A stretch of 64,000 nucleotides of DNA from Actinomycetes bacterium (GCA_021846845.1 JAJZWB010000001.1:1476-65475); one strand, 5' to 3'; shown: positions 1 to 64,000, counted from the stretch's first letter. A program made the numbers and translations. The notes: a model not told the origin generated them from the sequence alone.

Positions 1-637
1 TCGAGTCGAACGCGAACAGCAGGTCGGTGCTGCCGATCGCGAGCAGCGCCAGGAGCAGCGGGGTGAACGCGCGGCGGCCGTGCACGCGCGTGACGATCCT
101 CCCGCCGTCGTAGCGGTCGCTGAACGGCAGGGCTCGGCGGGCCGCCGCGACCAGCGGGTTGTCCTCGATCCTCGGCTCGGCGTCGCGGTGGCGGTACAGC
201 TGCAGCGCGGTCGCCAGCAGCGCCAGGCCGAACACCAGGAACATGAAAGAGAAGGACGCCAGCAGTGCCGCTCCGAGTGCGATGAACACGCCGCGCAGGA
301 TGAGCGCGATCGCGATCCCGATCGTCAGCGTCCTGGGCTGCTGCTCGGCGGGCACCGCGAACGCGCCGACGATGATCACGAACACGAACAGGTTGTCGAT
401 CGAGAGGCTCTTCTCGACCACGTAGCCGGCGAAGTACTGGGTACCGAGGTCCCAGCCGGCGATCAGCCCGAGCGCCACGCCGAACAGGGCGGCGGCCGAG
501 ATGTAGAACAGCGACCAGAGGACCGCCTCACGAAAGCCGACCGCGTGCGGACGACGCCCGAGGAGGATCCAGTCGACCGTCAGCAGCGCCGCGACCAGCG
601 CGAGCGTGAGCGCCCACGTCGTGAAGGTGATCTGCAA
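1..637 (-). CDS. TerC family integral membrane protein, N-terminal ~212 codons (3' end lies beyond window start)
   Basis: Not in the ORF track because it runs off the window. My minus-strand translation from TTG 635-637 reads MQITFTTWALTLALVAALLTVDWILLGRRPHAVGFREAVLWSLFYI...GYVVEKSLSIDNLFVFVIIVGAFAVPAEQQ...LLALLAIGSTDLLFAFDS. SLSxDNxFVF and DLxFAxDS are TerC-family hallmarks. GC3 bias is strong. Confidence 0.75.
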   Translation of the reverse strand, partial: MQITFTTWALTLALVAALLTVDWILLGRRPHAVGFREAVLWSLFYISAAALFGVALGLIAGWDLGTQYFAGYVVEKSLSIDNLFVFVIIVGAFAVPAEQQPRTLTIGIAIALILRGVFIALGAALLASFSFMFLVFGLALLATALQLYRHRDAEPRIEDNPLVAAARRALPFSDRYDGGRIVTRVHGRRAFTPLLLALLAIGSTDLLFAFDS

Positions 638-657
638 GGCGGCGCCGCTCCCGGCCG

Positions 658-1284
658 CTACAGGATCGAAACGGCGAAGTGCAGGGCGGCGGCGCCGAGC
701 GTGAGCTCGAGCGCGACACCGGCGACCCCGAGCAGCATCCCCCCAAGCGCGACGGCCGCATCCTCCAGCAGAACGCCGAGCGAGAGGATGACCACGCCGA
801 GCGCGGGCAGGGTATCGAGCCCGCTGAACGGCGGCGCGACGAAGGCGCCGGCGGTCCCGGCGAGCGCGAGCGCGCCGAACACGGCGTCGGTGAAGCGTCG
901 GTGGAACATGAAGCGCAGCCGCGGACGGGAGTATCGCTCCAGCCGGCGGATCAACCGCATCAGCGATGAGACGAAGCGCCGCTGGCGCTGGCCGCCGAGC
1001 TCGATCGCGCGCCATCGCCGTGGCAGCCAGACCTCACGACGTCCCGCGATCAGCTGCAGCGCCACCAGCGCCGCGATCAGCTCGAAGACGTGCGTCACGC
1101 CGCCGGTCGGCAGCGGCAGCGCCGGGACTCCGAGCAGGATGACGAGAAGCACCGCGAAGCTCTTGTCCCCGAACGCGCGGACGAGGCTTCCCAGCGTGCT
1201 GCCGTCCTCGCCCGCCAGCCACCGCTCTAGCTGGTCGCTGACGCGACCGGTCGCCTCGAGGATGGCCGGCGGGGAGGGGCGCAT
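658..1284 (-). CDS. ExoD-like exopolysaccharide synthesis membrane protein
   Basis: Distal 208 codons of ORF 658..1500, from the internal ATG (MRPSPPAILEATGRVSDQLERWLAG...). GDKSFAVLLVILLGVPALPLPTGGVTHVFELIAALVALQLIAGRREVWLPRRW plus further TM segments fit the ExoD family as I recall it. The 72 upstream codons are Arg/His-rich filler. Confidence 0.65.
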   Translation of the reverse strand: MRPSPPAILEATGRVSDQLERWLAGEDGSTLGSLVRAFGDKSFAVLLVILLGVPALPLPTGGVTHVFELIAALVALQLIAGRREVWLPRRWRAIELGGQRQRRFVSSLMRLIRRLERYSRPRLRFMFHRRFTDAVFGALALAGTAGAFVAPPFSGLDTLPALGVVILSLGVLLEDAAVALGGMLLGVAGVALELTLGAAALHFAVSIL

Positions 1285-1530
1285 CGTCAGAGGGCCGGCG
1301 CGAAGGTGCGGGTATGGGTGGCGACACGAGTCGCGGTGATGCTCATGCTCTCGAGTCTCCTTTCGACTGAGCGCCTGTTTGACGATCAGCCGAAGGTCTC
1401 TCCCGCCCACATGGGGCCGGCGCGCCCGGGTCTCTGGGACCGTACTGACGAGCGACGCCCGTTCGGGGATACTGCCCCCCGGCACATACCATCCTAGCAA
1501 TCGCGATCGGCAGCCCGGGGCGGGAGCCGA

Positions 1531-2856
1531 TCAGGTGGACGCGCGGCGACGGGGCGCCGTCCCGGCGCCGCTCACGTCGACCGCTCGCGCCGGGATCAGG
1601 GCGCGCACCCGCGTGCCCCTGCCCGGGTCGGTCGTGATCCGGACGCTCCCGCCCAGCGACTCGACCCGCATCGCCACCGACGCAAGGCCGACGTGTCCCT
1701 GGGCCAGGGCCCGGCGTGGACGCTCCCGGTCCATCCCGATGCCGTCGTCGCCAACCTCGAAGGCGATCCCCGCGCCGGTTCGGCGGAGCGTGATAGCCAC
1801 GCGGTTCGCACGGGCGTGCCGGACGACGTTGCTGAGCAGTTCCTGCGCCAGAGAGACGATCAGCTGGGCGCGGAGAGCGAGCGCCGCGGGCTCGACGTCG
1901 ACGTGCACCTCGAAGCCGCCGCGGCCCGCGTGCAGGTCGGCGAGCGCCTTCAGGGCGGACGCCAACCCACCCCGCTCGAGCGTCACGGGGTGAAGGGCGG
2001 TCACGGCGCTGCGCAGCTCCCGGATCGCTTCCACGATCGCCTCGCGTGCCTGCGAGGCAGCGGCGTCTTGGTCGCCACCGCCTCGTTCGAGCTTGGCCAG
2101 GTCCTGACGGGCGCTCAGCAGGCTCTGCAGCACCTCGTCGTGCAGCAGCTGGGAGATCCGCTCCCGGGTGCGGTCCTCGGCGTCGAGCGCGTCCGCCATG
2201 ATCCGGCGCCGTTCGTCGGCGAGCCTGGCGACCTGCTCGGCGAGCGCGGCGATCTCGCGGTTGCGCTCCCGCAGCGCGCGTTCGGCGTGGTTGCGCTCGA
2301 TCGCCAGCCCGAGGGTGTTCGCCACGGTGTGCAGGAAGTCCACGTCCTCCTCGCCGAAGCTCCGCGGCGCGCGCGTGTGCGCGCCCAGCACACCCCAGGG
2401 GACCGTGTCGCGCCGCGCGCCGCGGCCGTGGATCACGACCGTCAGCCCGCTGACGACCCCGTGGTCCAGCAGCAGCGCGGGCGCTCTGAAGCGCCGTTCG
2501 CGCCGCAGGTCCTCCACGACCACCGGCTCGTCCCTCGCGACCGTGAACCCGGCCAGGGATCCGCGCCCGGTCTCCACCGTCGCCGCCCCGACGAGGCCTG
2601 CCTGCAGCCCGAACGCGGCGCGCAGTCGCAGGCAGCCGCCGCCGGGGTCAAGCTCGAACGCCTGCACGAGGTCGGCGCCGAGCGTGTGCGCGACCGCCGT
2701 CGTCGCCTGCGCGAGCAGCCCCTCCAGCGGCTCGCCGCCCAGCGCGAGCAGGCCCAGCTGCGCCAGGGCCGACTGCTGCGCGGCGCGGCTGCGCAGCAGC
2801 TCCGTGTCGCGGTGGCGCCGACCGTCGTCCGATGCCGCGACGCCGCGGGCGCGCAC
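1531..2856 (-). CDS. GAF-domain sensor histidine kinase (HisKA_3, NarL-partner type)
   Basis: ORF 1531..2856. It has an N-terminal GAF-like region, H-box RISQLLHDEVLQSL, N-box LAQELLSNVVRHA, and G-boxes VGDDGIGM and GHVGLASV. Its ATG lies 4 nt after the stop of the upstream regulator. Confidence 0.85.
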   Translation of the reverse strand: MRARGVAASDDGRRHRDTELLRSRAAQQSALAQLGLLALGGEPLEGLLAQATTAVAHTLGADLVQAFELDPGGGCLRLRAAFGLQAGLVGAATVETGRGSLAGFTVARDEPVVVEDLRRERRFRAPALLLDHGVVSGLTVVIHGRGARRDTVPWGVLGAHTRAPRSFGEEDVDFLHTVANTLGLAIERNHAERALRERNREIAALAEQVARLADERRRIMADALDAEDRTRERISQLLHDEVLQSLLSARQDLAKLERGGGDQDAAASQAREAIVEAIRELRSAVTALHPVTLERGGLASALKALADLHAGRGGFEVHVDVEPAALALRAQLIVSLAQELLSNVVRHARANRVAITLRRTGAGIAFEVGDDGIGMDRERPRRALAQGHVGLASVAMRVESLGGSVRITTDPGRGTRVRALIPARAVDVSGAGTAPRRRAST

Positions 2857-2859
2857 GGC

Positions 2860-3504
2860 TCACTCCAGCAGCCCGGCGCGCATCGCCCGCGCCACGGCGG
2901 CAGCGCGGTCGGACACGCCCAATTTCTCGTAGACGTTCTGGAGGTGGCTGCGGACCGTGGCGGCGCCGAGCTGGAGCCGGGCGGCGATCTCCGGCGCGGT
3001 CAACCCATCGGCGGTGAGGACCAGCACCTCCCTCTCACGCGTCGTCAGGACCGGCCGCTCGACGACCTCGCGCCGTCGTATCTCGCCGGCGAGGCCGGTC
3101 TGCGCCTCCGGAGCGATCACCACCCGCCCGCGTGAGGCCGCCGCGACCGCGTCGAGGATCTCGTCGCGGTCGGCCTCCTTTGACAGGTAGCCGCAGGCGC
3201 CGCTGGCGATCGCCCGGTAGACCAGGTCGCTGTCGAGGTGCGCCGAGAGGAACACGATCCGCGTCCGCAGCTGGTCCCGCCGCGCTGCCGAGAGCACCTC
3301 AAGCCCCGACAGCCCGGGGATCCGCATGTCGATCACCGCCACGTCGGGCTCAAGCGACCGGAGATCGGCGAGCGCGTCGCGGCCGTCGGCGGCCTGCCCG
3401 ACGAGCTCCAGCTCGGGACGGAGCTTCACCTCCTGAACGATCCCGCGCAGGAAGATCGGGTGGTCGTCGGCCAGGTAGACCCTGATGCGCGCTCTCGGAG
3501 GCAT
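2860..3504 (-). CDS. NarL/LuxR-family response regulator
   Basis: Distal part of ORF 2860..3888, from ATG 3504 (alternative ATG 3525). Receiver motifs are IRVYLADDHPIFLRG and VIDMRIPGLSG. The C-terminal LuxR HTH is TTREREVLVLTADGLTAPEIAARLQLGAATVRSHLQNVYEKLGV. Confidence 0.9.
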   Translation of the reverse strand: MPPRARIRVYLADDHPIFLRGIVQEVKLRPELELVGQAADGRDALADLRSLEPDVAVIDMRIPGLSGLEVLSAARRDQLRTRIVFLSAHLDSDLVYRAIASGACGYLSKEADRDEILDAVAAASRGRVVIAPEAQTGLAGEIRRREVVERPVLTTREREVLVLTADGLTAPEIAARLQLGAATVRSHLQNVYEKLGVSDRAAAVARAMRAGLLE

Positions 3505-3533
3505 GTCAGCCGCTCTCGGAGGCATGTCGCCTC
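3492..3533. repeat. 21-nt tandem duplication (x2) spanning the regulator start codon
   Basis: ctctcggaggcatgtcagccg / ctctcggaggcatgtcgcctc. On the minus strand this duplicates ATG-CCT-CCG-AGA-GC, giving MPPRAADMPPRA. Confidence 0.9.
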
Positions 3534-3906
3534 TCGTCGATTGTCCTCCCGGCGGCCTCACGGTTGTCGCAGTCGATCGTGGTGCGCGCTGCGATCCTGT
3601 CGCCAGGGGCTCGATCGGCCGCGGGCCCCGAGCGCGACACGCGGGCGGCGGCTCGATCGTCGCGGCGGCGCCTCCCACAGCCGGATGGCTGCAACCAGGG
3701 TCGGGATCGGCGGATCGTGGGATGGCACCGGGCCCGGGGGGAGCGCATCCTGAGGTTGGTCCAAATCCCGGCCGCGTCCGGGGACCCGGATCGAACCCGG
3801 GCGTCATCGGAACACGGGAGCCGGACGCAATCCGAGCGTCATCCGGACAAGGCGCGTCGCGGCGGCTGGCTCGGCGCGCCCCCGACAACCATCAGGAGGC
3901 AGAGCC

Positions 3907-4572
3907 ATGGAGGCTGCTCAGATCACTCGACGCGATGCAGGGCGGGAGGCGGTGACCGCTCCGGCGCGGCCCGCGCCCGAGCACGGGTGGTGGGCGCCCG
4001 CCGACCCGGCGCCGCTGGGGCTTGCCGGCTTCGCGCTCACGACGTTCATCCTCGGGCTGGTCAACGCCAACGCGATCAGCGGGTCCGACGTGTACGTGGT
4101 GCTGAGCGTGGCCGGGGCGTATGGCGGGCTGGTGCAGCTGCTGGCGGGGATGTGGTCGTTCGCCGAGCGCAACAACTTCGCCGCGGTCGCGTTCAGCTCC
4201 TACGGCGCGTTCTGGATCTCGTTCGTGTTGCTGATCCAGTTCTTCCTGCCGGAGGCCGCCAAGGCAGGTGGGCCCCTGGCCGCCAACCACGCGGTCGCGA
4301 TCTACCTGCTCTGCTGGGGCTGGTTCACCTTCTACATGTGGCTGGCGACGTTCCGCAGCAACATCGCGCTCAACCTCGTGTTCCTGACGCTGTGGATCGC
4401 CTACCTGCTGCTGGGGATCGGGGCGCTGGGCCACGGACACCCGACGATCACGCATTGGGGCGGGTACGTGACCGCTGCCTGCGCGGTGATCGCCTGGTAC
4501 GTCTCGGCGGCGCATGTGCTCAACCACCATTTCGGTCGCACCCTGCTGCCGCTCGTCCCGCTGACGCGCTGA
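3907..4572 (+). CDS. GPR1/FUN34/YaaH-family acetate/succinate channel (SatP-like)
   Basis: ORF 3907..4572. DPAPLGLAGFALTTF and NNFAAVAFSSYGAFW match the NPAPLGL and SYG.FW family signatures. There are six hydrophobic segments. Confidence 0.8.
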   Translation: MEAAQITRRDAGREAVTAPARPAPEHGWWAPADPAPLGLAGFALTTFILGLVNANAISGSDVYVVLSVAGAYGGLVQLLAGMWSFAERNNFAAVAFSSYGAFWISFVLLIQFFLPEAAKAGGPLAANHAVAIYLLCWGWFTFYMWLATFRSNIALNLVFLTLWIAYLLLGIGALGHGHPTITHWGGYVTAACAVIAWYVSAAHVLNHHFGRTLLPLVPLTR

Positions 4573-4636
4573 GGATCCACGGGCACACGGCAGGGCATCC
4601 CGCAGGACGGACTCCCGATCGGAGGCTCCCCCGGTC

Positions 4637-4849
4637 GTGGGGCCCGGCCTCCCTCGGCGCCTCCCACAGCCTGTTCGACGCCATGAGTGCTTCGTCGTGA
4701 TCGTCGTCGCCGCCGCCATCGCCATCTCGCTGCTGTGCGTGCTCGTCGTGGCGGCGGTCGTCCGACACGACCGGTCGTGGGCGCGCAAGCTCGCGCGCGA
4801 GATCAGGGCGCTGCCCGAGACGTCGCATCGGCCGCGGGAGCGGGCATGA
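4637..4849 (+). CDS. hypothetical small single-pass membrane protein
   Basis: The GTG start lies 11 nt after GGAGG (4621-4625). A TM segment CFVVIVVAAAIAISLLCVLVVAAVV is followed by a basic tail. GC3 bias is good. I recognise no family. Confidence 0.35.
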   Translation: MGPGLPRRLPQPVRRHECFVVIVVAAAIAISLLCVLVVAAVVRHDRSWARKLAREIRALPETSHRPRERA

Positions 4850-4981
4850 GGTGGGAGCGGACGCCGCGGCCGGCCGGCTCGCCGCCGGCCGCGGCGGGGA
4901 TCCGGCGCCCGATGGTGCGCGGCGCGGCCGGCTGGCCGGGTGGCCGCCGGCTGCCGGCCGCGGGGGCTCGCCCTGCTCCGC

Positions 4982-5392
4982 TCAGGCGCCCGATGGCTCG
5001 GCGGCGTACTCGTCCTCGGAGACGTGCTCGCCCCAGTTGACGGCCGTGCCGGAGTCGTCCACCTCCTGCATCGCGATGTGGGCCATGAAGCGATCGGGAG
5101 CGGCGCCGTGCCAGTGCTCCTCGCCTGGCTCGAAGAACACCCTGTCGCCGGCTCGGATCGCCTCGACGGGACCGCCGCGCCGCTGGCAGCGCCCGACGCC
5201 CTCGGTCACGTAGATCGTCTGGCCGTTGGGATGCGTGTGCCACGCGGTCCGCGCGCCGGGGGTGAAGTGGACGTTGCTCGATGCGATCCTGGATCCGGCG
5301 GTGGGGACCGCGACGGCGTCGAGGTACACGTCCCCCATGAACCAGTCGTTCGGGCCGGTCGTGGTGGCGACCGAGCTTCGGGTGATCTGCAT
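4982..5392 (-). CDS. cupin-domain protein
   Basis: ORF 4982..5392. WHTHPNGQTIYVTEGVG and GDRVFFEPGEEHWHGA correspond to the two cupin motifs. Confidence 0.75.
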   Translation of the reverse strand: MQITRSSVATTTGPNDWFMGDVYLDAVAVPTAGSRIASSNVHFTPGARTAWHTHPNGQTIYVTEGVGRCQRRGGPVEAIRAGDRVFFEPGEEHWHGAAPDRFMAHIAMQEVDDSGTAVNWGEHVSEDEYAAEPSGA

Positions 5393-5467
5393 GCTGTCCT
5401 CCTCGCTTGGTTGGCAGGGCGACGGCCGGCCCGGCCGGATGCGGGCCCGTGCCGGTGGGCGTCCCCC

Positions 5468-6685
5468 TCAAGGATGACCATGCGAGCGGGCCTTGGCGTC
5501 GACGGGTTCGCGCCCGCCGGCTTCGGGCCGTTCCGGGCTCGGCTCGCGCCGGTCCCCGAACAGCTCCCGGTGCAGCTCCACGAGCGCTGAGATGTCGTGG
5601 ACGTCGGCCTCCCGGTCGCTGAGACGGAACGGGGCGGGCTCGTCGAGCGCGTCGGCGAGCCGCCTCATGGCGAGCCGGTCGCGCCGCGCGAGCTGCTCGA
5701 ACTCGGCCGCGCTGCGGCCCACCTTCGCGGCCAGCTCGGTCCCGAGCGCCGGAGCCAGGCGTGCGGCCGTCACCGCCGCATCTCGCGTGTCCTCGGAGCC
5801 GGCGTGGAAGCGGTTGAGGATCAGCCCGCGGCTGTGAAGCCCGCCGCGATCGAGACGCTGCGCGAAGTAGATCGCCTCCTCGACGGGGCCCCGTTCGGGC
5901 GAGGTGACGATCAGGAAGGCGGTCGCGGGGTCGGCGAGCAGCTCGCGCACGGCCGCGGCGCGCTCGTGGAAGCCGGAGAGCAGCTCGGCGACCAGCCGGA
6001 AGAACGTGGTCAGGTCGTCGAGCAGGGCCACGCCCGTGATCCGGCGGATCGCGGCGAACACGATCCCCGCGGCCCGGGCCGCGTGACCGGTCGGTCCCAG
6101 CAGGCCGGCGGCAGCCCGCCCCTCCAGGAACGCGAGCAGCCGGTCCGGCGCTTCCAGGAAGTCGATCGCGTTGCGTGACGGCGGCGTGTCGAGCACGATC
6201 GCGTCGAACGCCCCGCTGCGCTCGAGCTCGAACAGCTTGGCCATCGCCGTGTACTCCTGCGAGCCGGCGACGGCGGTCGACAGCTGCCGGTAGACCGGGT
6301 TGGCGAGGATCGCCCTCGCCGTCTCCGCAGCCGGTGCCAGCAGCTCGATCAGCTCGTCGAAGGTGCGCTTGACGTCCAGCATCATCGCGTGCAGCTCGCC
6401 GCGCAGCTCGAGGCCGGAGCTCTCGAGCAGCGCGGGCTCGACCGGCTGGGGCTCGTTCCCCAGCTCGGGCAGGCCCAGCGCCTCCGCCAGGCGCCGGGCG
6501 GGATCGATCGTGACGACGGCCACCCGTCGCCCGGTCGCGGCGAGCCCCAGCCCGACGGTCGCCGCGACCGTCGTCTTGCCGACGCCCCCGGCGCCGGCGC
6601 AGATCACCACGCTCGCGTCCGCGAGCCGGGCCGCGAGGTCGAGCTCGGCGGCGGCCTCACGTTTGGGCCGATGGCGGACGGTCAC
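5468..6685 (-). CDS. ArsA/Get3-family ATPase-like protein (second of a pair)
   Basis: ORF 5468..6685. Motifs are the P-loop VICAGAGGVGKTTVAA, VVTIDPARRL, IVLDTPPS and FLIVTSPE. The layout matches the paired ArsA-like ATPases of Actinomycetota. Confidence 0.85.
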   Translation of the reverse strand: MTVRHRPKREAAAELDLAARLADASVVICAGAGGVGKTTVAATVGLGLAATGRRVAVVTIDPARRLAEALGLPELGNEPQPVEPALLESSGLELRGELHAMMLDVKRTFDELIELLAPAAETARAILANPVYRQLSTAVAGSQEYTAMAKLFELERSGAFDAIVLDTPPSRNAIDFLEAPDRLLAFLEGRAAAGLLGPTGHAARAAGIVFAAIRRITGVALLDDLTTFFRLVAELLSGFHERAAAVRELLADPATAFLIVTSPERGPVEEAIYFAQRLDRGGLHSRGLILNRFHAGSEDTRDAAVTAARLAPALGTELAAKVGRSAAEFEQLARRDRLAMRRLADALDEPAPFRLSDREADVHDISALVELHRELFGDRREPSPERPEAGGREPVDAKARSHGHP

Positions 6686-6746
6686 GGCAGCCGGTCAGCG
6701 AGCCGGCCCGCGGTCTGAGCGGGGTGTCGCGGTTGGCGTGGGAACG

Positions 6747-7783
6747 TCACGGCAGCCGGTCCTCGAGCAGGTCCGCCAGGTGCTCGACACCGGCCCGATC
6801 GAGCTCGCCGTCGAACATCATCGGCAGCGTGATGCAGCGCACGCCGCGCATGCCACGGCGCAGGCGGGCGAGCTGCGTCCTCTGCCTGACCGCGCGGCCG
6901 TGGATCCATCGCGCCGCGCGGATGGCCGGATCATCGCCCGCGGCGGCGAGCGCGGTCCGCTCCTCGGAGCTCAGGCGCAGCGGGAACAGGCGGTTGACCA
7001 CCGCCGCCTGGAGCGAGATCCCGAACCGCGCCGCGAGCTCGTCACGCAGGCCGAGGGCCTCGCTGACGGGCATCTGCTCCGGTGTGGCGACCACCACGAC
7101 GCCGAGCGAGCCGGGGTCGCGCAGGGCGCCGTCGATCGCCCCGGCCTGACGGGCCACTGGCCCGACGCGCGCTATGGCGCCGAACGTCCGCGGAGCCCCC
7201 AGGAGGCCGATCAGCTCCCCGCTCGCGGGCGCGTCGAGCACGACCAGGTCATAGCCGGCCGCGTCGCGCCCCGTCCGCTGCCGGCGCGTGAGCTCCCAGA
7301 CCTTGCCGATGGTCAACAGCTCGCTCAGACCGGGGGTGGCGTCGACGAACAGCTTGAACGTGCTGCTGCGCGCCAGCAGCGCGGCCGGCAGCCGGCCCGG
7401 CGTCTCGTTGCGCAGGTACTCCTCCAGGGCGGAGCGCCGGTCGATCGTCACGTGCCGCAGAGCTGGCGCCGGCTCCCGCTCCGGCGCGCCGCCATGAGGC
7501 GCGTGCAGCCGGTGGTGGTCGCCGGGTGAGAGCGTCCCTGGGGCCGCGTCGGTCATCACCCCGGGCGGCGCCGGAATCCGAGAGCCGTCGACGGACCCCG
7601 GCGCCCGCGGGCGGGCGGTCGGCGGTCCGAGGATGCGATACATCTCGCTGCGGCCTCCCACCTCGGCGATTGCCGTGCGCAGCCCGCGGCTCGCGGCGGC
7701 GATGCCGACCGCGGCGGCCACGGTCGAGCGCCCCACGCCGCCCTTGCCTGCGATCACGAGCAGGCGCCCGTGAGGGGCCGGCT

Positions 7784-7787
<4 letters not shown>
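6747..7787 (-). CDS. ArsA/Get3-family ATPase-like protein (first of a pair)
   Basis: Distal 346 codons of ORF 6747..8330. The GTG at 7785-7787 overlaps the ppsA TGA (GTGA). Motifs are VKPAPHGRLLVIAGKGGVGRSTVAA, LVVLDAPASGE and VVVVATPEQMPVSE. The upstream part of the ORF overlaps ppsA and is rejected. Confidence 0.8.
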
Positions 7788-10194
<2,407 letters not shown>

Positions 10195-10198
<4 letters not shown>

Positions 10199-10935
10199 GG
10201 CCGATCGGCCGACCCGCCTGCCGGGCCGGCGCTCAGCTCGGCGTGGATCCGCGCGAGCTCGTCGTCGACGGCGCGGCCGGCGCCCAGCTGCTGAAGCTGG
10301 CGGTCGACCTCGTCCTGGGGCGGGCCCAGCGCGGTCAGGTCCTCAAGCGTGCCGGCAGCCTGGAGCTCTGACACGGCGTCGGCTCGGGCCCTCATGGTCT
10401 CGGCCTTGTCGACGGCTCGCTGCATCGCGAGGCCCACATCGGCCATGTCGTCGCCGATCCCGGTCGCGGCCTCGGAGATGCGGACCTCGGCCTCAGCGGC
10501 TGAGTACTGCGCCTTGATCACCTCCTTGCGGGAGCGGAACTGCTCGATCCTGGCGCGCAGCTGCCGTTCGGCCGCGGTCAGCCTCTCCTGCTCGGACTCA
10601 AGCTCGGCGACCTGCCGATCGAGCGAGCCTGTCTCCCCGACGATCAGCTGCCTTCGCTCGATCGCCGTGCGCGCGAGGTCCTCTCGCCCGGCGGCGACAG
10701 CCTCACGCGCCTCCCCGTCCAGCCGCTGGGCCTGGCGGCGCAGATCCGCCTCCTGGAGCGCCAGGCGCTTCTTGGAGGTGACCACCTCGGCGATCCCCTG
10801 CTTGACCCGCTGCAGATCCTCCAGCTGGCGCTCATATGCGTAGTCGAGCGTCTCGGCCGGTTCCTCGGCTCGGTTCAGCAGGCTGCTGATCTTCGCCTTG
10901 ACCAGCGTCGAGACGCGCCCAGTGAGTCCGGGCAT
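10195..10935 (-). CDS. pspA: PspA/IM30-family membrane stress protein
   Basis: Distal 246 codons of ORF 10195..11019, from ATG 10935. MPGLTGRVSTLVKAKISSLLNRAEEPAETLDYAYERQLEDLQRVKQ is followed by a long coiled coil typical of PspA/Vipp1. Its stop overlaps the ppsA ATG (ATGA at 10195-10198). Confidence 0.85.
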
Positions 10936-11046
10936 CAGATCCTCCTGTCTTCCTGGTCGGCGCTCGCCGTGGTCTGCGGGCGCCCGAGGCCCGCGGTTCT
11001 CGGCCGCCGCCGATGACAAGCTCGCTGTGGTTGACGGGCCACGACG

Positions 11047-11346
11047 CTAGTGCTGGGGACGGAGCCGTTCCATCTCTCGCCGCACCTCCTCCTCCGTGAT
11101 CGGGCGCCGTCCGTAGACGTCCCAGGCGTTGAGCACGACCCCGATCGCCCACAGCCCGGTCACCCAGGCAGGCCACGGATATCCGGCGCCGGTCACCGCC
11201 CAGACCCCCCACACGGCGGCGTTGACGACGACGTAGACGAACAGGTGCGCCCCGAAGTCGCGGCGCTTCTTGATGCGCTCCATGGCGGCGTCGCGCGCAG
11301 TCCGCTCCTCGCCGGGCGCGCCGTCCTCTCGCGGCTCGCTGCTCAT
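11047..11346 (-). CDS. 2TM-domain membrane protein
   Basis: Last 99 codons of ORF 11047..12267, from ATG 11346. KKRRDFGAHLFVYVVVNAAVWGVWAVTGAGYPWPAWVTGLWAIGVVLNAWDVY fits the 2TM domain pattern. The upstream 300 codons are Arg/Pro/Gly filler. Confidence 0.7.
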   Translation of the reverse strand: MSSEPREDGAPGEERTARDAAMERIKKRRDFGAHLFVYVVVNAAVWGVWAVTGAGYPWPAWVTGLWAIGVVLNAWDVYGRRPITEEEVRREMERLRPQH

Positions 11347-11791
11347 GACTGCAATCAACCAGCGGATGGGGCCGGGGCCATCGGGGGGATGCCGCGAGCC
11401 GGGACCGTGGGTTTCCGCCGACCCTCCCGTGCGGGTCGGCGGCGACGCCGCCGTCGGCGTTCCAGTGCTGCCCCCGTGCCGCCCGCCCCGTCCCCGTGCC
11501 GCCCGGTGCCGGCTGCTTCGTTGCGGTCTCCGTACTTTGCCGGCTTTCAGAGTGTGGCGGCCCCGCCCGCGCCTGTGGTGGGCGCCCGATGGCGGGTGCG
11601 TGATGCGGGCGGATGATCGGTGCACAAGGTCGCAGGGAGATCGCGCAATGGTCCAGACAACAGCCCCCAGCCCAGCCCGCGGCGAGCCGTCGCGCGCATG
11701 CGCGGGTGGCGGTTGCCACGGAGCGCACGTGCGGCGCCTGAGGCCGCCTCGTGTCCCCATCGGGAGCATGAGCACCTGGACGCGGATCCAG

Positions 11792-11824
11792 GGGCCCGGG
11801 CCCGACCTGGTCGGGCCCGGGCCC
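11792..11824. repeat. 33-nt perfect GC palindrome (15-nt arms, 3-nt centre)
   Basis: gggcccgggcccgac-ctg-gtcgggcccgggccc, lying inside the 790-bp non-coding gap. Confidence 0.9.
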
Positions 11825-12135
11825 ACTTCCTTCGCTTGCCAACCGCATCGCCGCCTGCCCGCCTCGCCGGGCGACGGGTCTGTCGAGCCGCGGTCCCGGT
11901 GCGCAGCGGGTTCATCGGGTGCAGGGTCGGTCGGCTTGCCGCTGCCCCGAGCGCCGGCTTGCCGCTGCCCCCACGTGTGACGCTGCGGTCCGCGGCGCGC
12001 GATGGTGCGATCCGCGGCGCGCGATGCTGAGGTCCGCTTCGCGCCGGCGGGATCCTTGTCGTCGCGGTTGGATCGAGCCGGGATGCGCTCGCCAGGCGCT
12101 CGCGAAGGCGGCCTGCCGGCCACAATCGTCAGGCG

Positions 12136-13329
12136 GTGCCCCGTCGAGACATCCAGGAGAGCGCCAACGGGCGGGCCGGGTCGGCGGCCGCAGGCCCCTC
12201 GCTGCAGATCGTGGCGCGCGAGTGGACACGGATCGGGATCACCGGCTTCGGTGGTCCGCCCGCCCACATCGCCCTGCTGCGCGCGCTGGTTGTCGACCGG
12301 ATGGGCTGGATGGGCGCGCGCGAGTTCCAGGACGCCAACGCGGCATGCGGGCTGCTGCCGGGGCCGGCATCGACTCAGCTGTCGATCTTCTGCGCCTACC
12401 GGGTCGCGGGCCCGGCCGGGGCGATCGTGGGCGGACTCGGCTTCATCATGCCGGCCGTCGTGCTGATCCTGGCGCTGTCGACGCTGTTCCTCGCCGGCTC
12501 GCCGCCGGTCTGGGTCCGCGGCGCGGGTGCGGGCGCGGGCGCGGCGGTCGCCGCGGTCGCCGCACAGGCCGCACGCGGGCTGATCGGTCCCAGCCTCTCG
12601 TCTGTCCGCGGCGACGCGCAGCGGACCGCCCGATGGGCGCTCTACCTCGTGACCGGTGGAGCGGCCGCGGCCCTGCTCGGCGGCTATCTCGTGCTCGCGC
12701 TCGTCATCTGCGGCGCGATCGAGGTGCTGGCCACGCGCCGTCCCGGGCTCCTGGGATCGCTTGCGGCGGCGGCGCCGGGCTCGCTGTCATTGGGCGGGGT
12801 CGGGGCGCTCGCCTGGACGGCGTTCAAGGTCGGGGCGCTGTCGTTCGGAGGGGGCTTCGTGATCATCCCCCTGATGCAGGGCGACGCGGTCCACACCTAC
12901 CACTGGATGACCGCCGGCCAGTTCCTCAACGCGGTCGCTCTGGGCCAGGTGACGCCGGGCCCCGTGGTCGCGACCGTGGCGGCCGTCGGCTATGCCGCGC
13001 ACGGGCTCGGTGGCGGCCTGCTCGCCGCGCTGATCGCGTTCGCTCCGTCCTTCTCGTTCATCCTGATCGCCGGCCGCCGGTTCGAGCGGTTGCGAGGCAA
13101 CCGTGACGCGCGCGCCTTCCTCGACGGTGCCGGTCCAGCCGCGATCGGCGCGATTCTCGGGGCCGCGATCCTGCTCGCCGGGGCGCTGCAGGAGACCTGG
13201 CAGTTCGTGCTGCTCACGGTTGCCGCGGTCGCGCTGCTGGCGTTGCGGCGCGGGATCGTGCAGACACTGATTGCCTGCGCTGCGGTCGGTGCGATCGCGG
13301 CGCTCGCCGGCGCGTCCCTGCCCAGCTGA
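12136..13329 (+). CDS. chrA: chromate efflux transporter
   Basis: ORF 12136..13329 (GTG start). It has two CHR halves: IGITGFGGPPAHIALLR...LPGPASTQL and FKVGALSFGGGFVIIPLM...GQVTPGPVVATV. Confidence 0.85.
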   Translation: MPRRDIQESANGRAGSAAAGPSLQIVAREWTRIGITGFGGPPAHIALLRALVVDRMGWMGAREFQDANAACGLLPGPASTQLSIFCAYRVAGPAGAIVGGLGFIMPAVVLILALSTLFLAGSPPVWVRGAGAGAGAAVAAVAAQAARGLIGPSLSSVRGDAQRTARWALYLVTGGAAAALLGGYLVLALVICGAIEVLATRRPGLLGSLAAAAPGSLSLGGVGALAWTAFKVGALSFGGGFVIIPLMQGDAVHTYHWMTAGQFLNAVALGQVTPGPVVATVAAVGYAAHGLGGGLLAALIAFAPSFSFILIAGRRFERLRGNRDARAFLDGAGPAAIGAILGAAILLAGALQETWQFVLLTVAAVALLALRRGIVQTLIACAAVGAIAALAGASLPS

Positions 13330-13550
13330 GCGATCCGGAGCCCGAAGGGCGGCGCGGCCGCGCCGTCGTCGCCGCGTCGTTCCAGGAGCGCGCGGTTGCG
13401 ACAGAATGCTGATGCACTGCGTGCGGATCGCGGTCCGGCCGGCTCGGCCCAGGCCGGTGTCCGCGAATCGCGCGCAGCGCATCGGCTCGCGGTGCGCTCA
13501 CGGCTCCAGCGCCTCATCAGACCCCTGCGGACCGGCTGAAGAACCTCGCC

Positions 13551-14261
13551 ATGACTCCTACAGACTCGATCGCCCGCTCCGGCCGGAGAAGTCTGGTCCG
13601 GGTCCTCGCCGGCGCTGCGGTCGCCTGCTCGTGCCTGCCCGCTGCGGCCTCGGCGTCGCCGGCGGTGAGGCGCTCGGCCGCCGGCGACGCGCTCGCGTCG
13701 GGCGTGCTGCTCCAGCGCGTGGACCTCGGCCGCGGGTGGAGCGCTGTCGGCGGCCAGCAGGTCGGCACGCTCACGTGCCCAGGCCTGCATGTCTCCCTCC
13801 GAGGGGTGACCGAGACGGGCGCCGCCGTCTCGCGGCGCTTCTCGCATGGAGCCAGCGGCCCGTTCGTGTCCCAGACGGCGTTCGTCTATGCCTCGCCTGC
13901 CGAGCAGGGTGAGGTCTGGGACCGAGTGATGACCCCCGGCTACAGCCGCTGCGCTGCCGCGAGCCTGCTCTCGGGGGCCACCGGGCGGGTGAGGTTCCAG
14001 GTCAGCCGGCGGCAGCGGCTATCGCTGCCGAGGGTGGCGGCTCGCCAGGCCGGCTACCGCGTGGTCGGAGATGCCATCGCGGGAAGCGTCACGATTCCCG
14101 TCTACCTGGACGTCGTCGCGCTCGGCGCAGGCCCGGTTCTCACCGAGATCTCGGTCTCCAGCTTCGACCAGCCGGTGAGCCGGAGGCTCGAGCTGAGCCT
14201 CGCTCGGGCAGTCGCCCGACGCCTGCATGCCCCGCTGCCGCGTCTGCGCGTCGGTGGCTGA
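13551..14261 (+). CDS. hypothetical exported protein
   Basis: ORF 13551..14261. The signal peptide is RRSLVRVLAGAAVACSCLPAAASA. GC3 bias is good. I recognise no family. Confidence 0.6.
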   Translation: MTPTDSIARSGRRSLVRVLAGAAVACSCLPAAASASPAVRRSAAGDALASGVLLQRVDLGRGWSAVGGQQVGTLTCPGLHVSLRGVTETGAAVSRRFSHGASGPFVSQTAFVYASPAEQGEVWDRVMTPGYSRCAAASLLSGATGRVRFQVSRRQRLSLPRVAARQAGYRVVGDAIAGSVTIPVYLDVVALGAGPVLTEISVSSFDQPVSRRLELSLARAVARRLHAPLPRLRVGG

Positions 14262-14361
14262 TGCTGCGCGGCTGCCCGCGGCTCCTGATGGTGCGCGGCT
14301 GCCCGCAGGGGCTGATCGAGCGGCCTGCGGTCAGGGGCCGATCGAGCGCGGCTGAGCCCCG
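14258..14361. repeat. 27-nt tandem repeat, about 4 copies, starting on the stop codon of the 13551 gene
   Basis: ctgatgctgcgcggctgcccgcggctc / ctgatggtgcgcggctgcccgcagggg / ctgatcgagcggcctgcggtcaggggc / cgatcgagcgcggctgagcc. TGA recurs in frame at 14259, 14286 and 14313. Confidence 0.9.
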
Positions 14362-14461
14362 GAAGTCCGCGACGCGGTCGCTCAGCGCCCGGTGCCCGCT
14401 GGCGTAGCGTCCCGATGTACCCGCTCCACGTTCACCGACGAGCCTCTATCCTGGCCCGCGG

Positions 14462-17107
14462 ATGGGGTCGAGCAGGAAGCTCAGGGGACCGCTCGGCTGG
14501 CCGCGCTGGACGCTGGTCGTCCTGGCGCTCGCTTTCGCGTGCGCCAACGCCGCCACGGCGCGCGCCGCGCTGATCTGGGGCGGACCGATGGCGCAGGACC
14601 GCGCCGGAACAGGCGCTGCGCTCGTGGTGCTCGCCTGCCCGTCGGCGAGCGAATGCGTGGCGATCGACCAGGGCGGCGGCGAGGTCAGCTTCGCGCCTGG
14701 CTCTCCCGCGCCGTCCGCGCCGGTGAGCGTCGATCGCGCCTCGCCGGGTGCGCTCGTGTGCCTCTCCACCAGCTCCTGCATCGCCGTCGACGCGGCCGGC
14801 GACGAGGTCGCCTTCGACCCGGCTGCGCCCGCGACGGCTCAGACGACCGCGATCGACCCGGGTAAGTCGCTGATCGCACTCAGCTGCACGCCCGACGGCT
14901 CGCTGTGCGTTGCGCTGGACACCTCGGGCAACGCTGTGACGTTCGCGCCCAGCGCGCCCGGCGCCGCGAAGGTCAAGCAGCCACAGTCGGGCCAGCTGTT
15001 CGACGCCGTCGCCTGCCTGTCCGATACCCAATGCCTGATCGCAGGGCTGTCGGGCGACTACGTGACCCTTGATCCCGCCACACAGTCGATCACGGGGGAG
15101 GCGACGATCGACGGGCAGACCCCGCTCACGGCGATCGCCTGCCCGTCCAGCAGCCAATGCGTGGCGTTCGACACCAACGGCAACGAGCTCACGATCCAGC
15201 TGGGCGCAGGCGCCGGCTACCAGATCCTCCATCTGGACCCGGGGAACCTGATCACGGCTGCCAGCTGCCCCTCTAGCTCGCTGTGCGTCGCCCTGGACGC
15301 GATCGGAGGCGTGGTGATCTTCGCTCCCGGGCAGACCGGCACGCGGACGCAGCTGCCGGCCGGTGGGGGCATCGATGCGCTCGCGTGTGCCAGCGCGTCG
15401 GCGTGCGCCGCCGTCGACGGTCGGGGGCAGGCGATCGCGCTGGACCCGGCATCCGTCGGGACTCCGGCCGTTGCCCTGGTCGACGCCCTGCCCAACTACT
15501 CCGACATCGCCTGCGCGGCCGCGACGGAGTGCACCGCCATGGACACCGGCGGCGACGAGGTCAGCTTCGACCCCCGCAGCGGTCAGCCGCTCTCCGCCGC
15601 CCAGGTCGATGCGGGCGGGCAGGGTGTGGCCGGCATGGCCTGCCCCGCCGCCGGCCAGTGCACCGTGGCAGACATCGACGGCGAGGCGCTCACGTTCGAT
15701 CCCCAGACCGGCAATTCGGTCGCGCCCGCGATCGTCGATCAGAACCATGCTCTCCTGGCGCTGAGCTGCCCGGCTGTGGGTCAGTGCACCGCCGCGGACT
15801 CCGGCGGCTACGAGCTCACGTTCGATCCGCAGACGGCGGCCGTGGTCGGCCAGGCGGCGCTCGGGCTCGCGGGCGGAGCAAAGGTGGTCTCGCTGTCATG
15901 CCCGGCGACGACCGAGTGCGCGGCGCTCGACTCGGTCGGTGAGGTCGTCGTCTTCAACCCGCTCTCGCCAGCGCATCCGGCCGTCGCCCAGCTGCCGATG
16001 ACGGCCGGCGCTGAGCTCGCGTGCCCCACCTCCGGGGAGTGCGTTGCCCTCAGCGTTTCGGGCCGCCGCTTCACGTTCGCGCCGGCGGACCCCGGCGCGG
16101 CCTCAGACGAGCCGCTCGCCGCGACCGCGCCGCTGGGCCTCTCATGTCCGATCGCCAGCTACTGCGTGCTGCTGGACGCGGCCGGCCAGGCGGTCGAGTT
16201 CGACCCTCACGGCACCGGCGCGACGGCCGTCACGACTCCGCCCTCCGGGTCGGCGGCGCCGACCGCGATCTCGTGCCCGTCCAACTCGCTGTGCGTGGTC
16301 AGCGACTCGACGGGGGCGGCGTTGCTGGGGGGAGCCGTGCTCCCGCCGCTCCCGGCCGTGCTGGCAGATCCGAGGATCTCGGGGCGCGCGCTGCCGGGAC
16401 TCGCCCTGCGCGCGTCGCTCGGCAGCTGGACCGCGGGTCCGACCTCGGTGCAGGCGCAATGGGAGCGCTGCGATCGCGCCGGGGGTCGGTGCAGCGCGAT
16501 CCCCGGTGCCAACGCGACGACCTACCGGGTGACCGCCGCGGATTCCGGACACCGCCTGCGGATCGTGGCCCTGGCCGCCAACCAGGCGGGTGCCGGGCCG
16601 TCTGCGCTGTCGGCGCCGACGGCTGTCATCAGGGCGCGTCCGGTGCCGCTGGCACTGATCGCCACGTCGCTGTCGGGGGTTGCCGCGGGCCGTCCGCTGC
16701 TGAGTCTTGGGATCCGGGTCTGGTCCCGTGAGCCCGCGCCGCGCGAGTTCACGGTGCTGCTGCCGGGCGGGCTGCGGCTGACGGCGAGAGGCCTCCGCGC
16801 CCGGCGCGCGATCCTGGTGCGCTCGGGCCGCCGACGGCTGGATGCCACCGCGCGTGCTGCGCGTCCGACGGTGGCGGTGGTGGCGCTGCGCCGGTCCTCG
16901 CGCGATCTGAGCCTGACGCTCTCCGGTCCGGCGCTGGCGGCGTCGGCGGCCCTGCGCACGCTGGCCCGAAGGCATCCCGGGGAGCTGGTGACGGTGGTCG
17001 TGCTGGCGCGTGCGGCGGGTCGACGGACGCTGCGCGCGAGCGTGCGCCTGCGAATCGGCGGACCGGTCCGATCGAGATCCAAATCCAGGCGCATCGCGAC
17101 GCCGTGA
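14462..17107 (+). CDS. exported repeat protein: 14 x ~42-aa Cys-pair repeats, an Ig-like W..RC..C module and a basic C-terminal domain
   Basis: ORF 14462..17107. The signal peptide is WTLVVLALAFACANAATARA. Repeats follow the pattern LACPSASECVAIDQGGGEVSF, LSCPAVGQCTAADSGGYELTF and so on. The first Cys of each unit falls at aa 59,100,142,185,227,269,309,351,393,436,480,521,562,605. The following module is GSWTAGPTSVQAQWERCDRAGGRCSAIPGANATTYRVTAADSGHRLRIVALAANQAG. Confidence 0.8.
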   Translation: MGSSRKLRGPLGWPRWTLVVLALAFACANAATARAALIWGGPMAQDRAGTGAALVVLACPSASECVAIDQGGGEVSFAPGSPAPSAPVSVDRASPGALVCLSTSSCIAVDAAGDEVAFDPAAPATAQTTAIDPGKSLIALSCTPDGSLCVALDTSGNAVTFAPSAPGAAKVKQPQSGQLFDAVACLSDTQCLIAGLSGDYVTLDPATQSITGEATIDGQTPLTAIACPSSSQCVAFDTNGNELTIQLGAGAGYQILHLDPGNLITAASCPSSSLCVALDAIGGVVIFAPGQTGTRTQLPAGGGIDALACASASACAAVDGRGQAIALDPASVGTPAVALVDALPNYSDIACAAATECTAMDTGGDEVSFDPRSGQPLSAAQVDAGGQGVAGMACPAAGQCTVADIDGEALTFDPQTGNSVAPAIVDQNHALLALSCPAVGQCTAADSGGYELTFDPQTAAVVGQAALGLAGGAKVVSLSCPATTECAALDSVGEVVVFNPLSPAHPAVAQLPMTAGAELACPTSGECVALSVSGRRFTFAPADPGAASDEPLAATAPLGLSCPIASYCVLLDAAGQAVEFDPHGTGATAVTTPPSGSAAPTAISCPSNSLCVVSDSTGAALLGGAVLPPLPAVLADPRISGRALPGLALRASLGSWTAGPTSVQAQWERCDRAGGRCSAIPGANATTYRVTAADSGHRLRIVALAANQAGAGPSALSAPTAVIRARPVPLALIATSLSGVAAGRPLLSLGIRVWSREPAPREFTVLLPGGLRLTARGLRARRAILVRSGRRRLDATARAARPTVAVVALRRSSRDLSLTLSGPALAASAALRTLARRHPGELVTVVVLARAAGRRTLRASVRLRIGGPVRSRSKSRRIATP

Positions 17108-18540
17108 GACCTTTCATGGCAGCATTGGCTCTCGTGTGGCGGCCACGGATCACCTCGGCGCGTTTCGCGCTGGCCGTGTGCGCGTCGATCCTCATGGCGC
17201 TGCTCGGTTCGGCGTCGGCCTCGGCCGCGATCGCGACCCCGTTCTCGCCCCCGGGACTCCCCGCGTCGCCCTTCTCGACCTGGTGGTTGCCGGACCCCGC
17301 GGGCGCACAGTGGCAGTACGACTGGAGCGACACCTTCTACAACCCTGCTCCCGGGACGGTGGAGAACGTCACCGTCCAGAGCGCCAGCGGCAGCTCGTTC
17401 GTGCTCGCGTGGCAGAACGTTCCGCCGGCGGGAGGTCAGGTGACCGATGCCGGGACGGTCTCCTTCCAGGACACGGACCTCGGGATCGTGAACACCAACT
17501 GGGCGAGCACGCCGCCGCTGGCCGGCGAGCCGATCCTCTGCGCCACGACGAGCCAGTGCGCCAACAGCCTCGCGAGCGCCTACTACAACGTGATCTGGGG
17601 CGCGCGTGACCCGGTCCTGCCGGAGCCGCTGCTGCAGGGGACTTCGTGGAGCGCAACCGGCGGCGCTCAGAACGATGTCGCGAGCGTCAACACCTACCTG
17701 GGCGAACGGTATGTCAGCGTGCCCGCGTTCCCCCGCCCGGTGCAGGCGGCCGTGATCCGCTCGGACATCAGCCAGGCGGGGGCGCTCGGCGATCCCTACG
17801 GCAGCGGCGAGCGCACCACCTGGTGGGTCTACGGGGTCGGACCGGTGAAGGTCGTTTTCGATCACGCGGGCGGCGCCCTGGCGCCGGTCACGACCGTGGA
17901 GCTTCAATCGACGTCCCTCAAGCCGCTCCCGCCACCCCCGGACGCGAGCTACCTTCCGCTCAAGCAGGGGATGACCGGCCTGTACCGGTTGACCAACAGC
18001 CGCTATCTGCGCACGCCGGAGGTGGAGCGGGTGACGGTCGCAAAGGTCCAGAACGCGAGCGCGGAGCTGACCGCCACGAGCGTCTCGGGCCCGATGCGCG
18101 TCAGGGGCGCGTACGTGCTCACCACCCGCCTCGCCGAGGGCATCAGCAACATCCAGGGGTCGACGTCCGCGGCGACGCTGCTCAAGTTCCCGCCTCTCGG
18201 GCACGACCTGCACTTCTTCACTCCCCTGGATCTGATGACCTACGGCTTCAACCCGATCCTGCCGGCCTACCCGCTGGCCGGGGACTCGTGGAGGAGCGGC
18301 AACGCACGGGACCTGCACGTTTACGGCGTCAGGGGCAGCACCACGATCATCGGCGTGCGCCGGGTGAGCGTCCCCGCGGGGAGGTTCCGGGCGCTGGAGG
18401 TGCGCAGCGTGCTCGCGCAGCGCGGCCACCCATTCGGCAGCGGCGTGCGGCTGATGTGGTTCGCGCCCGGCCGAGGGCTGGTCAAGCTCGTCTTTCGCCA
18501 GCGCGACCGCAGCGTGACCCAGGTCGAGCTGATCAGGTAG
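17104..18540 (+). CDS. hypothetical exported protein with internal domain duplication
   Basis: ORF 17104..18540. Its GTG overlaps the upstream TGA (GTGA). The signal peptide is ILMALLGSASASAA. Two halves end in similar strands, WWVYGVGPVKVVFDHAGGALAPVTTVELQS and MWFAPGRGLVKLVFRQRDRSVTQVELIR. Confidence 0.7.
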   Translation: MRPFMAALALVWRPRITSARFALAVCASILMALLGSASASAAIATPFSPPGLPASPFSTWWLPDPAGAQWQYDWSDTFYNPAPGTVENVTVQSASGSSFVLAWQNVPPAGGQVTDAGTVSFQDTDLGIVNTNWASTPPLAGEPILCATTSQCANSLASAYYNVIWGARDPVLPEPLLQGTSWSATGGAQNDVASVNTYLGERYVSVPAFPRPVQAAVIRSDISQAGALGDPYGSGERTTWWVYGVGPVKVVFDHAGGALAPVTTVELQSTSLKPLPPPPDASYLPLKQGMTGLYRLTNSRYLRTPEVERVTVAKVQNASAELTATSVSGPMRVRGAYVLTTRLAEGISNIQGSTSAATLLKFPPLGHDLHFFTPLDLMTYGFNPILPAYPLAGDSWRSGNARDLHVYGVRGSTTIIGVRRVSVPAGRFRALEVRSVLAQRGHPFGSGVRLMWFAPGRGLVKLVFRQRDRSVTQVELIR

Positions 18541-18542
18541 AG

Positions 18543-19388
18543 GTGGGCGCGAGGGCAAAGCGCCGGGCGGCCGCCGTGTCGCTCGTGCTCGTCACGCTCG
18601 TCGCTGCCGGATGCGGATCGAGCAGCGGCTCAGGGCGGGCGGCGCTCGCCCGATACATGGTCCGGGCGGAGCGGATCGAGCTGCAGATGAAGGCGCCGGT
18701 GGCGGCGGTGACCGCAGTTGGGCTCCGGGTCTCGGCGGCCGGTGGGCTGAGACCGTCGCCGGCACTGCAGCGCCGGCTGTCGACCGCGCTGGCCGGGCTC
18801 CGGGCATCGCAGCGCGGCCTCGCGGCGCTTCCAGCCCCGCGGTCGGCGCAGAAGCTGCGCTCGACCGCCCTGCGGCTGGACGATGAGCAGATCATGCTGA
18901 CGCGCGAGCTGTCGCAGATGATCGGCTACCCGGCCAGGTTCCAGGCCGCGATCCGGCCGCTGCACGGCGCTGTGCAGACGCTCTCAGCTGCGCTCGCGCA
19001 GCGTGCCGGCCCCAGCGTGGCCACGATCTATTCGGCGCGTGCCGCGGCGCTGGAGGCGTTCACAAAGGTGGTCGATCGAATCGCGGCCCGCCTGCGGTCG
19101 CTCACGGTGCCATCCGTGTTCCTCCCCGGCTACAGGGCCGAGCTCTCCGCGCTGACCCGGATGGGATCCGCGGCCGCCGGGCTGGCCGGCGCGATGCGGC
19201 GCGGCGGTGCCGGCGGCGCCGCACCGCTGAGGTCGCTTCAGCGCGCGTTCCTGCTCGGCACCAGCGGCGCGGTCCGCCGCTCCGAGATCGCGGCGGTGCG
19301 CGCCTACGACCTCCAGCTTCAGGACCTGACCACGCTCGCCGCCCGGCTGCAGCAGGAGCGCCTGCAGCTCTCTGCGAGCGTCAGCTGA
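18543..19388 (+). CDS. hypothetical lipoprotein (Ala/Leu/Arg-rich, helical)
   Basis: In-frame GTG at 18543 within ORF 17646..19388, 2 nt after the upstream stop. The lipobox is VTLVAAGCGSSSG. The earlier part of the ORF overlaps the 17104 gene. Confidence 0.65.
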   Translation: MGARAKRRAAAVSLVLVTLVAAGCGSSSGSGRAALARYMVRAERIELQMKAPVAAVTAVGLRVSAAGGLRPSPALQRRLSTALAGLRASQRGLAALPAPRSAQKLRSTALRLDDEQIMLTRELSQMIGYPARFQAAIRPLHGAVQTLSAALAQRAGPSVATIYSARAAALEAFTKVVDRIAARLRSLTVPSVFLPGYRAELSALTRMGSAAAGLAGAMRRGGAGGAAPLRSLQRAFLLGTSGAVRRSEIAAVRAYDLQLQDLTTLAARLQQERLQLSASVS

Positions 19389-19454
19389 GCGGCCCGCCCC
19401 GCGAGCGTCAGCCGAGCGGCCCGCCCCGCGAGCGTCCGCTGAGCGGGCTGCGAT
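19374..19454. repeat. 27-nt tandem repeat x3 overlapping the 3' end and stop of the lipoprotein gene
   Basis: gcgagcgtcagctgagcggcccgcccc / gcgagcgtcagccgagcggcccgcccc / gcgagcgtccgctgagcgggctgcgat. Confidence 0.9.
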
Positions 19455-19559
19455 CGCGTGAGCCTGCGCGAGGTTGAAGATCCTAAGGGCTCGTTAGCGC
19501 GCGTTAGGCCCTGACCGCACCCGCGCCGGGCCCCGCAGACCCTGTGGTAGGGTCGCCGC

Positions 19560-20741
19560 ATGCCTCGATCGGCTGGGTCAATCGGGCGCCGATCGGCGCT
19601 CGTTCTCGCCCTTCTGCTCGCTCTGTCGGGCTGCGGCGCGGCCGCAGCTGTGGCGACCGCGGGTCAGTCCCCGTCAACGCCGCCAAAGACTGGGTCGCCG
19701 TCCACCACCGCCTCCACGACCACCACGCCTGCTGCACCGGGCTCGACGGCGTCGCCGTCCAAGCCCGCGGCTCCGCTGAGGGTGATGTGGTGGCGTCCGC
19801 GGTCGCGCGCAGGCGGCATCCAGCCGATCGTGATCCACTTCTCGCAGCCGCTGAGCGCGCGCGCGGTGCACGACCTCAGCCTGTCTCCGTCCGTGCCGGG
19901 CTCCTGGGCCCTGTCGTCGCCGAGCACTCTGCGATTCGTGCCGACGGGCGCCTTCGCGCCGTTCTCGACGGTCAGGGTGACGGTGCAGCGAGCTGTAGCC
20001 TCCGTCGCCGGTGCCCACCTGCGCCGGCCGGTGACGTTCAGGTTCTCGGTCGGCGCGCCGGCGCCGGCGCGCCTCGTGCAGCTTCTGGCCAGGCAGGGCT
20101 ACCTGCCGCTCCGCTTCCGTGCCAGGGGCAGGCAGTTCAACACCCGTGCGGCCGACCAGATCGCGCTGTTCGATCCTCCCTCGGGCAGGCTCCTGTTCGA
20201 CCCGGGCTGGCCGGCGGCGCTCCACGTTCTCTGGGCCCACAACAGCGCCGTGATGATCCGCGGTGCCGTGATGGCGTTCGAGGCGGCGAATGGCCTCACG
20301 ATGGACGGGGTCGCCGGGCCCTCGGTGTGGAGCGCGCTGGAGCGCGCCCAGGAGGCCGGTCGGCGCTCCCCGGTCGGCTACTCGTACGCGATCGCCAGCG
20401 AGTCGAGCCCCGAGACGCTGACGGTCTGGCACGCCGGTCACGTGGTCGTGCGATCGCTGGCGAACACCGGGGTTCCCGGTGCGCCGACGGCGCTCGGGAC
20501 CTACCCGGTGTACGAGCGCCTTCGCAACCAGGTGATGCAGGGCACCAACCTGAACGGAACGCATTACGCCGACCCGGTGTCGTGGGTCGCCTACTTCAAC
20601 GGCGGCGATGCGGTCCACTACTTCCCGAGGGCGTCGTTCGGCTTCCCGCAGAGCCTCGGGTGCGTCGAGCTGCCGTGGGCGCCCGCCGAGCGCGCCTGGG
20701 GCTACCTGACCTACGGCACGCTCGTCACGGTCGTTCCGTAG
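19560..20741 (+). CDS. L,D-transpeptidase family lipoprotein
   Basis: ORF 19560..20741. The lipobox is LLLALSGCG. A PG-binding-like segment GLTMDGVAGPSVWSAL is present. The YkuD catalytic region is HYFPRASFGFPQSLGCVELP. Confidence 0.8.
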   Translation: MPRSAGSIGRRSALVLALLLALSGCGAAAAVATAGQSPSTPPKTGSPSTTASTTTTPAAPGSTASPSKPAAPLRVMWWRPRSRAGGIQPIVIHFSQPLSARAVHDLSLSPSVPGSWALSSPSTLRFVPTGAFAPFSTVRVTVQRAVASVAGAHLRRPVTFRFSVGAPAPARLVQLLARQGYLPLRFRARGRQFNTRAADQIALFDPPSGRLLFDPGWPAALHVLWAHNSAVMIRGAVMAFEAANGLTMDGVAGPSVWSALERAQEAGRRSPVGYSYAIASESSPETLTVWHAGHVVVRSLANTGVPGAPTALGTYPVYERLRNQVMQGTNLNGTHYADPVSWVAYFNGGDAVHYFPRASFGFPQSLGCVELPWAPAERAWGYLTYGTLVTVVP

Positions 20742-20783
20742 CGCGCGCCCGGGGGGCGCCGTAGTGCGCGCCCGGGCGGCGGC
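20738..20783. repeat. 23-nt tandem duplication including the ldt stop codon
   Basis: gtagcgcgcgcccggggggcgcc / gtagtgcgcgcccgggcggcggc. Confidence 0.85.
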
Positions 20784-20794
20784 CGCCGGCCGCC

Positions 20795-20929
20795 TGCAGT
20801 GCGCCGCGTGCGGCCTGCGGTTCTGCAACCGGCCACCGGGCGTGCAACGCGCCGCGGGCGGCCTCCGGCCCTGCAACGCGCCGCGGGCGGCCTCCGGTCC
20901 TGCAACGCGCCGCGGGCGGCCTCCGGTCC
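20795..20929. repeat. 29-nt tandem repeat: 3 near-identical copies plus 2 degenerate ones, upstream of murB
   Basis: The tgcaacgcgccgcgggcggcctccgg(c/t)cc unit starts at 20843, 20872 and 20901. Degenerate copies start at 20795 and 20824. Confidence 0.9.
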
Positions 20930-20955
20930 CCGCGGGTCTCGGCTACGCTCGCGCT

Positions 20956-22110
20956 GTGTCCGAGCCGCCGCATCGAGGGCCCGGCCCGGAGGGGGAGAGG
21001 TCCGGCGTACCGCTCTCGCAGATGACGACGCTGCGGATCGGAGGGCCCGCGCGACGGCTCGTCGACGCGACGTCCGATGCGGAGGTCGTCGATACGATCG
21101 CGGCCGCCGACGCCGCCGGCGAGCCTGTGCTGGTGATCGGCGGCGGCTCGAACCTGGTCGTGTCCGATGCCGGGTTCGAGGGAACGGTCGTCCGCGTGGC
21201 CACGCGCGGCATCCGCACGCGCGGCATCATCGCGGGCGCGGCGAGCCGGGGAGGCGCCGGGAGCACGGCGCCGGAGCGGGTGCGGCTGGAGGTCGCGGCC
21301 GGCGAGCCCTGGGACGGCCTGGTCGCGCGCACGGTCACCGATCGACTGGCCGGGATCGAGTGTCTTTCCGGGATCCCGGGCCTGGCGGGCGCGACACCGA
21401 TCCAGAACGTCGGCGCCTACGGCCAGCAGATCGCCGACACGATCGTCTCGGTGCGCGCCTACGATCGCCGCGAGCGCCGGGTCGTGGAGCTGCCGGCCGA
21501 GCGGTGCGGCTTCGCGTATCGCGCCAGCGCCTTCCGCCGCTGCGATCGCCATGTGCTGCTCGGCGTCACGCTTGAGCTGGAGCGGTCGCCGTTCGCGTGT
21601 CCTCTGCGCTACGCCGAGCTGGCCCGCGCGCTGGAGGCGCGGCCGGGCGCCCGCCCGCCGCTTGAGCTGGTGCGGGAGGCAGTGCTGAGCCTGCGCCGCG
21701 GCAAGGGGATGGTGGTCGACCCGGACGACCCCGACTCGGTCAGCGCCGGCTCGTTCTTCATCAACCCGGTCCTCGGGGCGACCGCTTTCGAGGCTCTGCG
21801 AAGGCGGGCGCGCGATCGCTCCAGCGGCACGACGCAGGCGGGCGAGCGAGCGGGGCCGCCGGCTTGGCCGGAGGCCGACGGCGCCGTCAAGACCTCGGCG
21901 GCATGGCTGATAGAGCGAGCCGGGTTTCACCGCGGTCTCACCGACGGGCGGGTCGGAATCTCCGGCAAGCACACGCTCGCGCTGGTCAACAGGGGAGGTG
22001 CGACGGCAGCCGAGCTGCTCGCCCTGGCGCGGCGGATCCGGGCCGGCGTCCGGGAGGCGTTCGGCGTCACGCTGCGCCCGGAGCCGACGCTGGTCGGCGT
22101 GGAGCTCTAG
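20956..22110 (+). CDS. murB: UDP-N-acetylenolpyruvoylglucosamine reductase
   Basis: In-frame GTG at 20956 of ORF 20764..22110; the upstream codons lie in the tandem repeat. Motifs are TTLRIGGPA, VIGGGSNLVVSD, GIPGLAGATPIQNVGAYG, KTSAAWLIERAGF and GISGKHTLALVN. Confidence 0.9.
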   Translation: MSEPPHRGPGPEGERSGVPLSQMTTLRIGGPARRLVDATSDAEVVDTIAAADAAGEPVLVIGGGSNLVVSDAGFEGTVVRVATRGIRTRGIIAGAASRGGAGSTAPERVRLEVAAGEPWDGLVARTVTDRLAGIECLSGIPGLAGATPIQNVGAYGQQIADTIVSVRAYDRRERRVVELPAERCGFAYRASAFRRCDRHVLLGVTLELERSPFACPLRYAELARALEARPGARPPLELVREAVLSLRRGKGMVVDPDDPDSVSAGSFFINPVLGATAFEALRRRARDRSSGTTQAGERAGPPAWPEADGAVKTSAAWLIERAGFHRGLTDGRVGISGKHTLALVNRGGATAAELLALARRIRAGVREAFGVTLRPEPTLVGVEL

Positions 22111-22141
22111 CTGCGGCGACGCCGGTGGGCGTCGACCCGTC

Positions 22142-22204
22142 GCCCCGAGCCGCCCGAGCCGTGCCCCGAGCCGCCTGAGCCGTGCCCGAACCCCCCGACC
22201 CGTG
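22142..22204. repeat. 21-nt tandem repeat x3 just after murB
   Basis: gccccgagccgcccgagccgt / gccccgagccgcctgagccgt / gcccgaaccccccgacccgt. Confidence 0.85.
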
Positions 22205-22292
22205 GCCGAGCGGCTCGAAGCCGGACCTGGAGCAGACGCTGGGCGACGCCGCGCGTCGGCTCTCGCCCGCAAGCAATCGGCGATCGGCACCG

Positions 22293-23402
22293 ATGGTGTC
22301 GACAGAGCCACCGCGACCACAAGCGACCAAGCGAGATGGATCCGACGTGCCGACGATCGCCCACGATTACGCGCCCGCTCCGACGCTCAGCGAGCTGAAT
22401 GCCAGGCTGGCGCGCGACCTGTCCGGCTGGCCGAGCTTCGATGCCTGCCCGGTCTGCGGAGGATCCAGCGGGCGGTTCGCGGTCCTGCGCCACATGCCCT
22501 ATGACCGGTGCCGTGACTGCGGGTTCACGTTCGCGAACCCGTACCCCCCGCCGCGGGTGTGCGACGGGTTCTACTCAAGTGCCTTCTATGGCAACTACCG
22601 GACCCTGGAGGACCGCCGGAGAGGGCGGGACCGGTACTTCAGCGCCAGCATGTACACCGACCCCCGCGAGCTCGCGAGCCTGATCGCCGCCTACAGCCCG
22701 GAGACGCTGCTGGACTACGGCTGCGGCACCGGCGCCTTCCTGCTGCGGTTGAGGGAGGAGTTCGGGATCAGGGGCGACGGGCTGGAGATCGGAGCGCAGG
22801 CGCGCGATGCAGCGCGCAGGTACGGGCTCCGGCTCGCGGCCACCGCGCGGGAGCTTCCCCAGAGCTCCTACGACATGGTGCTGCTGCTCGAGGTGATCGA
22901 GCACGTCCCGGACCCGGTCGCCTTCCTGGAGGGGATCGCCGGCCTGATCGCCCCGGGCGGCCGTCTTGTGATCACGACGCCGGCGGTCGACAACCCGGTC
23001 GCACGCTGGCTGCCGGGCATCTGCGACCACTACACCGCGCCCAGCCACGTAAGCCTGTTCACCGTCAGGTCGATCGACCGGCTGCTGCGCCGCTTCGCGC
23101 TCATCCCGGAGCGCCGCGTGACCGATCCCGCCCGCCACACCGTCCGCCGGGCGGCTATCTCCGCCCTGTACGGGCTCGACTTCGTGAGCCCGCGGCACGA
23201 CGACGACACCGACGACTCGCTGTTCATCCCCACCCGGCTCGGCCGGCGGCGGGGTCGCGTCCCGACCCGCAAGCCGCTGCTCGGTTCGCGCACGGAGTCC
23301 GTGACCCGCCTCGCCGACCGCACGCTGGCGCGGCTCGCGCCGCGACCCGACCACCTCTACCTGGTAGCCCGGAGCGCGCCCGCGGTCGCGTCCGAGCGGT
23401 AG
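22293..23402 (+). CDS. class I SAM-dependent methyltransferase with N-terminal Cys4 zinc ribbon
   Basis: ORF 22182..23402, with start taken at ATG 22293 downstream of the repeat. Motifs are CPVCGG...CRDCGF, SAM motif I LLDYGCGTGAF, and LLLEVIEHVPDP. Confidence 0.75.
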   Translation: MVSTEPPRPQATKRDGSDVPTIAHDYAPAPTLSELNARLARDLSGWPSFDACPVCGGSSGRFAVLRHMPYDRCRDCGFTFANPYPPPRVCDGFYSSAFYGNYRTLEDRRRGRDRYFSASMYTDPRELASLIAAYSPETLLDYGCGTGAFLLRLREEFGIRGDGLEIGAQARDAARRYGLRLAATARELPQSSYDMVLLLEVIEHVPDPVAFLEGIAGLIAPGGRLVITTPAVDNPVARWLPGICDHYTAPSHVSLFTVRSIDRLLRRFALIPERRVTDPARHTVRRAAISALYGLDFVSPRHDDDTDDSLFIPTRLGRRRGRVPTRKPLLGSRTESVTRLADRTLARLAPRPDHLYLVARSAPAVASER

Positions 23403-23412
23403 AGCTCGGGCC

Positions 23413-24147
23413 CTACGGGGTCCAGGACTCCGCCAGCGGCGTGACGACGAGCTCGTGCGTCGCGGCCCGTGTGCCCTGGTCGGCCAGGAAGCGGACCGCG
23501 TCGGCGATCAGCGCCGGGTCCGCAAGCTCCTCACGTGAGGCGCCGGGGCGCAGGGCTCCGCTCAGCGGCTCGATCCCCGCGTCGACGATCAGCAGCGCCA
23601 CCTGGATGCCGTGGGGGCGAAGCTCGAGCGCGGCCGCGTTGGCGATGGCGCGGGTACCGAACGCGCCCGCGGCCCACAGCCCGCGACCCGGCATCGCGCG
23701 GCGCGCGGAGCCGCCGGTCACCTGGATCAGCGTCGCCGGTCGGCCCTGCGCGAGCATGAACGCGCCGCCGGCCGACAGGAACGAGAAGGCGCTGCGCGCC
23801 GGCGCGGCCGCCCATGCGTCGAACGCGTCCAGCGGCGCCTCGGCGATCGGACCGCCTCCGAACGGGCCGCCTCGGTCGCCGCCGTACGAAGCGGCCGCGT
23901 TGACGGCCAGGTCGACGCCACCGTGCTCGTCGGCGACCCGCCGGAGTGCCGCGCGGACGCTGCCGGGGTCGGTGACGTCGGCCTCGATCGCGAGCGCGCC
24001 ATCCTCGCGCACTCCGTCGAGCGTGGCCGCCGAGCGCGCGGCGCCCGCGACCGCCCAGCCCTCGGCGGCCAGGCGGCGGATGATCGCGCGTCCGAGGTTG
24101 CGAGCGCCGAACACGATCGCGCTGGGCTTGGTCTGAGGATCCACCAT
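23413..24147 (-). CDS. SDR-like NAD(P)-binding oxidoreductase
   Basis: ORF 23413..24147. It has the Rossmann start AIVFGARNLGRAIIRRLAAEGWAV and DLAVNAA. Length and layout are those of the short-chain dehydrogenase family. Confidence 0.65.
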   Translation of the reverse strand: MVDPQTKPSAIVFGARNLGRAIIRRLAAEGWAVAGAARSAATLDGVREDGALAIEADVTDPGSVRAALRRVADEHGGVDLAVNAAASYGGDRGGPFGGGPIAEAPLDAFDAWAAAPARSAFSFLSAGGAFMLAQGRPATLIQVTGGSARRAMPGRGLWAAGAFGTRAIANAAALELRPHGIQVALLIVDAGIEPLSGALRPGASREELADPALIADAVRFLADQGTRAATHELVVTPLAESWTP

Positions 24148-24175
24148 CGCCGGCGCGATCCTATCCCAGGCCGGC

Positions 24176-25369
24176 TCAGCGCGGTCGCACGCCGCCGGGC
24201 GGGGCCACCACGACCCAGAACAGGGTCGCTGACGCGCGCCCTATGTTGCGCCAGCCGGCGATCCGATCGCTGTCCGCGACCAGCACCTCTCCCGCGCGGA
24301 TCGAGGGCGCCTGTCCGGCAACGAGCACCTGGACGAGCCCCTCGGAGACCGCGACGATGCCGCGGGAGCCGGGCGACTGACCCGGGGCGCCGGGCTCCGA
24401 TGCGACGATGTCCTGTGGACCCCCGGCCTCGCGGGGGCGCAGGCGAACGAGGTCGATCCGCAGCCCGGCCGCGTCCGGCAGCAGCGGGACGGTCGTCGGC
24501 GCTGCGCCGGCCCGATCGATCGTGCGGCGCCCGATCCGGTAGGGCTCCGGCTCCTCCCCGTGGAGCAGGTCGTCGACGGTGATCCCGAGCGCCGTGCTGA
24601 GCCTGGCGAGCGTCGCGAGCGACAGCCCCCGCTCGGCGCGCTCGGCCTGGGAGATCGCGCTGGCCGTCACCCCCGCTAGGTCGGCCAGGTCGTGCTGGCT
24701 GAGCGCCCGCGCACGGCGGACGGCGCGCAGCGAGGCCGCGACGCGAGCGATGACGTCCGCGGCCTCCATCACCGGTCTCCCGTTCTCCATGTACCAGTGC
24801 AGCACCGAGCCGCGCACCCGGCGCGGGCGGCCCTCTGCCTTGGCGATGCGCAGGTTCCGCTCGTCCACGCGCAGGACGCACTGCGTCACGGATGCGACCG
24901 TGTCGCGCAGCGCCCGGGGTCCGCGCGCGCTCATCGACCAGTAGGCGATCGCCCCGGCGTCCAGCAGCATCGGGCAGCAGCGCGCGAAGAACGCCTGCGC
25001 CGTGGGGACGCCCCAGATCGCCGCCATCTCGTCCAGCGAGTCGAAGATCAGGAGCCGCCGTCCCCGCGGGGATGAGACTCGCGCCACCTCCTGCAGCAGG
25101 TCGGCGGCGCTGGGCAGGTGCGTGCCCGGGCCGGCGCGGATCACGTCAAGCTCGGACCCGGCGGGAGGGGCCGCCGCGTCGCTCAGCGCCACGTAGACGC
25201 GTGATTCGAACTCGTCCCGCCGACAGGCGATCGCGGCATAGAAGGGCTCGACGGGGGCCGAGTCCAGCTGCCAGACGACGTTGTCGCCCCAGTAGAGCCC
25301 GCCGAGGACGGCATCGAGCGCATCGAGACCAGTCCCAACTCCATGCGCGGTCAGGTCGCCGTCAAGCAT
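24176..25369 (-). CDS. three-domain regulator: KaiC/RecA-like pseudo-ATPase, XRE HTH and cupin
   Basis: ORF 24176..25441, from ATG 25369. The N-terminus has GLDALDAVLGGLYWGDNVVWQLDS but no GxxGxGKT. LLIFDSLDEM is Walker-B-like. The HTH is LSQHDLADLAGVTASAISQAERAERGLSLATLARLSTALGI. The C-terminal cupin is IVAVSEGLVQVLVAGQ...GEVLVADS. Confidence 0.7.
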   Translation of the reverse strand: MLDGDLTAHGVGTGLDALDAVLGGLYWGDNVVWQLDSAPVEPFYAAIACRRDEFESRVYVALSDAAAPPAGSELDVIRAGPGTHLPSAADLLQEVARVSSPRGRRLLIFDSLDEMAAIWGVPTAQAFFARCCPMLLDAGAIAYWSMSARGPRALRDTVASVTQCVLRVDERNLRIAKAEGRPRRVRGSVLHWYMENGRPVMEAADVIARVAASLRAVRRARALSQHDLADLAGVTASAISQAERAERGLSLATLARLSTALGITVDDLLHGEEPEPYRIGRRTIDRAGAAPTTVPLLPDAAGLRIDLVRLRPREAGGPQDIVASEPGAPGQSPGSRGIVAVSEGLVQVLVAGQAPSIRAGEVLVADSDRIAGWRNIGRASATLFWVVVAPPGGVRPR

Positions 25370-25476
25370 CGCTTTACGGGTCCTAGCATCGCACGACCTC
25401 CGGGCCGGCCGCAAGCAGCAGCGCTGTAGGCCGCTGGCCACGCCGTGGCGGCGGGTGTAGACCGTCAGGTGGAGCG

Positions 25477-25968
25477 ATGGAGGTGCTACTGCTCAAACGG
25501 CCGCAAGGCGACGGCCCGGTCTCCGCCGAGCACGGTGGCCCGGTGCGGCGTCTGGCGACGCGGATGCACGCCTGGAGGCTCGACGTCGAGCTCGCCCGCG
25601 GCGCCTCCCCCGACATCGGCGTGGCGCTCTCGCTGCGAGCCCACGAGCTGATCGGGCACGCGATGCGCGTGAGCCTCGCGGGCGAGATCGGGCGGCTGCT
25701 GCTGGAGGCTCGGCGACCGCTGCCCCTGCAGCGATTCCATCTGGTCCCCTGCGGCCCGCACGTGCTGGCCGCCGAGCCGCAGCTGCGCGAGCTCGCGGCC
25801 AGGCTCGCGCAGCCCGGACCGGTCGCCGCGGGCGGCGTCGCGCGCGTGCGGCTGCTGCTGCGCGACGGCGCCGGCCCGGTCTACAACCCGGAGTGCGCGC
25901 ACCAGCTCGGGCGGTTCGTGCAGGCCGCGCTCGACGCGCTCGAGCTGCGGCTGCCGGACGGCGACTGA
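25477..25968 (+). CDS. hypothetical protein
   Basis: ORF 25477..25968, divergent from the regulator. GC3 bias is acceptable. I recognise no motif. Confidence 0.4.
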   Translation: MEVLLLKRPQGDGPVSAEHGGPVRRLATRMHAWRLDVELARGASPDIGVALSLRAHELIGHAMRVSLAGEIGRLLLEARRPLPLQRFHLVPCGPHVLAAEPQLRELAARLAQPGPVAAGGVARVRLLLRDGAGPVYNPECAHQLGRFVQAALDALELRLPDGD

Positions 25969-26138
25969 GGCCGCCGAGCGCTCGTCGCCGAGGCGGCCTT
26001 CGCGGCGGGACGCCGGCTAGGATCTGCGCCGCCCGGCGCGTCCGCGACGCAGCGTCGCCTGCACCGGATCCCGTCGATGCGCCGTTCATCAGCCACGCCC
26101 GCCAGAGACGACCGCCGATCGGCGCCGCGCAGGGTCGC

Positions 26139-27272
26139 GTGAGCCAGCCGGGCGAGCATCAAGGCGAGCGCTCCGCCTACAGCGCCGCCGGCGTCGACTA
26201 CGCGAGCCTGGACGCCGGCAAGCGCAGCGCCCTGACCGAGGCGCTCGCGACCTCCGGCGCGCTGCTCGCCGCACCCGGCGGTCGCGCGATCGACGAGTCT
26301 CGTGGGGAGCCGGCGTTCGTGTTCGAGCTCGGCGACTTGAGGCTCGCGTTCGTGGTCGAGGGTCTCGGGACCAAGTCGCTGATCGCCCGCGCGGTGGAGG
26401 ACCGCCTCGGCGCGCGCGCGTTCGAGAGCGTCGCGTACGACGCCGTCGCCGCGATCGTCAACGACCTCTGCTGCGTCGGGGCCGAGCCGCTGGTGGTGGG
26501 CGCCTACTTCGCGACCGGCGCGTCGGGCTGGTACGAGCACGCCGAGCGGCAGGCGGGGCTGCTGGCCGGCTGGCGCCGTGCCTGCGAGGACGCGGGCGCG
26601 ACCTGGGGCGGGGGCGAGTCGCCGTCGCTCTCCGGCCTGGTGGCCGAGGACGAGATCGAGCTGGCGGGCAGCGCCATCGGCGCGCTGCCGGCAGGCCGCT
26701 CGCCGATCCTCGGCGCCGAGCTCGCCCCGGGCGACGAGATCGTGCTGATCGCCGCCAGCGGCCTGCACGCCAACGGCGCCTCGCTTGCGAGGATGGTCGC
26801 CGGCCGCCTCCCGGACGGCTACCGGACCCGCCTGCCCAGCGGCGCGGAGCTGGGGGAGTCGCTGCTCACGCCGTCGGTGATCTACGTGCCCCTCGTGCGG
26901 GCGCTGCTGCGCTCCGAGGTCGAGATCCACTACCTCAGCCACATCACAGGGCACGGGCTGCTGAAGCTGATGCGCCCGCGCGCGCAGCTCGCCTACGAGA
27001 TCGAGCGTCTGCCGGAGGTCCCCGAGGTGCTGGCATTCCTCGCGGCGCAGGCGGGGATGCCGCCGGCCGAGGCGTACAGGACCTTCAACATGGGCGCCGG
27101 CTTCGCCGTCTACTGCGCGTCAGGCGGCGGCGCGAGGGTGGTGGAGCTGGCGGCCGAGCTGGGTCTGCGGGCGCAGGTGGCCGGCACGGTGCGTCGCGGG
27201 CCCCGGAGCGTGGTGCTGGCGCCGCTCGGCGTCACCTACGCCTCGGAGGACCTGGACCTCGCGCCCCGCTGA
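26139..27272 (+). CDS. PurM/AIR-synthase-related protein (non-canonical paralog)
   Basis: In-frame GTG at 26139 of ORF 25893..27272. Motifs are AGVDYASLDAGK, VVEGLGTKSLIA, VNDLCCVGAEPL, GGGESP, IAASGLHANG and TFNMGAGF. It is colinear with PurM but deviates at several conserved positions. Confidence 0.65.
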   Translation: MSQPGEHQGERSAYSAAGVDYASLDAGKRSALTEALATSGALLAAPGGRAIDESRGEPAFVFELGDLRLAFVVEGLGTKSLIARAVEDRLGARAFESVAYDAVAAIVNDLCCVGAEPLVVGAYFATGASGWYEHAERQAGLLAGWRRACEDAGATWGGGESPSLSGLVAEDEIELAGSAIGALPAGRSPILGAELAPGDEIVLIAASGLHANGASLARMVAGRLPDGYRTRLPSGAELGESLLTPSVIYVPLVRALLRSEVEIHYLSHITGHGLLKLMRPRAQLAYEIERLPEVPEVLAFLAAQAGMPPAEAYRTFNMGAGFAVYCASGGGARVVELAAELGLRAQVAGTVRRGPRSVVLAPLGVTYASEDLDLAPR

Positions 27273-27433
27273 GCGGCGCCGGGAAGGGGGAGCGCCGGTT
27301 GGTCCGGCCGCCCGGGACCCGCTCCGTGACCGGGTCGATGGGTGTCTGCACCCATTCGCGCGTCACGGCCCCGCGCTCGCCCTAACGTCTGAATCGACGG
27401 CGTGGGCCGACCGGCCGCGCCGGAGAGGCGCCC

Positions 27434-28561
27434 ATGCCGCACGAATCCCGTCCCAAGACCGCGCCCGCGAGCGCTCCGAGCGCTTCGCACCCGGCTGCCG
27501 TGCCGTCCCCGGCTGCCGTGCCGTCCCCGTCCGCCCCCACGGCTCCGGCCGCCGCCGCGACCCCGTCCGCCGCGCACGGGGCTCCGGGCGCCACCTGGCC
27601 GGTGCTGTGGCGCGTGTTCGCCGCAAACACCGCCGTGTTCGTGGTCGCGGTCGCGCTGCTGGTGCTGACGCCCCTGGAGATCCACAAGCGGATCAGGGTC
27701 GACGAGCTGGCCGTGCTGCTCGCGGGGCTGGTGGCGATGCTCGCCGTCGACCTGGTGCTGACGCGCCGCGCGCTTCAGCCGCTGGCGCGGCTCGCGCGCC
27801 TGATGGGGACCGTCGATCTCCGCCGGCCCGGTCAGCGCGCGTCCGGCTTCGAGCGCTCCGGAGCGGAGGTCGCCGCGCTCGCGGGGTCGTTCAACGAGAT
27901 GCTGGCGCGGCTCGAGGACGAGCGGCGTGCGAGCGCCGCTCGCGCCCTGGCTGCCCAGGAGGCAGAGCGGCGCCGGATCGCGCGTGAGCTGCACGACGAG
28001 GTCGGGCAATCGCTCACGGCGGTCGTGATGCGCGCCGAGCACGTGGCCTCGCGGGCGTCTGGCGACCGTGCCGTCGCGGAGCTGGGCGAGCTCGCCGGGA
28101 TCGTCAAGGGCACCCTCGTCGACATCCGGAGGATCTCACGCGAGCTGCGTCCCGAGGCGCTGGATGACCTCGGTCTCGCCAACGCCCTGACCGCGCTCTG
28201 CAACCGGGTCGCGGAGTCGGCTCGGATCGGCGTGGGGCGCAGGATCCAGACGCCGCTTCCCGCGCTGTCCGCCGGGGTGGAGCTCGCCGTCTACCGCGTG
28301 GCTCAGGAGTCCCTGAACAACGTGGTCCGCCACGCGCATGCGTCCCGGGCCGACCTCTCCCTCGCGGTCCAGGGCGACCATCTGGTGCTGATCGTCGCCG
28401 ACGACGGCGTCGGACTGGGTGCACCGCAGGTTGACGGTGGCGGGCTCTCCGGCATGCGCGAGCGCGCGATCCTGATCGGCGCCCGGCTGGAGGTGGAGGC
28501 CGCCCGCGACGGCGGGACCGTGGTGACGCTGTGCCTCCCGTTTGAAGCGGTGGCACGGTGA
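27434..28561 (+). CDS. membrane sensor histidine kinase (HAMP + HisKA_3 + HATPase)
   Basis: ORF 27434..28561. It has two TM segments, a HAMP region LAGSFNEMLARLE, H-box RIARELHDEVGQSL, N-box AQESLNNVVRHA, and VADDGVGL. Confidence 0.9.
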   Translation: MPHESRPKTAPASAPSASHPAAVPSPAAVPSPSAPTAPAAAATPSAAHGAPGATWPVLWRVFAANTAVFVVAVALLVLTPLEIHKRIRVDELAVLLAGLVAMLAVDLVLTRRALQPLARLARLMGTVDLRRPGQRASGFERSGAEVAALAGSFNEMLARLEDERRASAARALAAQEAERRRIARELHDEVGQSLTAVVMRAEHVASRASGDRAVAELGELAGIVKGTLVDIRRISRELRPEALDDLGLANALTALCNRVAESARIGVGRRIQTPLPALSAGVELAVYRVAQESLNNVVRHAHASRADLSLAVQGDHLVLIVADDGVGLGAPQVDGGGLSGMRERAILIGARLEVEAARDGGTVVTLCLPFEAVAR

Positions 28562-29217
28562 CGGTCCCTCTCAGGACGCGCGTCCTGCTGGTCGACGACC
28601 ACGCGGTGGTGCGAAGCGGGCTGCGGATGGTCCTCGACTCCGAGCCTGACATCGAGGTCGTCGCCGAGGCCGGCGACGGCGCCGAGGCGGTCGCGCTGGC
28701 GCTGCGCTCAGATGTCGACCTGGTGGTGCTCGACGTCTCGATGCCGCGCATGACCGGCCTGCAGGCGGTCGCCGAGCTGCACCGCCGGCGCCCGGCGATG
28801 CGGCTGCTGATCCTCTCGATGCACGACAACGAGCAGTACTTCTTCGAGGCTCTGAAGGCCGGAGCCTCGGGCTACGTGCTCAAGGCGGCAGCCAACCGGG
28901 AGCTGATCGAGGCGATCCGCGCGGCGATGCGCGGCGAGCCGTTCATCTACCCGGCCGCGCTCGCGGCGCTGCTGCGCGACCACATCGAGCGTGCGTCTCG
29001 TGGTGAGGAGCCGCCCGCCAATCCCCTCAGCCCTCGCGAGCAGCAGGTCGTCAAGCTGATCGCCGAGGGCCACTCGGCCGATGAGATCGCGCAGGTCCTG
29101 TGCATCAGCCCTAAGACGGTCGAGCGCCATCGCGGCAACATCCTGGACAAGCTCGGGATGCGCAACCGCGTGCAGCTCACCCGCTACGCGATCCGCGCCG
29201 GGCTCGTCGAGCCCTGA
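28558..29217 (+). CDS. NarL/LuxR-family response regulator
   Basis: ORF 28558..29217. Its GTG overlaps the kinase stop. Motifs are VLLVDDHAVVRSG, VLDVSMPRMTG and the LuxR HTH SPREQQVVKLIAEGHSADEIAQVLCISPKTVERH. Confidence 0.92.
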   Translation: MTVPLRTRVLLVDDHAVVRSGLRMVLDSEPDIEVVAEAGDGAEAVALALRSDVDLVVLDVSMPRMTGLQAVAELHRRRPAMRLLILSMHDNEQYFFEALKAGASGYVLKAAANRELIEAIRAAMRGEPFIYPAALAALLRDHIERASRGEEPPANPLSPREQQVVKLIAEGHSADEIAQVLCISPKTVERHRGNILDKLGMRNRVQLTRYAIRAGLVEP

Positions 29218-29313
29218 TCCGCGCCGCGCTCCCGAGCCCTGATCCGCACTGGGCTCCCGAGCCCCGGGGGCGCCGAATCGCGCCCCGCCGCAAGATCCGC
29301 GAAGCTTCCCGTC

Positions 29314-29775
29314 ATGCAAGACGTGGCGATGTTCCTCCACCTGCTCGGCGCCCTGCTGTTCGCGGCCGGGATCGTGCTCGTCGGGACCGTGTTCGAGGCG
29401 GCCCGCCGGCGGACGCGGGCTTCGGAGGTTGCGCTGCTGCTCGGCCTCGCGCGCGTGGCGGTGCCGATCGTGGGGCTGGGGGCGCTGCTGGCCGGCGTGT
29501 TCGGCCTCTGGCTCGTGCACCTCGGCCACTGGGGCTATGGCTCCGGCTGGGTCGACGCGGCGATCGTGCTGTACCTGGTTGCGCTTGCGCTCGGGGCCGT
29601 CGGTGGTCGTCGGCCGAGGCAGGCGCGGCTGCTGGCCGCCGAGCTGGCCGGCCGGGACGAGCCGATCAGTGACGAGCTGCGGGCGCTGCTCGACGACCCC
29701 GTCTCGCTCGCGGCCAACTACGTGTCGGGGGTGGTCGTGCTCGCGATCGTCGTGCTGATGGTGTTCAAGCCCTGA
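29314..29775 (+). CDS. DUF2269-like four-TM membrane protein
   Basis: ORF 29314..29775. It has four hydrophobic segments and the start MFLHLLGALLFAAGIV. The family assignment is from memory only. Confidence 0.55.
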   Translation: MQDVAMFLHLLGALLFAAGIVLVGTVFEAARRRTRASEVALLLGLARVAVPIVGLGALLAGVFGLWLVHLGHWGYGSGWVDAAIVLYLVALALGAVGGRRPRQARLLAAELAGRDEPISDELRALLDDPVSLAANYVSGVVVLAIVVLMVFKP

Positions 29776-29886
29776 GCGCCGGTGCCCTCGGCGGCGCGCC
29801 GCGGGGCGTGCCGGCGGTTGCGGCCCCGGGCGGCTGTAGGATTGCGCTGGATCACGGAGACAGGAGGTCTCGGAGATGGAGCGAGC

Positions 29887-30147
29887 ATGAGCCTCGAGTT
29901 GCTGGACGCACGCGAGACGGCCGAGGGGATCGAGGTCACCTTCGCAACGGAGCGTGGGCTGGAGACGCTTGAGGGCAGCTGCGAGGAGATCGCGCGCCTG
30001 TCTCGGGTGATGGCGCAGGTGGCGGCGCTGGCGGCCGTCAACGAGGACGAGCGAGTGTGGATCGACAGGGTCGAGGTCGGCGATGCGGTCGTCCATCTGG
30101 GGCTCAAGCCCGGCGGACAGGCGAAGGTGCGGATCGTCCGCCGCTGA
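29887..30147 (+). CDS. hypothetical small protein (86 aa)
   Basis: Internal ATG at 29887 of ORF 29782..30147, preceded by ggagatggag. The product is acidic and soluble-looking. I recognise no family. Confidence 0.45.
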   Translation: MSLELLDARETAEGIEVTFATERGLETLEGSCEEIARLSRVMAQVAALAAVNEDERVWIDRVEVGDAVVHLGLKPGGQAKVRIVRR

Positions 30148-30159
30148 GCGCAGGGGGCG

Positions 30160-30283
30160 TCCGGTCACAGAGGCGAGCGTGGCCCCGGCGCCTTCGGAGC
30201 CTGGCCCCGGGCCCTGGGGATTCCGGTCACAGAGGCGAGCGTGGCCCCGGGCCCATCGGAGCGCGGCCCCGGGCGCCTCGGCG
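30160..30283. repeat. 62-nt tandem repeat x2 between the small ORF and the MTHFR-like gene
   Basis: tccggtcacagaggcgagcgtggccccgg... occurs at 30160 and again at 30222. The tails are more diverged. Confidence 0.85.
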
Positions 30284-30321
30284 CGTGGCCGCCCCGCGCG
30301 GTCGCGGATCGGAGCGACGGC

Positions 30322-31200
30322 GTGACCCAACCGGCCACGGCCCCCGCCGACACGACGGCTCGCTTCGAGGTGATGCCGCTCGGACGCTCCGACGCCGAGG
30401 CGGCGCGGCTGCCGGAGCCGGTGCGCCTGACGATCACCTGCTCGCCCAGGCACGGTCCCGACCACTCGGTCGGCTTCGGCGCCCGGATGCGGGAGCTCGG
30501 CCATGCGGTGACGGTGCACGTAGCGGCGCGGATGGTCCGGGACCGCGGGCACGTCGACGCGCTCCTTGCCGCGATGTCGAGCGCCGGGATCGACGACGTG
30601 CTGCTCGTGGGCGGTGATGCCGCTGCGCCGCTTGGCGCCTACGCGTCGGCCGTCGAGCTGCTGCCCGCGATCGCCGGGCACCCGCGCCGACCGGCGAGGA
30701 TCGGGATCGCCGGCTACCCGGAGGGCCACCCGCTGGTCCGGGAGCGGGAGCTCGAGCGCGCGCTGCTGCAGAAGAGCGGGCTGGCGGACTACGTGGTCAC
30801 TCAGATGTGCTTCGACCCGGTCACGCTGCGCGGCTGGATCGGTCGGGCTCGCGAGCTCGGAATCATGCTGCCGGTGCTGATCGGGGTGCCCGGCCAGGTC
30901 GCCGTCACGCGCCTGCTGGAGATGTCCGCGCGGATCGGCGTCGGCGCGTCGATGGCGTTCCTGCGCAAGCAGCGCGGGCTGGTCGGGATCGTCAGCCGCT
31001 CGGCGCCGGACCGCCTCTACGACGCTCTGGCGCCCGAGATCGGCGGCCCGCTCGGGGTCGCCGGGTTTCACTACTTCACGCTGAACCGGCTGGCGGCGAC
31101 CGTGGAGTGGCACCGAGCCAGGCGCCGGAGCGACGCGACCGTGGGACCCTCCGGGCCCGGCGAGGCGAGCGCTCCGAACCGGGAGGCGGACGGGGTCTGA
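30322..31200 (+). CDS. methylenetetrahydrofolate reductase family protein
   Basis: GTG at 30322 (after ggagcgacggc) within ORF 30241..31200. Motifs are FEVMPLG, VLLVGGD, IGIAGYPEGHP, VVTQMCFD, PVLIGVPG and GFHYFTLNR. Confidence 0.75.
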   Translation: MTQPATAPADTTARFEVMPLGRSDAEAARLPEPVRLTITCSPRHGPDHSVGFGARMRELGHAVTVHVAARMVRDRGHVDALLAAMSSAGIDDVLLVGGDAAAPLGAYASAVELLPAIAGHPRRPARIGIAGYPEGHPLVRERELERALLQKSGLADYVVTQMCFDPVTLRGWIGRARELGIMLPVLIGVPGQVAVTRLLEMSARIGVGASMAFLRKQRGLVGIVSRSAPDRLYDALAPEIGGPLGVAGFHYFTLNRLAATVEWHRARRRSDATVGPSGPGEASAPNREADGV

Positions 31201-31201
31201 G

Positions 31202-31230
31202 CGCCCGCCGGCACGCGGGGCCGGCGGGCG
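31202..31230 (+). terminator. GC hairpin (11-bp stem, 7-nt loop) 1 nt after the MTHFR-like stop
   Basis: cgcccgccggc-acgcggg-gccggcgggcg. There is no U-tract, which is common in high-GC genomes. Confidence 0.5.
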
Positions 31231-31317
31231 GAGGGGAAACTTGTGCAAGAGGCACAGGAATCTCAGGGTTCGATCTGCTCCGGACGCAAGAAAATGGGTG
31301 TGGCGACGTGAGAACCT

Positions 31318-32211
31318 TTGATCGTGACTCGGCTTGAGCGCACAGCCAACCTGATCGGCGTGGTGGTGCCGTTCGTGGGCGTCCTGGTCGCCGTGGCGAT
31401 GCTCTGGAGGCGCGCGGTGGACGCGACCGACCTGGCCGTGGCGGCGGTCATGTACCTGCTCACCGCGGCCGGCGTGACGGTCGGCTTCCACCGGCTGCTG
31501 ACGCATCGGGCGTTCGTGAGCCACGCCTGGGTCGAGCGGACGTTCGCGGTGCTCGGCTCGCTCTCGGTCCAGGGCTCGGTGCTCGACTGGGTCGCCGACC
31601 ACCGCAAGCACCACGCGCACACCGATCGCGAGGGCGATCCGCACAGCCCCCACGTCGGCCACGGAAGCGGGCTCGCGGGCCTGTGGCACGCGCACGTGGG
31701 GTGGCTGCTGGAGAGCCAGGGGCAGGCCGACTGGCGCCGCTACGCGCCCGACCTCTACGAGGACCGGGCGATGCGCGCCATCGGGCGCCAGTTCCCGCTG
31801 CTGGCGCTGCTATCGCTGCTGGTGCCGGCGGCCGTCGATTGCGCCCTGCACGGCTTCACCGCCGCCGGTGCCCTGCGCGGGCTGGTGTGGGGCGGCCTGG
31901 TGCGGATCTTCTTCGTGCACCACGTGACCTGGTCGGTCAACTCGGTGTGCCATTTCTTCGGCAGCCGGCGCTTCGACGTCGAGGACCGCTCGACCAACGT
32001 CGGCTGGCTTGCGCTGCTGTCGCTGGGCGAGTCATGGCACCACAACCACCATGCCTTCCCTCGCTCTGCCTTCCACGGACTCAGGTGGTGGGAGGTCGAC
32101 CTCTCGGGTCTGATCATCTCGGGAATGGAGCGCGTGGGGCTGGCGTGGAACGTGGTCCGGATCGCGCCTGAGCGCCAGCGCTCCAGACTCGCGGTCGAGC
32201 CGGTTCGCTGA
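31318..32211 (+). CDS. acyl-CoA (stearoyl-CoA type) fatty acid desaturase
   Basis: ORF 31318..32211 (TTG start; alternative GTG at 31324). It carries the three His boxes HRLLTHRAF, HRKHHAHTD and HNHHAFP. Confidence 0.9.
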   Translation: MIVTRLERTANLIGVVVPFVGVLVAVAMLWRRAVDATDLAVAAVMYLLTAAGVTVGFHRLLTHRAFVSHAWVERTFAVLGSLSVQGSVLDWVADHRKHHAHTDREGDPHSPHVGHGSGLAGLWHAHVGWLLESQGQADWRRYAPDLYEDRAMRAIGRQFPLLALLSLLVPAAVDCALHGFTAAGALRGLVWGGLVRIFFVHHVTWSVNSVCHFFGSRRFDVEDRSTNVGWLALLSLGESWHHNHHAFPRSAFHGLRWWEVDLSGLIISGMERVGLAWNVVRIAPERQRSRLAVEPVR

Positions 32212-32387
32212 GGTCAGATCGGGCTCTCGACCGGGCGTCGGCGCTCCGGGGCCGGCGGTCGGCCGGATGCCCGACCGGTCGGGCCACGCGGCGCCGCCCG
32301 ATCCGGGGTTCGGCGGCTCAGACCGGCGCGCAGACGGTGAATGCGGCGCCGGGGACGGCGTTACCGCTGATCGCCGGTCCCGGCTGC

Positions 32388-32867
32388 TCAGGCCGGCGCG
32401 CAGGGGTCCAGCAGCGGACGGTCGCACCGGTCCCCCGCCCGGCGTCGTGCCACCAGCTCGGCGACCAGGCCTGCGAAGCGACGGGTGTCGATCGGCTTGA
32501 CGACGTAAGCGTCCGCTCCGGCGCCGATCGCCGCGTCGCGCTCCCCGCCGCGGTCGGACGCCGAGCAGGCGATGATCGCGCAGCGCATCGTGCTCCGGTC
32601 GGCGCGGCAGCGCCGCGCTAGGTCAAGCCCGTCGCCGTCGGGGAGGTTGAGGTCCAGCACGATCGCGGCCGCCACCATGCGTGAGAGCGCGCCGGCCGCC
32701 TCCTCCAGCGAGCCGGCCTCGACCGTGTCGAAGCCCGCCGCCTCGAGCACGCGGGCGATCAGGCGGCGGCCGAGCGGATGGTCGTCGACGATCAGCACCG
32801 TCGACCCGGCACGTCCGCGCGCCGCCCCGTTCGCGCCCCGCTCAGGTGAGCTGGCTCCGCCGTTCAC
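32388..32867 (-). CDS. single-domain (CheY-like) response regulator
   Basis: Distal 159 codons of ORF 32388..33488. The GTG at 32865-32867 overlaps the kinase TGA (GTGA). Motifs are VLIVDDHPLGRR, VLDLNLPDGDG, IIACSA and YVVKP. There is no output domain. Confidence 0.85.
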   Translation of the reverse strand: MNGGASSPERGANGAARGRAGSTVLIVDDHPLGRRLIARVLEAAGFDTVEAGSLEEAAGALSRMVAAAIVLDLNLPDGDGLDLARRCRADRSTMRCAIIACSASDRGGERDAAIGAGADAYVVKPIDTRRFAGLVAELVARRRAGDRCDRPLLDPCAPA

Positions 32868-33841
32868 CGCGCCGGGTGGGCCGCGGGCCGTGACGCGTGC
32901 CCGGGCGTCGCGCGTGCCCGGGACGCCAGGATCTCCCCGGCCTGGACAGTGGAGGTCGCCGGGACCCACGGCAGCCACGCGTAGAACGTCGATCCCAGCC
33001 CGGGACGGCTCGTGACGCCGACCTCGCCATCCTGCGCCTCGACCAGCCGGCGCACGATCGCAAGCCCCATGCCGCTGCCGCCGTGCCCGGCGCCACCGGC
33101 ATGGAAGCGCTCCTCGAAGACCCGCCGCTGGTCGGCGTCGGAGATCCCCACGCCCGTGTCGCTCACCGCGATCTGCAGGCGTTCCTGGACCCGGCGAAGC
33201 GCCAGCGTGACGGTGCCCCCGGGTCGCGTGAAGCGGATCGCGTTGGCGAGGTAGTTGAGCATCACCTGCCGCAGCCGCGTCGGGTCCAGCAGCAGCGAGT
33301 CCGACTGGCCGGGCGCATCGAGTCGCAGGCGGACGCCGCCGGAGGCGGCCTGCGAGCGCAGCGTGGACAGGCACTCTCCGGCGATCGAAGCGGGGTCTGT
33401 CGGCCGCGGCGCGAGTCGCAGCGCGCCGGCGTCGAGCGCCGTCAGGTCGCGCAGCTCGTCCAGCAGCGCGAGCAGGTGGTCGCCGCATAGCTCAACGTGC
33501 GCGGCGCTCTCACGGCGTTCACCCGGGCACTGCGTGTCGGCGAGCACCTGCGCGAACGAGACCATCGCCGCAAGCGGGGTTCGCAGCTCGTGCGAGAGCC
33601 CCGCCAGCCAACGGGTTCGGACGTCCGACGCTCGCTGCAGCTGCTCCGCGCGCCGGGCGAGCGCGGCACGCTCGGCGCGCAGGCGCCGCTCGCGCACCGC
33701 CAGGGCCGTGCCGGCCGCGAGCAGGGCGAGCGGCGTGGCGCTGCTGCGGCTCGTCGGCATCGCGGCCATTTGAGCAGCGACGCCCGTCGCCATGACCCGT
33801 GTGGAGGTTTGATGGAGGATCGCCGTGCGGGTTCGCTCCAT
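32864..33841 (-). CDS. histidine kinase (HisKA + HATPase) without an obvious sensor domain
   Basis: ORF 32864..33841. Motifs are H-box GLSHELRTPLAAM, N-box NYLANAIRFT, VSDTGVGI and GGSGMGLAIV. It has one N-terminal hydrophobic segment. Confidence 0.88.
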   Translation of the reverse strand: MERTRTAILHQTSTRVMATGVAAQMAAMPTSRSSATPLALLAAGTALAVRERRLRAERAALARRAEQLQRASDVRTRWLAGLSHELRTPLAAMVSFAQVLADTQCPGERRESAAHVELCGDHLLALLDELRDLTALDAGALRLAPRPTDPASIAGECLSTLRSQAASGGVRLRLDAPGQSDSLLLDPTRLRQVMLNYLANAIRFTRPGGTVTLALRRVQERLQIAVSDTGVGISDADQRRVFEERFHAGGAGHGGSGMGLAIVRRLVEAQDGEVGVTSRPGLGSTFYAWLPWVPATSTVQAGEILASRARATPGHASRPAAHPAR

Positions 33842-33861
33842 CGCCTGCAGCCTCGCGGAGC

Positions 33862-34215
33862 TCAGCGGCCGGCGGCCACGCGGGCCAGCGCCTCGCGCAG
33901 CGCCGGCCAGCGCTCGCTCAGCTCGCCGCGGGCGGCCAGCACATCGGGGAGGGCGCCGCTGCGGGCCGCGTTCTCAAGCATGGCGACCAGCTCCAGCAGG
34001 GGTCGATGGTCGAGCATCAGGGCCCCGTTTCGCGCAGCGTGCGCGGCCCGCGCCGCGGCTGCCAGATCCCCTGCGGCGAGCGCCCGGTCGACCCCCTCAA
34101 GCCCGCGCTCCAGGTCCGCGCTGAGGATCGAGACCACCGTCGCCAGGTCCTCGCCCAGCGCGCTGCTGAGCGTGGCCAGGTGGCTGACGTCCGGGTCCTG
34201 GTCCGCGTGGTCCAC
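33862..34215 (-). CDS. free-standing Hpt (histidine phosphotransfer) domain protein
   Basis: Distal 117 codons of ORF 33862..35190, from GTG 34215, which lies 5 nt after the upstream stop. It looks like a four-helix protein, with AARAAHAARNGALMLD resembling the Hpt H-x-x-K/R-G-x-A motif. Confidence 0.55.
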   Translation of the reverse strand: MDHADQDPDVSHLATLSSALGEDLATVVSILSADLERGLEGVDRALAAGDLAAAARAAHAARNGALMLDHRPLLELVAMLENAARSGALPDVLAARGELSERWPALREALARVAAGR

Positions 34216-34220
34216 TGCGC

Positions 34221-34946
34221 TCAGGGCTGGAGGTGCAGAAGACGGCGGATCCGCCGCGCGAAGGAGCCGAAGTCGTTGTGGTGCATCGCGCCCAGCCCGG
34301 TGGCTCCCAGCAGCGTGATCACCAGGCCGGCCACGAGCGCGAGGACCGCGAGCACCTTGGGCCAGTGCGCCTCCAGCGTTCGCCGCCCGCGCGCGAGCCG
34401 GAGGCGCGCGTTGGGCCCGCCCCAGGTGAGCGTCGCGACGATCGCCAGCAGCGGCAGGATGAAGCAGAGGTTGAAGATGAGGATCAGGAACACGAGCCGT
34501 GTCACGCCGAGGTTGGCGCCCACGATCGCGGCGATCGCCGCGAAGTAGGGGAACGCGGTCGGCAGCTCCACCGCCGTGATCATCGCCCCGAGCACGGCGC
34601 TCGAGCGTCTGGCCGGGTTCAGCTCGGGCGTGTAGCTCTGGGCCAGCCGCTTGCGGTAGCCCCACAGGAAGGCGGCCACCGCCAGCATCACGCCACCGAC
34701 GATCGTCTCGATCATGAAGCCGAGGCGACGCCCGGGATGGGGGACGAGCGCCAGCAGCAGCTGGCCGGGGCCGAGCGCGATCGCGAGCCCGCCGAGCGTG
34801 TAGACCGCGAACACGCCGACGGTGAACTCGGCGACCTGCCGGCGCGGATGCCGTCCGGCCGCCAGGTACAGCGCGGGGGCGATCGTCGTCGGGTTCAGCG
34901 AGTCGGCGATCCCGATCGAGATCACCAGGCCCAGGAGGCGGATCAT
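34221..34946 (-). CDS. GAP-family (Sap-like) integral membrane protein
   Basis: ORF 34221..34946. The start MIRLLGLVISIGIADSLNPTTIAPALYLA and six TM segments fit the GAP/DUF2910 family as I recall it. Confidence 0.6.
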   Translation of the reverse strand: MIRLLGLVISIGIADSLNPTTIAPALYLAAGRHPRRQVAEFTVGVFAVYTLGGLAIALGPGQLLLALVPHPGRRLGFMIETIVGGVMLAVAAFLWGYRKRLAQSYTPELNPARRSSAVLGAMITAVELPTAFPYFAAIAAIVGANLGVTRLVFLILIFNLCFILPLLAIVATLTWGGPNARLRLARGRRTLEAHWPKVLAVLALVAGLVITLLGATGLGAMHHNDFGSFARRIRRLLHLQP

Positions 34947-34964
34947 GCGCGCACGCCCGATCTC

Positions 34965-35054
34965 GGCATTGCGGCATTGTCCACGGCGACCGGCTTCGGC
35001 ATGGCGGCATTCTCCACGGCGACCGGCGTCGGCATCGCGGCATTCTCTCCGGTC
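34965..35054. repeat. 33-nt tandem repeat x2.7 in the divergent gap upstream of rpmG
   Basis: ggcattgcggcattgtccacggcgaccggcttc / ggcatggcggcattctccacggcgaccggcgtc / ggcatcgcggcattctctccggtc. Confidence 0.9.
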
Positions 35055-35150
35055 TGACCACGGGCGCTACACTCGGCCAAAGCGCCGGCGCGGCGTCACG
35101 ATTCTGCGCCTGCGCTCGATCACCCCTAGAGAGAAGTCGAGAAGCGCTAA

Positions 35151-35315
35151 ATGGCCCGTGGAGACGTCCGGATCGCAGCAACCCTCGCATGCGAGGAGTG
35201 CAAGCGCCGGAACTACCAGACGAACAAGAGCAAGCGCAACAACCCGGAGCGACTGCAGCTGCGCAAGTACTGCCGCTGGTGCCGGCGCCACACAGCGCAC
35301 CGCGAGACGCGCTGA
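35151..35315 (+). CDS. rpmG: 50S ribosomal protein L33
   Basis: Below the ORF-track size cut-off. My translation is [54 protein letters not shown]. It has the CxxC...CxxC zinc ribbon and sits directly before secE. Confidence 0.9.
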
Positions 35316-35333
35316 ACGCGCTCGGAGCTGCCC

Positions 35334-35870
35334 GTGGCTCGCAACCGCAAACGCCGGCAGGAGAGGCTGCCCGAGCAGCCCGCGGACGCCAGCGCTCGGC
35401 CTCGGTCGGCGACCGCTAGCGCGCTCAGGCACGATCGGCATCAGGCTGACGAGGACCTCCTGCGCGCCGACCTTCAGCAGGGCGGCGGCGATGAGCCGGC
35501 CTCCGAGCCGCCGGCCGGGGCCGGCGACGCGGAATACGACGAGTACGAGGCCGAGCCGGACCTTCGCGGTGACGACGACGATGAGCTCGCCGGGGGCCGG
35601 GAGGGACGTTCCGGAGGCCCGGGCGGTGGCTCGCGCGGCGAGGGCGCTATCGTTCCCGCTCGCTCGGCGACGCCGGCTCCCTGGCTGGGCGCGCGGGTGC
35701 TCCAGTTCCTGCAGGGGAGCTGGCGCGAGTTGCAGCGGGTCCAGTGGCCGGACCGACCGCAGGTGATGCAGGCCACGGGGGTCGTGATCGGGTTCGTGAT
35801 CGTCGCGGGGCTGTTCCTCGGCGTGTCGGACTTCGTAGCGACCAAGGTCGTCAACTTCATCCTCAAGTAA
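35334..35870 (+). CDS. secE: preprotein translocase subunit SecE with long disordered N-terminal extension
   Basis: ORF 35334..35870. The C-terminus VQWPDRPQVMQATGVVIGFVIVAGLFLGVSDFVATKVVNFIL is the SecE TM helix. Its position between rpmG and nusG supports the call. Confidence 0.85.
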   Translation: MARNRKRRQERLPEQPADASARPRSATASALRHDRHQADEDLLRADLQQGGGDEPASEPPAGAGDAEYDEYEAEPDLRGDDDDELAGGREGRSGGPGGGSRGEGAIVPARSATPAPWLGARVLQFLQGSWRELQRVQWPDRPQVMQATGVVIGFVIVAGLFLGVSDFVATKVVNFILK

Positions 35871-35888
35871 GAGCTCCGATTCAGGCAC

Positions 35889-36410
35889 ATGTTTCGCTGG
35901 TACGTCGTCAACACCTACTCCGGCCACGAGAACAAGGTCAAGCACAACCTCGAGCACCGGATCGTCTCGCTCGGGCAGCAGCGTGCTGTGCGCCAGATCG
36001 TGGTCCCCACCGAATCGGTCTCCGAGATGAAGGACAACCAGAAGGTGACCGTCGAGAAGCGCACGATGCCCGGCTACGTGCTCGTCAACATGGACCTCAA
36101 CGAGGACTCCTGGTCGCTGGTCAAGGGCACGCCCGGCGTGACAGGCTTCGTCGGGGCCTCCAACGAGCCGGTGCCGCTGACGCAGGCCGAGGTTGACCGG
36201 CTGCTGCACATGGAGCCCGCGGAGCGGCCGCGCAGCCGGGCGCAGTTCTCGATCGGCGAGTCGGTCAAGGTCGTCTCCGGTCCCCTGTCCGATTTCAGCG
36301 GCGAGATCTCAGAGGTCAACGAGGACGCGCAGCGCCTCAAGGTGCTGGTCTCGATCTTCGGCCGCGAGACGCCGGTCGAGGTCGGGTTCGATCAGGTCAA
36401 GAAGATCTAG
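35889..36410 (+). CDS. nusG: transcription termination/antitermination factor NusG
   Basis: ORF 35889..36410. Motifs are [17 protein letters not shown] and the KOW region [21 protein letters not shown]. Confidence 0.95.
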
Positions 36411-36434
36411 AGCGGTCCAGAAGAGGAATCGAAG

Positions 36435-36857
36435 ATGGCAAAGAAGGTGCTGACCCAGATCAAGCTGCAGGCGGTGGGTGGGCAGGCGAGCCCGGCGCCG
36501 CCCGTGGGCCCGGCGCTCGGCCAGCACGGCGTCAACATCATGGAGTTCGTCAAGGCGTTCAACGCCCAGACGCAGTCCGACGCCGGCACGGTGATCCCCG
36601 TCGTGATCACCGTCTACGAGGACCGGTCGTTCACGTTCGTGACCAAGAACCCGCCGGCGGCGGTGCTGATCAAGCAGGCGCTGTCGCTGGATAAGGGCTC
36701 GGCCGAGCCGCATCGCAACAAGGTCGCCAGGATCACGTCCGACCAGCTGCGCTCGATCGCCGAGAAGAAGATGTCCGATCTCAACGCCACCGACATCGAC
36801 GCGGCCGTCAAGATCATCGCGGGCACCGCGCGCTCGATGGGCGTCGAGGTGGTCTGA
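36435..36857 (+). CDS. rplK: 50S ribosomal protein L11
   Basis: ORF 36435..36857. The diagnostic stretch is [34 protein letters not shown]. Confidence 0.97.
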
Positions 36858-36871
36858 CAGGAGAACCGCCG

Positions 36872-37591
36872 ATGTCCAAGCACGGAAAGGCCCATACCGA
36901 CGCCAAGCAGCGCTTCGATCGCTCACGGGAGTACAGCCCGGCTGAGGCGATCACGCTCGTCAAGCAGCTGAGCACGGCCAAGTTCAACGAATCGGTCGAG
37001 GTCCACGTCCGCACCGGGCTCAACGTCCGTCACGCGGACGAGCAGCTGCGCGGCACGGTCGCGCTGCCGCACGGGCTCGGCAAGGAGGTCAAGATCGCCG
37101 TCTTCGCGCAGGGCGACAAGGCTCGCGAGGCGCAGGAGGCGGGCGCCGACGTGGTCGGAGGAGAGGATCTCGCGCAGCGGATCCAGGAGGGCTTCGACGA
37201 CTTCGACGTCGCGATCGCGACGCCGGACATGATGCCGGTGGTCGGGCGCCTTGGACGGATCCTCGGCCCGGCGGGCAAGATGCCCAACCCGAAGGTCGGC
37301 ACCGTCACGATGGACGTCGCCCGCGCGGTGAGCGAATCCAAGGCCGGCAAGGTCGAGTACCGGACAGACCGGACCGCGATCGTGCACCTGGTGATCGGAA
37401 GGCGCGACTTCGAGGAGCGACTGCTGCTCGAGAACTACGCGGCCGTGATCGAGGAGCTGATCCGGGCGAAGCCGTCGGCTGCCAAGGGCCGCTACATCCG
37501 CTCGGTCACCTTCGCGTCGACGATGGGCCCGGGGGTCAAGGTCGACCCGTCGCGCACACGCGACATCGTCGAGGAGCCCGTGGCGGCTTGA
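36872..37591 (+). CDS. rplA: 50S ribosomal protein L1
   Basis: ORF 36872..37591. Motifs are [31 protein letters not shown] and [12 protein letters not shown]. Confidence 0.97.
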
Positions 37592-37828
37592 TCGCCGTCG
37601 GCGTCAGCTAGCTGACGCGCTGCCGCCGGCGGCACGGATCGGGCAGGGGGCAAGAAGCAGCGCGCCGCCTGCACTAGACTCACCGCGCAGCAAGACACGC
37701 GCCTAAGACCTCCGGCGGCGCTCTCGCATAAGCCCGGAGCAGGTGGAGCTTGGATGTCCTGACCGTCTCGGTCATGCTCGTCTGACGCCCGCCGGTCCGC
37801 TGGGCGCCGGAAACCGCACAGAGAGAGC
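37592..37828 (+). promoter_or_regulatory. rplJ 5' leader (candidate L10/L12 autoregulatory leader)
   Basis: A 237-nt gap lies directly upstream of rplJ, while all other ribosomal genes here are 9-24 nt apart. Its position matches known L10 leaders. I did not verify the structure. Confidence 0.35.
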
Positions 37829-38452
37829 ATGAACAGAGACCAGAAGACAGCAGTCGTGGAGGAGATCGCCGGGGAGCTGTCCGGCGCCGAGGCGGTGTTC
37901 GCCGTCGACTACCGCGGGATCTCGGTCGATCAGGTCGCGGAGCTGCGGTCGCGGCTGCGTGAGGCCGACGCGCGCTTCCGGGTGGTCAAGAACTCTCTCT
38001 CGGAGCGCGCGGCCGATGCCGCCGGGATGCAGGAGCTCAAGCCGATGCTCGTCGGACCGACGGCGCTCGCGTTCGTCAGAGGCGACGCGGCGCTGGCCGC
38101 CAAGGTGCTGAGCGAGGTCGCCAGGCGCTTGAACCTGCTCGAGTTCAAGGGCGGGGTCATGAACGGCTCGGCGCTCTCCGCAGACGACGTTCGGTCGATC
38201 TCACGCCTTCCCGGTCGTGACGTCCTCCAGGCGCAGCTGGTCGGGACGATCGCCGCGCCGCTGACCGGGCTGGCTCGCGGCCTGAACGCGCTGATCGGCG
38301 GCCTCGCGATCCAGCTGCAGGCGATCGCCGACCAGGGGCTCGTCTCCGGAACCGCCCCCGCGACGGCCGCTCCCGCGGCGGAGGCGGCCCCCGAACCCGA
38401 TCCCCAGACAACTGAAACAGCCGCGTCGGACGCGGCGCAGTCCGACGACTAA
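37829..38452 (+). CDS. rplJ: 50S ribosomal protein L10
   Basis: ORF 37829..38452. Motifs are VFAVDYRGISVDQVAELRSRLR and FRVVKNSL. It has an Ala/Pro/acidic C-terminal tail. Confidence 0.95.
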   Translation: MNRDQKTAVVEEIAGELSGAEAVFAVDYRGISVDQVAELRSRLREADARFRVVKNSLSERAADAAGMQELKPMLVGPTALAFVRGDAALAAKVLSEVARRLNLLEFKGGVMNGSALSADDVRSISRLPGRDVLQAQLVGTIAAPLTGLARGLNALIGGLAIQLQAIADQGLVSGTAPATAAPAAEAAPEPDPQTTETAASDAAQSDD

Positions 38453-38461
38453 GGAGGAACG

Positions 38462-38848
38462 ATGACCACCACCCAGGAGTGGATCGACGAGCTCAAGACG
38501 ATCTCGGTGCTCGAGCTCTCGGAGCGCATCAAGGCGCTTGAGGAGGCGTTCGGCGTCTCGGCCACGGCGGTCGCTGCGGCGGCTCCGGCGGCTGCCGCGC
38601 CGGCGGGCGACGGCGGCGGCGAGGCGGCCGAGGAGCAGTCGACCTTCGACGTGATCCTGACCGCCTCCGGCGACAAGAAGATCCAGGTGATCAAGGTCGT
38701 GCGCGCGGCCACCGGCCTTGGGCTCAAGGAGGCCAAGGCGCTGGTCGACGAGGCGCCCAAGCCCGTCAAGGAGGGCGTCGACAAGGCCGAGGCCGAGAAG
38801 CTCAAGGCTGAGCTTGAGGAGGCCGGCGGCAGCGTCGAGCTGAAGTAG
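38462..38848 (+). CDS. rplL: 50S ribosomal protein L7/L12
   Basis: ORF 38462..38848. It has an Ala-rich hinge and [34 protein letters not shown]. Confidence 0.97.
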
Positions 38849-38882
38849 CGCTCGCGCGCCGCGACGGCCGCAGGGGTTTCAG

Positions 38883-38914
38883 GAGCGCGCTCCGTGCAGG
38901 CACGGGGCGCGCTC
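38883..38914 (+). terminator. compound GC hairpin after rplL
   Basis: gagcgcgc-t-ccgtgc-ag-gcacgg-g-gcgcgctc. This gives 8+6 bp of pairing, starting 35 nt after the rplL stop. Confidence 0.5.
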
Positions 38915-39040
38915 TCGTGTCTGCGGACCGCCTCTGCTCCTCTCCTGCCTGGCGGGCGCCCTCTCGTGCTTGCGGGGGCGGCCCTGCTCCTCTGAGCCTG
39001 GCTGGCGCGCTCTCGCGTTTGCGGCCCGGCCCCGCGCCCG
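38906..39040. repeat. 48-49-nt tandem repeat x2.7 between convergent rplL and the LamG gene
   Basis: ggcgcgctctcgtgtctgcggaccgcctctgctcctctcctgcctggcg / ggcgccctctcgtgcttgcgggggcggccctgctcctctgagcctggct / ggcgcgctctcgcgtttgcggcccggcc. Confidence 0.85.
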
Positions 39041-39057
39041 GTCGGCGTGTGTGGACC

Positions 39058-40290
39058 TCAGCGTCGGGGGCGGATCGTGTAGCCGAGCGTGAAGTAGGTG
39101 ACCACCGGCCGCGCGGTCGCGGTCCCGGCGCCGAGCGTGACCACGAGGCGGTAGCGACCGGGCCGCATGGTCCGGTGCGGAAGGCCGTGGAGGCGGAACC
39201 TGTTGCGGCCGCGCCGGTCGCGGCGCGTGAAGCTGCCCACGAGCTGCAGCCGGGTGCACGTCCTGGCGCGGGTGTGGCCGTGGCGACGGGCGGGGGCGCA
39301 ACGGGCCAGGCGCCGGACCAGGTAGAAGGTCAACGTCGCTCGGCGGCCCCTCGGATCCACGTAGCTGATGATCGGCGGCCGGCGTGGCTGCGAGCGGCGC
39401 TTGGCCCCGGTCGCGCGCGTCGCCTGGGTACCGGAGACCCTCAGGCCGGTCGCGGGCGCCGCCGGTCCGCTCGGAGCGGCGCCCACCGGCGGCTGCTGCG
39501 GCGCCGGCGCCGGGGACCCCTGGCCCGTGCTCGGGGACGGCATCAGCGACAGGACCTCCTGCGCGCTGAGCGCCCGGTCCCAGACCATCACGTCGTCGAC
39601 CGTGCCCACGAAGCCGCCCGCATGGCAGTTGGTCCCGCCGCCGCCGGCCGGCAGCGGGTAGTCGCCGATGAAGAAGTTGTTCGAGTACAGCAGCCTGTAG
39701 ACCAGCGGCCCCGGATCGCTGACCGCGGTCCCGACCTCCGCGCCGTCGACGTACAGGCGCAGGACGCTGCCGTCGAAGGTCCCGACGACGAGATGCCATC
39801 TCCCGTCCCAGACGCCGGCTCCCGCGTTCGAGGAGTCGGTGTAAACGGCCCCCTGCTGCCTGGAGACGTAGAACTCGAGCCCTCCGTCGGAGCCGGTGTA
39901 GAGCCCGTAGGAGGCCGCGGTGCAGGCGGTAGCACCCTTGGCGACGATGTATCGGTACACGCCTGGGCTTCCGAGATGCTCGACCCATGCGCTCACGGTC
40001 ACGGCGGTCGCCGGCTCGAGCGACGGCGCGTCGGTGACCTGGACGTTGCCCGAGCCGGAGAAGCTCAGCCCTGCCCCGAACGGGGTTGCAGCCCAGGAGG
40101 CGTTCCCTGACAGCACCCCGCTGTTGCCGAAGCCTGAGGCGTCGTCGATCGTGACCCCGCTGCCCTCGTTCAGCGGCCAGTAGCCGACCAGGCCGCCGGG
40201 CGTCGCGGCGTCCGCCGCGCTCGGCGCGAGAGCGGCGACCGTCGTGAGCATGAGCAGGGCCGGGAGCACGAGGCGTGAGAGGTGTCGCAT
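39058..40290 (-). CDS. exported LamG/concanavalin-A-like lectin domain protein with Pro-rich linker and basic C-terminal domain
   Basis: ORF 39058..40290. The signal peptide is LVLPALLMLTTVAALAPSAADA. LVGYWPLNEGSG...WHLVVGTFDGSVLRLYVDG...GTVDDVMVWDRALS is the Laminin_G_3-type pattern. Confidence 0.8.
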   Translation of the reverse strand: MRHLSRLVLPALLMLTTVAALAPSAADAATPGGLVGYWPLNEGSGVTIDDASGFGNSGVLSGNASWAATPFGAGLSFSGSGNVQVTDAPSLEPATAVTVSAWVEHLGSPGVYRYIVAKGATACTAASYGLYTGSDGGLEFYVSRQQGAVYTDSSNAGAGVWDGRWHLVVGTFDGSVLRLYVDGAEVGTAVSDPGPLVYRLLYSNNFFIGDYPLPAGGGGTNCHAGGFVGTVDDVMVWDRALSAQEVLSLMPSPSTGQGSPAPAPQQPPVGAAPSGPAAPATGLRVSGTQATRATGAKRRSQPRRPPIISYVDPRGRRATLTFYLVRRLARCAPARRHGHTRARTCTRLQLVGSFTRRDRRGRNRFRLHGLPHRTMRPGRYRLVVTLGAGTATARPVVTYFTLGYTIRPRR

Positions 40291-40678
40291 GACCTAACAA
40301 CGCCGCGTGCTGTCACCTACCTCCGCCCGGAGCTTCGATTGCGCCCAATCCATGATGTCGAAGCTCAGGTTGCATGGCCGGCGGCGCGCCCGGCGGGGTG
40401 CCGGCACGCGCACGCGCTCCGGCGGGCCGCCGCGGCCGGGTTGCGGCCGCGCGCCGTTGCCCCTACACTGCGCCGGCCAGCCGATAGTCGCAGCCACCCG
40501 GAGATACGGTGCCGCGCCACATACGCGGCCGCCGCGGGCGGGGTCCGTGAGCGCTGAGCAGCCCTTGGCGGGGCGCCGCTTGCGTGTGCTATCTTCGTTG
40601 GTCGCGCCTGCCCGCGCCCGATGAGGCGGCGGGCCGCGCCAGTCCGCCTCCCTCTCGACCGCCCGAGGAGTCGCCGTC

Positions 40679-44347
<3,669 letters not shown>

Positions 44348-44484
44348 TCCCGTCCGCTCGCCCCGGCGCCGGGACGGCCGTGACCGGGCCCGCAGGCGCA
44401 GGCAATCCCATTGATCGACGCAGGGGGCTCCGCCCCCGCACGGCGGGCCTCCGGCCCGTCTGACCCCCAGCCAGAGGAATCATC

Positions 44485-48636
<4,152 letters not shown>

Positions 48637-48643
48637 CGGTCGT

Positions 48644-48675
48644 GTCCCGGGGCGGCGGCGCCGCCGTCCCGGGAC
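48644..48675 (+). terminator. long GC hairpin 8 nt after the rpoC stop
   Basis: gtcccggggcggcggc / gccgccgtcccgggac. It has about 13 paired positions and no U-tract. Confidence 0.5.
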
Positions 48676-48832
48676 CCCATCCACCGGGGATCGCGCGCGC
48701 TCTGGGATCCTGCGGACATTTCCGGATGCGCCCGCGGCCGCTTCCAGTACTCTGAACCTCAGCCTAGGCCTCTACCGGGGACGTGGGGCAAGGCCCAGCA
48801 TCGACCACGTCAACGTTTCGGAGCTCGCCGAG

Positions 48833-50290
48833 ATGTCGTTGATCACGCCTGGGCTGAGCGCCCGCACCGGCGCCAGCATGTCCTCATATCGCCGTCGCCC
48901 GTCCACACGGCACATCGCCGTCGTGGCGACGCCGATCCTGCTCGTCGTCGCCGCCGTCGTAGTCTTCCAGTGGCGGTCGCAGGCCCATGCGGCGGATGCC
49001 GCCGCGCGCTCCGCGCTGGAGAGCGGGATCGGGCTGCTGGCGCTCGCCGGCACGGCTCTGCTGGGCGCCTCGCTGCGGCGCACGAGGCGCCTGCGGGACC
49101 TGTGGCTGCTGGCGGCGCTCGGCGTTGCGACGCTGATCGACCTGGCGTTCAACGTCCCGCCCACCTACCGGATCGCGGTCGACGTCCAGGGTTACGGTGC
49201 CCGTACGGCGCTGCTGCTGGTCGGCTCGCTCTGTCTGCTTGCCACCTCGCTGTCATCCGGTCGCCGGCTGCGGGCCGGCGACCGGCGGCGCTCGCGAGCG
49301 GTGGTGCTGGCGGCGCTCGGACTCGTGGCCGCTGGGGAGGCAGTGAACCTGATCGCCGGTCCGGTGGCGACCACCGGCGCGCGGGGCCGGCTGGAGCCGG
49401 TGGCCGTCGTCGTGACCCTGATCACCTGCGCGAGCCTGATGCTGGCCGCCGTCGAGTTCCTCAGCTGGCGTGGGCGCGCGAACGAGGATGCGGAGCTGCT
49501 GGCCGGCGCGGCCCTGCTGGCGCTAGGGGGCTCGCTGTGCAGGCTCGCGCTGCCCGCCCCGCGATACGACTGGCTGACGCTCGCCGACGCGCTGCGCGCG
49601 GGATTCTTCCTGCTGATGCTCACGGTCGCGATCCGGCTCTACCGCCGCGTGGAGGGGCAGCTCGCCCACGAGGCCGTCGTCGAGGAGCGGCTGCGGATCG
49701 CCCACGACCTGCACGACGGCCTTGCGCAGGACCTGGCGTTCATCGCCGCCTACGCCGATCGCCTGGCGAGCGCCTACGGCGCCGATCACCCGGTGGCGAT
49801 CGCGGCCGCTCGGGCGCTCGCCGCTTCACGCGGTCGCATCATCGACCTGGAGGCCGTCTCGGCGCCCACCGCAGAGGCCGCCCTGCGCGAGCTCGCCGAC
49901 GAGTTCCGCGAGCGCTACGGTGTGGACGTGGTGATCGACGCCTCCGCCGGGGCGGAGGAGCTGGATGGCGACGAGCGGCGCGAGCTCGTGCGGATCGCCC
50001 GTGAGGGGATCGCCAACGCGGTCCGCCACGGCGGTGCGCGCACGATCAGGCTGACGCTCGGCCCCCGCAGCGGCGGAACGCTGCTGAGCGTCGCGGACGA
50101 CGGCTGCGGCATCGCCGAGGCTGGCGGGGCGAGCGCCGGGACCGGGCTCGGCCTGCGTGCGATGCGCGACCGGGCGAGCCGCCTGGGCGCCCGGTTGCGC
50201 GTGGGCGACAGCGCGGCCGGCGGGACCGAGGTCACGGTCACCGCGGCCCAGGCGCCAGACGCGGTCGCGCGCAGGCGCTCAGCGTCCTGA
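48833..50290 (+). CDS. polytopic membrane sensor histidine kinase (HisKA_3 type), no adjacent regulator
   Basis: ORF 48485..50290, from ATG 48833 (alternative 48878). The earlier codons overlap rpoC. It has about 6 TM segments, H-box RIAHDLHDGLAQDL, N-box REGIANAVRHG, VADDGCGI and GLGLRAM. Confidence 0.85.
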   Translation: MSLITPGLSARTGASMSSYRRRPSTRHIAVVATPILLVVAAVVVFQWRSQAHAADAAARSALESGIGLLALAGTALLGASLRRTRRLRDLWLLAALGVATLIDLAFNVPPTYRIAVDVQGYGARTALLLVGSLCLLATSLSSGRRLRAGDRRRSRAVVLAALGLVAAGEAVNLIAGPVATTGARGRLEPVAVVVTLITCASLMLAAVEFLSWRGRANEDAELLAGAALLALGGSLCRLALPAPRYDWLTLADALRAGFFLLMLTVAIRLYRRVEGQLAHEAVVEERLRIAHDLHDGLAQDLAFIAAYADRLASAYGADHPVAIAAARALAASRGRIIDLEAVSAPTAEAALRELADEFRERYGVDVVIDASAGAEELDGDERRELVRIAREGIANAVRHGGARTIRLTLGPRSGGTLLSVADDGCGIAEAGGASAGTGLGLRAMRDRASRLGARLRVGDSAAGGTEVTVTAAQAPDAVARRRSAS

Positions 50291-50400
50291 ACGCCGCAGG
50301 GCCGGCGGGACCGAGGTCGCGGCCCGGCTGCCAGACGCGGTCGCGCGCAGGCGTTCACCGTCTTGAACGCCGCATGAGCCGCGCCGTTCATTGAACGCCA
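50216..50400. repeat. tandem duplication (85 nt, 76 nt and a partial copy) of the kinase gene 3' end including its stop
   Basis: gccggcgggaccgaggtc...ccagacgcggtcgcgcgcaggcgctcagcgtcctgaacgccgca at 50216 is repeated from 50301, with a 9-nt deletion and a few substitutions. Confidence 0.9.
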
Positions 50401-50605
50401 CGGTGGCGCTGCCAATACTCGTCGGACCCGCGAGCGCCCGGGGAAGGCGCCGCAGCGACAGAACGTGAGGGCAATGTTGCAAGACCGCAGGGCTCCCTTC
50501 TCACCACGCCCGGCTCGCACAGCGCGGGGCCAGGTGTCGACAGGAACCGGGCGCCGGCAGCCGGATGGCCGCCCGGCCCGTGCACCCGGCGAGGCTGGCA
50601 CGCCG

Positions 50606-51652
50606 GTGGACGGCGGGGGCGCGGTCGACAGGCCGCTGTCCGCTCTGGTCGTCGGCCTCGGCGTGATGGGCTCGTATCACCTGCGGATCCTCGACAGCCT
50701 GCCCGGGGTGAGCGTGACGGCGGTGGTGGAGCGAAACCGCGCGCGCCGGGAGGAGATGCTGCGCGGCCACGCCCAGACCAGCGGCCACGCGACCCTGGAC
50801 GAGGCGCTCCGGGCGCACAGGTTCGACTTCGCCTGCCTGGCGGTGCCCGTCGGGTCGCTGCCGGAGTGCGCCTCGGCGGTCATCGCGGCCGGGGTTCACG
50901 CGTTCGTGGAGAAGCCGATGGCGCCCGGCGAGGAGCAGGCGCGGGACCTCGTGGCCCTCGCCGGCGAGCGGGGCGTGATGCTAGCGGTCGGTTTCGTGGA
51001 GCGGTTCAACCCGGCTGTCGTCGCGCTCAAGCGAAAGCTGGACGCGGGCATGATCGGTCGGATCGTGCAGATGCACGCCCGCCGTCTCAGCCCGTTCCCC
51101 AACAGGGACGGCATGGCGGGCGTCGCCCTGGACCTGGCCACGCACGACATCGACCTGATGCGCTTCCTGTCGGAGTCCGAGGTGGAGCGCGTCTACGCCG
51201 AGGCGGCCGGGCGCGAGCAGGTCGACGGCGACGATCTGATCTGCGCGACGCTGCGCTTCGACTCCGGCGCGAACGGCCTGCTTGAGGCCAACTGGATCAC
51301 GCCCACCAAGGTGCGCGAGCTCAGCGTGCTGGGGGAGGGGGGCATGTTCGTCGTCAACTACCTGACCCAGGAGCTGATGTTCTTCGAGCACCCGACCCGC
51401 TCGACCGAGTGGGAGCAGCTCTCGGGGATGCGCGGCGGTGGCGAGGGGGACATGATCCGCTACGCCCTTGACCGTCGCGAGCCACTGCGGGTCCAGTGGG
51501 AGGCGTTCATCGAGGCCGTGCGCTCCGGCCGGCCGCCCGCCGTCAGCGGCGCGGATGCGCTCGCTGCGCTGTCGACGGCTCGCGCGATCCAGCGCGCGGG
51601 CGGCGAGCACCGCCCGACCGTGCCCGAGTACCGGCCGGCCGCCGTCGCATAG
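50606..51652 (+). CDS. Gfo/Idh/MocA-family NAD-dependent sugar-nucleotide 3-dehydrogenase-like oxidoreductase
   Basis: ORF 50465..51652, with start taken at GTG 50606 and uncertain. It has the Rossmann segment LVVGLGVMGSYHLRIL, AFVEKPMA, and a C-terminal Gfo/Idh/MocA dimerisation-type domain. Confidence 0.75.
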   Translation: MDGGGAVDRPLSALVVGLGVMGSYHLRILDSLPGVSVTAVVERNRARREEMLRGHAQTSGHATLDEALRAHRFDFACLAVPVGSLPECASAVIAAGVHAFVEKPMAPGEEQARDLVALAGERGVMLAVGFVERFNPAVVALKRKLDAGMIGRIVQMHARRLSPFPNRDGMAGVALDLATHDIDLMRFLSESEVERVYAEAAGREQVDGDDLICATLRFDSGANGLLEANWITPTKVRELSVLGEGGMFVVNYLTQELMFFEHPTRSTEWEQLSGMRGGGEGDMIRYALDRREPLRVQWEAFIEAVRSGRPPAVSGADALAALSTARAIQRAGGEHRPTVPEYRPAAVA

Positions 51653-51660
51653 CGGCGCGC

Positions 51661-51833
51661 GGTCTGGTGCCGGAGGGCCGGTCGGGTGGTGCCCGGACGG
51701 TCCGCCGGCTGAGGGCCGGCCGGTTGGTGCCCGGACGGTCCGCCGGCTGAGGGCCGGTCTGGTGCCGGAGGGCCGGCCGGTTGGTGCCCCGACGGTCCGC
51801 CGGCTGAGGGCCGGTTCGCTGCCTGGGGGCCGG
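51661..51833. repeat. composite tandem repeat (21-nt motif A, 38-nt motif B, order A-B-B-A-B) between convergent genes
   Basis: A is ggtctggtgccggagggccgg. B is (t/c)cgg(g/t)tggtgccc(g/c)gacggtccgccggctgagggccgg. Confidence 0.9.
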
Positions 51834-52997
51834 TCAGGCGGCGGCGACCGAGGCGTCGCCGGTCGCCGGCGGTGATTCCTGCATGCCGATCGCCTCCTCA
51901 AGCGAGCTCGCCACGCGATCCAGATCGCCCTCGGTCAGCCCCTGATGAAGCGGGAGCGCGAGCGTCTGGTCCATCAGCATGTGCGATACCGGCAGGTCGC
52001 CCGGCGCCGTCGCGCAGCGCTCCGTGAAGGCCGGCTCGGCGTGCATCGCGTAGGTGCCGAGTGTCGCCTCGATCCCGGCCTCCCGAAGCGAGGCGATGAT
52101 CCGGTCACGGTCGATCCGCTCCGCCAGCGTCACCACGTAGGACTGGTACGGATGGCGGTGGCCCGGCGGCTGGGCCTGCGGGGTCACCCCGTCGACCGTC
52201 GACAGGCGCTCCGTCAGCAGCGAGGCAAGCTCCCGTCGCCGTTGAACGACTGCCGCATACCCCGGCGCCTGGGAGAGCCCGAGCGCGGCGTTGAGCTCGC
52301 TCATGCGGAAGTTGAACCCGGGCTCGACGAACCGGGACCGCCAGCCGCTGCGCTCCGTTCCATGGTTGCGCAGCCGTCGCAGGCGCGCGGCGAGCGTCGC
52401 GTCGTCGGTCGTCACCATGCCGCCCTCGCCGGTGGTCAGCGACTTCCGGGGATGGAAGCTGAACGCGCTCAGCGAGCCGAACGAGCCGCACTGCCGGTCC
52501 CCGATCCCTCCACCCAGCGAGCACGCGGCGTCGCACAGCAGCGGGATGCCGCGCTCGGCCAGCAGCGGCTCGATCCGCCCGTAGTCGGCCGGCAGCCCGA
52601 ACACGTCCACCGTGATGACCGCCGACGTGCTCTCGGTCACGGCAGCCGCGAGCGCGTCCGGATCGATGCAGTACGTGCTCGGGTCCACCTCGACCAGCCG
52701 CAGCCGGGCGCCGCGCTGCAGCACGGCGTTCCCGGTCGCCGGGTAGGTGAAGTCGGCGGCGAGCACCTCGCTTCCGGGTCCGATGCCGAGCGCCGCCAGC
52801 GAGAGCTCCAGCGCGGTCGTCGCCGAGGTGACGGCCACCGCGTGGCCGACGCCGCACAGGTCCGCCACCGCAGCCTCGAAGCTCTCCACTACCGGTCCCT
52901 GGGTCAGCCGGCCGCTGTCGAGCACCCTCTCGATCGCGCTCAGCGCCGCACGGTCGAAACGCGGCTCGGCCAGCCGCAGCACGCCTCGATCGCTCAC
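51834..52997 (-). CDS. DegT/DnrJ/EryC1/StrS-family PLP-dependent sugar aminotransferase
   Basis: ORF 51834..52997. Motifs are GHAVAVTSATTALELSL, LLCDAACSLGG and SFHPRKSLTTGEGG (PLP lysine). Confidence 0.92.
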   Translation of the reverse strand: MSDRGVLRLAEPRFDRAALSAIERVLDSGRLTQGPVVESFEAAVADLCGVGHAVAVTSATTALELSLAALGIGPGSEVLAADFTYPATGNAVLQRGARLRLVEVDPSTYCIDPDALAAAVTESTSAVITVDVFGLPADYGRIEPLLAERGIPLLCDAACSLGGGIGDRQCGSFGSLSAFSFHPRKSLTTGEGGMVTTDDATLAARLRRLRNHGTERSGWRSRFVEPGFNFRMSELNAALGLSQAPGYAAVVQRRRELASLLTERLSTVDGVTPQAQPPGHRHPYQSYVVTLAERIDRDRIIASLREAGIEATLGTYAMHAEPAFTERCATAPGDLPVSHMLMDQTLALPLHQGLTEGDLDRVASSLEEAIGMQESPPATGDASVAAA

Positions 52998-53602
52998 CGG
53001 CCGCGCTCCCCTCGCCGGCGCCTGATCCGCGCCGGGACGCCGTACGCGACCGCGCCCGGCGGCACGTGGCCGGTCACCACCGCGCCGGCCCCGATCTGAG
53101 CGCCGGCGCCGATCCTCGCTCCGGGCAGCAGGATCGCGCCGATGCCGATGTCGGAGCCGCCGCCGACGTCGATCGGGGCGAACCGTAGGGGCGCGTCGAT
53201 GATAGGGCCCGGCGGCGGAGTCTCGGCGTGCGTTGAGGTGAGCATCATCACGCGCGGTCCGATGCCGGCACGGCTGCCGATCCTGATCCCGCCGGCGCTG
53301 TGCAGGTAGCAGTCGGGTCCGATCCAGGCCTCCGGACCGACGTGCAGCTCGCCGCGCGTGTCGCCGATCAGCATCGCGCGGTGACCGACGTACACCCCGT
53401 CGGCGAGATGCACGTGCGCCGGATTGAAGATCAGCACCCCCTCCTCGATCACGACGCCGTCGCCGAGGGTTCCGAGCTGCCCGGGTTGATAGCGGCCGCT
53501 GCCGTGCGAGCGCGGCCGCACGGCTAGCGGGCGCAAGACGACGCCATCCTCCAGGCGGGCCGCGCCCGCTCGTCCGGCGATCTCACCCTGGCTCGCTGTC
53601 AC
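52994..53602 (-). CDS. left-handed beta-helix (hexapeptide repeat) N-acetyltransferase
   Basis: ORF 52994..53662, with start taken at GTG 53602 after aaggggcagggtgag (alternative GTG 53662). It has hexapeptide runs IGSRAGIGPRV and IGIGAILLPGARIGAGAQIGAGAVV. Its stop overlaps the aminotransferase start. Confidence 0.8.
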   Translation of the reverse strand: MTASQGEIAGRAGAARLEDGVVLRPLAVRPRSHGSGRYQPGQLGTLGDGVVIEEGVLIFNPAHVHLADGVYVGHRAMLIGDTRGELHVGPEAWIGPDCYLHSAGGIRIGSRAGIGPRVMMLTSTHAETPPPGPIIDAPLRFAPIDVGGGSDIGIGAILLPGARIGAGAQIGAGAVVTGHVPPGAVAYGVPARIRRRRGERGR

Positions 53603-53717
53603 CGTCTCACCCTGCCCCTTCGCGTATCGCGTGGCGCCGATCGCACGGTCCGCCCGGCGCACGGCTCATCCGCGTCGATCAACGCAAGGACGCCGGCGGG
53701 CCTTGCGTTCTGTCGAC

Positions 53718-54584
53718 GTGGACAGGCAGCCGACCAGGGCGCAATGGCGGGAGTTCGCCGCTCGCAGGCGGCGCACGCCCAGGCCGGGCGCGGGCTCCGA
53801 GCACCGTCGGCTGCCTGAGTTCGGCCTGGAGGGCTACGCCGATCTGATCGGCCGCGTGCGAGACGCCGGATACCTGTTCGCGCCGGCCGGGGAGATGCGC
53901 TCCGAGGTGCGGCGGCGCACCTTCTACCTGCGCCACGACATCGACCTGCACCTCCTGCACGTCGACCGCATGGCGGAGGTCGAGGCCGGGCTCGGAGCGC
54001 GCGCGACCTACTACGTCGCGCTGACCCAGCAGTACAACGTCCTCAGTGCGGAGAACGTCGCGATCCTCCACCGGCTCGTTGCGCTCGGACACCAGGTCGG
54101 CCTGCACTACGACCTGGTCTGCTACCCGTCGGACCCCGACGCGGCCCTTGAGCGCCTGGACTGGGAGGTCGGCGTGCTCGCGCGGTGCTGCGGCGCCGAG
54201 GTCAGCTCCATCTGCATGCACCAGCCGCACACCGGCCTGGAGAACCTGTTCGCGATCGGTGGTCGCTACCTCAACCCGCACGATCCGCGCCTGGCCAGGG
54301 GGCTCGTGTACGTGAGCGACAGCTGTCGCGCCTGGCGCGACGAGACCCTGCTGCGCTGCCTCGGCAGCGACCCTCCGGATCGCGTCATGCTCAACACCCA
54401 CCCCGAGCTGTGGCTCGACGCGTCGATCCTGGAGCGCGAGCGCTACCTGGACGGGGTGGTGATGCCCAACGCCACCCGGCAGGCGAGCCTCTACCTCGAC
54501 GGGACCGTCAGGGAGCTGTGGCGCAATCACGCGGGGGGGCGCGTCCACGACGCCCGCGTGCTCGGAGCCCGCGAGCGCGCCTGA
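53718..54584 (+). CDS. polysaccharide deacetylase-like (CE4-related) protein
   Basis: ORF 53631..54584, from GTG 53718 (start uncertain). FYLRHDIDLHL...ATYYV...LGHQVGLHYD resembles NodB-fold sugar deacetylases. The assignment is tentative. Confidence 0.5.
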   Translation: MDRQPTRAQWREFAARRRRTPRPGAGSEHRRLPEFGLEGYADLIGRVRDAGYLFAPAGEMRSEVRRRTFYLRHDIDLHLLHVDRMAEVEAGLGARATYYVALTQQYNVLSAENVAILHRLVALGHQVGLHYDLVCYPSDPDAALERLDWEVGVLARCCGAEVSSICMHQPHTGLENLFAIGGRYLNPHDPRLARGLVYVSDSCRAWRDETLLRCLGSDPPDRVMLNTHPELWLDASILERERYLDGVVMPNATRQASLYLDGTVRELWRNHAGGRVHDARVLGARERA

Positions 54585-54703
54585 GAGGGTGGCTCGGCTC
54601 GTGCCGCGAGCAGCGGGCGCTGCGCGGCGTTGCTCGTGTGAGATCCCGTCGCGTGGCGTCGGGGCCGACTGGTCTTTGAGCATGGTGAGCAAAGGAGACT
54701 CGC

Positions 54704-55702
54704 GTGGATCTGAGGGGTAAGCGCCTAGTCGCGATCGGGGGGGCCGGGCTGATCGGATCCCATACGGTCGATGCCCTGCTTGAGCACGACGTCGCAGAGG
54801 TGGTCGTCTACGACAACTTCCTGCGCGGCAGCGAGGACAACCTCGCCGAAGCGCTGCGCGACCCCAGGGTCACGATCCACGACGCCGGCGGTGACATCCT
54901 GCACACCGACATCCTCGCCAGGGCGCTGAAGGGCGCCGACGGGGTGTTCCACTTCGCGGCGCTGTGGCTGCTCCAGTGCTACGAGTTCCCGCGGGCGGCG
55001 TTCGAGGTCAACGTCCGCGGCACGTTCAACGTGTTCGAGGCCTGCATCGACGCCGGCGTGCAGCGGCTCGTCTACTCGTCGTCGGCCTCGGTCTACGGCG
55101 ATGCCGTGCAGCAGCCGATGACCGAGGAGCACCCGTTCAACTTCACCGACTTCTACGGCGCCACGAAGGTCGTCGGCGAGGCCATGGCCAGGGCGCTTTA
55201 CGGCAGGTACTCGCTGCCGTACGTCGGGCTTCGCTACATGAACGTCTACGGGCCACGCCAGGACTATCACGGCGCCTACATCGCCGTCATCATGAAGATG
55301 CTCGATGCGATCGATCGAGGCGAGCCGATCGTGATCTACGGCGACGGCAGCCAGGCCTACGATTTCGTGTACGTCGGAGACTGCGCGCAGGCCAACGTGC
55401 GCGCCATGTCGGCCGACACGGTCGATCGCAGCTACAACGTGTGCACGGGACGCCGGACGTCGATTCGCGAGCTGGCTGACATGGTTCTGGAGCTCACCGA
55501 CTCCGACGTCGGGATCCGGTTCGAGGCGTCCGGGTTGACGTTCGTCAAGAACCGGATCGGCTCGACCGAGCGCGCCAGGGACGAGATCGGCTTCGAGGCC
55601 CGCGTCCCCCTCCGGGAGGGGCTGAGAGCCCTGATCGACTGGCGCCGGGAGCACCGCGAGCAGGTCGCGGAGCGCCGCAACAGGGCTCGACTGACGGCCT
55701 AG
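54704..55702 (+). CDS. NAD-dependent nucleotide-sugar epimerase/dehydratase
   Basis: ORF 54704..55702. Motifs are the Rossmann segment IGGAGLIGSH, SSSASVYG and YGATK (YxxxK). Confidence 0.88.
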   Translation: MDLRGKRLVAIGGAGLIGSHTVDALLEHDVAEVVVYDNFLRGSEDNLAEALRDPRVTIHDAGGDILHTDILARALKGADGVFHFAALWLLQCYEFPRAAFEVNVRGTFNVFEACIDAGVQRLVYSSSASVYGDAVQQPMTEEHPFNFTDFYGATKVVGEAMARALYGRYSLPYVGLRYMNVYGPRQDYHGAYIAVIMKMLDAIDRGEPIVIYGDGSQAYDFVYVGDCAQANVRAMSADTVDRSYNVCTGRRTSIRELADMVLELTDSDVGIRFEASGLTFVKNRIGSTERARDEIGFEARVPLREGLRALIDWRREHREQVAERRNRARLTA

Positions 55703-55748
55703 CCCACGCTCCGTGTGGCGGTCCTGAGGCGACGAGCGGAGCCCTCGC

Positions 55749-57983
55749 GTGGTCCCGGCAATGGAGCCCCCCGCGACGGAGGCGGTGGACGGGCCGGACC
55801 GGCCTCGCCTGGTTCTCTTCCGCTGGCTGCGGCCGGGGCTGCCTCCGTTCATCAGCCAGCATCTCGACGAGCACGTCAGGTGCCTGCGCCACCACTTCGA
55901 CGTGGTGGTGATCGGGGAGGACTGCGACTACGGAGAGGTCTGCGAGCGTCACCGCCCCGACCTGGCTGTGTTCGAGTCAGGCGTCTACGCCGGGCCGCGG
56001 CGGATCACGGGGACGTCGTCCTGCCCGGACGTGCCCAAGATCGGCTTCTGCAACGCGGACGCCTACTGCGCCACGCGCTCGGTGTTCCTCTCCGACATGG
56101 AGCGCTGGGGGGTCGAGACGTTCTTCACGCTGGCCGTGGCGATGCCCGAGTACACGCCTGAGATCGCCGACCGACTGTTCCTGTGGCCGAACTTCGTCGA
56201 TCCCGGCGTCTATCGCGACTACGGGCAGGCGAAGAACATCCCGATCCTGTTCACCGGCAGCCAGGCGCCCCACTACCCGTGGCGCAGCAGGATCCACGGC
56301 ATCGTCGCGCCGCGCTTCCCCTGTCTCACCACTCCTCACGCCGGCTGGTTCGACGACTCTGCGGCGGGGAACATGATCCAGGGCTCGGGCTACGCCAGGC
56401 TCCTGAACGCGGCGATGATCGCCCCCACCTGCGGGACGATCGCCCGTGACTTGATCCGCAAGCACTTCGAGATCCCGGCATCGCGCACCTGCCTGGTGAC
56501 TGAGCGCACGGCCTCGGTCGAGGCCGCCGGCTTCGTGGACATGGAGAACGCGGTGTTCGCCGACCAGGGCGACGTCGTCGACAAGCTCCAGTTCCTCTTC
56601 TCCCACCCCGACGAGCTGCGGCGAATCACCGACGCCGGCTTCAAGCTGGCCCACTCGCGCCACACGATGGCCCAGCGTGACCAGATGCTCCAGTGGCTGA
56701 GGCTGCACCGGGCGGCGCGACCGGGGCAGCGGATCGTTCAGACCGGCCCGTTCGAGCCGCTGCGGCTGATCGACGCCGCCGGCGGGCGGGGCAACACGCC
56801 GCCGCTCAGCGGCGGCCTGGATCGCGCGCTGCTGCGGGAGGGGGAGAGGCTGCTCGACCGCGGGCGACTGCAGGATGCCGAGACCATGTTCCTGCGCTGC
56901 CTCAACTACCACTTCATGCCCGAGCCGGTGCTCGGCCTCACCAGGCGCCATCTCCACGGGGGCGACCCGCGTGAGGCGATCCGGTGGGTGACAAGGTCGA
57001 TCGAGCGCGGTCTGGTGCACCATCAGGCTCAGGACCCCGATCCGGTCGAGTGGGCGTACTTCGTCAGGGCCCTGATCTGCGCCGGGCGGCTCGACGCCGC
57101 CGCCGAGCGCGCGCAGCAGTTCCCGCGGCTGCGCCACCTGGAGCTGGAGCGGATCCGGTGGGCTCTGTCGGTGCTGAGAGGGGACGCCGGTCGGGCGCCG
57201 GCGCCTCCCGAGCAGTCCGCCGGACGGCCCAGCGTCCACGCGCTCCCGAGGCTCGATGCGCGACGCTGGCTGGCGGACCTTGACTCGATGCTTCGAGCCT
57301 GCGGCCGCGCCGAGCTGGCCGATTCGCTGGCGGCGGGAGTGCCGGCGCGTCGCCCGGCGTCCGGAGCTGATGCCCTCGCCGACGCGGTCACGGCGCTCGC
57401 GAATCGCCGGCGCGGCCTCGACGCGGTGCCGCTGGTGCCGGACCTCCCGCACGTGCGGCTGCGCAGGAGGCTCGGGCGCAGCCGGCGGGCGCGTCGTGAC
57501 AGGGCCGACGCCGGATCGCCGCGCGGCGCGATCCGGCAGCTGGCGCAGCGGGAGGACCTGCACAGCGCCCTGCTGCTGCGCGCCTCCGCGAGCTCGTGGA
57601 GCACCCGTGCGCTGCTGGACGGCCTGAGCTCGAATCCCAACAGCCCTGAGATCGTCTGGGTGGACGAGGCCACTCCGATCCTGCGGGCCGGCCGCTCTCG
57701 CCATCCCGGCAGGCGCGTCCCGTGGCGTGGCATGTTCGCCGAGGACGACCCGGGGTGCGCCGTGCGGTTCGACCTGGTGGCGGTGGGCGCCGGTGGCGGC
57801 TCACCGCGGGTCGAGGAGCGCGGGGCGCTCCAGGCCGCCCGCTTCCTGGTCCTGACAGGCATAAACAGTGCGCCGATGCACCTGGTCCACGCGTCTCTGA
57901 TCGAGGACGAGGGATACGCGCTGGTGACCCATCATCCGTCGCGCGACAACGGCTGCTCGGTGTTCCGGCGCCTGCTCGGCTAG
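55749..57983 (+). CDS. multidomain protein: CgeB-like glycosyltransferase domain, helical repeat region and a C-terminal domain of unknown function
   Basis: ORF 55749..57983. The N-terminal half (IPILFTGSQ...YPWRSR...MIAPTCGTIARDLIRKHFEIPASRTCLVTE...FKLAHSRHTMAQR) matches the CgeB/DUF3880 glycosyltransferase pattern. The middle is TPR-like. The last ~150 aa are unassigned. Confidence 0.65.
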   Translation: MVPAMEPPATEAVDGPDRPRLVLFRWLRPGLPPFISQHLDEHVRCLRHHFDVVVIGEDCDYGEVCERHRPDLAVFESGVYAGPRRITGTSSCPDVPKIGFCNADAYCATRSVFLSDMERWGVETFFTLAVAMPEYTPEIADRLFLWPNFVDPGVYRDYGQAKNIPILFTGSQAPHYPWRSRIHGIVAPRFPCLTTPHAGWFDDSAAGNMIQGSGYARLLNAAMIAPTCGTIARDLIRKHFEIPASRTCLVTERTASVEAAGFVDMENAVFADQGDVVDKLQFLFSHPDELRRITDAGFKLAHSRHTMAQRDQMLQWLRLHRAARPGQRIVQTGPFEPLRLIDAAGGRGNTPPLSGGLDRALLREGERLLDRGRLQDAETMFLRCLNYHFMPEPVLGLTRRHLHGGDPREAIRWVTRSIERGLVHHQAQDPDPVEWAYFVRALICAGRLDAAAERAQQFPRLRHLELERIRWALSVLRGDAGRAPAPPEQSAGRPSVHALPRLDARRWLADLDSMLRACGRAELADSLAAGVPARRPASGADALADAVTALANRRRGLDAVPLVPDLPHVRLRRRLGRSRRARRDRADAGSPRGAIRQLAQREDLHSALLLRASASSWSTRALLDGLSSNPNSPEIVWVDEATPILRAGRSRHPGRRVPWRGMFAEDDPGCAVRFDLVAVGAGGGSPRVEERGALQAARFLVLTGINSAPMHLVHASLIEDEGYALVTHHPSRDNGCSVFRRLLG

Positions 57984-58130
57984 GCGTCGGTCCCGGGTCT
58001 CGGCTGGGGTTCGGTCCCGGGTCCTGGCCGGGGTTCGGTCCCGGGTCTCGGCTGGGGTTCGGTCCCGGGTCCTGGCCGGGGTTCGGTCCCGGGTCTCGGC
58101 TGGGGTTCGGTCCCCGCGTCTCGGCCGGGG
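57984..58130. repeat. 24-nt tandem repeat x6 (alternating two variants, 48-nt super-unit) between convergent genes
   Basis: Variant a is gttcggtcccgggtctcggctggg. Variant b is gttcggtcccgggtcctggccggg. They are arranged a-b-a-b-a plus a diverged copy, starting 1 nt after the stop at 57983. Confidence 0.95.
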
Positions 58131-58138
58131 CGCCGATC

Positions 58139-59302
58139 TCACAGCTCGCCGGTGCGCCGCCACCACCAGCGCCGCGCCTCCAGCCGGGCGCGCCGGGTAG
58201 CGGCGGCGGCGAGTGAGCTCACGCGCGGGGGGATGCGGTCCTCGCCAACCGCTCGCCGACGGGCGAGGGCCGACCAGGCCGGCAGCTCGGCGGCCCCGGG
58301 CCAGGTCTCGACCGCGAACTCGATGAAACCCTCGACGCTGTCGGCGCCGCGCCCCGCGCGCCCCCGATCGTGGGCGTGGCATGCGCGGACCAGCGACTCG
58401 CTGGCCAGCGCGCGCCGCGCGGTGTCGTGGAGGTCGGCGGCGCCGTCCAGCCATCCGGCCCGCTCGGCGAACGCGGCGTCGAACGCGGCTCGCCTCGCGC
58501 GCAGGTCGAACAGCTGGCCGGTGTGCATCGTGCGCTGCATGCTGTCCGGGTGGACCCGGTAGTAGCCCTGCACAGGGCCGTTGACGCGGCCGACGTCGCC
58601 GATCGAGGCCAGCACGAGCCACATGTGCAGGTCCGACGTGTGGGGCAGGTCGACCCGCACCGGCGCGGCCCGGCGCACCGTCTCCGTGCGCATCACCACC
58701 TCTGGCTGGCTGATCACGTTGCCGGGGCTGCGGCACCGCCTGGCGATCCACTCGCGTCCCGCCCAGATCGACCAGCTGCGGGTCGCGGACCGGCCGGCTC
58801 GCGGAACCCCGGCCTCGAAGTGGCGCGGGCGGCCGTAGACGAAGGCGATCTCCGGATCGGAGTCGAGCAGCGCCGTCGCGCGACCGAGCGCTCCGGGCGC
58901 GAGCATGTCGTCGGCGTCCAGCTTGACGACGTACTCGGTCTCGACCCGCTCCAGGCCCTCGTTGACGGACGGGATCATCCCCCGGTTGCGCTCGTGGCGG
59001 ATCACCTCCACGCGTGAGTCGGAGCCCGACAGCGCGGCGGTGACGTAGGGCGTCCCGTCGGTGGAGCAGTCGTCGATCACGATCGCCCGCACGTCGACGT
59101 GCTCCTGTCCCAGGACGCTGGCGACGCAGTCGCCGAGGAAGCGCGCGTAGTTGTGCGCGGGGATCACCGCCGTGACCGAAGGGCGGCCCCCCGGCGCCGA
59201 CGGCACCGGCCGCAGGACGCGCTTGCCGCCGGTGCTCGCTAGCAGCGCCGTCGTCGAATGGCGGGGCGCGGCCGTCGGCGGGCCGGGCGGTCGCTGGATC
59301 AC
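58139..59302 (-). CDS. family 2 glycosyltransferase
   Basis: Distal 387 codons of ORF 58139..60139. The GTG at 59300-59302 overlaps the upstream TGA (GTGA). Motifs are VTAVIPAHNYARFLGDCVASVLGQ, VIDDCSTDGT and VKLDADD. Confidence 0.88.
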   Translation of the reverse strand: MIQRPPGPPTAAPRHSTTALLASTGGKRVLRPVPSAPGGRPSVTAVIPAHNYARFLGDCVASVLGQEHVDVRAIVIDDCSTDGTPYVTAALSGSDSRVEVIRHERNRGMIPSVNEGLERVETEYVVKLDADDMLAPGALGRATALLDSDPEIAFVYGRPRHFEAGVPRAGRSATRSWSIWAGREWIARRCRSPGNVISQPEVVMRTETVRRAAPVRVDLPHTSDLHMWLVLASIGDVGRVNGPVQGYYRVHPDSMQRTMHTGQLFDLRARRAAFDAAFAERAGWLDGAADLHDTARRALASESLVRACHAHDRGRAGRGADSVEGFIEFAVETWPGAAELPAWSALARRRAVGEDRIPPRVSSLAAAATRRARLEARRWWWRRTGEL

Positions 59303-60489
59303 GCCGCGCCGCGCTCCGCCGGCGAGTCCGCCAGCGCCCGGTCCACGAGCTCGTCGAGCGCGGCGGCACGCGCCTCCCATGTGTTCGCCAGCGCGAACCG
59401 CCGGCGCTGCTCCCGGCCGTCCGCGGGATGGGCCAGCGCGTGCTCGACCAGCCTGATGAACCGGTCGGCGTCGTCGGCGTAGTTGACCAGCGGGGGCGGG
59501 TAGTGGCGCAGCTCCGGAGATGCGGTGCCGACGATCGGCGGGCCGGCGTACAGGTACTCCCAGGTCTTCATGGGCGATTGGTGGCGGGTGAACAGGTCGT
59601 CGCCGTAGGGCATCAGGGCGACGTCGAGGTGGCGGATGTAGCCCGGCAGCTCCGAGCGTCCGCGGGCGCCCAGCAGGTGGATGTTCGGCCGTGACGCCAG
59701 GGCGTCGCGCGCGCTCGCCGAAAGCCTTGGGCTGGTGGCTCCCACGAACACGATCGAGCCCCCTCGGAACCGGTCGGCAACCCGCGTGACCAGGCCGAAG
59801 TCGAGACGATCGTCGACGCTTCCCGTGTAGCCGAGCAGCGGTCGCGGGAGGCGGTCGTACTCCCCGGGCGCCGGCGCGGAGTCGAAGGCGGCGGCGAGGT
59901 CGCCCGGGAACCCGAACGGCAGCAGGGCGCTTGGCCAGCCGCGGTCGGCGAGCAGGTCGCGCACGGCGTGGGAGGTGGCGCAGATCAGGTCGGCCGAGCG
60001 GCACAAGGACAGCGCCCGGTCCTCCAGGTCGGCCGGATCTCGATCCAGCAGCGCCGCGCCGGCGGCCGGGTGGTCCATGATCACCGCCACCCGGAGCCGC
60101 TCGCCGGCCACGCCGGCCAGCTCGGCCAGTCCGCGCCACCCGACCACGACAGGTCGGCGCAGCTCCGCGCGCGCCACCGCTCCTGCGAGCTGCGCCCGTA
60201 CGAGCGGTAGCGAGCGGGCGCGCATCCGCGGGTTCTCCACCGGTGGGAGCGCGAGCGGGGCGAATACCTCCAGGCCCTCACGCGTCCGCGGCCGGCGGCG
60301 GGCCACCGCGACCAGGCCAGGCCACGTCCCCGGCCCCAGGCCGTAGCGGAACGGGCCGAGCGGGCTGAGCGGCGGCTCGACGTAGAGCACGCGGTGTCTC
60401 GTCGCCAGCGCACGCGCGTAGTTGTGCGCCGCGTTGCGATGACCGTCCCACGCGGTCGGACCGTAGATGACGTAGGAGCGCTCGGACAT
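59299..60489 (-). CDS. GT-B fold glycosyltransferase (family 1/4, TuaH-like)
   Basis: ORF 59299..60714, from ATG 60489. Motifs are LLGYTGSVDDRLDFGLV, IVFVGA, LPGYIRHLDVALMPY and QSPMKTWEYLYAGPPIVGT. Confidence 0.7.
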   Translation of the reverse strand: MSERSYVIYGPTAWDGHRNAAHNYARALATRHRVLYVEPPLSPLGPFRYGLGPGTWPGLVAVARRRPRTREGLEVFAPLALPPVENPRMRARSLPLVRAQLAGAVARAELRRPVVVGWRGLAELAGVAGERLRVAVIMDHPAAGAALLDRDPADLEDRALSLCRSADLICATSHAVRDLLADRGWPSALLPFGFPGDLAAAFDSAPAPGEYDRLPRPLLGYTGSVDDRLDFGLVTRVADRFRGGSIVFVGATSPRLSASARDALASRPNIHLLGARGRSELPGYIRHLDVALMPYGDDLFTRHQSPMKTWEYLYAGPPIVGTASPELRHYPPPLVNYADDADRFIRLVEHALAHPADGREQRRRFALANTWEARAAALDELVDRALADSPAERGAA

Positions 60490-60491
60490 GG

Positions 60492-61280
60492 TCAGGGGCG
60501 CGTGCGCCCGGGGCCCCGGTCCGAGGCGCCGGCTCCCGTGGCGCGGCGCCCACGCCCGCGCCCGCGGGCTCGCGCCGCGGCCTCGCGGCGCAGCCGCTCG
60601 ATCCCTGCCACCGCCGGTCGGACCGGGCCGCGCGCGAAGCGCTCGGCAGGCAGGCCGAACGCCGTCGGGGTCACGCGCCGCTCTCGCATGGCGCGCCAGA
60701 TGCCCTCCCGGCACAGCTCGCCGTCGAGCTCGATCACCATCGCCAGCGGATGGAACTGGCGCGCCGTGTGGAAGTCGAGGGCCACCACCGGGGCGAGCTC
60801 TCGGTGGGAGGCGAGCAGCCCGGCGCCCTCACGGCTCGGGGCGTAGCCGTCGTATCTGCGATTCCACAGCTCGACGCCGAACAGCTCGCCCATCAGGGAG
60901 CGATCGATCGTCCGCCACGCACCGCGCCGCGCCGGGTGGGCCAGGACGGCCATTCCCTCGCTCTCACGGGCGCGCCGCAGCAGCTCGCCGGTCTGAAGGC
61001 CCCTCCCCAGGAACGGTAGGTCCCCGTAGACCGGCACGTGTACGCAGTTGGTCGGCTCGCTGTACTCGATGCCGGGCACCAGCAGGCAGGCGCCGGCGGC
61101 CCGTGCGCAGGCTGCCCGGTACTCGTCCCAGCGCCGTTCGTCGAAGTCACGGTCGTGCTCGGACAGCAGCACCGCGTCGTAGCCGCGCCGGCCGAAGGCC
61201 GCCGCGATCGACTCCAGGCTCATCGTCCCGTCATAGGACCAGTCCGAGTGGACGTGCTGGGCGACCCTGATCCGCCTCAT
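60492..61280 (-). CDS. PHP-domain metal-dependent phosphoesterase
   Basis: ORF 60492..61619, from ATG 61280, which overlaps the upstream TGA (ATGA). Motifs are AQHVHSDWSYDG, LLSEHD and VLAHP. Confidence 0.7.
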   Translation of the reverse strand: MRRIRVAQHVHSDWSYDGTMSLESIAAAFGRRGYDAVLLSEHDRDFDERRWDEYRAACARAAGACLLVPGIEYSEPTNCVHVPVYGDLPFLGRGLQTGELLRRARESEGMAVLAHPARRGAWRTIDRSLMGELFGVELWNRRYDGYAPSREGAGLLASHRELAPVVALDFHTARQFHPLAMVIELDGELCREGIWRAMRERRVTPTAFGLPAERFARGPVRPAVAGIERLRREAAARARGRGRGRRATGAGASDRGPGRTRP

Positions 61281-62581
61281 CCCCCAGCCCTCGGCCGCAT
61301 GCGGGCGATCACGGTGCCGATGGCGTCCTCGACGAACAGGCGCCCCTCTCCGGGCCTGGAGTTGTACCAGGCCTCGTCGCGGCTGAACCGGAGGACGTCG
61401 CGTATCGTGGCCCTGCGGGAGGGCCAGTGAGTGAGGGCGACGGATCGCGGCCCCCTCAGGACCGCCATCAGGTGGACGAGCTCGCGGCCGAGGTGACGGC
61501 AGACGAGCCCCTCCACGGCCGGCCGCGCCGGCGGCTCCCAGTCCTCGTCGCTCAGCCTCCTCACCGCCCAGGCCGGATACTCGAGCCCGAGTCGGCGGGC
61601 GAGGGCCATGCTCCCCCATGGCCGGCCGTTGAGCTCCATGAACCAGGCGCGTCCATCGGCGCCGCGCAGGAACTCAAGCATGAACATGCCGCTCCAGCCG
61701 ATCGCCGACAGCATCCGCTCGCCGCCGCGGAGCAGCTCGTCGTCGACGCCGGCCGACGCGCAGGCGCTGGAACCGGAACCGGACGGGTTCATCATCCTCA
61801 GGCGACGGTGGGCGCTGACGGCCAGGAGCCGGTGGGGTGCTGCGATCCCGAACAGGCCCTCGCCGGCGCCCGACAGCAGCGGCTGCGCCAGCAGGGTTCC
61901 GGAGCCGTTCCAGGCGCGAGCCGCCGCCCGGAGCTCGACACGGTCGCCGCAGACGAAGCTCGGGCCGCGGCGCAGGCGGCCCCGGGTCTCCGCCACGGGA
62001 CGCGCCGCCTTCAGGACGACGGGCAGGCTCGACAGCTCCAGCAGCTCGGCCACGGATTCGATCGGCTGCGTCGGCGGCACGTCCAGGCCGGCGCGTCGTG
62101 CCTGCTCCAGCTGTCGTCGCTTGTCCAGCGCGAGCTCGGCCAGCTCCCCGAGCGGCCCGGCGATCGGGATGTCGGCGGAGCGGAGCGCCTCGTCGCACAG
62201 CCACACCGAGGCGTCGTCGAGCGGCATCGCGGCGGCGAAGTCGCCGCGCTCGACGAGCGCCCGGAGGTCAGACGCGGACCGGCGGGCATCCTCCCGCGGG
62301 GACGTGATCTCGACGATCCGAACCGCGCGGCTGCGGCGCAGGGCCGGTCGCGAGCCGCGGTGGGAGAACGCCACCACGGGATGGCCCGCGTCCAGCAGGC
62401 TCCATGCCGCCTCGGGGGCCGCGAGCGCGTCGGCGAAGCCGATCAGCACGGGTCGCGGGTCCGCCGCCGCGGGGCGGTCCGGGTCCCGGGCGGGTCGCGG
62501 GGCCGCCGCCGCGGGGCGGTCCGCGGCCGCGGTGCTCAGCGCACCGGGCAGTGCGCGCGATCGCGGCTCGGCTACCGCCAT
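61277..62581 (-). CDS. ATP-grasp domain protein
   Basis: ORF 61277..63316, from ATG 62581. An alternative GTG at 62449 gives MLIGFADAL and excludes a 41-nt repeat. Motifs are LDKRRQLEQARRAGLDVP, PVVLKAARPV and FMLEFLRGADGRAWFMELNGRPWGS. Confidence 0.7.
   Translation of the reverse strand: MAVAEPRSRALPGALSTAAADRPAAAAPRPARDPDRPAAADPRPVLIGFADALAAPEAAWSLLDAGHPVVAFSHRGSRPALRRSRAVRIVEITSPREDARRSASDLRALVERGDFAAAMPLDDASVWLCDEALRSADIPIAGPLGELAELALDKRRQLEQARRAGLDVPPTQPIESVAELLELSSLPVVLKAARPVAETRGRLRRGPSFVCGDRVELRAAARAWNGSGTLLAQPLLSGAGEGLFGIAAPHRLLAVSAHRRLRMMNPSGSGSSACASAGVDDELLRGGERMLSAIGWSGMFMLEFLRGADGRAWFMELNGRPWGSMALARRLGLEYPAWAVRRLSDEDWEPPARPAVEGLVCRHLGRELVHLMAVLRGPRSVALTHWPSRRATIRDVLRFSRDEAWYNSRPGEGRLFVEDAIGTVIARMRPRAGG
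62451..62532. repeat. 41-nt direct repeat x2 at or in front of the ATP-grasp 5' end
   Basis: gggtcgcgggtccgccgccgcggggcggtcc at 62451 and gggtcgcggggccgccgccgcggggcggtcc at 62492. Confidence 0.85.
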
Positions 62582-63288
62582 CGCTTGACGGTCGACTTGA
62601 CCAGTCTCGGGAAGGCCTGCCGCCGAGAGCCGGCCATTGCCACGATTCGCTCCAGCACGTCGGCGCGGTCGCCGCGCCGGATCGTCGTTCGCGGCTGGAG
62701 CCAGCTCTCGGCGCGCGCCGGGCCACCGTCGCTGGTGAACACGCGTCCGTACCCGAGATGGCTCAGCTGGGAGAGCACCCGCCGGTCGTAGGCGCCGAAC
62801 GGACATGCCGCCTGCGTAACCGGGCGGTCGACGATCGCCTCCAGGCGCTGTCTCGCCGACCAGGTCTCCTCGCGGAGCGCCAGGTCGCCGAGCCCTCGCC
62901 ACGGCCGGTGATGCATGCCGTGGCAGCCGATCGTCATCCCCTCCCCGACGAGCGCGACGAGATCCTCCTCGTCCAGGAACCCGGGCAGGCCGAGCCTCTG
63001 GCTGACGACGAAGAAGGTCGCCGTCAGACCGCGCCTTCGCAGCTGCGCAAGCGCTATCAGCACGTCGGACGCGTTGCCGTCGTCGAAGCTGATCCGGACA
63101 TCGTCGCGCCCGGCGACCGCGTCCAGGATCGACGAGAGCCGGTCCTCGTCGATCCAGACGTCGAGCTCGCCCGGGCCGAGCCGGCGCATCGGCTCCCCCA
63201 CGCCGTGGAACGTCAGGTTGCAGACGCCCCGCCCGGGGTCTGAGGAGGTGGTCGTCCCTGCGACCGCATCGTTGCTGGTCGTGCTCAT
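62572..63288 (-). CDS. NodB-homology polysaccharide deacetylase
   Basis: ORF 62572..63324, from ATG 63288. Motifs are LTFHGVG, ISFDDGNASD, TFFVV and IGCHGMHH. Confidence 0.78.
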   Translation of the reverse strand: MSTTSNDAVAGTTTSSDPGRGVCNLTFHGVGEPMRRLGPGELDVWIDEDRLSSILDAVAGRDDVRISFDDGNASDVLIALAQLRRRGLTATFFVVSQRLGLPGFLDEEDLVALVGEGMTIGCHGMHHRPWRGLGDLALREETWSARQRLEAIVDRPVTQAACPFGAYDRRVLSQLSHLGYGRVFTSDGGPARAESWLQPRTTIRRGDRADVLERIVAMAGSRRQAFPRLVKSTVKRWR

Positions 63289-63560
63289 CTGGTGCCCGGC
63301 TCCGAGATGCCCGCACGGTGACAACGCCCGTCCGGCGGCGGTTCTTTCACCCGCGGCGCACGGGTCGCGCGCCTTCGGTGAGGTCGGTGCACACGGGGCC
63401 GCGCTCGCGTGGTGCGCCGTGACGGAGCCCGCGGGGCCCGCCTGGACGGCTGCACGCCGGGCGCCGCAAGAGCGCGGTCGCCACCCCGTTGTTCAGACGC
63501 GATGACCTCCTTCTTCAGCAGGCTCTCGCACCCGAGCCGCAGGCGCGGGCGAAGCGTGCG

Positions 63561-64000
63561 GTGAGCGATGCCGCCCCCTCGACCGCCGAGGTCCGCTCGG
63601 CGACCGTGCGCGGCCTGCGCTGGATCGTCATCACGCGCCCCTCCAGCGAGCTGATCGCGATGGCGTCGCTGGTCGTGTGCGCCCACCTGATCGCACCGGC
63701 GCAGTTCGGGCACTTCGCCGTGGCGGCGATCGTCGGCGAGCTCGCCTTCATCCCCTCGGCGGGTGTCGGCGCGGCGCTCGTGCAGCGCCCGGAGGTGACC
63801 CGAGAGCACCTGAGGGCCGGCTTCGGGCTCGCGCTCGTCACCGGCGTCCTGCTCGTGGCGCTGACCCTGGCCGCGGCGACGGTGATCGTCGCGCCGGTGT
63901 TCGGCGAGCAGACCGCACAGCTCGTGCGGCTCTCGACCCCGGGCTTCTTCATCGCCGCGGCCAGCACCGTGCCCGGTGCCCTGCTGCAGCGGCGCCTGCA
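63561..64000 (+). CDS. Wzx/MOP-type polysaccharide flippase, N-terminal part (continues beyond window)
   Basis: Open to the window end, so absent from the ORF track. From GTG 63561 it reads VSDAAPSTAEVRSATVRGLRWIVITRPSSELIAMASLVVCAHLIAPAQFGHFAVAAIVGELAFIPSAGVGAALVQRPEV... This is typical of flippase N-termini. It is divergent from the deacetylase operon. Confidence 0.65.
   Translation, partial: MSDAAPSTAEVRSATVRGLRWIVITRPSSELIAMASLVVCAHLIAPAQFGHFAVAAIVGELAFIPSAGVGAALVQRPEVTREHLRAGFGLALVTGVLLVALTLAAATVIVAPVFGEQTAQLVRLSTPGFFIAAASTVPGALLQRRL

Follow-up and report, generated by a model that had tools for sequence, protein, structure and literature searches.

A large unnamed family of exported proteins from soil actinobacteria with a cysteine pair in every blade of a predicted β-propeller

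What kind of protein is encoded at an actinobacterial locus where an exported product consists largely of fourteen copies of a cysteine-pair repeat that matches no named family? We analysed the ORF in its genomic context (a stretch of 64,000 nucleotides from an Actinomycetes bacterium, GCA_021846845.1 JAJZWB010000001.1:1476-65475, hereafter the window; Table 1). The ORF is present as described in the first-pass annotation and translates into 881 amino acids (aa). It is the coding frame: its GC3 is 0.88, compared with 0.68–0.69 in the overlapping antisense ORFs, and this value together with the homologues of the protein rules out a spurious ORF in high-GC DNA. A full-length, word-indexed search recovered 159 homologues (best at 58% identity), and every named one is labelled 'hypothetical protein'. 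The signal peptide that had been reported ahead of the repeats is of Sec type as read from the sequence, with cleavage predicted before A36 (site A33-R34-A35). The strongest hydrophobic window of the protein spans aa 18–38, A35 and L37 are almost invariant among 20 aligned homologues, and the AlphaFold2 (AF2) model places a helix of low pLDDT at aa 15–27. Anchoring as a lipoprotein through C27, which lies inside the signal peptide, was ruled out because this residue is not conserved in the alignment and no lipobox is present. The protein also has no LPXTG-like motif, and the signal peptide is its sole strongly hydrophobic segment. The strand that follows carries W39 and P42, both invariant in the alignment of 20 homologues, and may act as the 'velcro' that closes a propeller ring.

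Table 1. Features of the repeat gene, its product and the neighbouring genes, with coordinates counted from the first nucleotide of the window.
Feature	Residues	Coordinates	Strand	Basis and details
Whole gene	881 aa + stop codon	14462..17107	+	ORF list, translation, GC3, homologues
Sec-type signal peptide	1-35	14462..14566	+	read from sequence; basic n-region, hydrophobic core aa 16-31
N-terminal strand, motif L-x-W-x-G-P-x-x-x-D (W39-x-x-P42)		14567..14614	+	strand E38-45 ahead of blade 1
Propeller 1 (predicted), blades 1-7	52-343	14615..15490	+	Cys spacing, conservation, AF2, Foldseek; Cys pairs 59/65, 100/106, 142/149, 185/191, 227/233, 269/275, 309/315
Propeller 2 (predicted), blades 8-14	344-629	15491..16348	+	Cys spacing, conservation, AF2, Foldseek; Cys pairs 351/357, 394/400, 436/442, 480/486, 521/527, 562/568, 605/611
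Ig-like domain of A9/SCAB-Ig type (very probable)	632-712	16355..16597	+	invariant C670/C677; all-beta in model
Basic C-terminal β-sandwich (predicted)	714-865	16601..17056	+	AF2 of domain alone, Foldseek
Disordered basic tail, GGPVRSRSKSRRIATP	866-881	17057..17104	+	pLDDT <50 at aa 868-881
g0, exported protein	236 aa	13551..14261	+	GC3 0.86
g2, exported protein	478 aa (474 aa from ATG 17116)	17104..18540	+	GC3 0.91
g3, lipoprotein, lipobox LVAAGC	~283 aa	18537..19388	+	start approximate; GC3 frame switch ~18540

The repeat itself is real. The protein contains 14 tandem units of ~42 aa at a spacing of 40–44 aa, as had been claimed, and the first cysteine lies at the claimed position in 13 of them, the ninth being at aa 394 rather than 393 (all positions in Table 1). 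Every unit keeps the reported C-x5(6)-C pair—x5 throughout except in unit 3, which has x6—and a 15th pair (C670-x6-C677) lies inside the G-x-W...QW-x-RC module downstream. Against the 15 observed C-x5/6-C pairs, 20,000 shuffled sequences averaged 2.05 and never exceeded 10, and in a leave-one-out comparison every unit scored 22–46 bits with a profile made from the remaining 13 units; the 14-unit cysteine repeat is not a product of chance. Loss of the pairs in orthologues had been named as counter-evidence, and we found all 28 repeat cysteines to be invariant across 20 homologues, down to 30% identity. Across the family, both cysteines were retained in 2,882 of 2,883 ungapped blades (a single cysteine in the remaining one) with x5 spacing in 96%, a count that is partly circular because the blade profile rewards cysteine. 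The invariant residues of the head all correspond to positions of the blade consensus motif (C, G, F, P and D), and no blade-specific polar residue was conserved among the 20 aligned homologues. The window holds no second copy of the repeat.

The first-pass annotation had suggested propeller blades, arranged either as two seven-bladed rings or as one large ring. The AF2 model of the protein (mean pLDDT 85.4) has four β-strands in each 42-aa unit according to DSSP, and the top 50 Foldseek matches in the PDB are all tandem 7+7-bladed propellers (E about 1e-21), in alignments that span ~630–650 columns over both rings with a target-normalised TM score of up to 0.67 (AIP1). Together with the blade counts described below and the occurrence of free-standing seven-bladed members, these results favour two seven-bladed rings, and a tandem 7+7 β-propeller fold is well supported by the model. 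Blade 14 is without the T-F-D-P motif of the fourth strand. We rejected the idea that the double propeller arose when a seven-bladed unit was duplicated, given that blades i and i+7 show no excess similarity (36.0%, compared with 35–40% at other offsets). In the model, the cysteine pairs lie on adjacent hairpin strands in every blade. The invariance of the pairs, the signal peptide and the even number of cysteines in the mature part of 214 of 232 family members (92%) strongly suggest one disulfide per blade; exported cysteines are reported to be oxidised in Actinobacteria (PMC12421883).

The repeat could not be assigned to a named family, as had been stated. Searches against Pfam and NCBIfam at E ≤ 1 gave only spurious sub-threshold matches to it, a PDB sequence search with the whole 881-aa protein returned nothing, a scan of genome contigs with the same protein as single query found no relatives, and no description of the repeat was found in a literature search. 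A single-blade profile search, with clusters formed at 50% identity, was used to define the blade family; representatives of 7,817 clusters matched at E ≤ 1e-3 and 962 at E ≤ 1e-30. The protein is a member of this large family from soil actinobacteria, which has neither a name nor a characterised member. Blade counts in the best 150 of the 7,817 peak at 14 (75 proteins), 7 (15) and 21 (4), members with exactly seven blades among them, and for 223 of the 234 members the first repeat starts near aa 51. C-terminal partners, surveyed in 44 members, are overwhelmingly Ig-like (IG_AIR9 and SCAB-Ig, plus Big_3_5, TIG, Fn3 and PKD); the few other fusions are with GH27 α-galactosidase (two), a GH18-like domain and CBM_5_12 (one). 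The GH27 fusions keep catalysis in a separate N-terminal domain, and their seven blades occupy the usual position of a binding module. Two repeat genes share one contig at loci L003 and L007, and the genes for P0006 and P0024, whose contigs agree in length and source, may do so as well.

Behind the repeats, the module described as G-x-W...QW-x-RC...TY...D-x-G...LR corresponds to an Ig-like domain with its own C670/C677 pair. The match of the protein to PF23197 (aa 641–702, E = 0.034) scores 14.4 bits, below the cut-off of 27.5. The corresponding module of family members matches IG_AIR9 in 20 of 44 and SCAB-Ig in 17 of 44 (20 of 44 at E ≤ 1e-4), with the best matches of both kinds in P0243 (8.8e-35 and 7.1e-38, respectively), and the aligned modules of paralogues score up to 119–129 bits with the PF23197 and PF16709 profiles. 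The module is therefore very probably an A9/SCAB-type Ig-like domain despite its sub-threshold score. The Arg-rich C terminus was also borne out: the last 164 aa (from aa 718) contain 33 Arg and have a net charge of +29 and a pI of ~12. Modelled alone, the basic domain gave a pLDDT of 85.8 and a pTM of 0.77, and its Foldseek matches were the integrin α stalk, MSCRAMM adhesin domains and TTHA1873 (E 2e-5 to 1e-3, TM 0.4–0.5). These structural matches are generic Ig-like sandwiches, and a PDB sequence search with the tail profile gave a chance-level eS7 match alone. The basic domain is always C-terminal in the members compared, whether these have 7, 10–14 or about 20 blades; aa 866–881, by contrast, are specific to the 881-aa protein and absent from aligned orthologues. 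In the 20 aligned homologues the net charge of the head is −22 to −66 and that of the tail mostly +15 to +35 (+9 in P0035), and in P0034 the charge is retained with Lys in place of Arg. Over the family as a whole, the head is acidic in 98% of cases, and 91% of the other tails are basic.

From these features we propose—and consider reasonably probable—that the protein is a Sec-exported, disulfide-stabilised binding head without enzymatic activity, which a basic tail keeps at the anionic cell envelope. An acidic head of two tandem seven-bladed propellers would be followed by the A9-type Ig-like domain and then by the basic β-sandwich. The invariant C-P-S-x-x-x-C pair would sit on strands 1 and 2, with one cysteine on either side of the turn that joins them, and would most likely be oxidised within its blade, giving 14 predicted disulfides in the head and one in the Ig domain. 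The head would be displayed outside the cell as a binding module, with a glycan or another polymer of the envelope or matrix as a possible ligand. We propose that the tail holds the protein on the envelope non-covalently because the sequence offers neither a transmembrane segment nor an LPXTG motif or a lipobox. We infer the surface location, the anchoring by the tail and the binding function from this architecture; the secreted binding scaffold put forward in the first-pass annotation is a plausible reading.

The neighbouring genes were examined for further indications of function. The upstream gene g0 has no Pfam match and is loosely linked to the repeat family: its homologues (30–36% identity) adjoin repeat genes at L003/L004 and L007, and g2 at L005. 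The downstream gene g2 carries an invariant pair of its own (C146-x5-C152); its homologues number >1,700 at ~60% identity, every one of them annotated as hypothetical. It has no Pfam match, and a PDB search with its profile gave only a marginal match to Srr-1 (E = 0.005). It follows the repeat gene at L001, L002 and L006 and is present without a repeat gene at L005, and g3 homologues follow it at all four loci (46–50% identity at the first three, 32% at L005). The translational coupling reported through a GTGA overlap with g2 stands only in part: the overlap is present in the sequence, but it is not certain because the database copy of g2 (P0121, 474 aa) starts at ATG 17116, and coupling is confined to the closest orthologues, with the gap between the two genes being 31–35 nt at orthologous loci. 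Co-occurrence with the two downstream genes, which had been raised as a point to check, likewise holds in the closest orthologues and fails beyond them. A contig scan anchored on g2 found one locus, in a Gaiellaceae metagenome-assembled genome (MAG), where g0, g2 and g3 are adjacent without a repeat gene, and the P0028 and P0021 loci have none of the three as neighbours. The neighbourhood is thus unconserved beyond the closest orthologues and therefore gives no functional clue. None of the four genes gave a PADLOC match, and the L,D-transpeptidase and MurB genes downstream were rejected as functionally linked, as they are neighbours at no other locus. Elsewhere in the window, a chromate transporter gene lies two genes upstream. 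At some family loci there are, in addition, genes for membrane-anchored surface proteins of giant size (3,200 to 10,955 aa) that are rich in Thr, Ala, Pro and Ser.

Several other explanations were weighed against the binding head. The protein might assemble with itself into a surface layer or matrix, with acidic heads binding the basic tails of neighbouring molecules to form a lattice or fibre that requires no external ligand. The extreme charge split between head and tail, kept family-wide, agrees with this, as do the missing covalent anchor motif, the several paralogues per genome (L003, L007 and perhaps P0006/P0024) and the giant proteins encoded at some family loci; Gram-positive bacteria also have S-layer proteins that are acidic and bind the wall through basic domains, such as SlpA of Lactobacillus. 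A lattice protein would not usually vary in blade number and tail domains as this family does, however, and the glycosidase fusions suit a binding module better, so that we regard self-assembly as unlikely. We give similarly little credence to a subunit of an envelope complex in which the propellers serve as a docking platform for the exported products of g0, g2 and g3. Such a complex would fit the tight same-strand packing (g2 either overlaps the repeat gene at GTGA or starts 8 nt behind it, and itself overlaps g3), the order repeat gene–g2–g3 at L001, L002 and L006 (g2 at 74–77% identity) and the g0-like genes directly after the repeat gene at L003, L004 and L007. It is at odds with the excess of g2 homologues over the 159 that an equivalent search gave for the full-length repeat protein, the Gaiellaceae locus without a repeat gene, the lack of all three neighbours at the P0028 and P0021 loci and the wider gap before g2 at orthologous loci.

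An enzymatic role and a role for free thiols both appear highly improbable. GH74 xyloglucanases consist of two seven-bladed propellers with Asp-boxes, and a propeller hydrolase of this kind or of the sialidase kind would be compatible with the fold class, with the remote BNR/Ycf48 link discussed below and with the GH27 or GH18-like fusions of some members. Yet the invariant positions are all structural motif, with no blade-specific acidic, His or Ser residue among them; the 881-aa protein has neither an Asp-box nor a glycoside-hydrolase match in Pfam at E ≤ 1, and the GH27 fusions leave catalysis to a domain other than the blades. The cysteine pairs, for their part, could work as dithiols that are redox-active, carry persulfides or bind soft metals, rather than as structural disulfides, considering the extreme conservation of the vicinal C-x5-C pairs, the chromate transporter gene of the window and a sulfur-related context: genes for rhodaneses, a lactamase_B–rhodanese fusion and a Pyr_redox_2 protein adjoin the closest orthologues, and sulfite reductase and PAPS reductase genes lie downstream at L001 only. 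That sulfur-gene context is nevertheless absent from the window and from other loci, export delivers the protein into an oxidising compartment, the modelled placement on adjacent hairpin strands is that of cross-strand disulfides, and the conserved pair of the Ig domain is typical of structural ones.

If the proposed binding head is taken beyond this one protein, the ~7,800 clusters might represent an Actinomycetota-specific family in which a BNR-derived propeller, adapted to conditions outside the cell by a disulfide in every blade, is joined to a hitherto unrecognised basic β-sandwich that serves, in Thermoleophilia, as a general non-covalent envelope anchor or as an element of head-to-tail self-assembly. 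We advance this only tentatively; it would amount to a new surface-display or S-layer-like system in abundant, almost unstudied soil bacteria. Few soil actinobacteria are as abundant as the Thermoleophilia (Solirubrobacterales, Gaiellales), and their cell surface has, to our knowledge, hardly been explored. Defining the family would provide a domain annotation for thousands of 'hypothetical proteins', for which Pfam and NCBIfam have had no model so far, and the conserved design of acidic head and basic tail offers a testable hypothesis for the attachment of proteins to the envelope. A bacterial propeller with a disulfide in every blade could also serve protein engineering as a very stable scaffold. 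Current views are not overturned, the propeller fold itself being ordinary.

Among known systems, the best structural matches are AIP1/WDR1 (1nr0, 1pgu, 9qfq), Utp21 (4nsx) and Pwp2 (5i2t), which likewise have 14 four-stranded blades of ~42 aa in a 7+7 arrangement. These are eukaryotic cytosolic WD40 proteins with 9–14% identity to the 881-aa protein and without disulfides, signal peptide or Ig-like stalk. The 881-aa protein has no WD dipeptide, a single GH and no match to WD40 (PF00400) in Pfam at E ≤ 1; the resemblance is one of fold only. The Ycf48-type BNR propellers (PF14870, PSII_BNR) are, like the blade family, bacterial and seven-bladed with a ~42-aa period, and their blades share with the 881-aa protein the layout of a hydrophobic strand, a hairpin and 'A-V-[DG]-x-x-G'. 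The 881-aa protein differs in its doubled ring, in the cysteine pair of each blade and in having T-F-D-P for the Asp-box, whose position is taken by [ST]-[FL]-[DNA]-P in 11 blades. It has no strict or loose Asp-box (S-x-D-x-G-x-T-W; PF02012) and no PSII_BNR match at E ≤ 1, and because of this the link rests on a single bridging sequence, the distant member P0119, which combines Cys-pair blades with T-D-G-G-S-T-W Asp-boxes and over those blades matches PSII_BNR at 37.1 bits (threshold 27). Judged from these sequences, the blade looks like a divergent, remote offshoot of BNR/Asp-box (Ycf48-type) propellers that has lost the Asp-box.

The propeller lectins (the Photorhabdus PLL family, tachylectin and tectonin) are secreted, multi-bladed and provide a binding site at each blade or at each interface between blades; PLL3 is reported to be a seven-bladed propeller lectin (PMC6943638). 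The 881-aa protein has no match to Tectonin (PF19193) or Tachylectin (PF14517) and no identified sugar-binding motif, and matches in the family are marginal and restricted to two distant members (P0109, 30.8 bits against a threshold of 30; P0114, 26 against 29.8). A lectin role is, by analogy, a hypothesis only. The idea of glycan binding draws on few fusions (two GH27 and one CBM among 44 members) and on these weak Tectonin/Tachylectin cross-matches. CyRPA of Plasmodium, whose structure is solved, sets a precedent for disulfides placed blade by blade: secreted and non-catalytic, it adopts the sialidase propeller fold with five sequential disulfides, each stabilising a single blade, and serves as a protein-binding platform (PMC5349852). 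With six blades instead of 7+7, one of them without a disulfide, an origin in a eukaryotic parasite and no detected sequence relationship to the 881-aa protein, it would be an analogue of the design principle only. The integrin α ectodomain and the MSCRAMM adhesins of Gram-positive bacteria, to which the best Foldseek matches of the basic domain belong (integrin αIIb stalk domains and domains of ACE, ClfA/B and FnBPA), have FG-GAP and Ca-binding repeats, a transmembrane helix or LPXTG, all missing from the 881-aa protein, and their domains do not show its extreme positive tail charge. What they would have in common with it is the overall plan, a propeller or binding head carried on an Ig-like or β-sandwich stalk.

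Long spurious open reading frames (ORFs) are common in the window because its G+C content is approximately 73%, and the real genes around the repeat gene were judged by GC3 and Pfam matches. The frame of the repeat gene itself was picked out by codon-position GC (GC3 of 0.88, versus 0.68–0.69 in the overlapping antisense ORFs). Its translated product contains 31 cysteines—one in the signal peptide, 28 in the pairs of 14 repeat units (blades) of about 42 aa and two at residues 670 and 677. The unit pairs are spaced C-x5-C, except for C-x6-C in unit 3, and the pair at 670/677 is C-x6-C. The 15 C-x5/6-C pairs observed compare with a mean of 2.05 and a maximum of 10 in 20,000 shuffles of the sequence, and leave-one-out profiles built from 13 units recognized the remaining unit at 22–46 bits. 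Translation, shuffles and profiles thus confirm the 14-unit Cys-pair repeat described in the first-pass annotation, and its list of the first cysteine of each unit (residues 59, 100, 142, 185, 227, 269, 309, 351, 394, 436, 480, 521, 562 and 605) needs correction only at residue 394, which it had given as 393.

The same annotation had suggested beta-propeller blades, possibly in two seven-bladed rings, and this is borne out by three lines of evidence: predicted strands, structural matches and blade numbers in the family. AlphaFold2, run with an alignment of the window protein and 19 homologues (30–58% identity), gave an all-beta model (mean pLDDT 85.4, pTM 0.61) in which the 42-aa unit forms four strands, with the Cys pair on strands 1 and 2 of each blade, either side of a tight turn. 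The top 50 Foldseek matches of this model in the PDB were all tandem seven-bladed propellers, including AIP1/WDR1, Utp21, Pwp2 and axonemal WD proteins (E ~1e-21, ~630–650 aligned columns, target-normalized TM up to 0.67, 9–14% identity). A blade profile of 42 positions, derived from the 14 units of the window protein, was searched exhaustively through 1.84 billion cluster representatives; it matched 7,817 proteins at E ≤ 1e-3, of which 3,916 also passed E ≤ 1e-10 and 962 passed E ≤ 1e-30. Blade numbers among the best 150 matches peak at 14 (75 proteins), 7 (15) and 21 (4), an independent argument for seven-blade rings, and standalone seven-blade proteins occur (for example, P0332, 370 aa). 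The predicted propeller fold and the definition of the family are well supported computationally.

A word-indexed search covering 5.8 billion proteins returned 159 homologues, the best with 58% and 55% identity; every one bears the label 'hypothetical protein', and named entries are mostly from Solirubrobacteraceae MAGs. Taken with the G+C content, these homologues suggest that the window derives from Thermoleophilia (Actinomycetota). All 28 repeat cysteines, C670/C677, W39 and P42 are invariant in the 20-sequence alignment, as are many of the Phe and Pro residues in the T-F-D-P motif. Each blade aligns with a single counterpart in the other orthologues, which indicates that the array is ancient; no extra similarity was found between blades i and i+7. 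In 2,905 blades from 235 family members, detected with a profile that favours Cys-bearing blades, both cysteines are present in 2,882, a gap occupies one Cys position in 22 and a single cysteine remains in one; the spacing is x5 in 2,761. In 214 of 232 members the mature part has an even number of cysteines. The window protein begins with a Sec-type signal peptide whose cleavage site reads A-R-A, and Actinobacteria are described in one account as oxidizing exported cysteines (PMC12421883). This indirect evidence is consistent with a predicted disulfide in each blade, for which Plasmodium CyRPA provides a solved precedent: a secreted, non-catalytic sialidase-fold propeller with five sequential disulfides, each stabilizing one blade (PMC5349852).

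Behind the propellers lies a G-x-W...QW-x-RC module that, judged from sequence profiles, is very probably an Ig-like domain of the A9 type; it has a conserved Cys pair of its own. The window copy matches IG_AIR9 only weakly (E = 0.034), the equivalent aligned module in paralogues reaches up to 119–129 bits against IG_AIR9 and SCAB-Ig, and an IG_AIR9 match occurs in 20 of 44 long family members. Residues 714–865, modelled alone (pLDDT 85.8, pTM 0.77), fold into a beta-sandwich that includes two short helices; their Foldseek matches (integrin alphaIIb stalk domains, Thermus TTHA1873, the MSCRAMM domains of ACE, ClfA/B and FnBPA, Als adhesins and the pilin BcpA) are generic Ig-like sandwiches (E 2e-5 to 1e-3, TM 0.4–0.5). 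Every one of the 20 aligned homologues has a strongly acidic double propeller (net charge −22 to −66, pI ~4.1). The last ~145 aa are strongly basic (+15 to +35), with a pI of 12 in 18 of the 20, the exceptions being P0040 (+15, pI 11.5) and P0035 (+9, pI 9.8). In P0034, lysine replaces arginine in the tail (R9, K20), indicating that selection maintains charge rather than GC-rich Arg codons. Family-wide, heads are acidic in 98% of members and C-terminal tails basic in 91%, including tails not recognizably the same domain, and in most carriers the basic domain ends 0–8 residues from the C-terminus, whether preceded by 7, 10–14 or ~20 blades. An LPXTG motif, a lipobox and a transmembrane segment are all absent from the window protein.

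Across the family the repeats begin at approximately residue 51, immediately after the signal peptide, in 223 of 234 members, and the C-terminal flank has a median length of 221 aa. The domains C-terminal to the repeats are overwhelmingly Ig-like (A9/SCAB-Ig, Big_3_5, TIG, Big_13, Fn3, I-set and PKD), and rarely PASTA, InlB B-repeats or, once, CBM_5_12; in a few members an N-terminal GH27 alpha-galactosidase or GH18-like domain precedes exactly seven blades. We infer that the protein functions as a binding head. It would be exported through Sec, and the head is best read as disulfide-hardened and non-enzymatic, perhaps lectin-like, carried on an Ig-like stalk, with the basic C-terminal sandwich probably retaining the protein electrostatically on the anionic envelope.

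Several other readings compete with this one. A propeller hydrolase is disfavoured, since conserved catalytic residues are lacking: all invariant head residues in the 20-sequence alignment are blade-motif positions and none is a conserved blade-specific polar residue, which speaks against a catalytic site and favours a scaffold with varying binding surfaces. The cysteines could instead be functional dithiols, either redox-active or metal-binding; the export signal and the hairpin placement of the pairs make this disfavoured as well. Two rivals concern partners: the protein may self-assemble head to tail into a surface layer, or may be a subunit of a complex with the products of the neighbouring exported-protein genes g0, g2 and g3.

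Features of the window and of the repeat-gene product (nucleotide positions unless stated)
Feature	Position	Strand	Remarks
PEP-utilising enzyme	7784-10198	-	PPDK_N domain (PEP synthase/PPDK type)
PspA	10195-11019	-	
2TM protein	11047-12267	-	
ChrA	12136-13329	+	
g0	13551-14261	+	236-aa exported protein, without assigned function
Repeat gene	14462-17107	+	881-aa propeller protein
G-x-W...QW-x-RC module	residues 632-712		in propeller protein
g2	17104-18540	+	478-aa exported protein, without assigned function
g3	~18537-19388	+	lipoprotein
YkuD L,D-transpeptidase	19560-20741	+	lipoprotein; also PG_binding_1 and Big_5 domains
MurB	20764-22110	+	
rpoB	40679-44347		Pfam-confirmed
rpoC	44485-48636		Pfam-confirmed

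The proposed translational coupling of the repeat gene to g2 is uncertain: the GTGA overlap is present in the sequence, but the database copy of g2 begins past it, at ATG 17116. Whichever start holds, the repeat gene and its downstream genes form an operon in the window. The two closest orthologues share the order repeat gene–g2–g3 (g2 74–77%, g3 46–50% identity), with a gap of 31–35 nt ahead of g2. Near P0004 and P0011 (39–41% identity), a g0-like gene comes after the repeat gene, then a gene for 1,087–1,288 aa (a confirmed paralogue with the same repeat for L003 only) and a giant gene; P0021 has only a giant gene, and the P0028 locus has no g0-, g2- or g3-like, paralogue or giant neighbours. 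In a Gaiellaceae MAG (L005 3693–7954), g0, g2 and g3 are adjacent without the repeat gene, alongside a second, divergently oriented g2 paralogue. The downstream genes are thus not constant partners of the repeat gene; the latter sits only optionally beside a module of exported proteins that is more widespread. More than 1,700 g2 homologues at ~60% identity occur across Solirubrobacteraceae and Gaiellaceae; g2 matches no Pfam or NCBIfam model, and the PDB gives only a marginal match (Srr-1 adhesin region). As a conserved core protein, g2 may matter more than the propeller. Residues 146–152 of g2 (17539–17559 in the window) hold an invariant C-x5-C pair in P-I-L-C-A-x-x-S-x-C-A-N-S-L, resembling the C-P-S-x-x-x-C hairpin of the blades.

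Other features of these loci are recorded alongside. Giant genes just downstream of repeat-protein homologues (L003 15711–18607, 10,955 aa called; L007 12891–14604, 3,200 aa; L009 3349–9046, 9,394 aa) encode an N-terminal membrane anchor and then a very long low-complexity stretch that is rich in Thr, Ala, Pro and Ser and nearly devoid of Cys; the products are probably surface proteins of giant size, and the window showed no equivalent. Sulfur-metabolism genes flank the two closest orthologues (L001 4030–7545 and 12968–18571; L006 718–5923): both loci have LysR regulator and rhodanese genes, L006 a lactamase_B–rhodanese fusion and a Pyr_redox_2 enzyme, and L001 a YgaP-like membrane protein, a class-V aminotransferase, sulfite reductase and PAPS reductase. 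This context is absent at the window locus, where the L,D-transpeptidase and MurB genes (19560–22110) lie directly 3′ of g3 on the same strand, a cell-wall adjacency not conserved in other loci. Between g0 and the repeat gene, 14258–14348 holds 3–4 tandem copies of a ~27-nt unit (CTGATG.TGCGCGGCTGCCCGC.G / ...GGGGC.GATCGAGCG) and a short inverted repeat (14299–14334); the region could be a regulatory site or terminator-like element. Elsewhere, rpoB and rpoC place the window in the core chromosome; they lie inside a stretch (34000–48700) of lower GC (0.67–0.70) and positive AT skew. A putative 995-aa ORF (28708–31695, reverse strand) has no Pfam match at E ≤ 1e-5.

The first-pass annotation could assign the repeat to no named family, and we likewise found no match in Pfam (2025 copy) or NCBIfam at E ≤ 1, none by sequence in the PDB and no description in the literature searched. 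With its known fold, the propeller protein is a new variant for which no model exists, one member of a large, uncharacterized actinobacterial family; it merits a domain definition and biochemical study but is not a new kind of system. Its structural matches are WD40 proteins, but the window protein lacks their sequence signature. A remote link to BNR/Asp-box propellers is suggested by a distant member, P0119 (E = 3e-31 to the window protein), whose blades carry both the I-S-C-P-S-x-x-x-C-x-A-V-D hairpin and Asp-boxes of the classic T-D-G-G-S-T-W kind; it matches Pfam PSII_BNR (Ycf48) at residues 396–541 (37.1 bits, threshold 27), overlaid by Cys-pair blades at 383–536. The window protein has no Asp-box; 11 of its blades instead have [ST]-[FL]-[DNA]-P at the equivalent junction of strands 3 and 4. 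We therefore regard the repeat as a probable offshoot of the Asp-box propeller superfamily, divergent and without a model of its own, that lies outside any current family.
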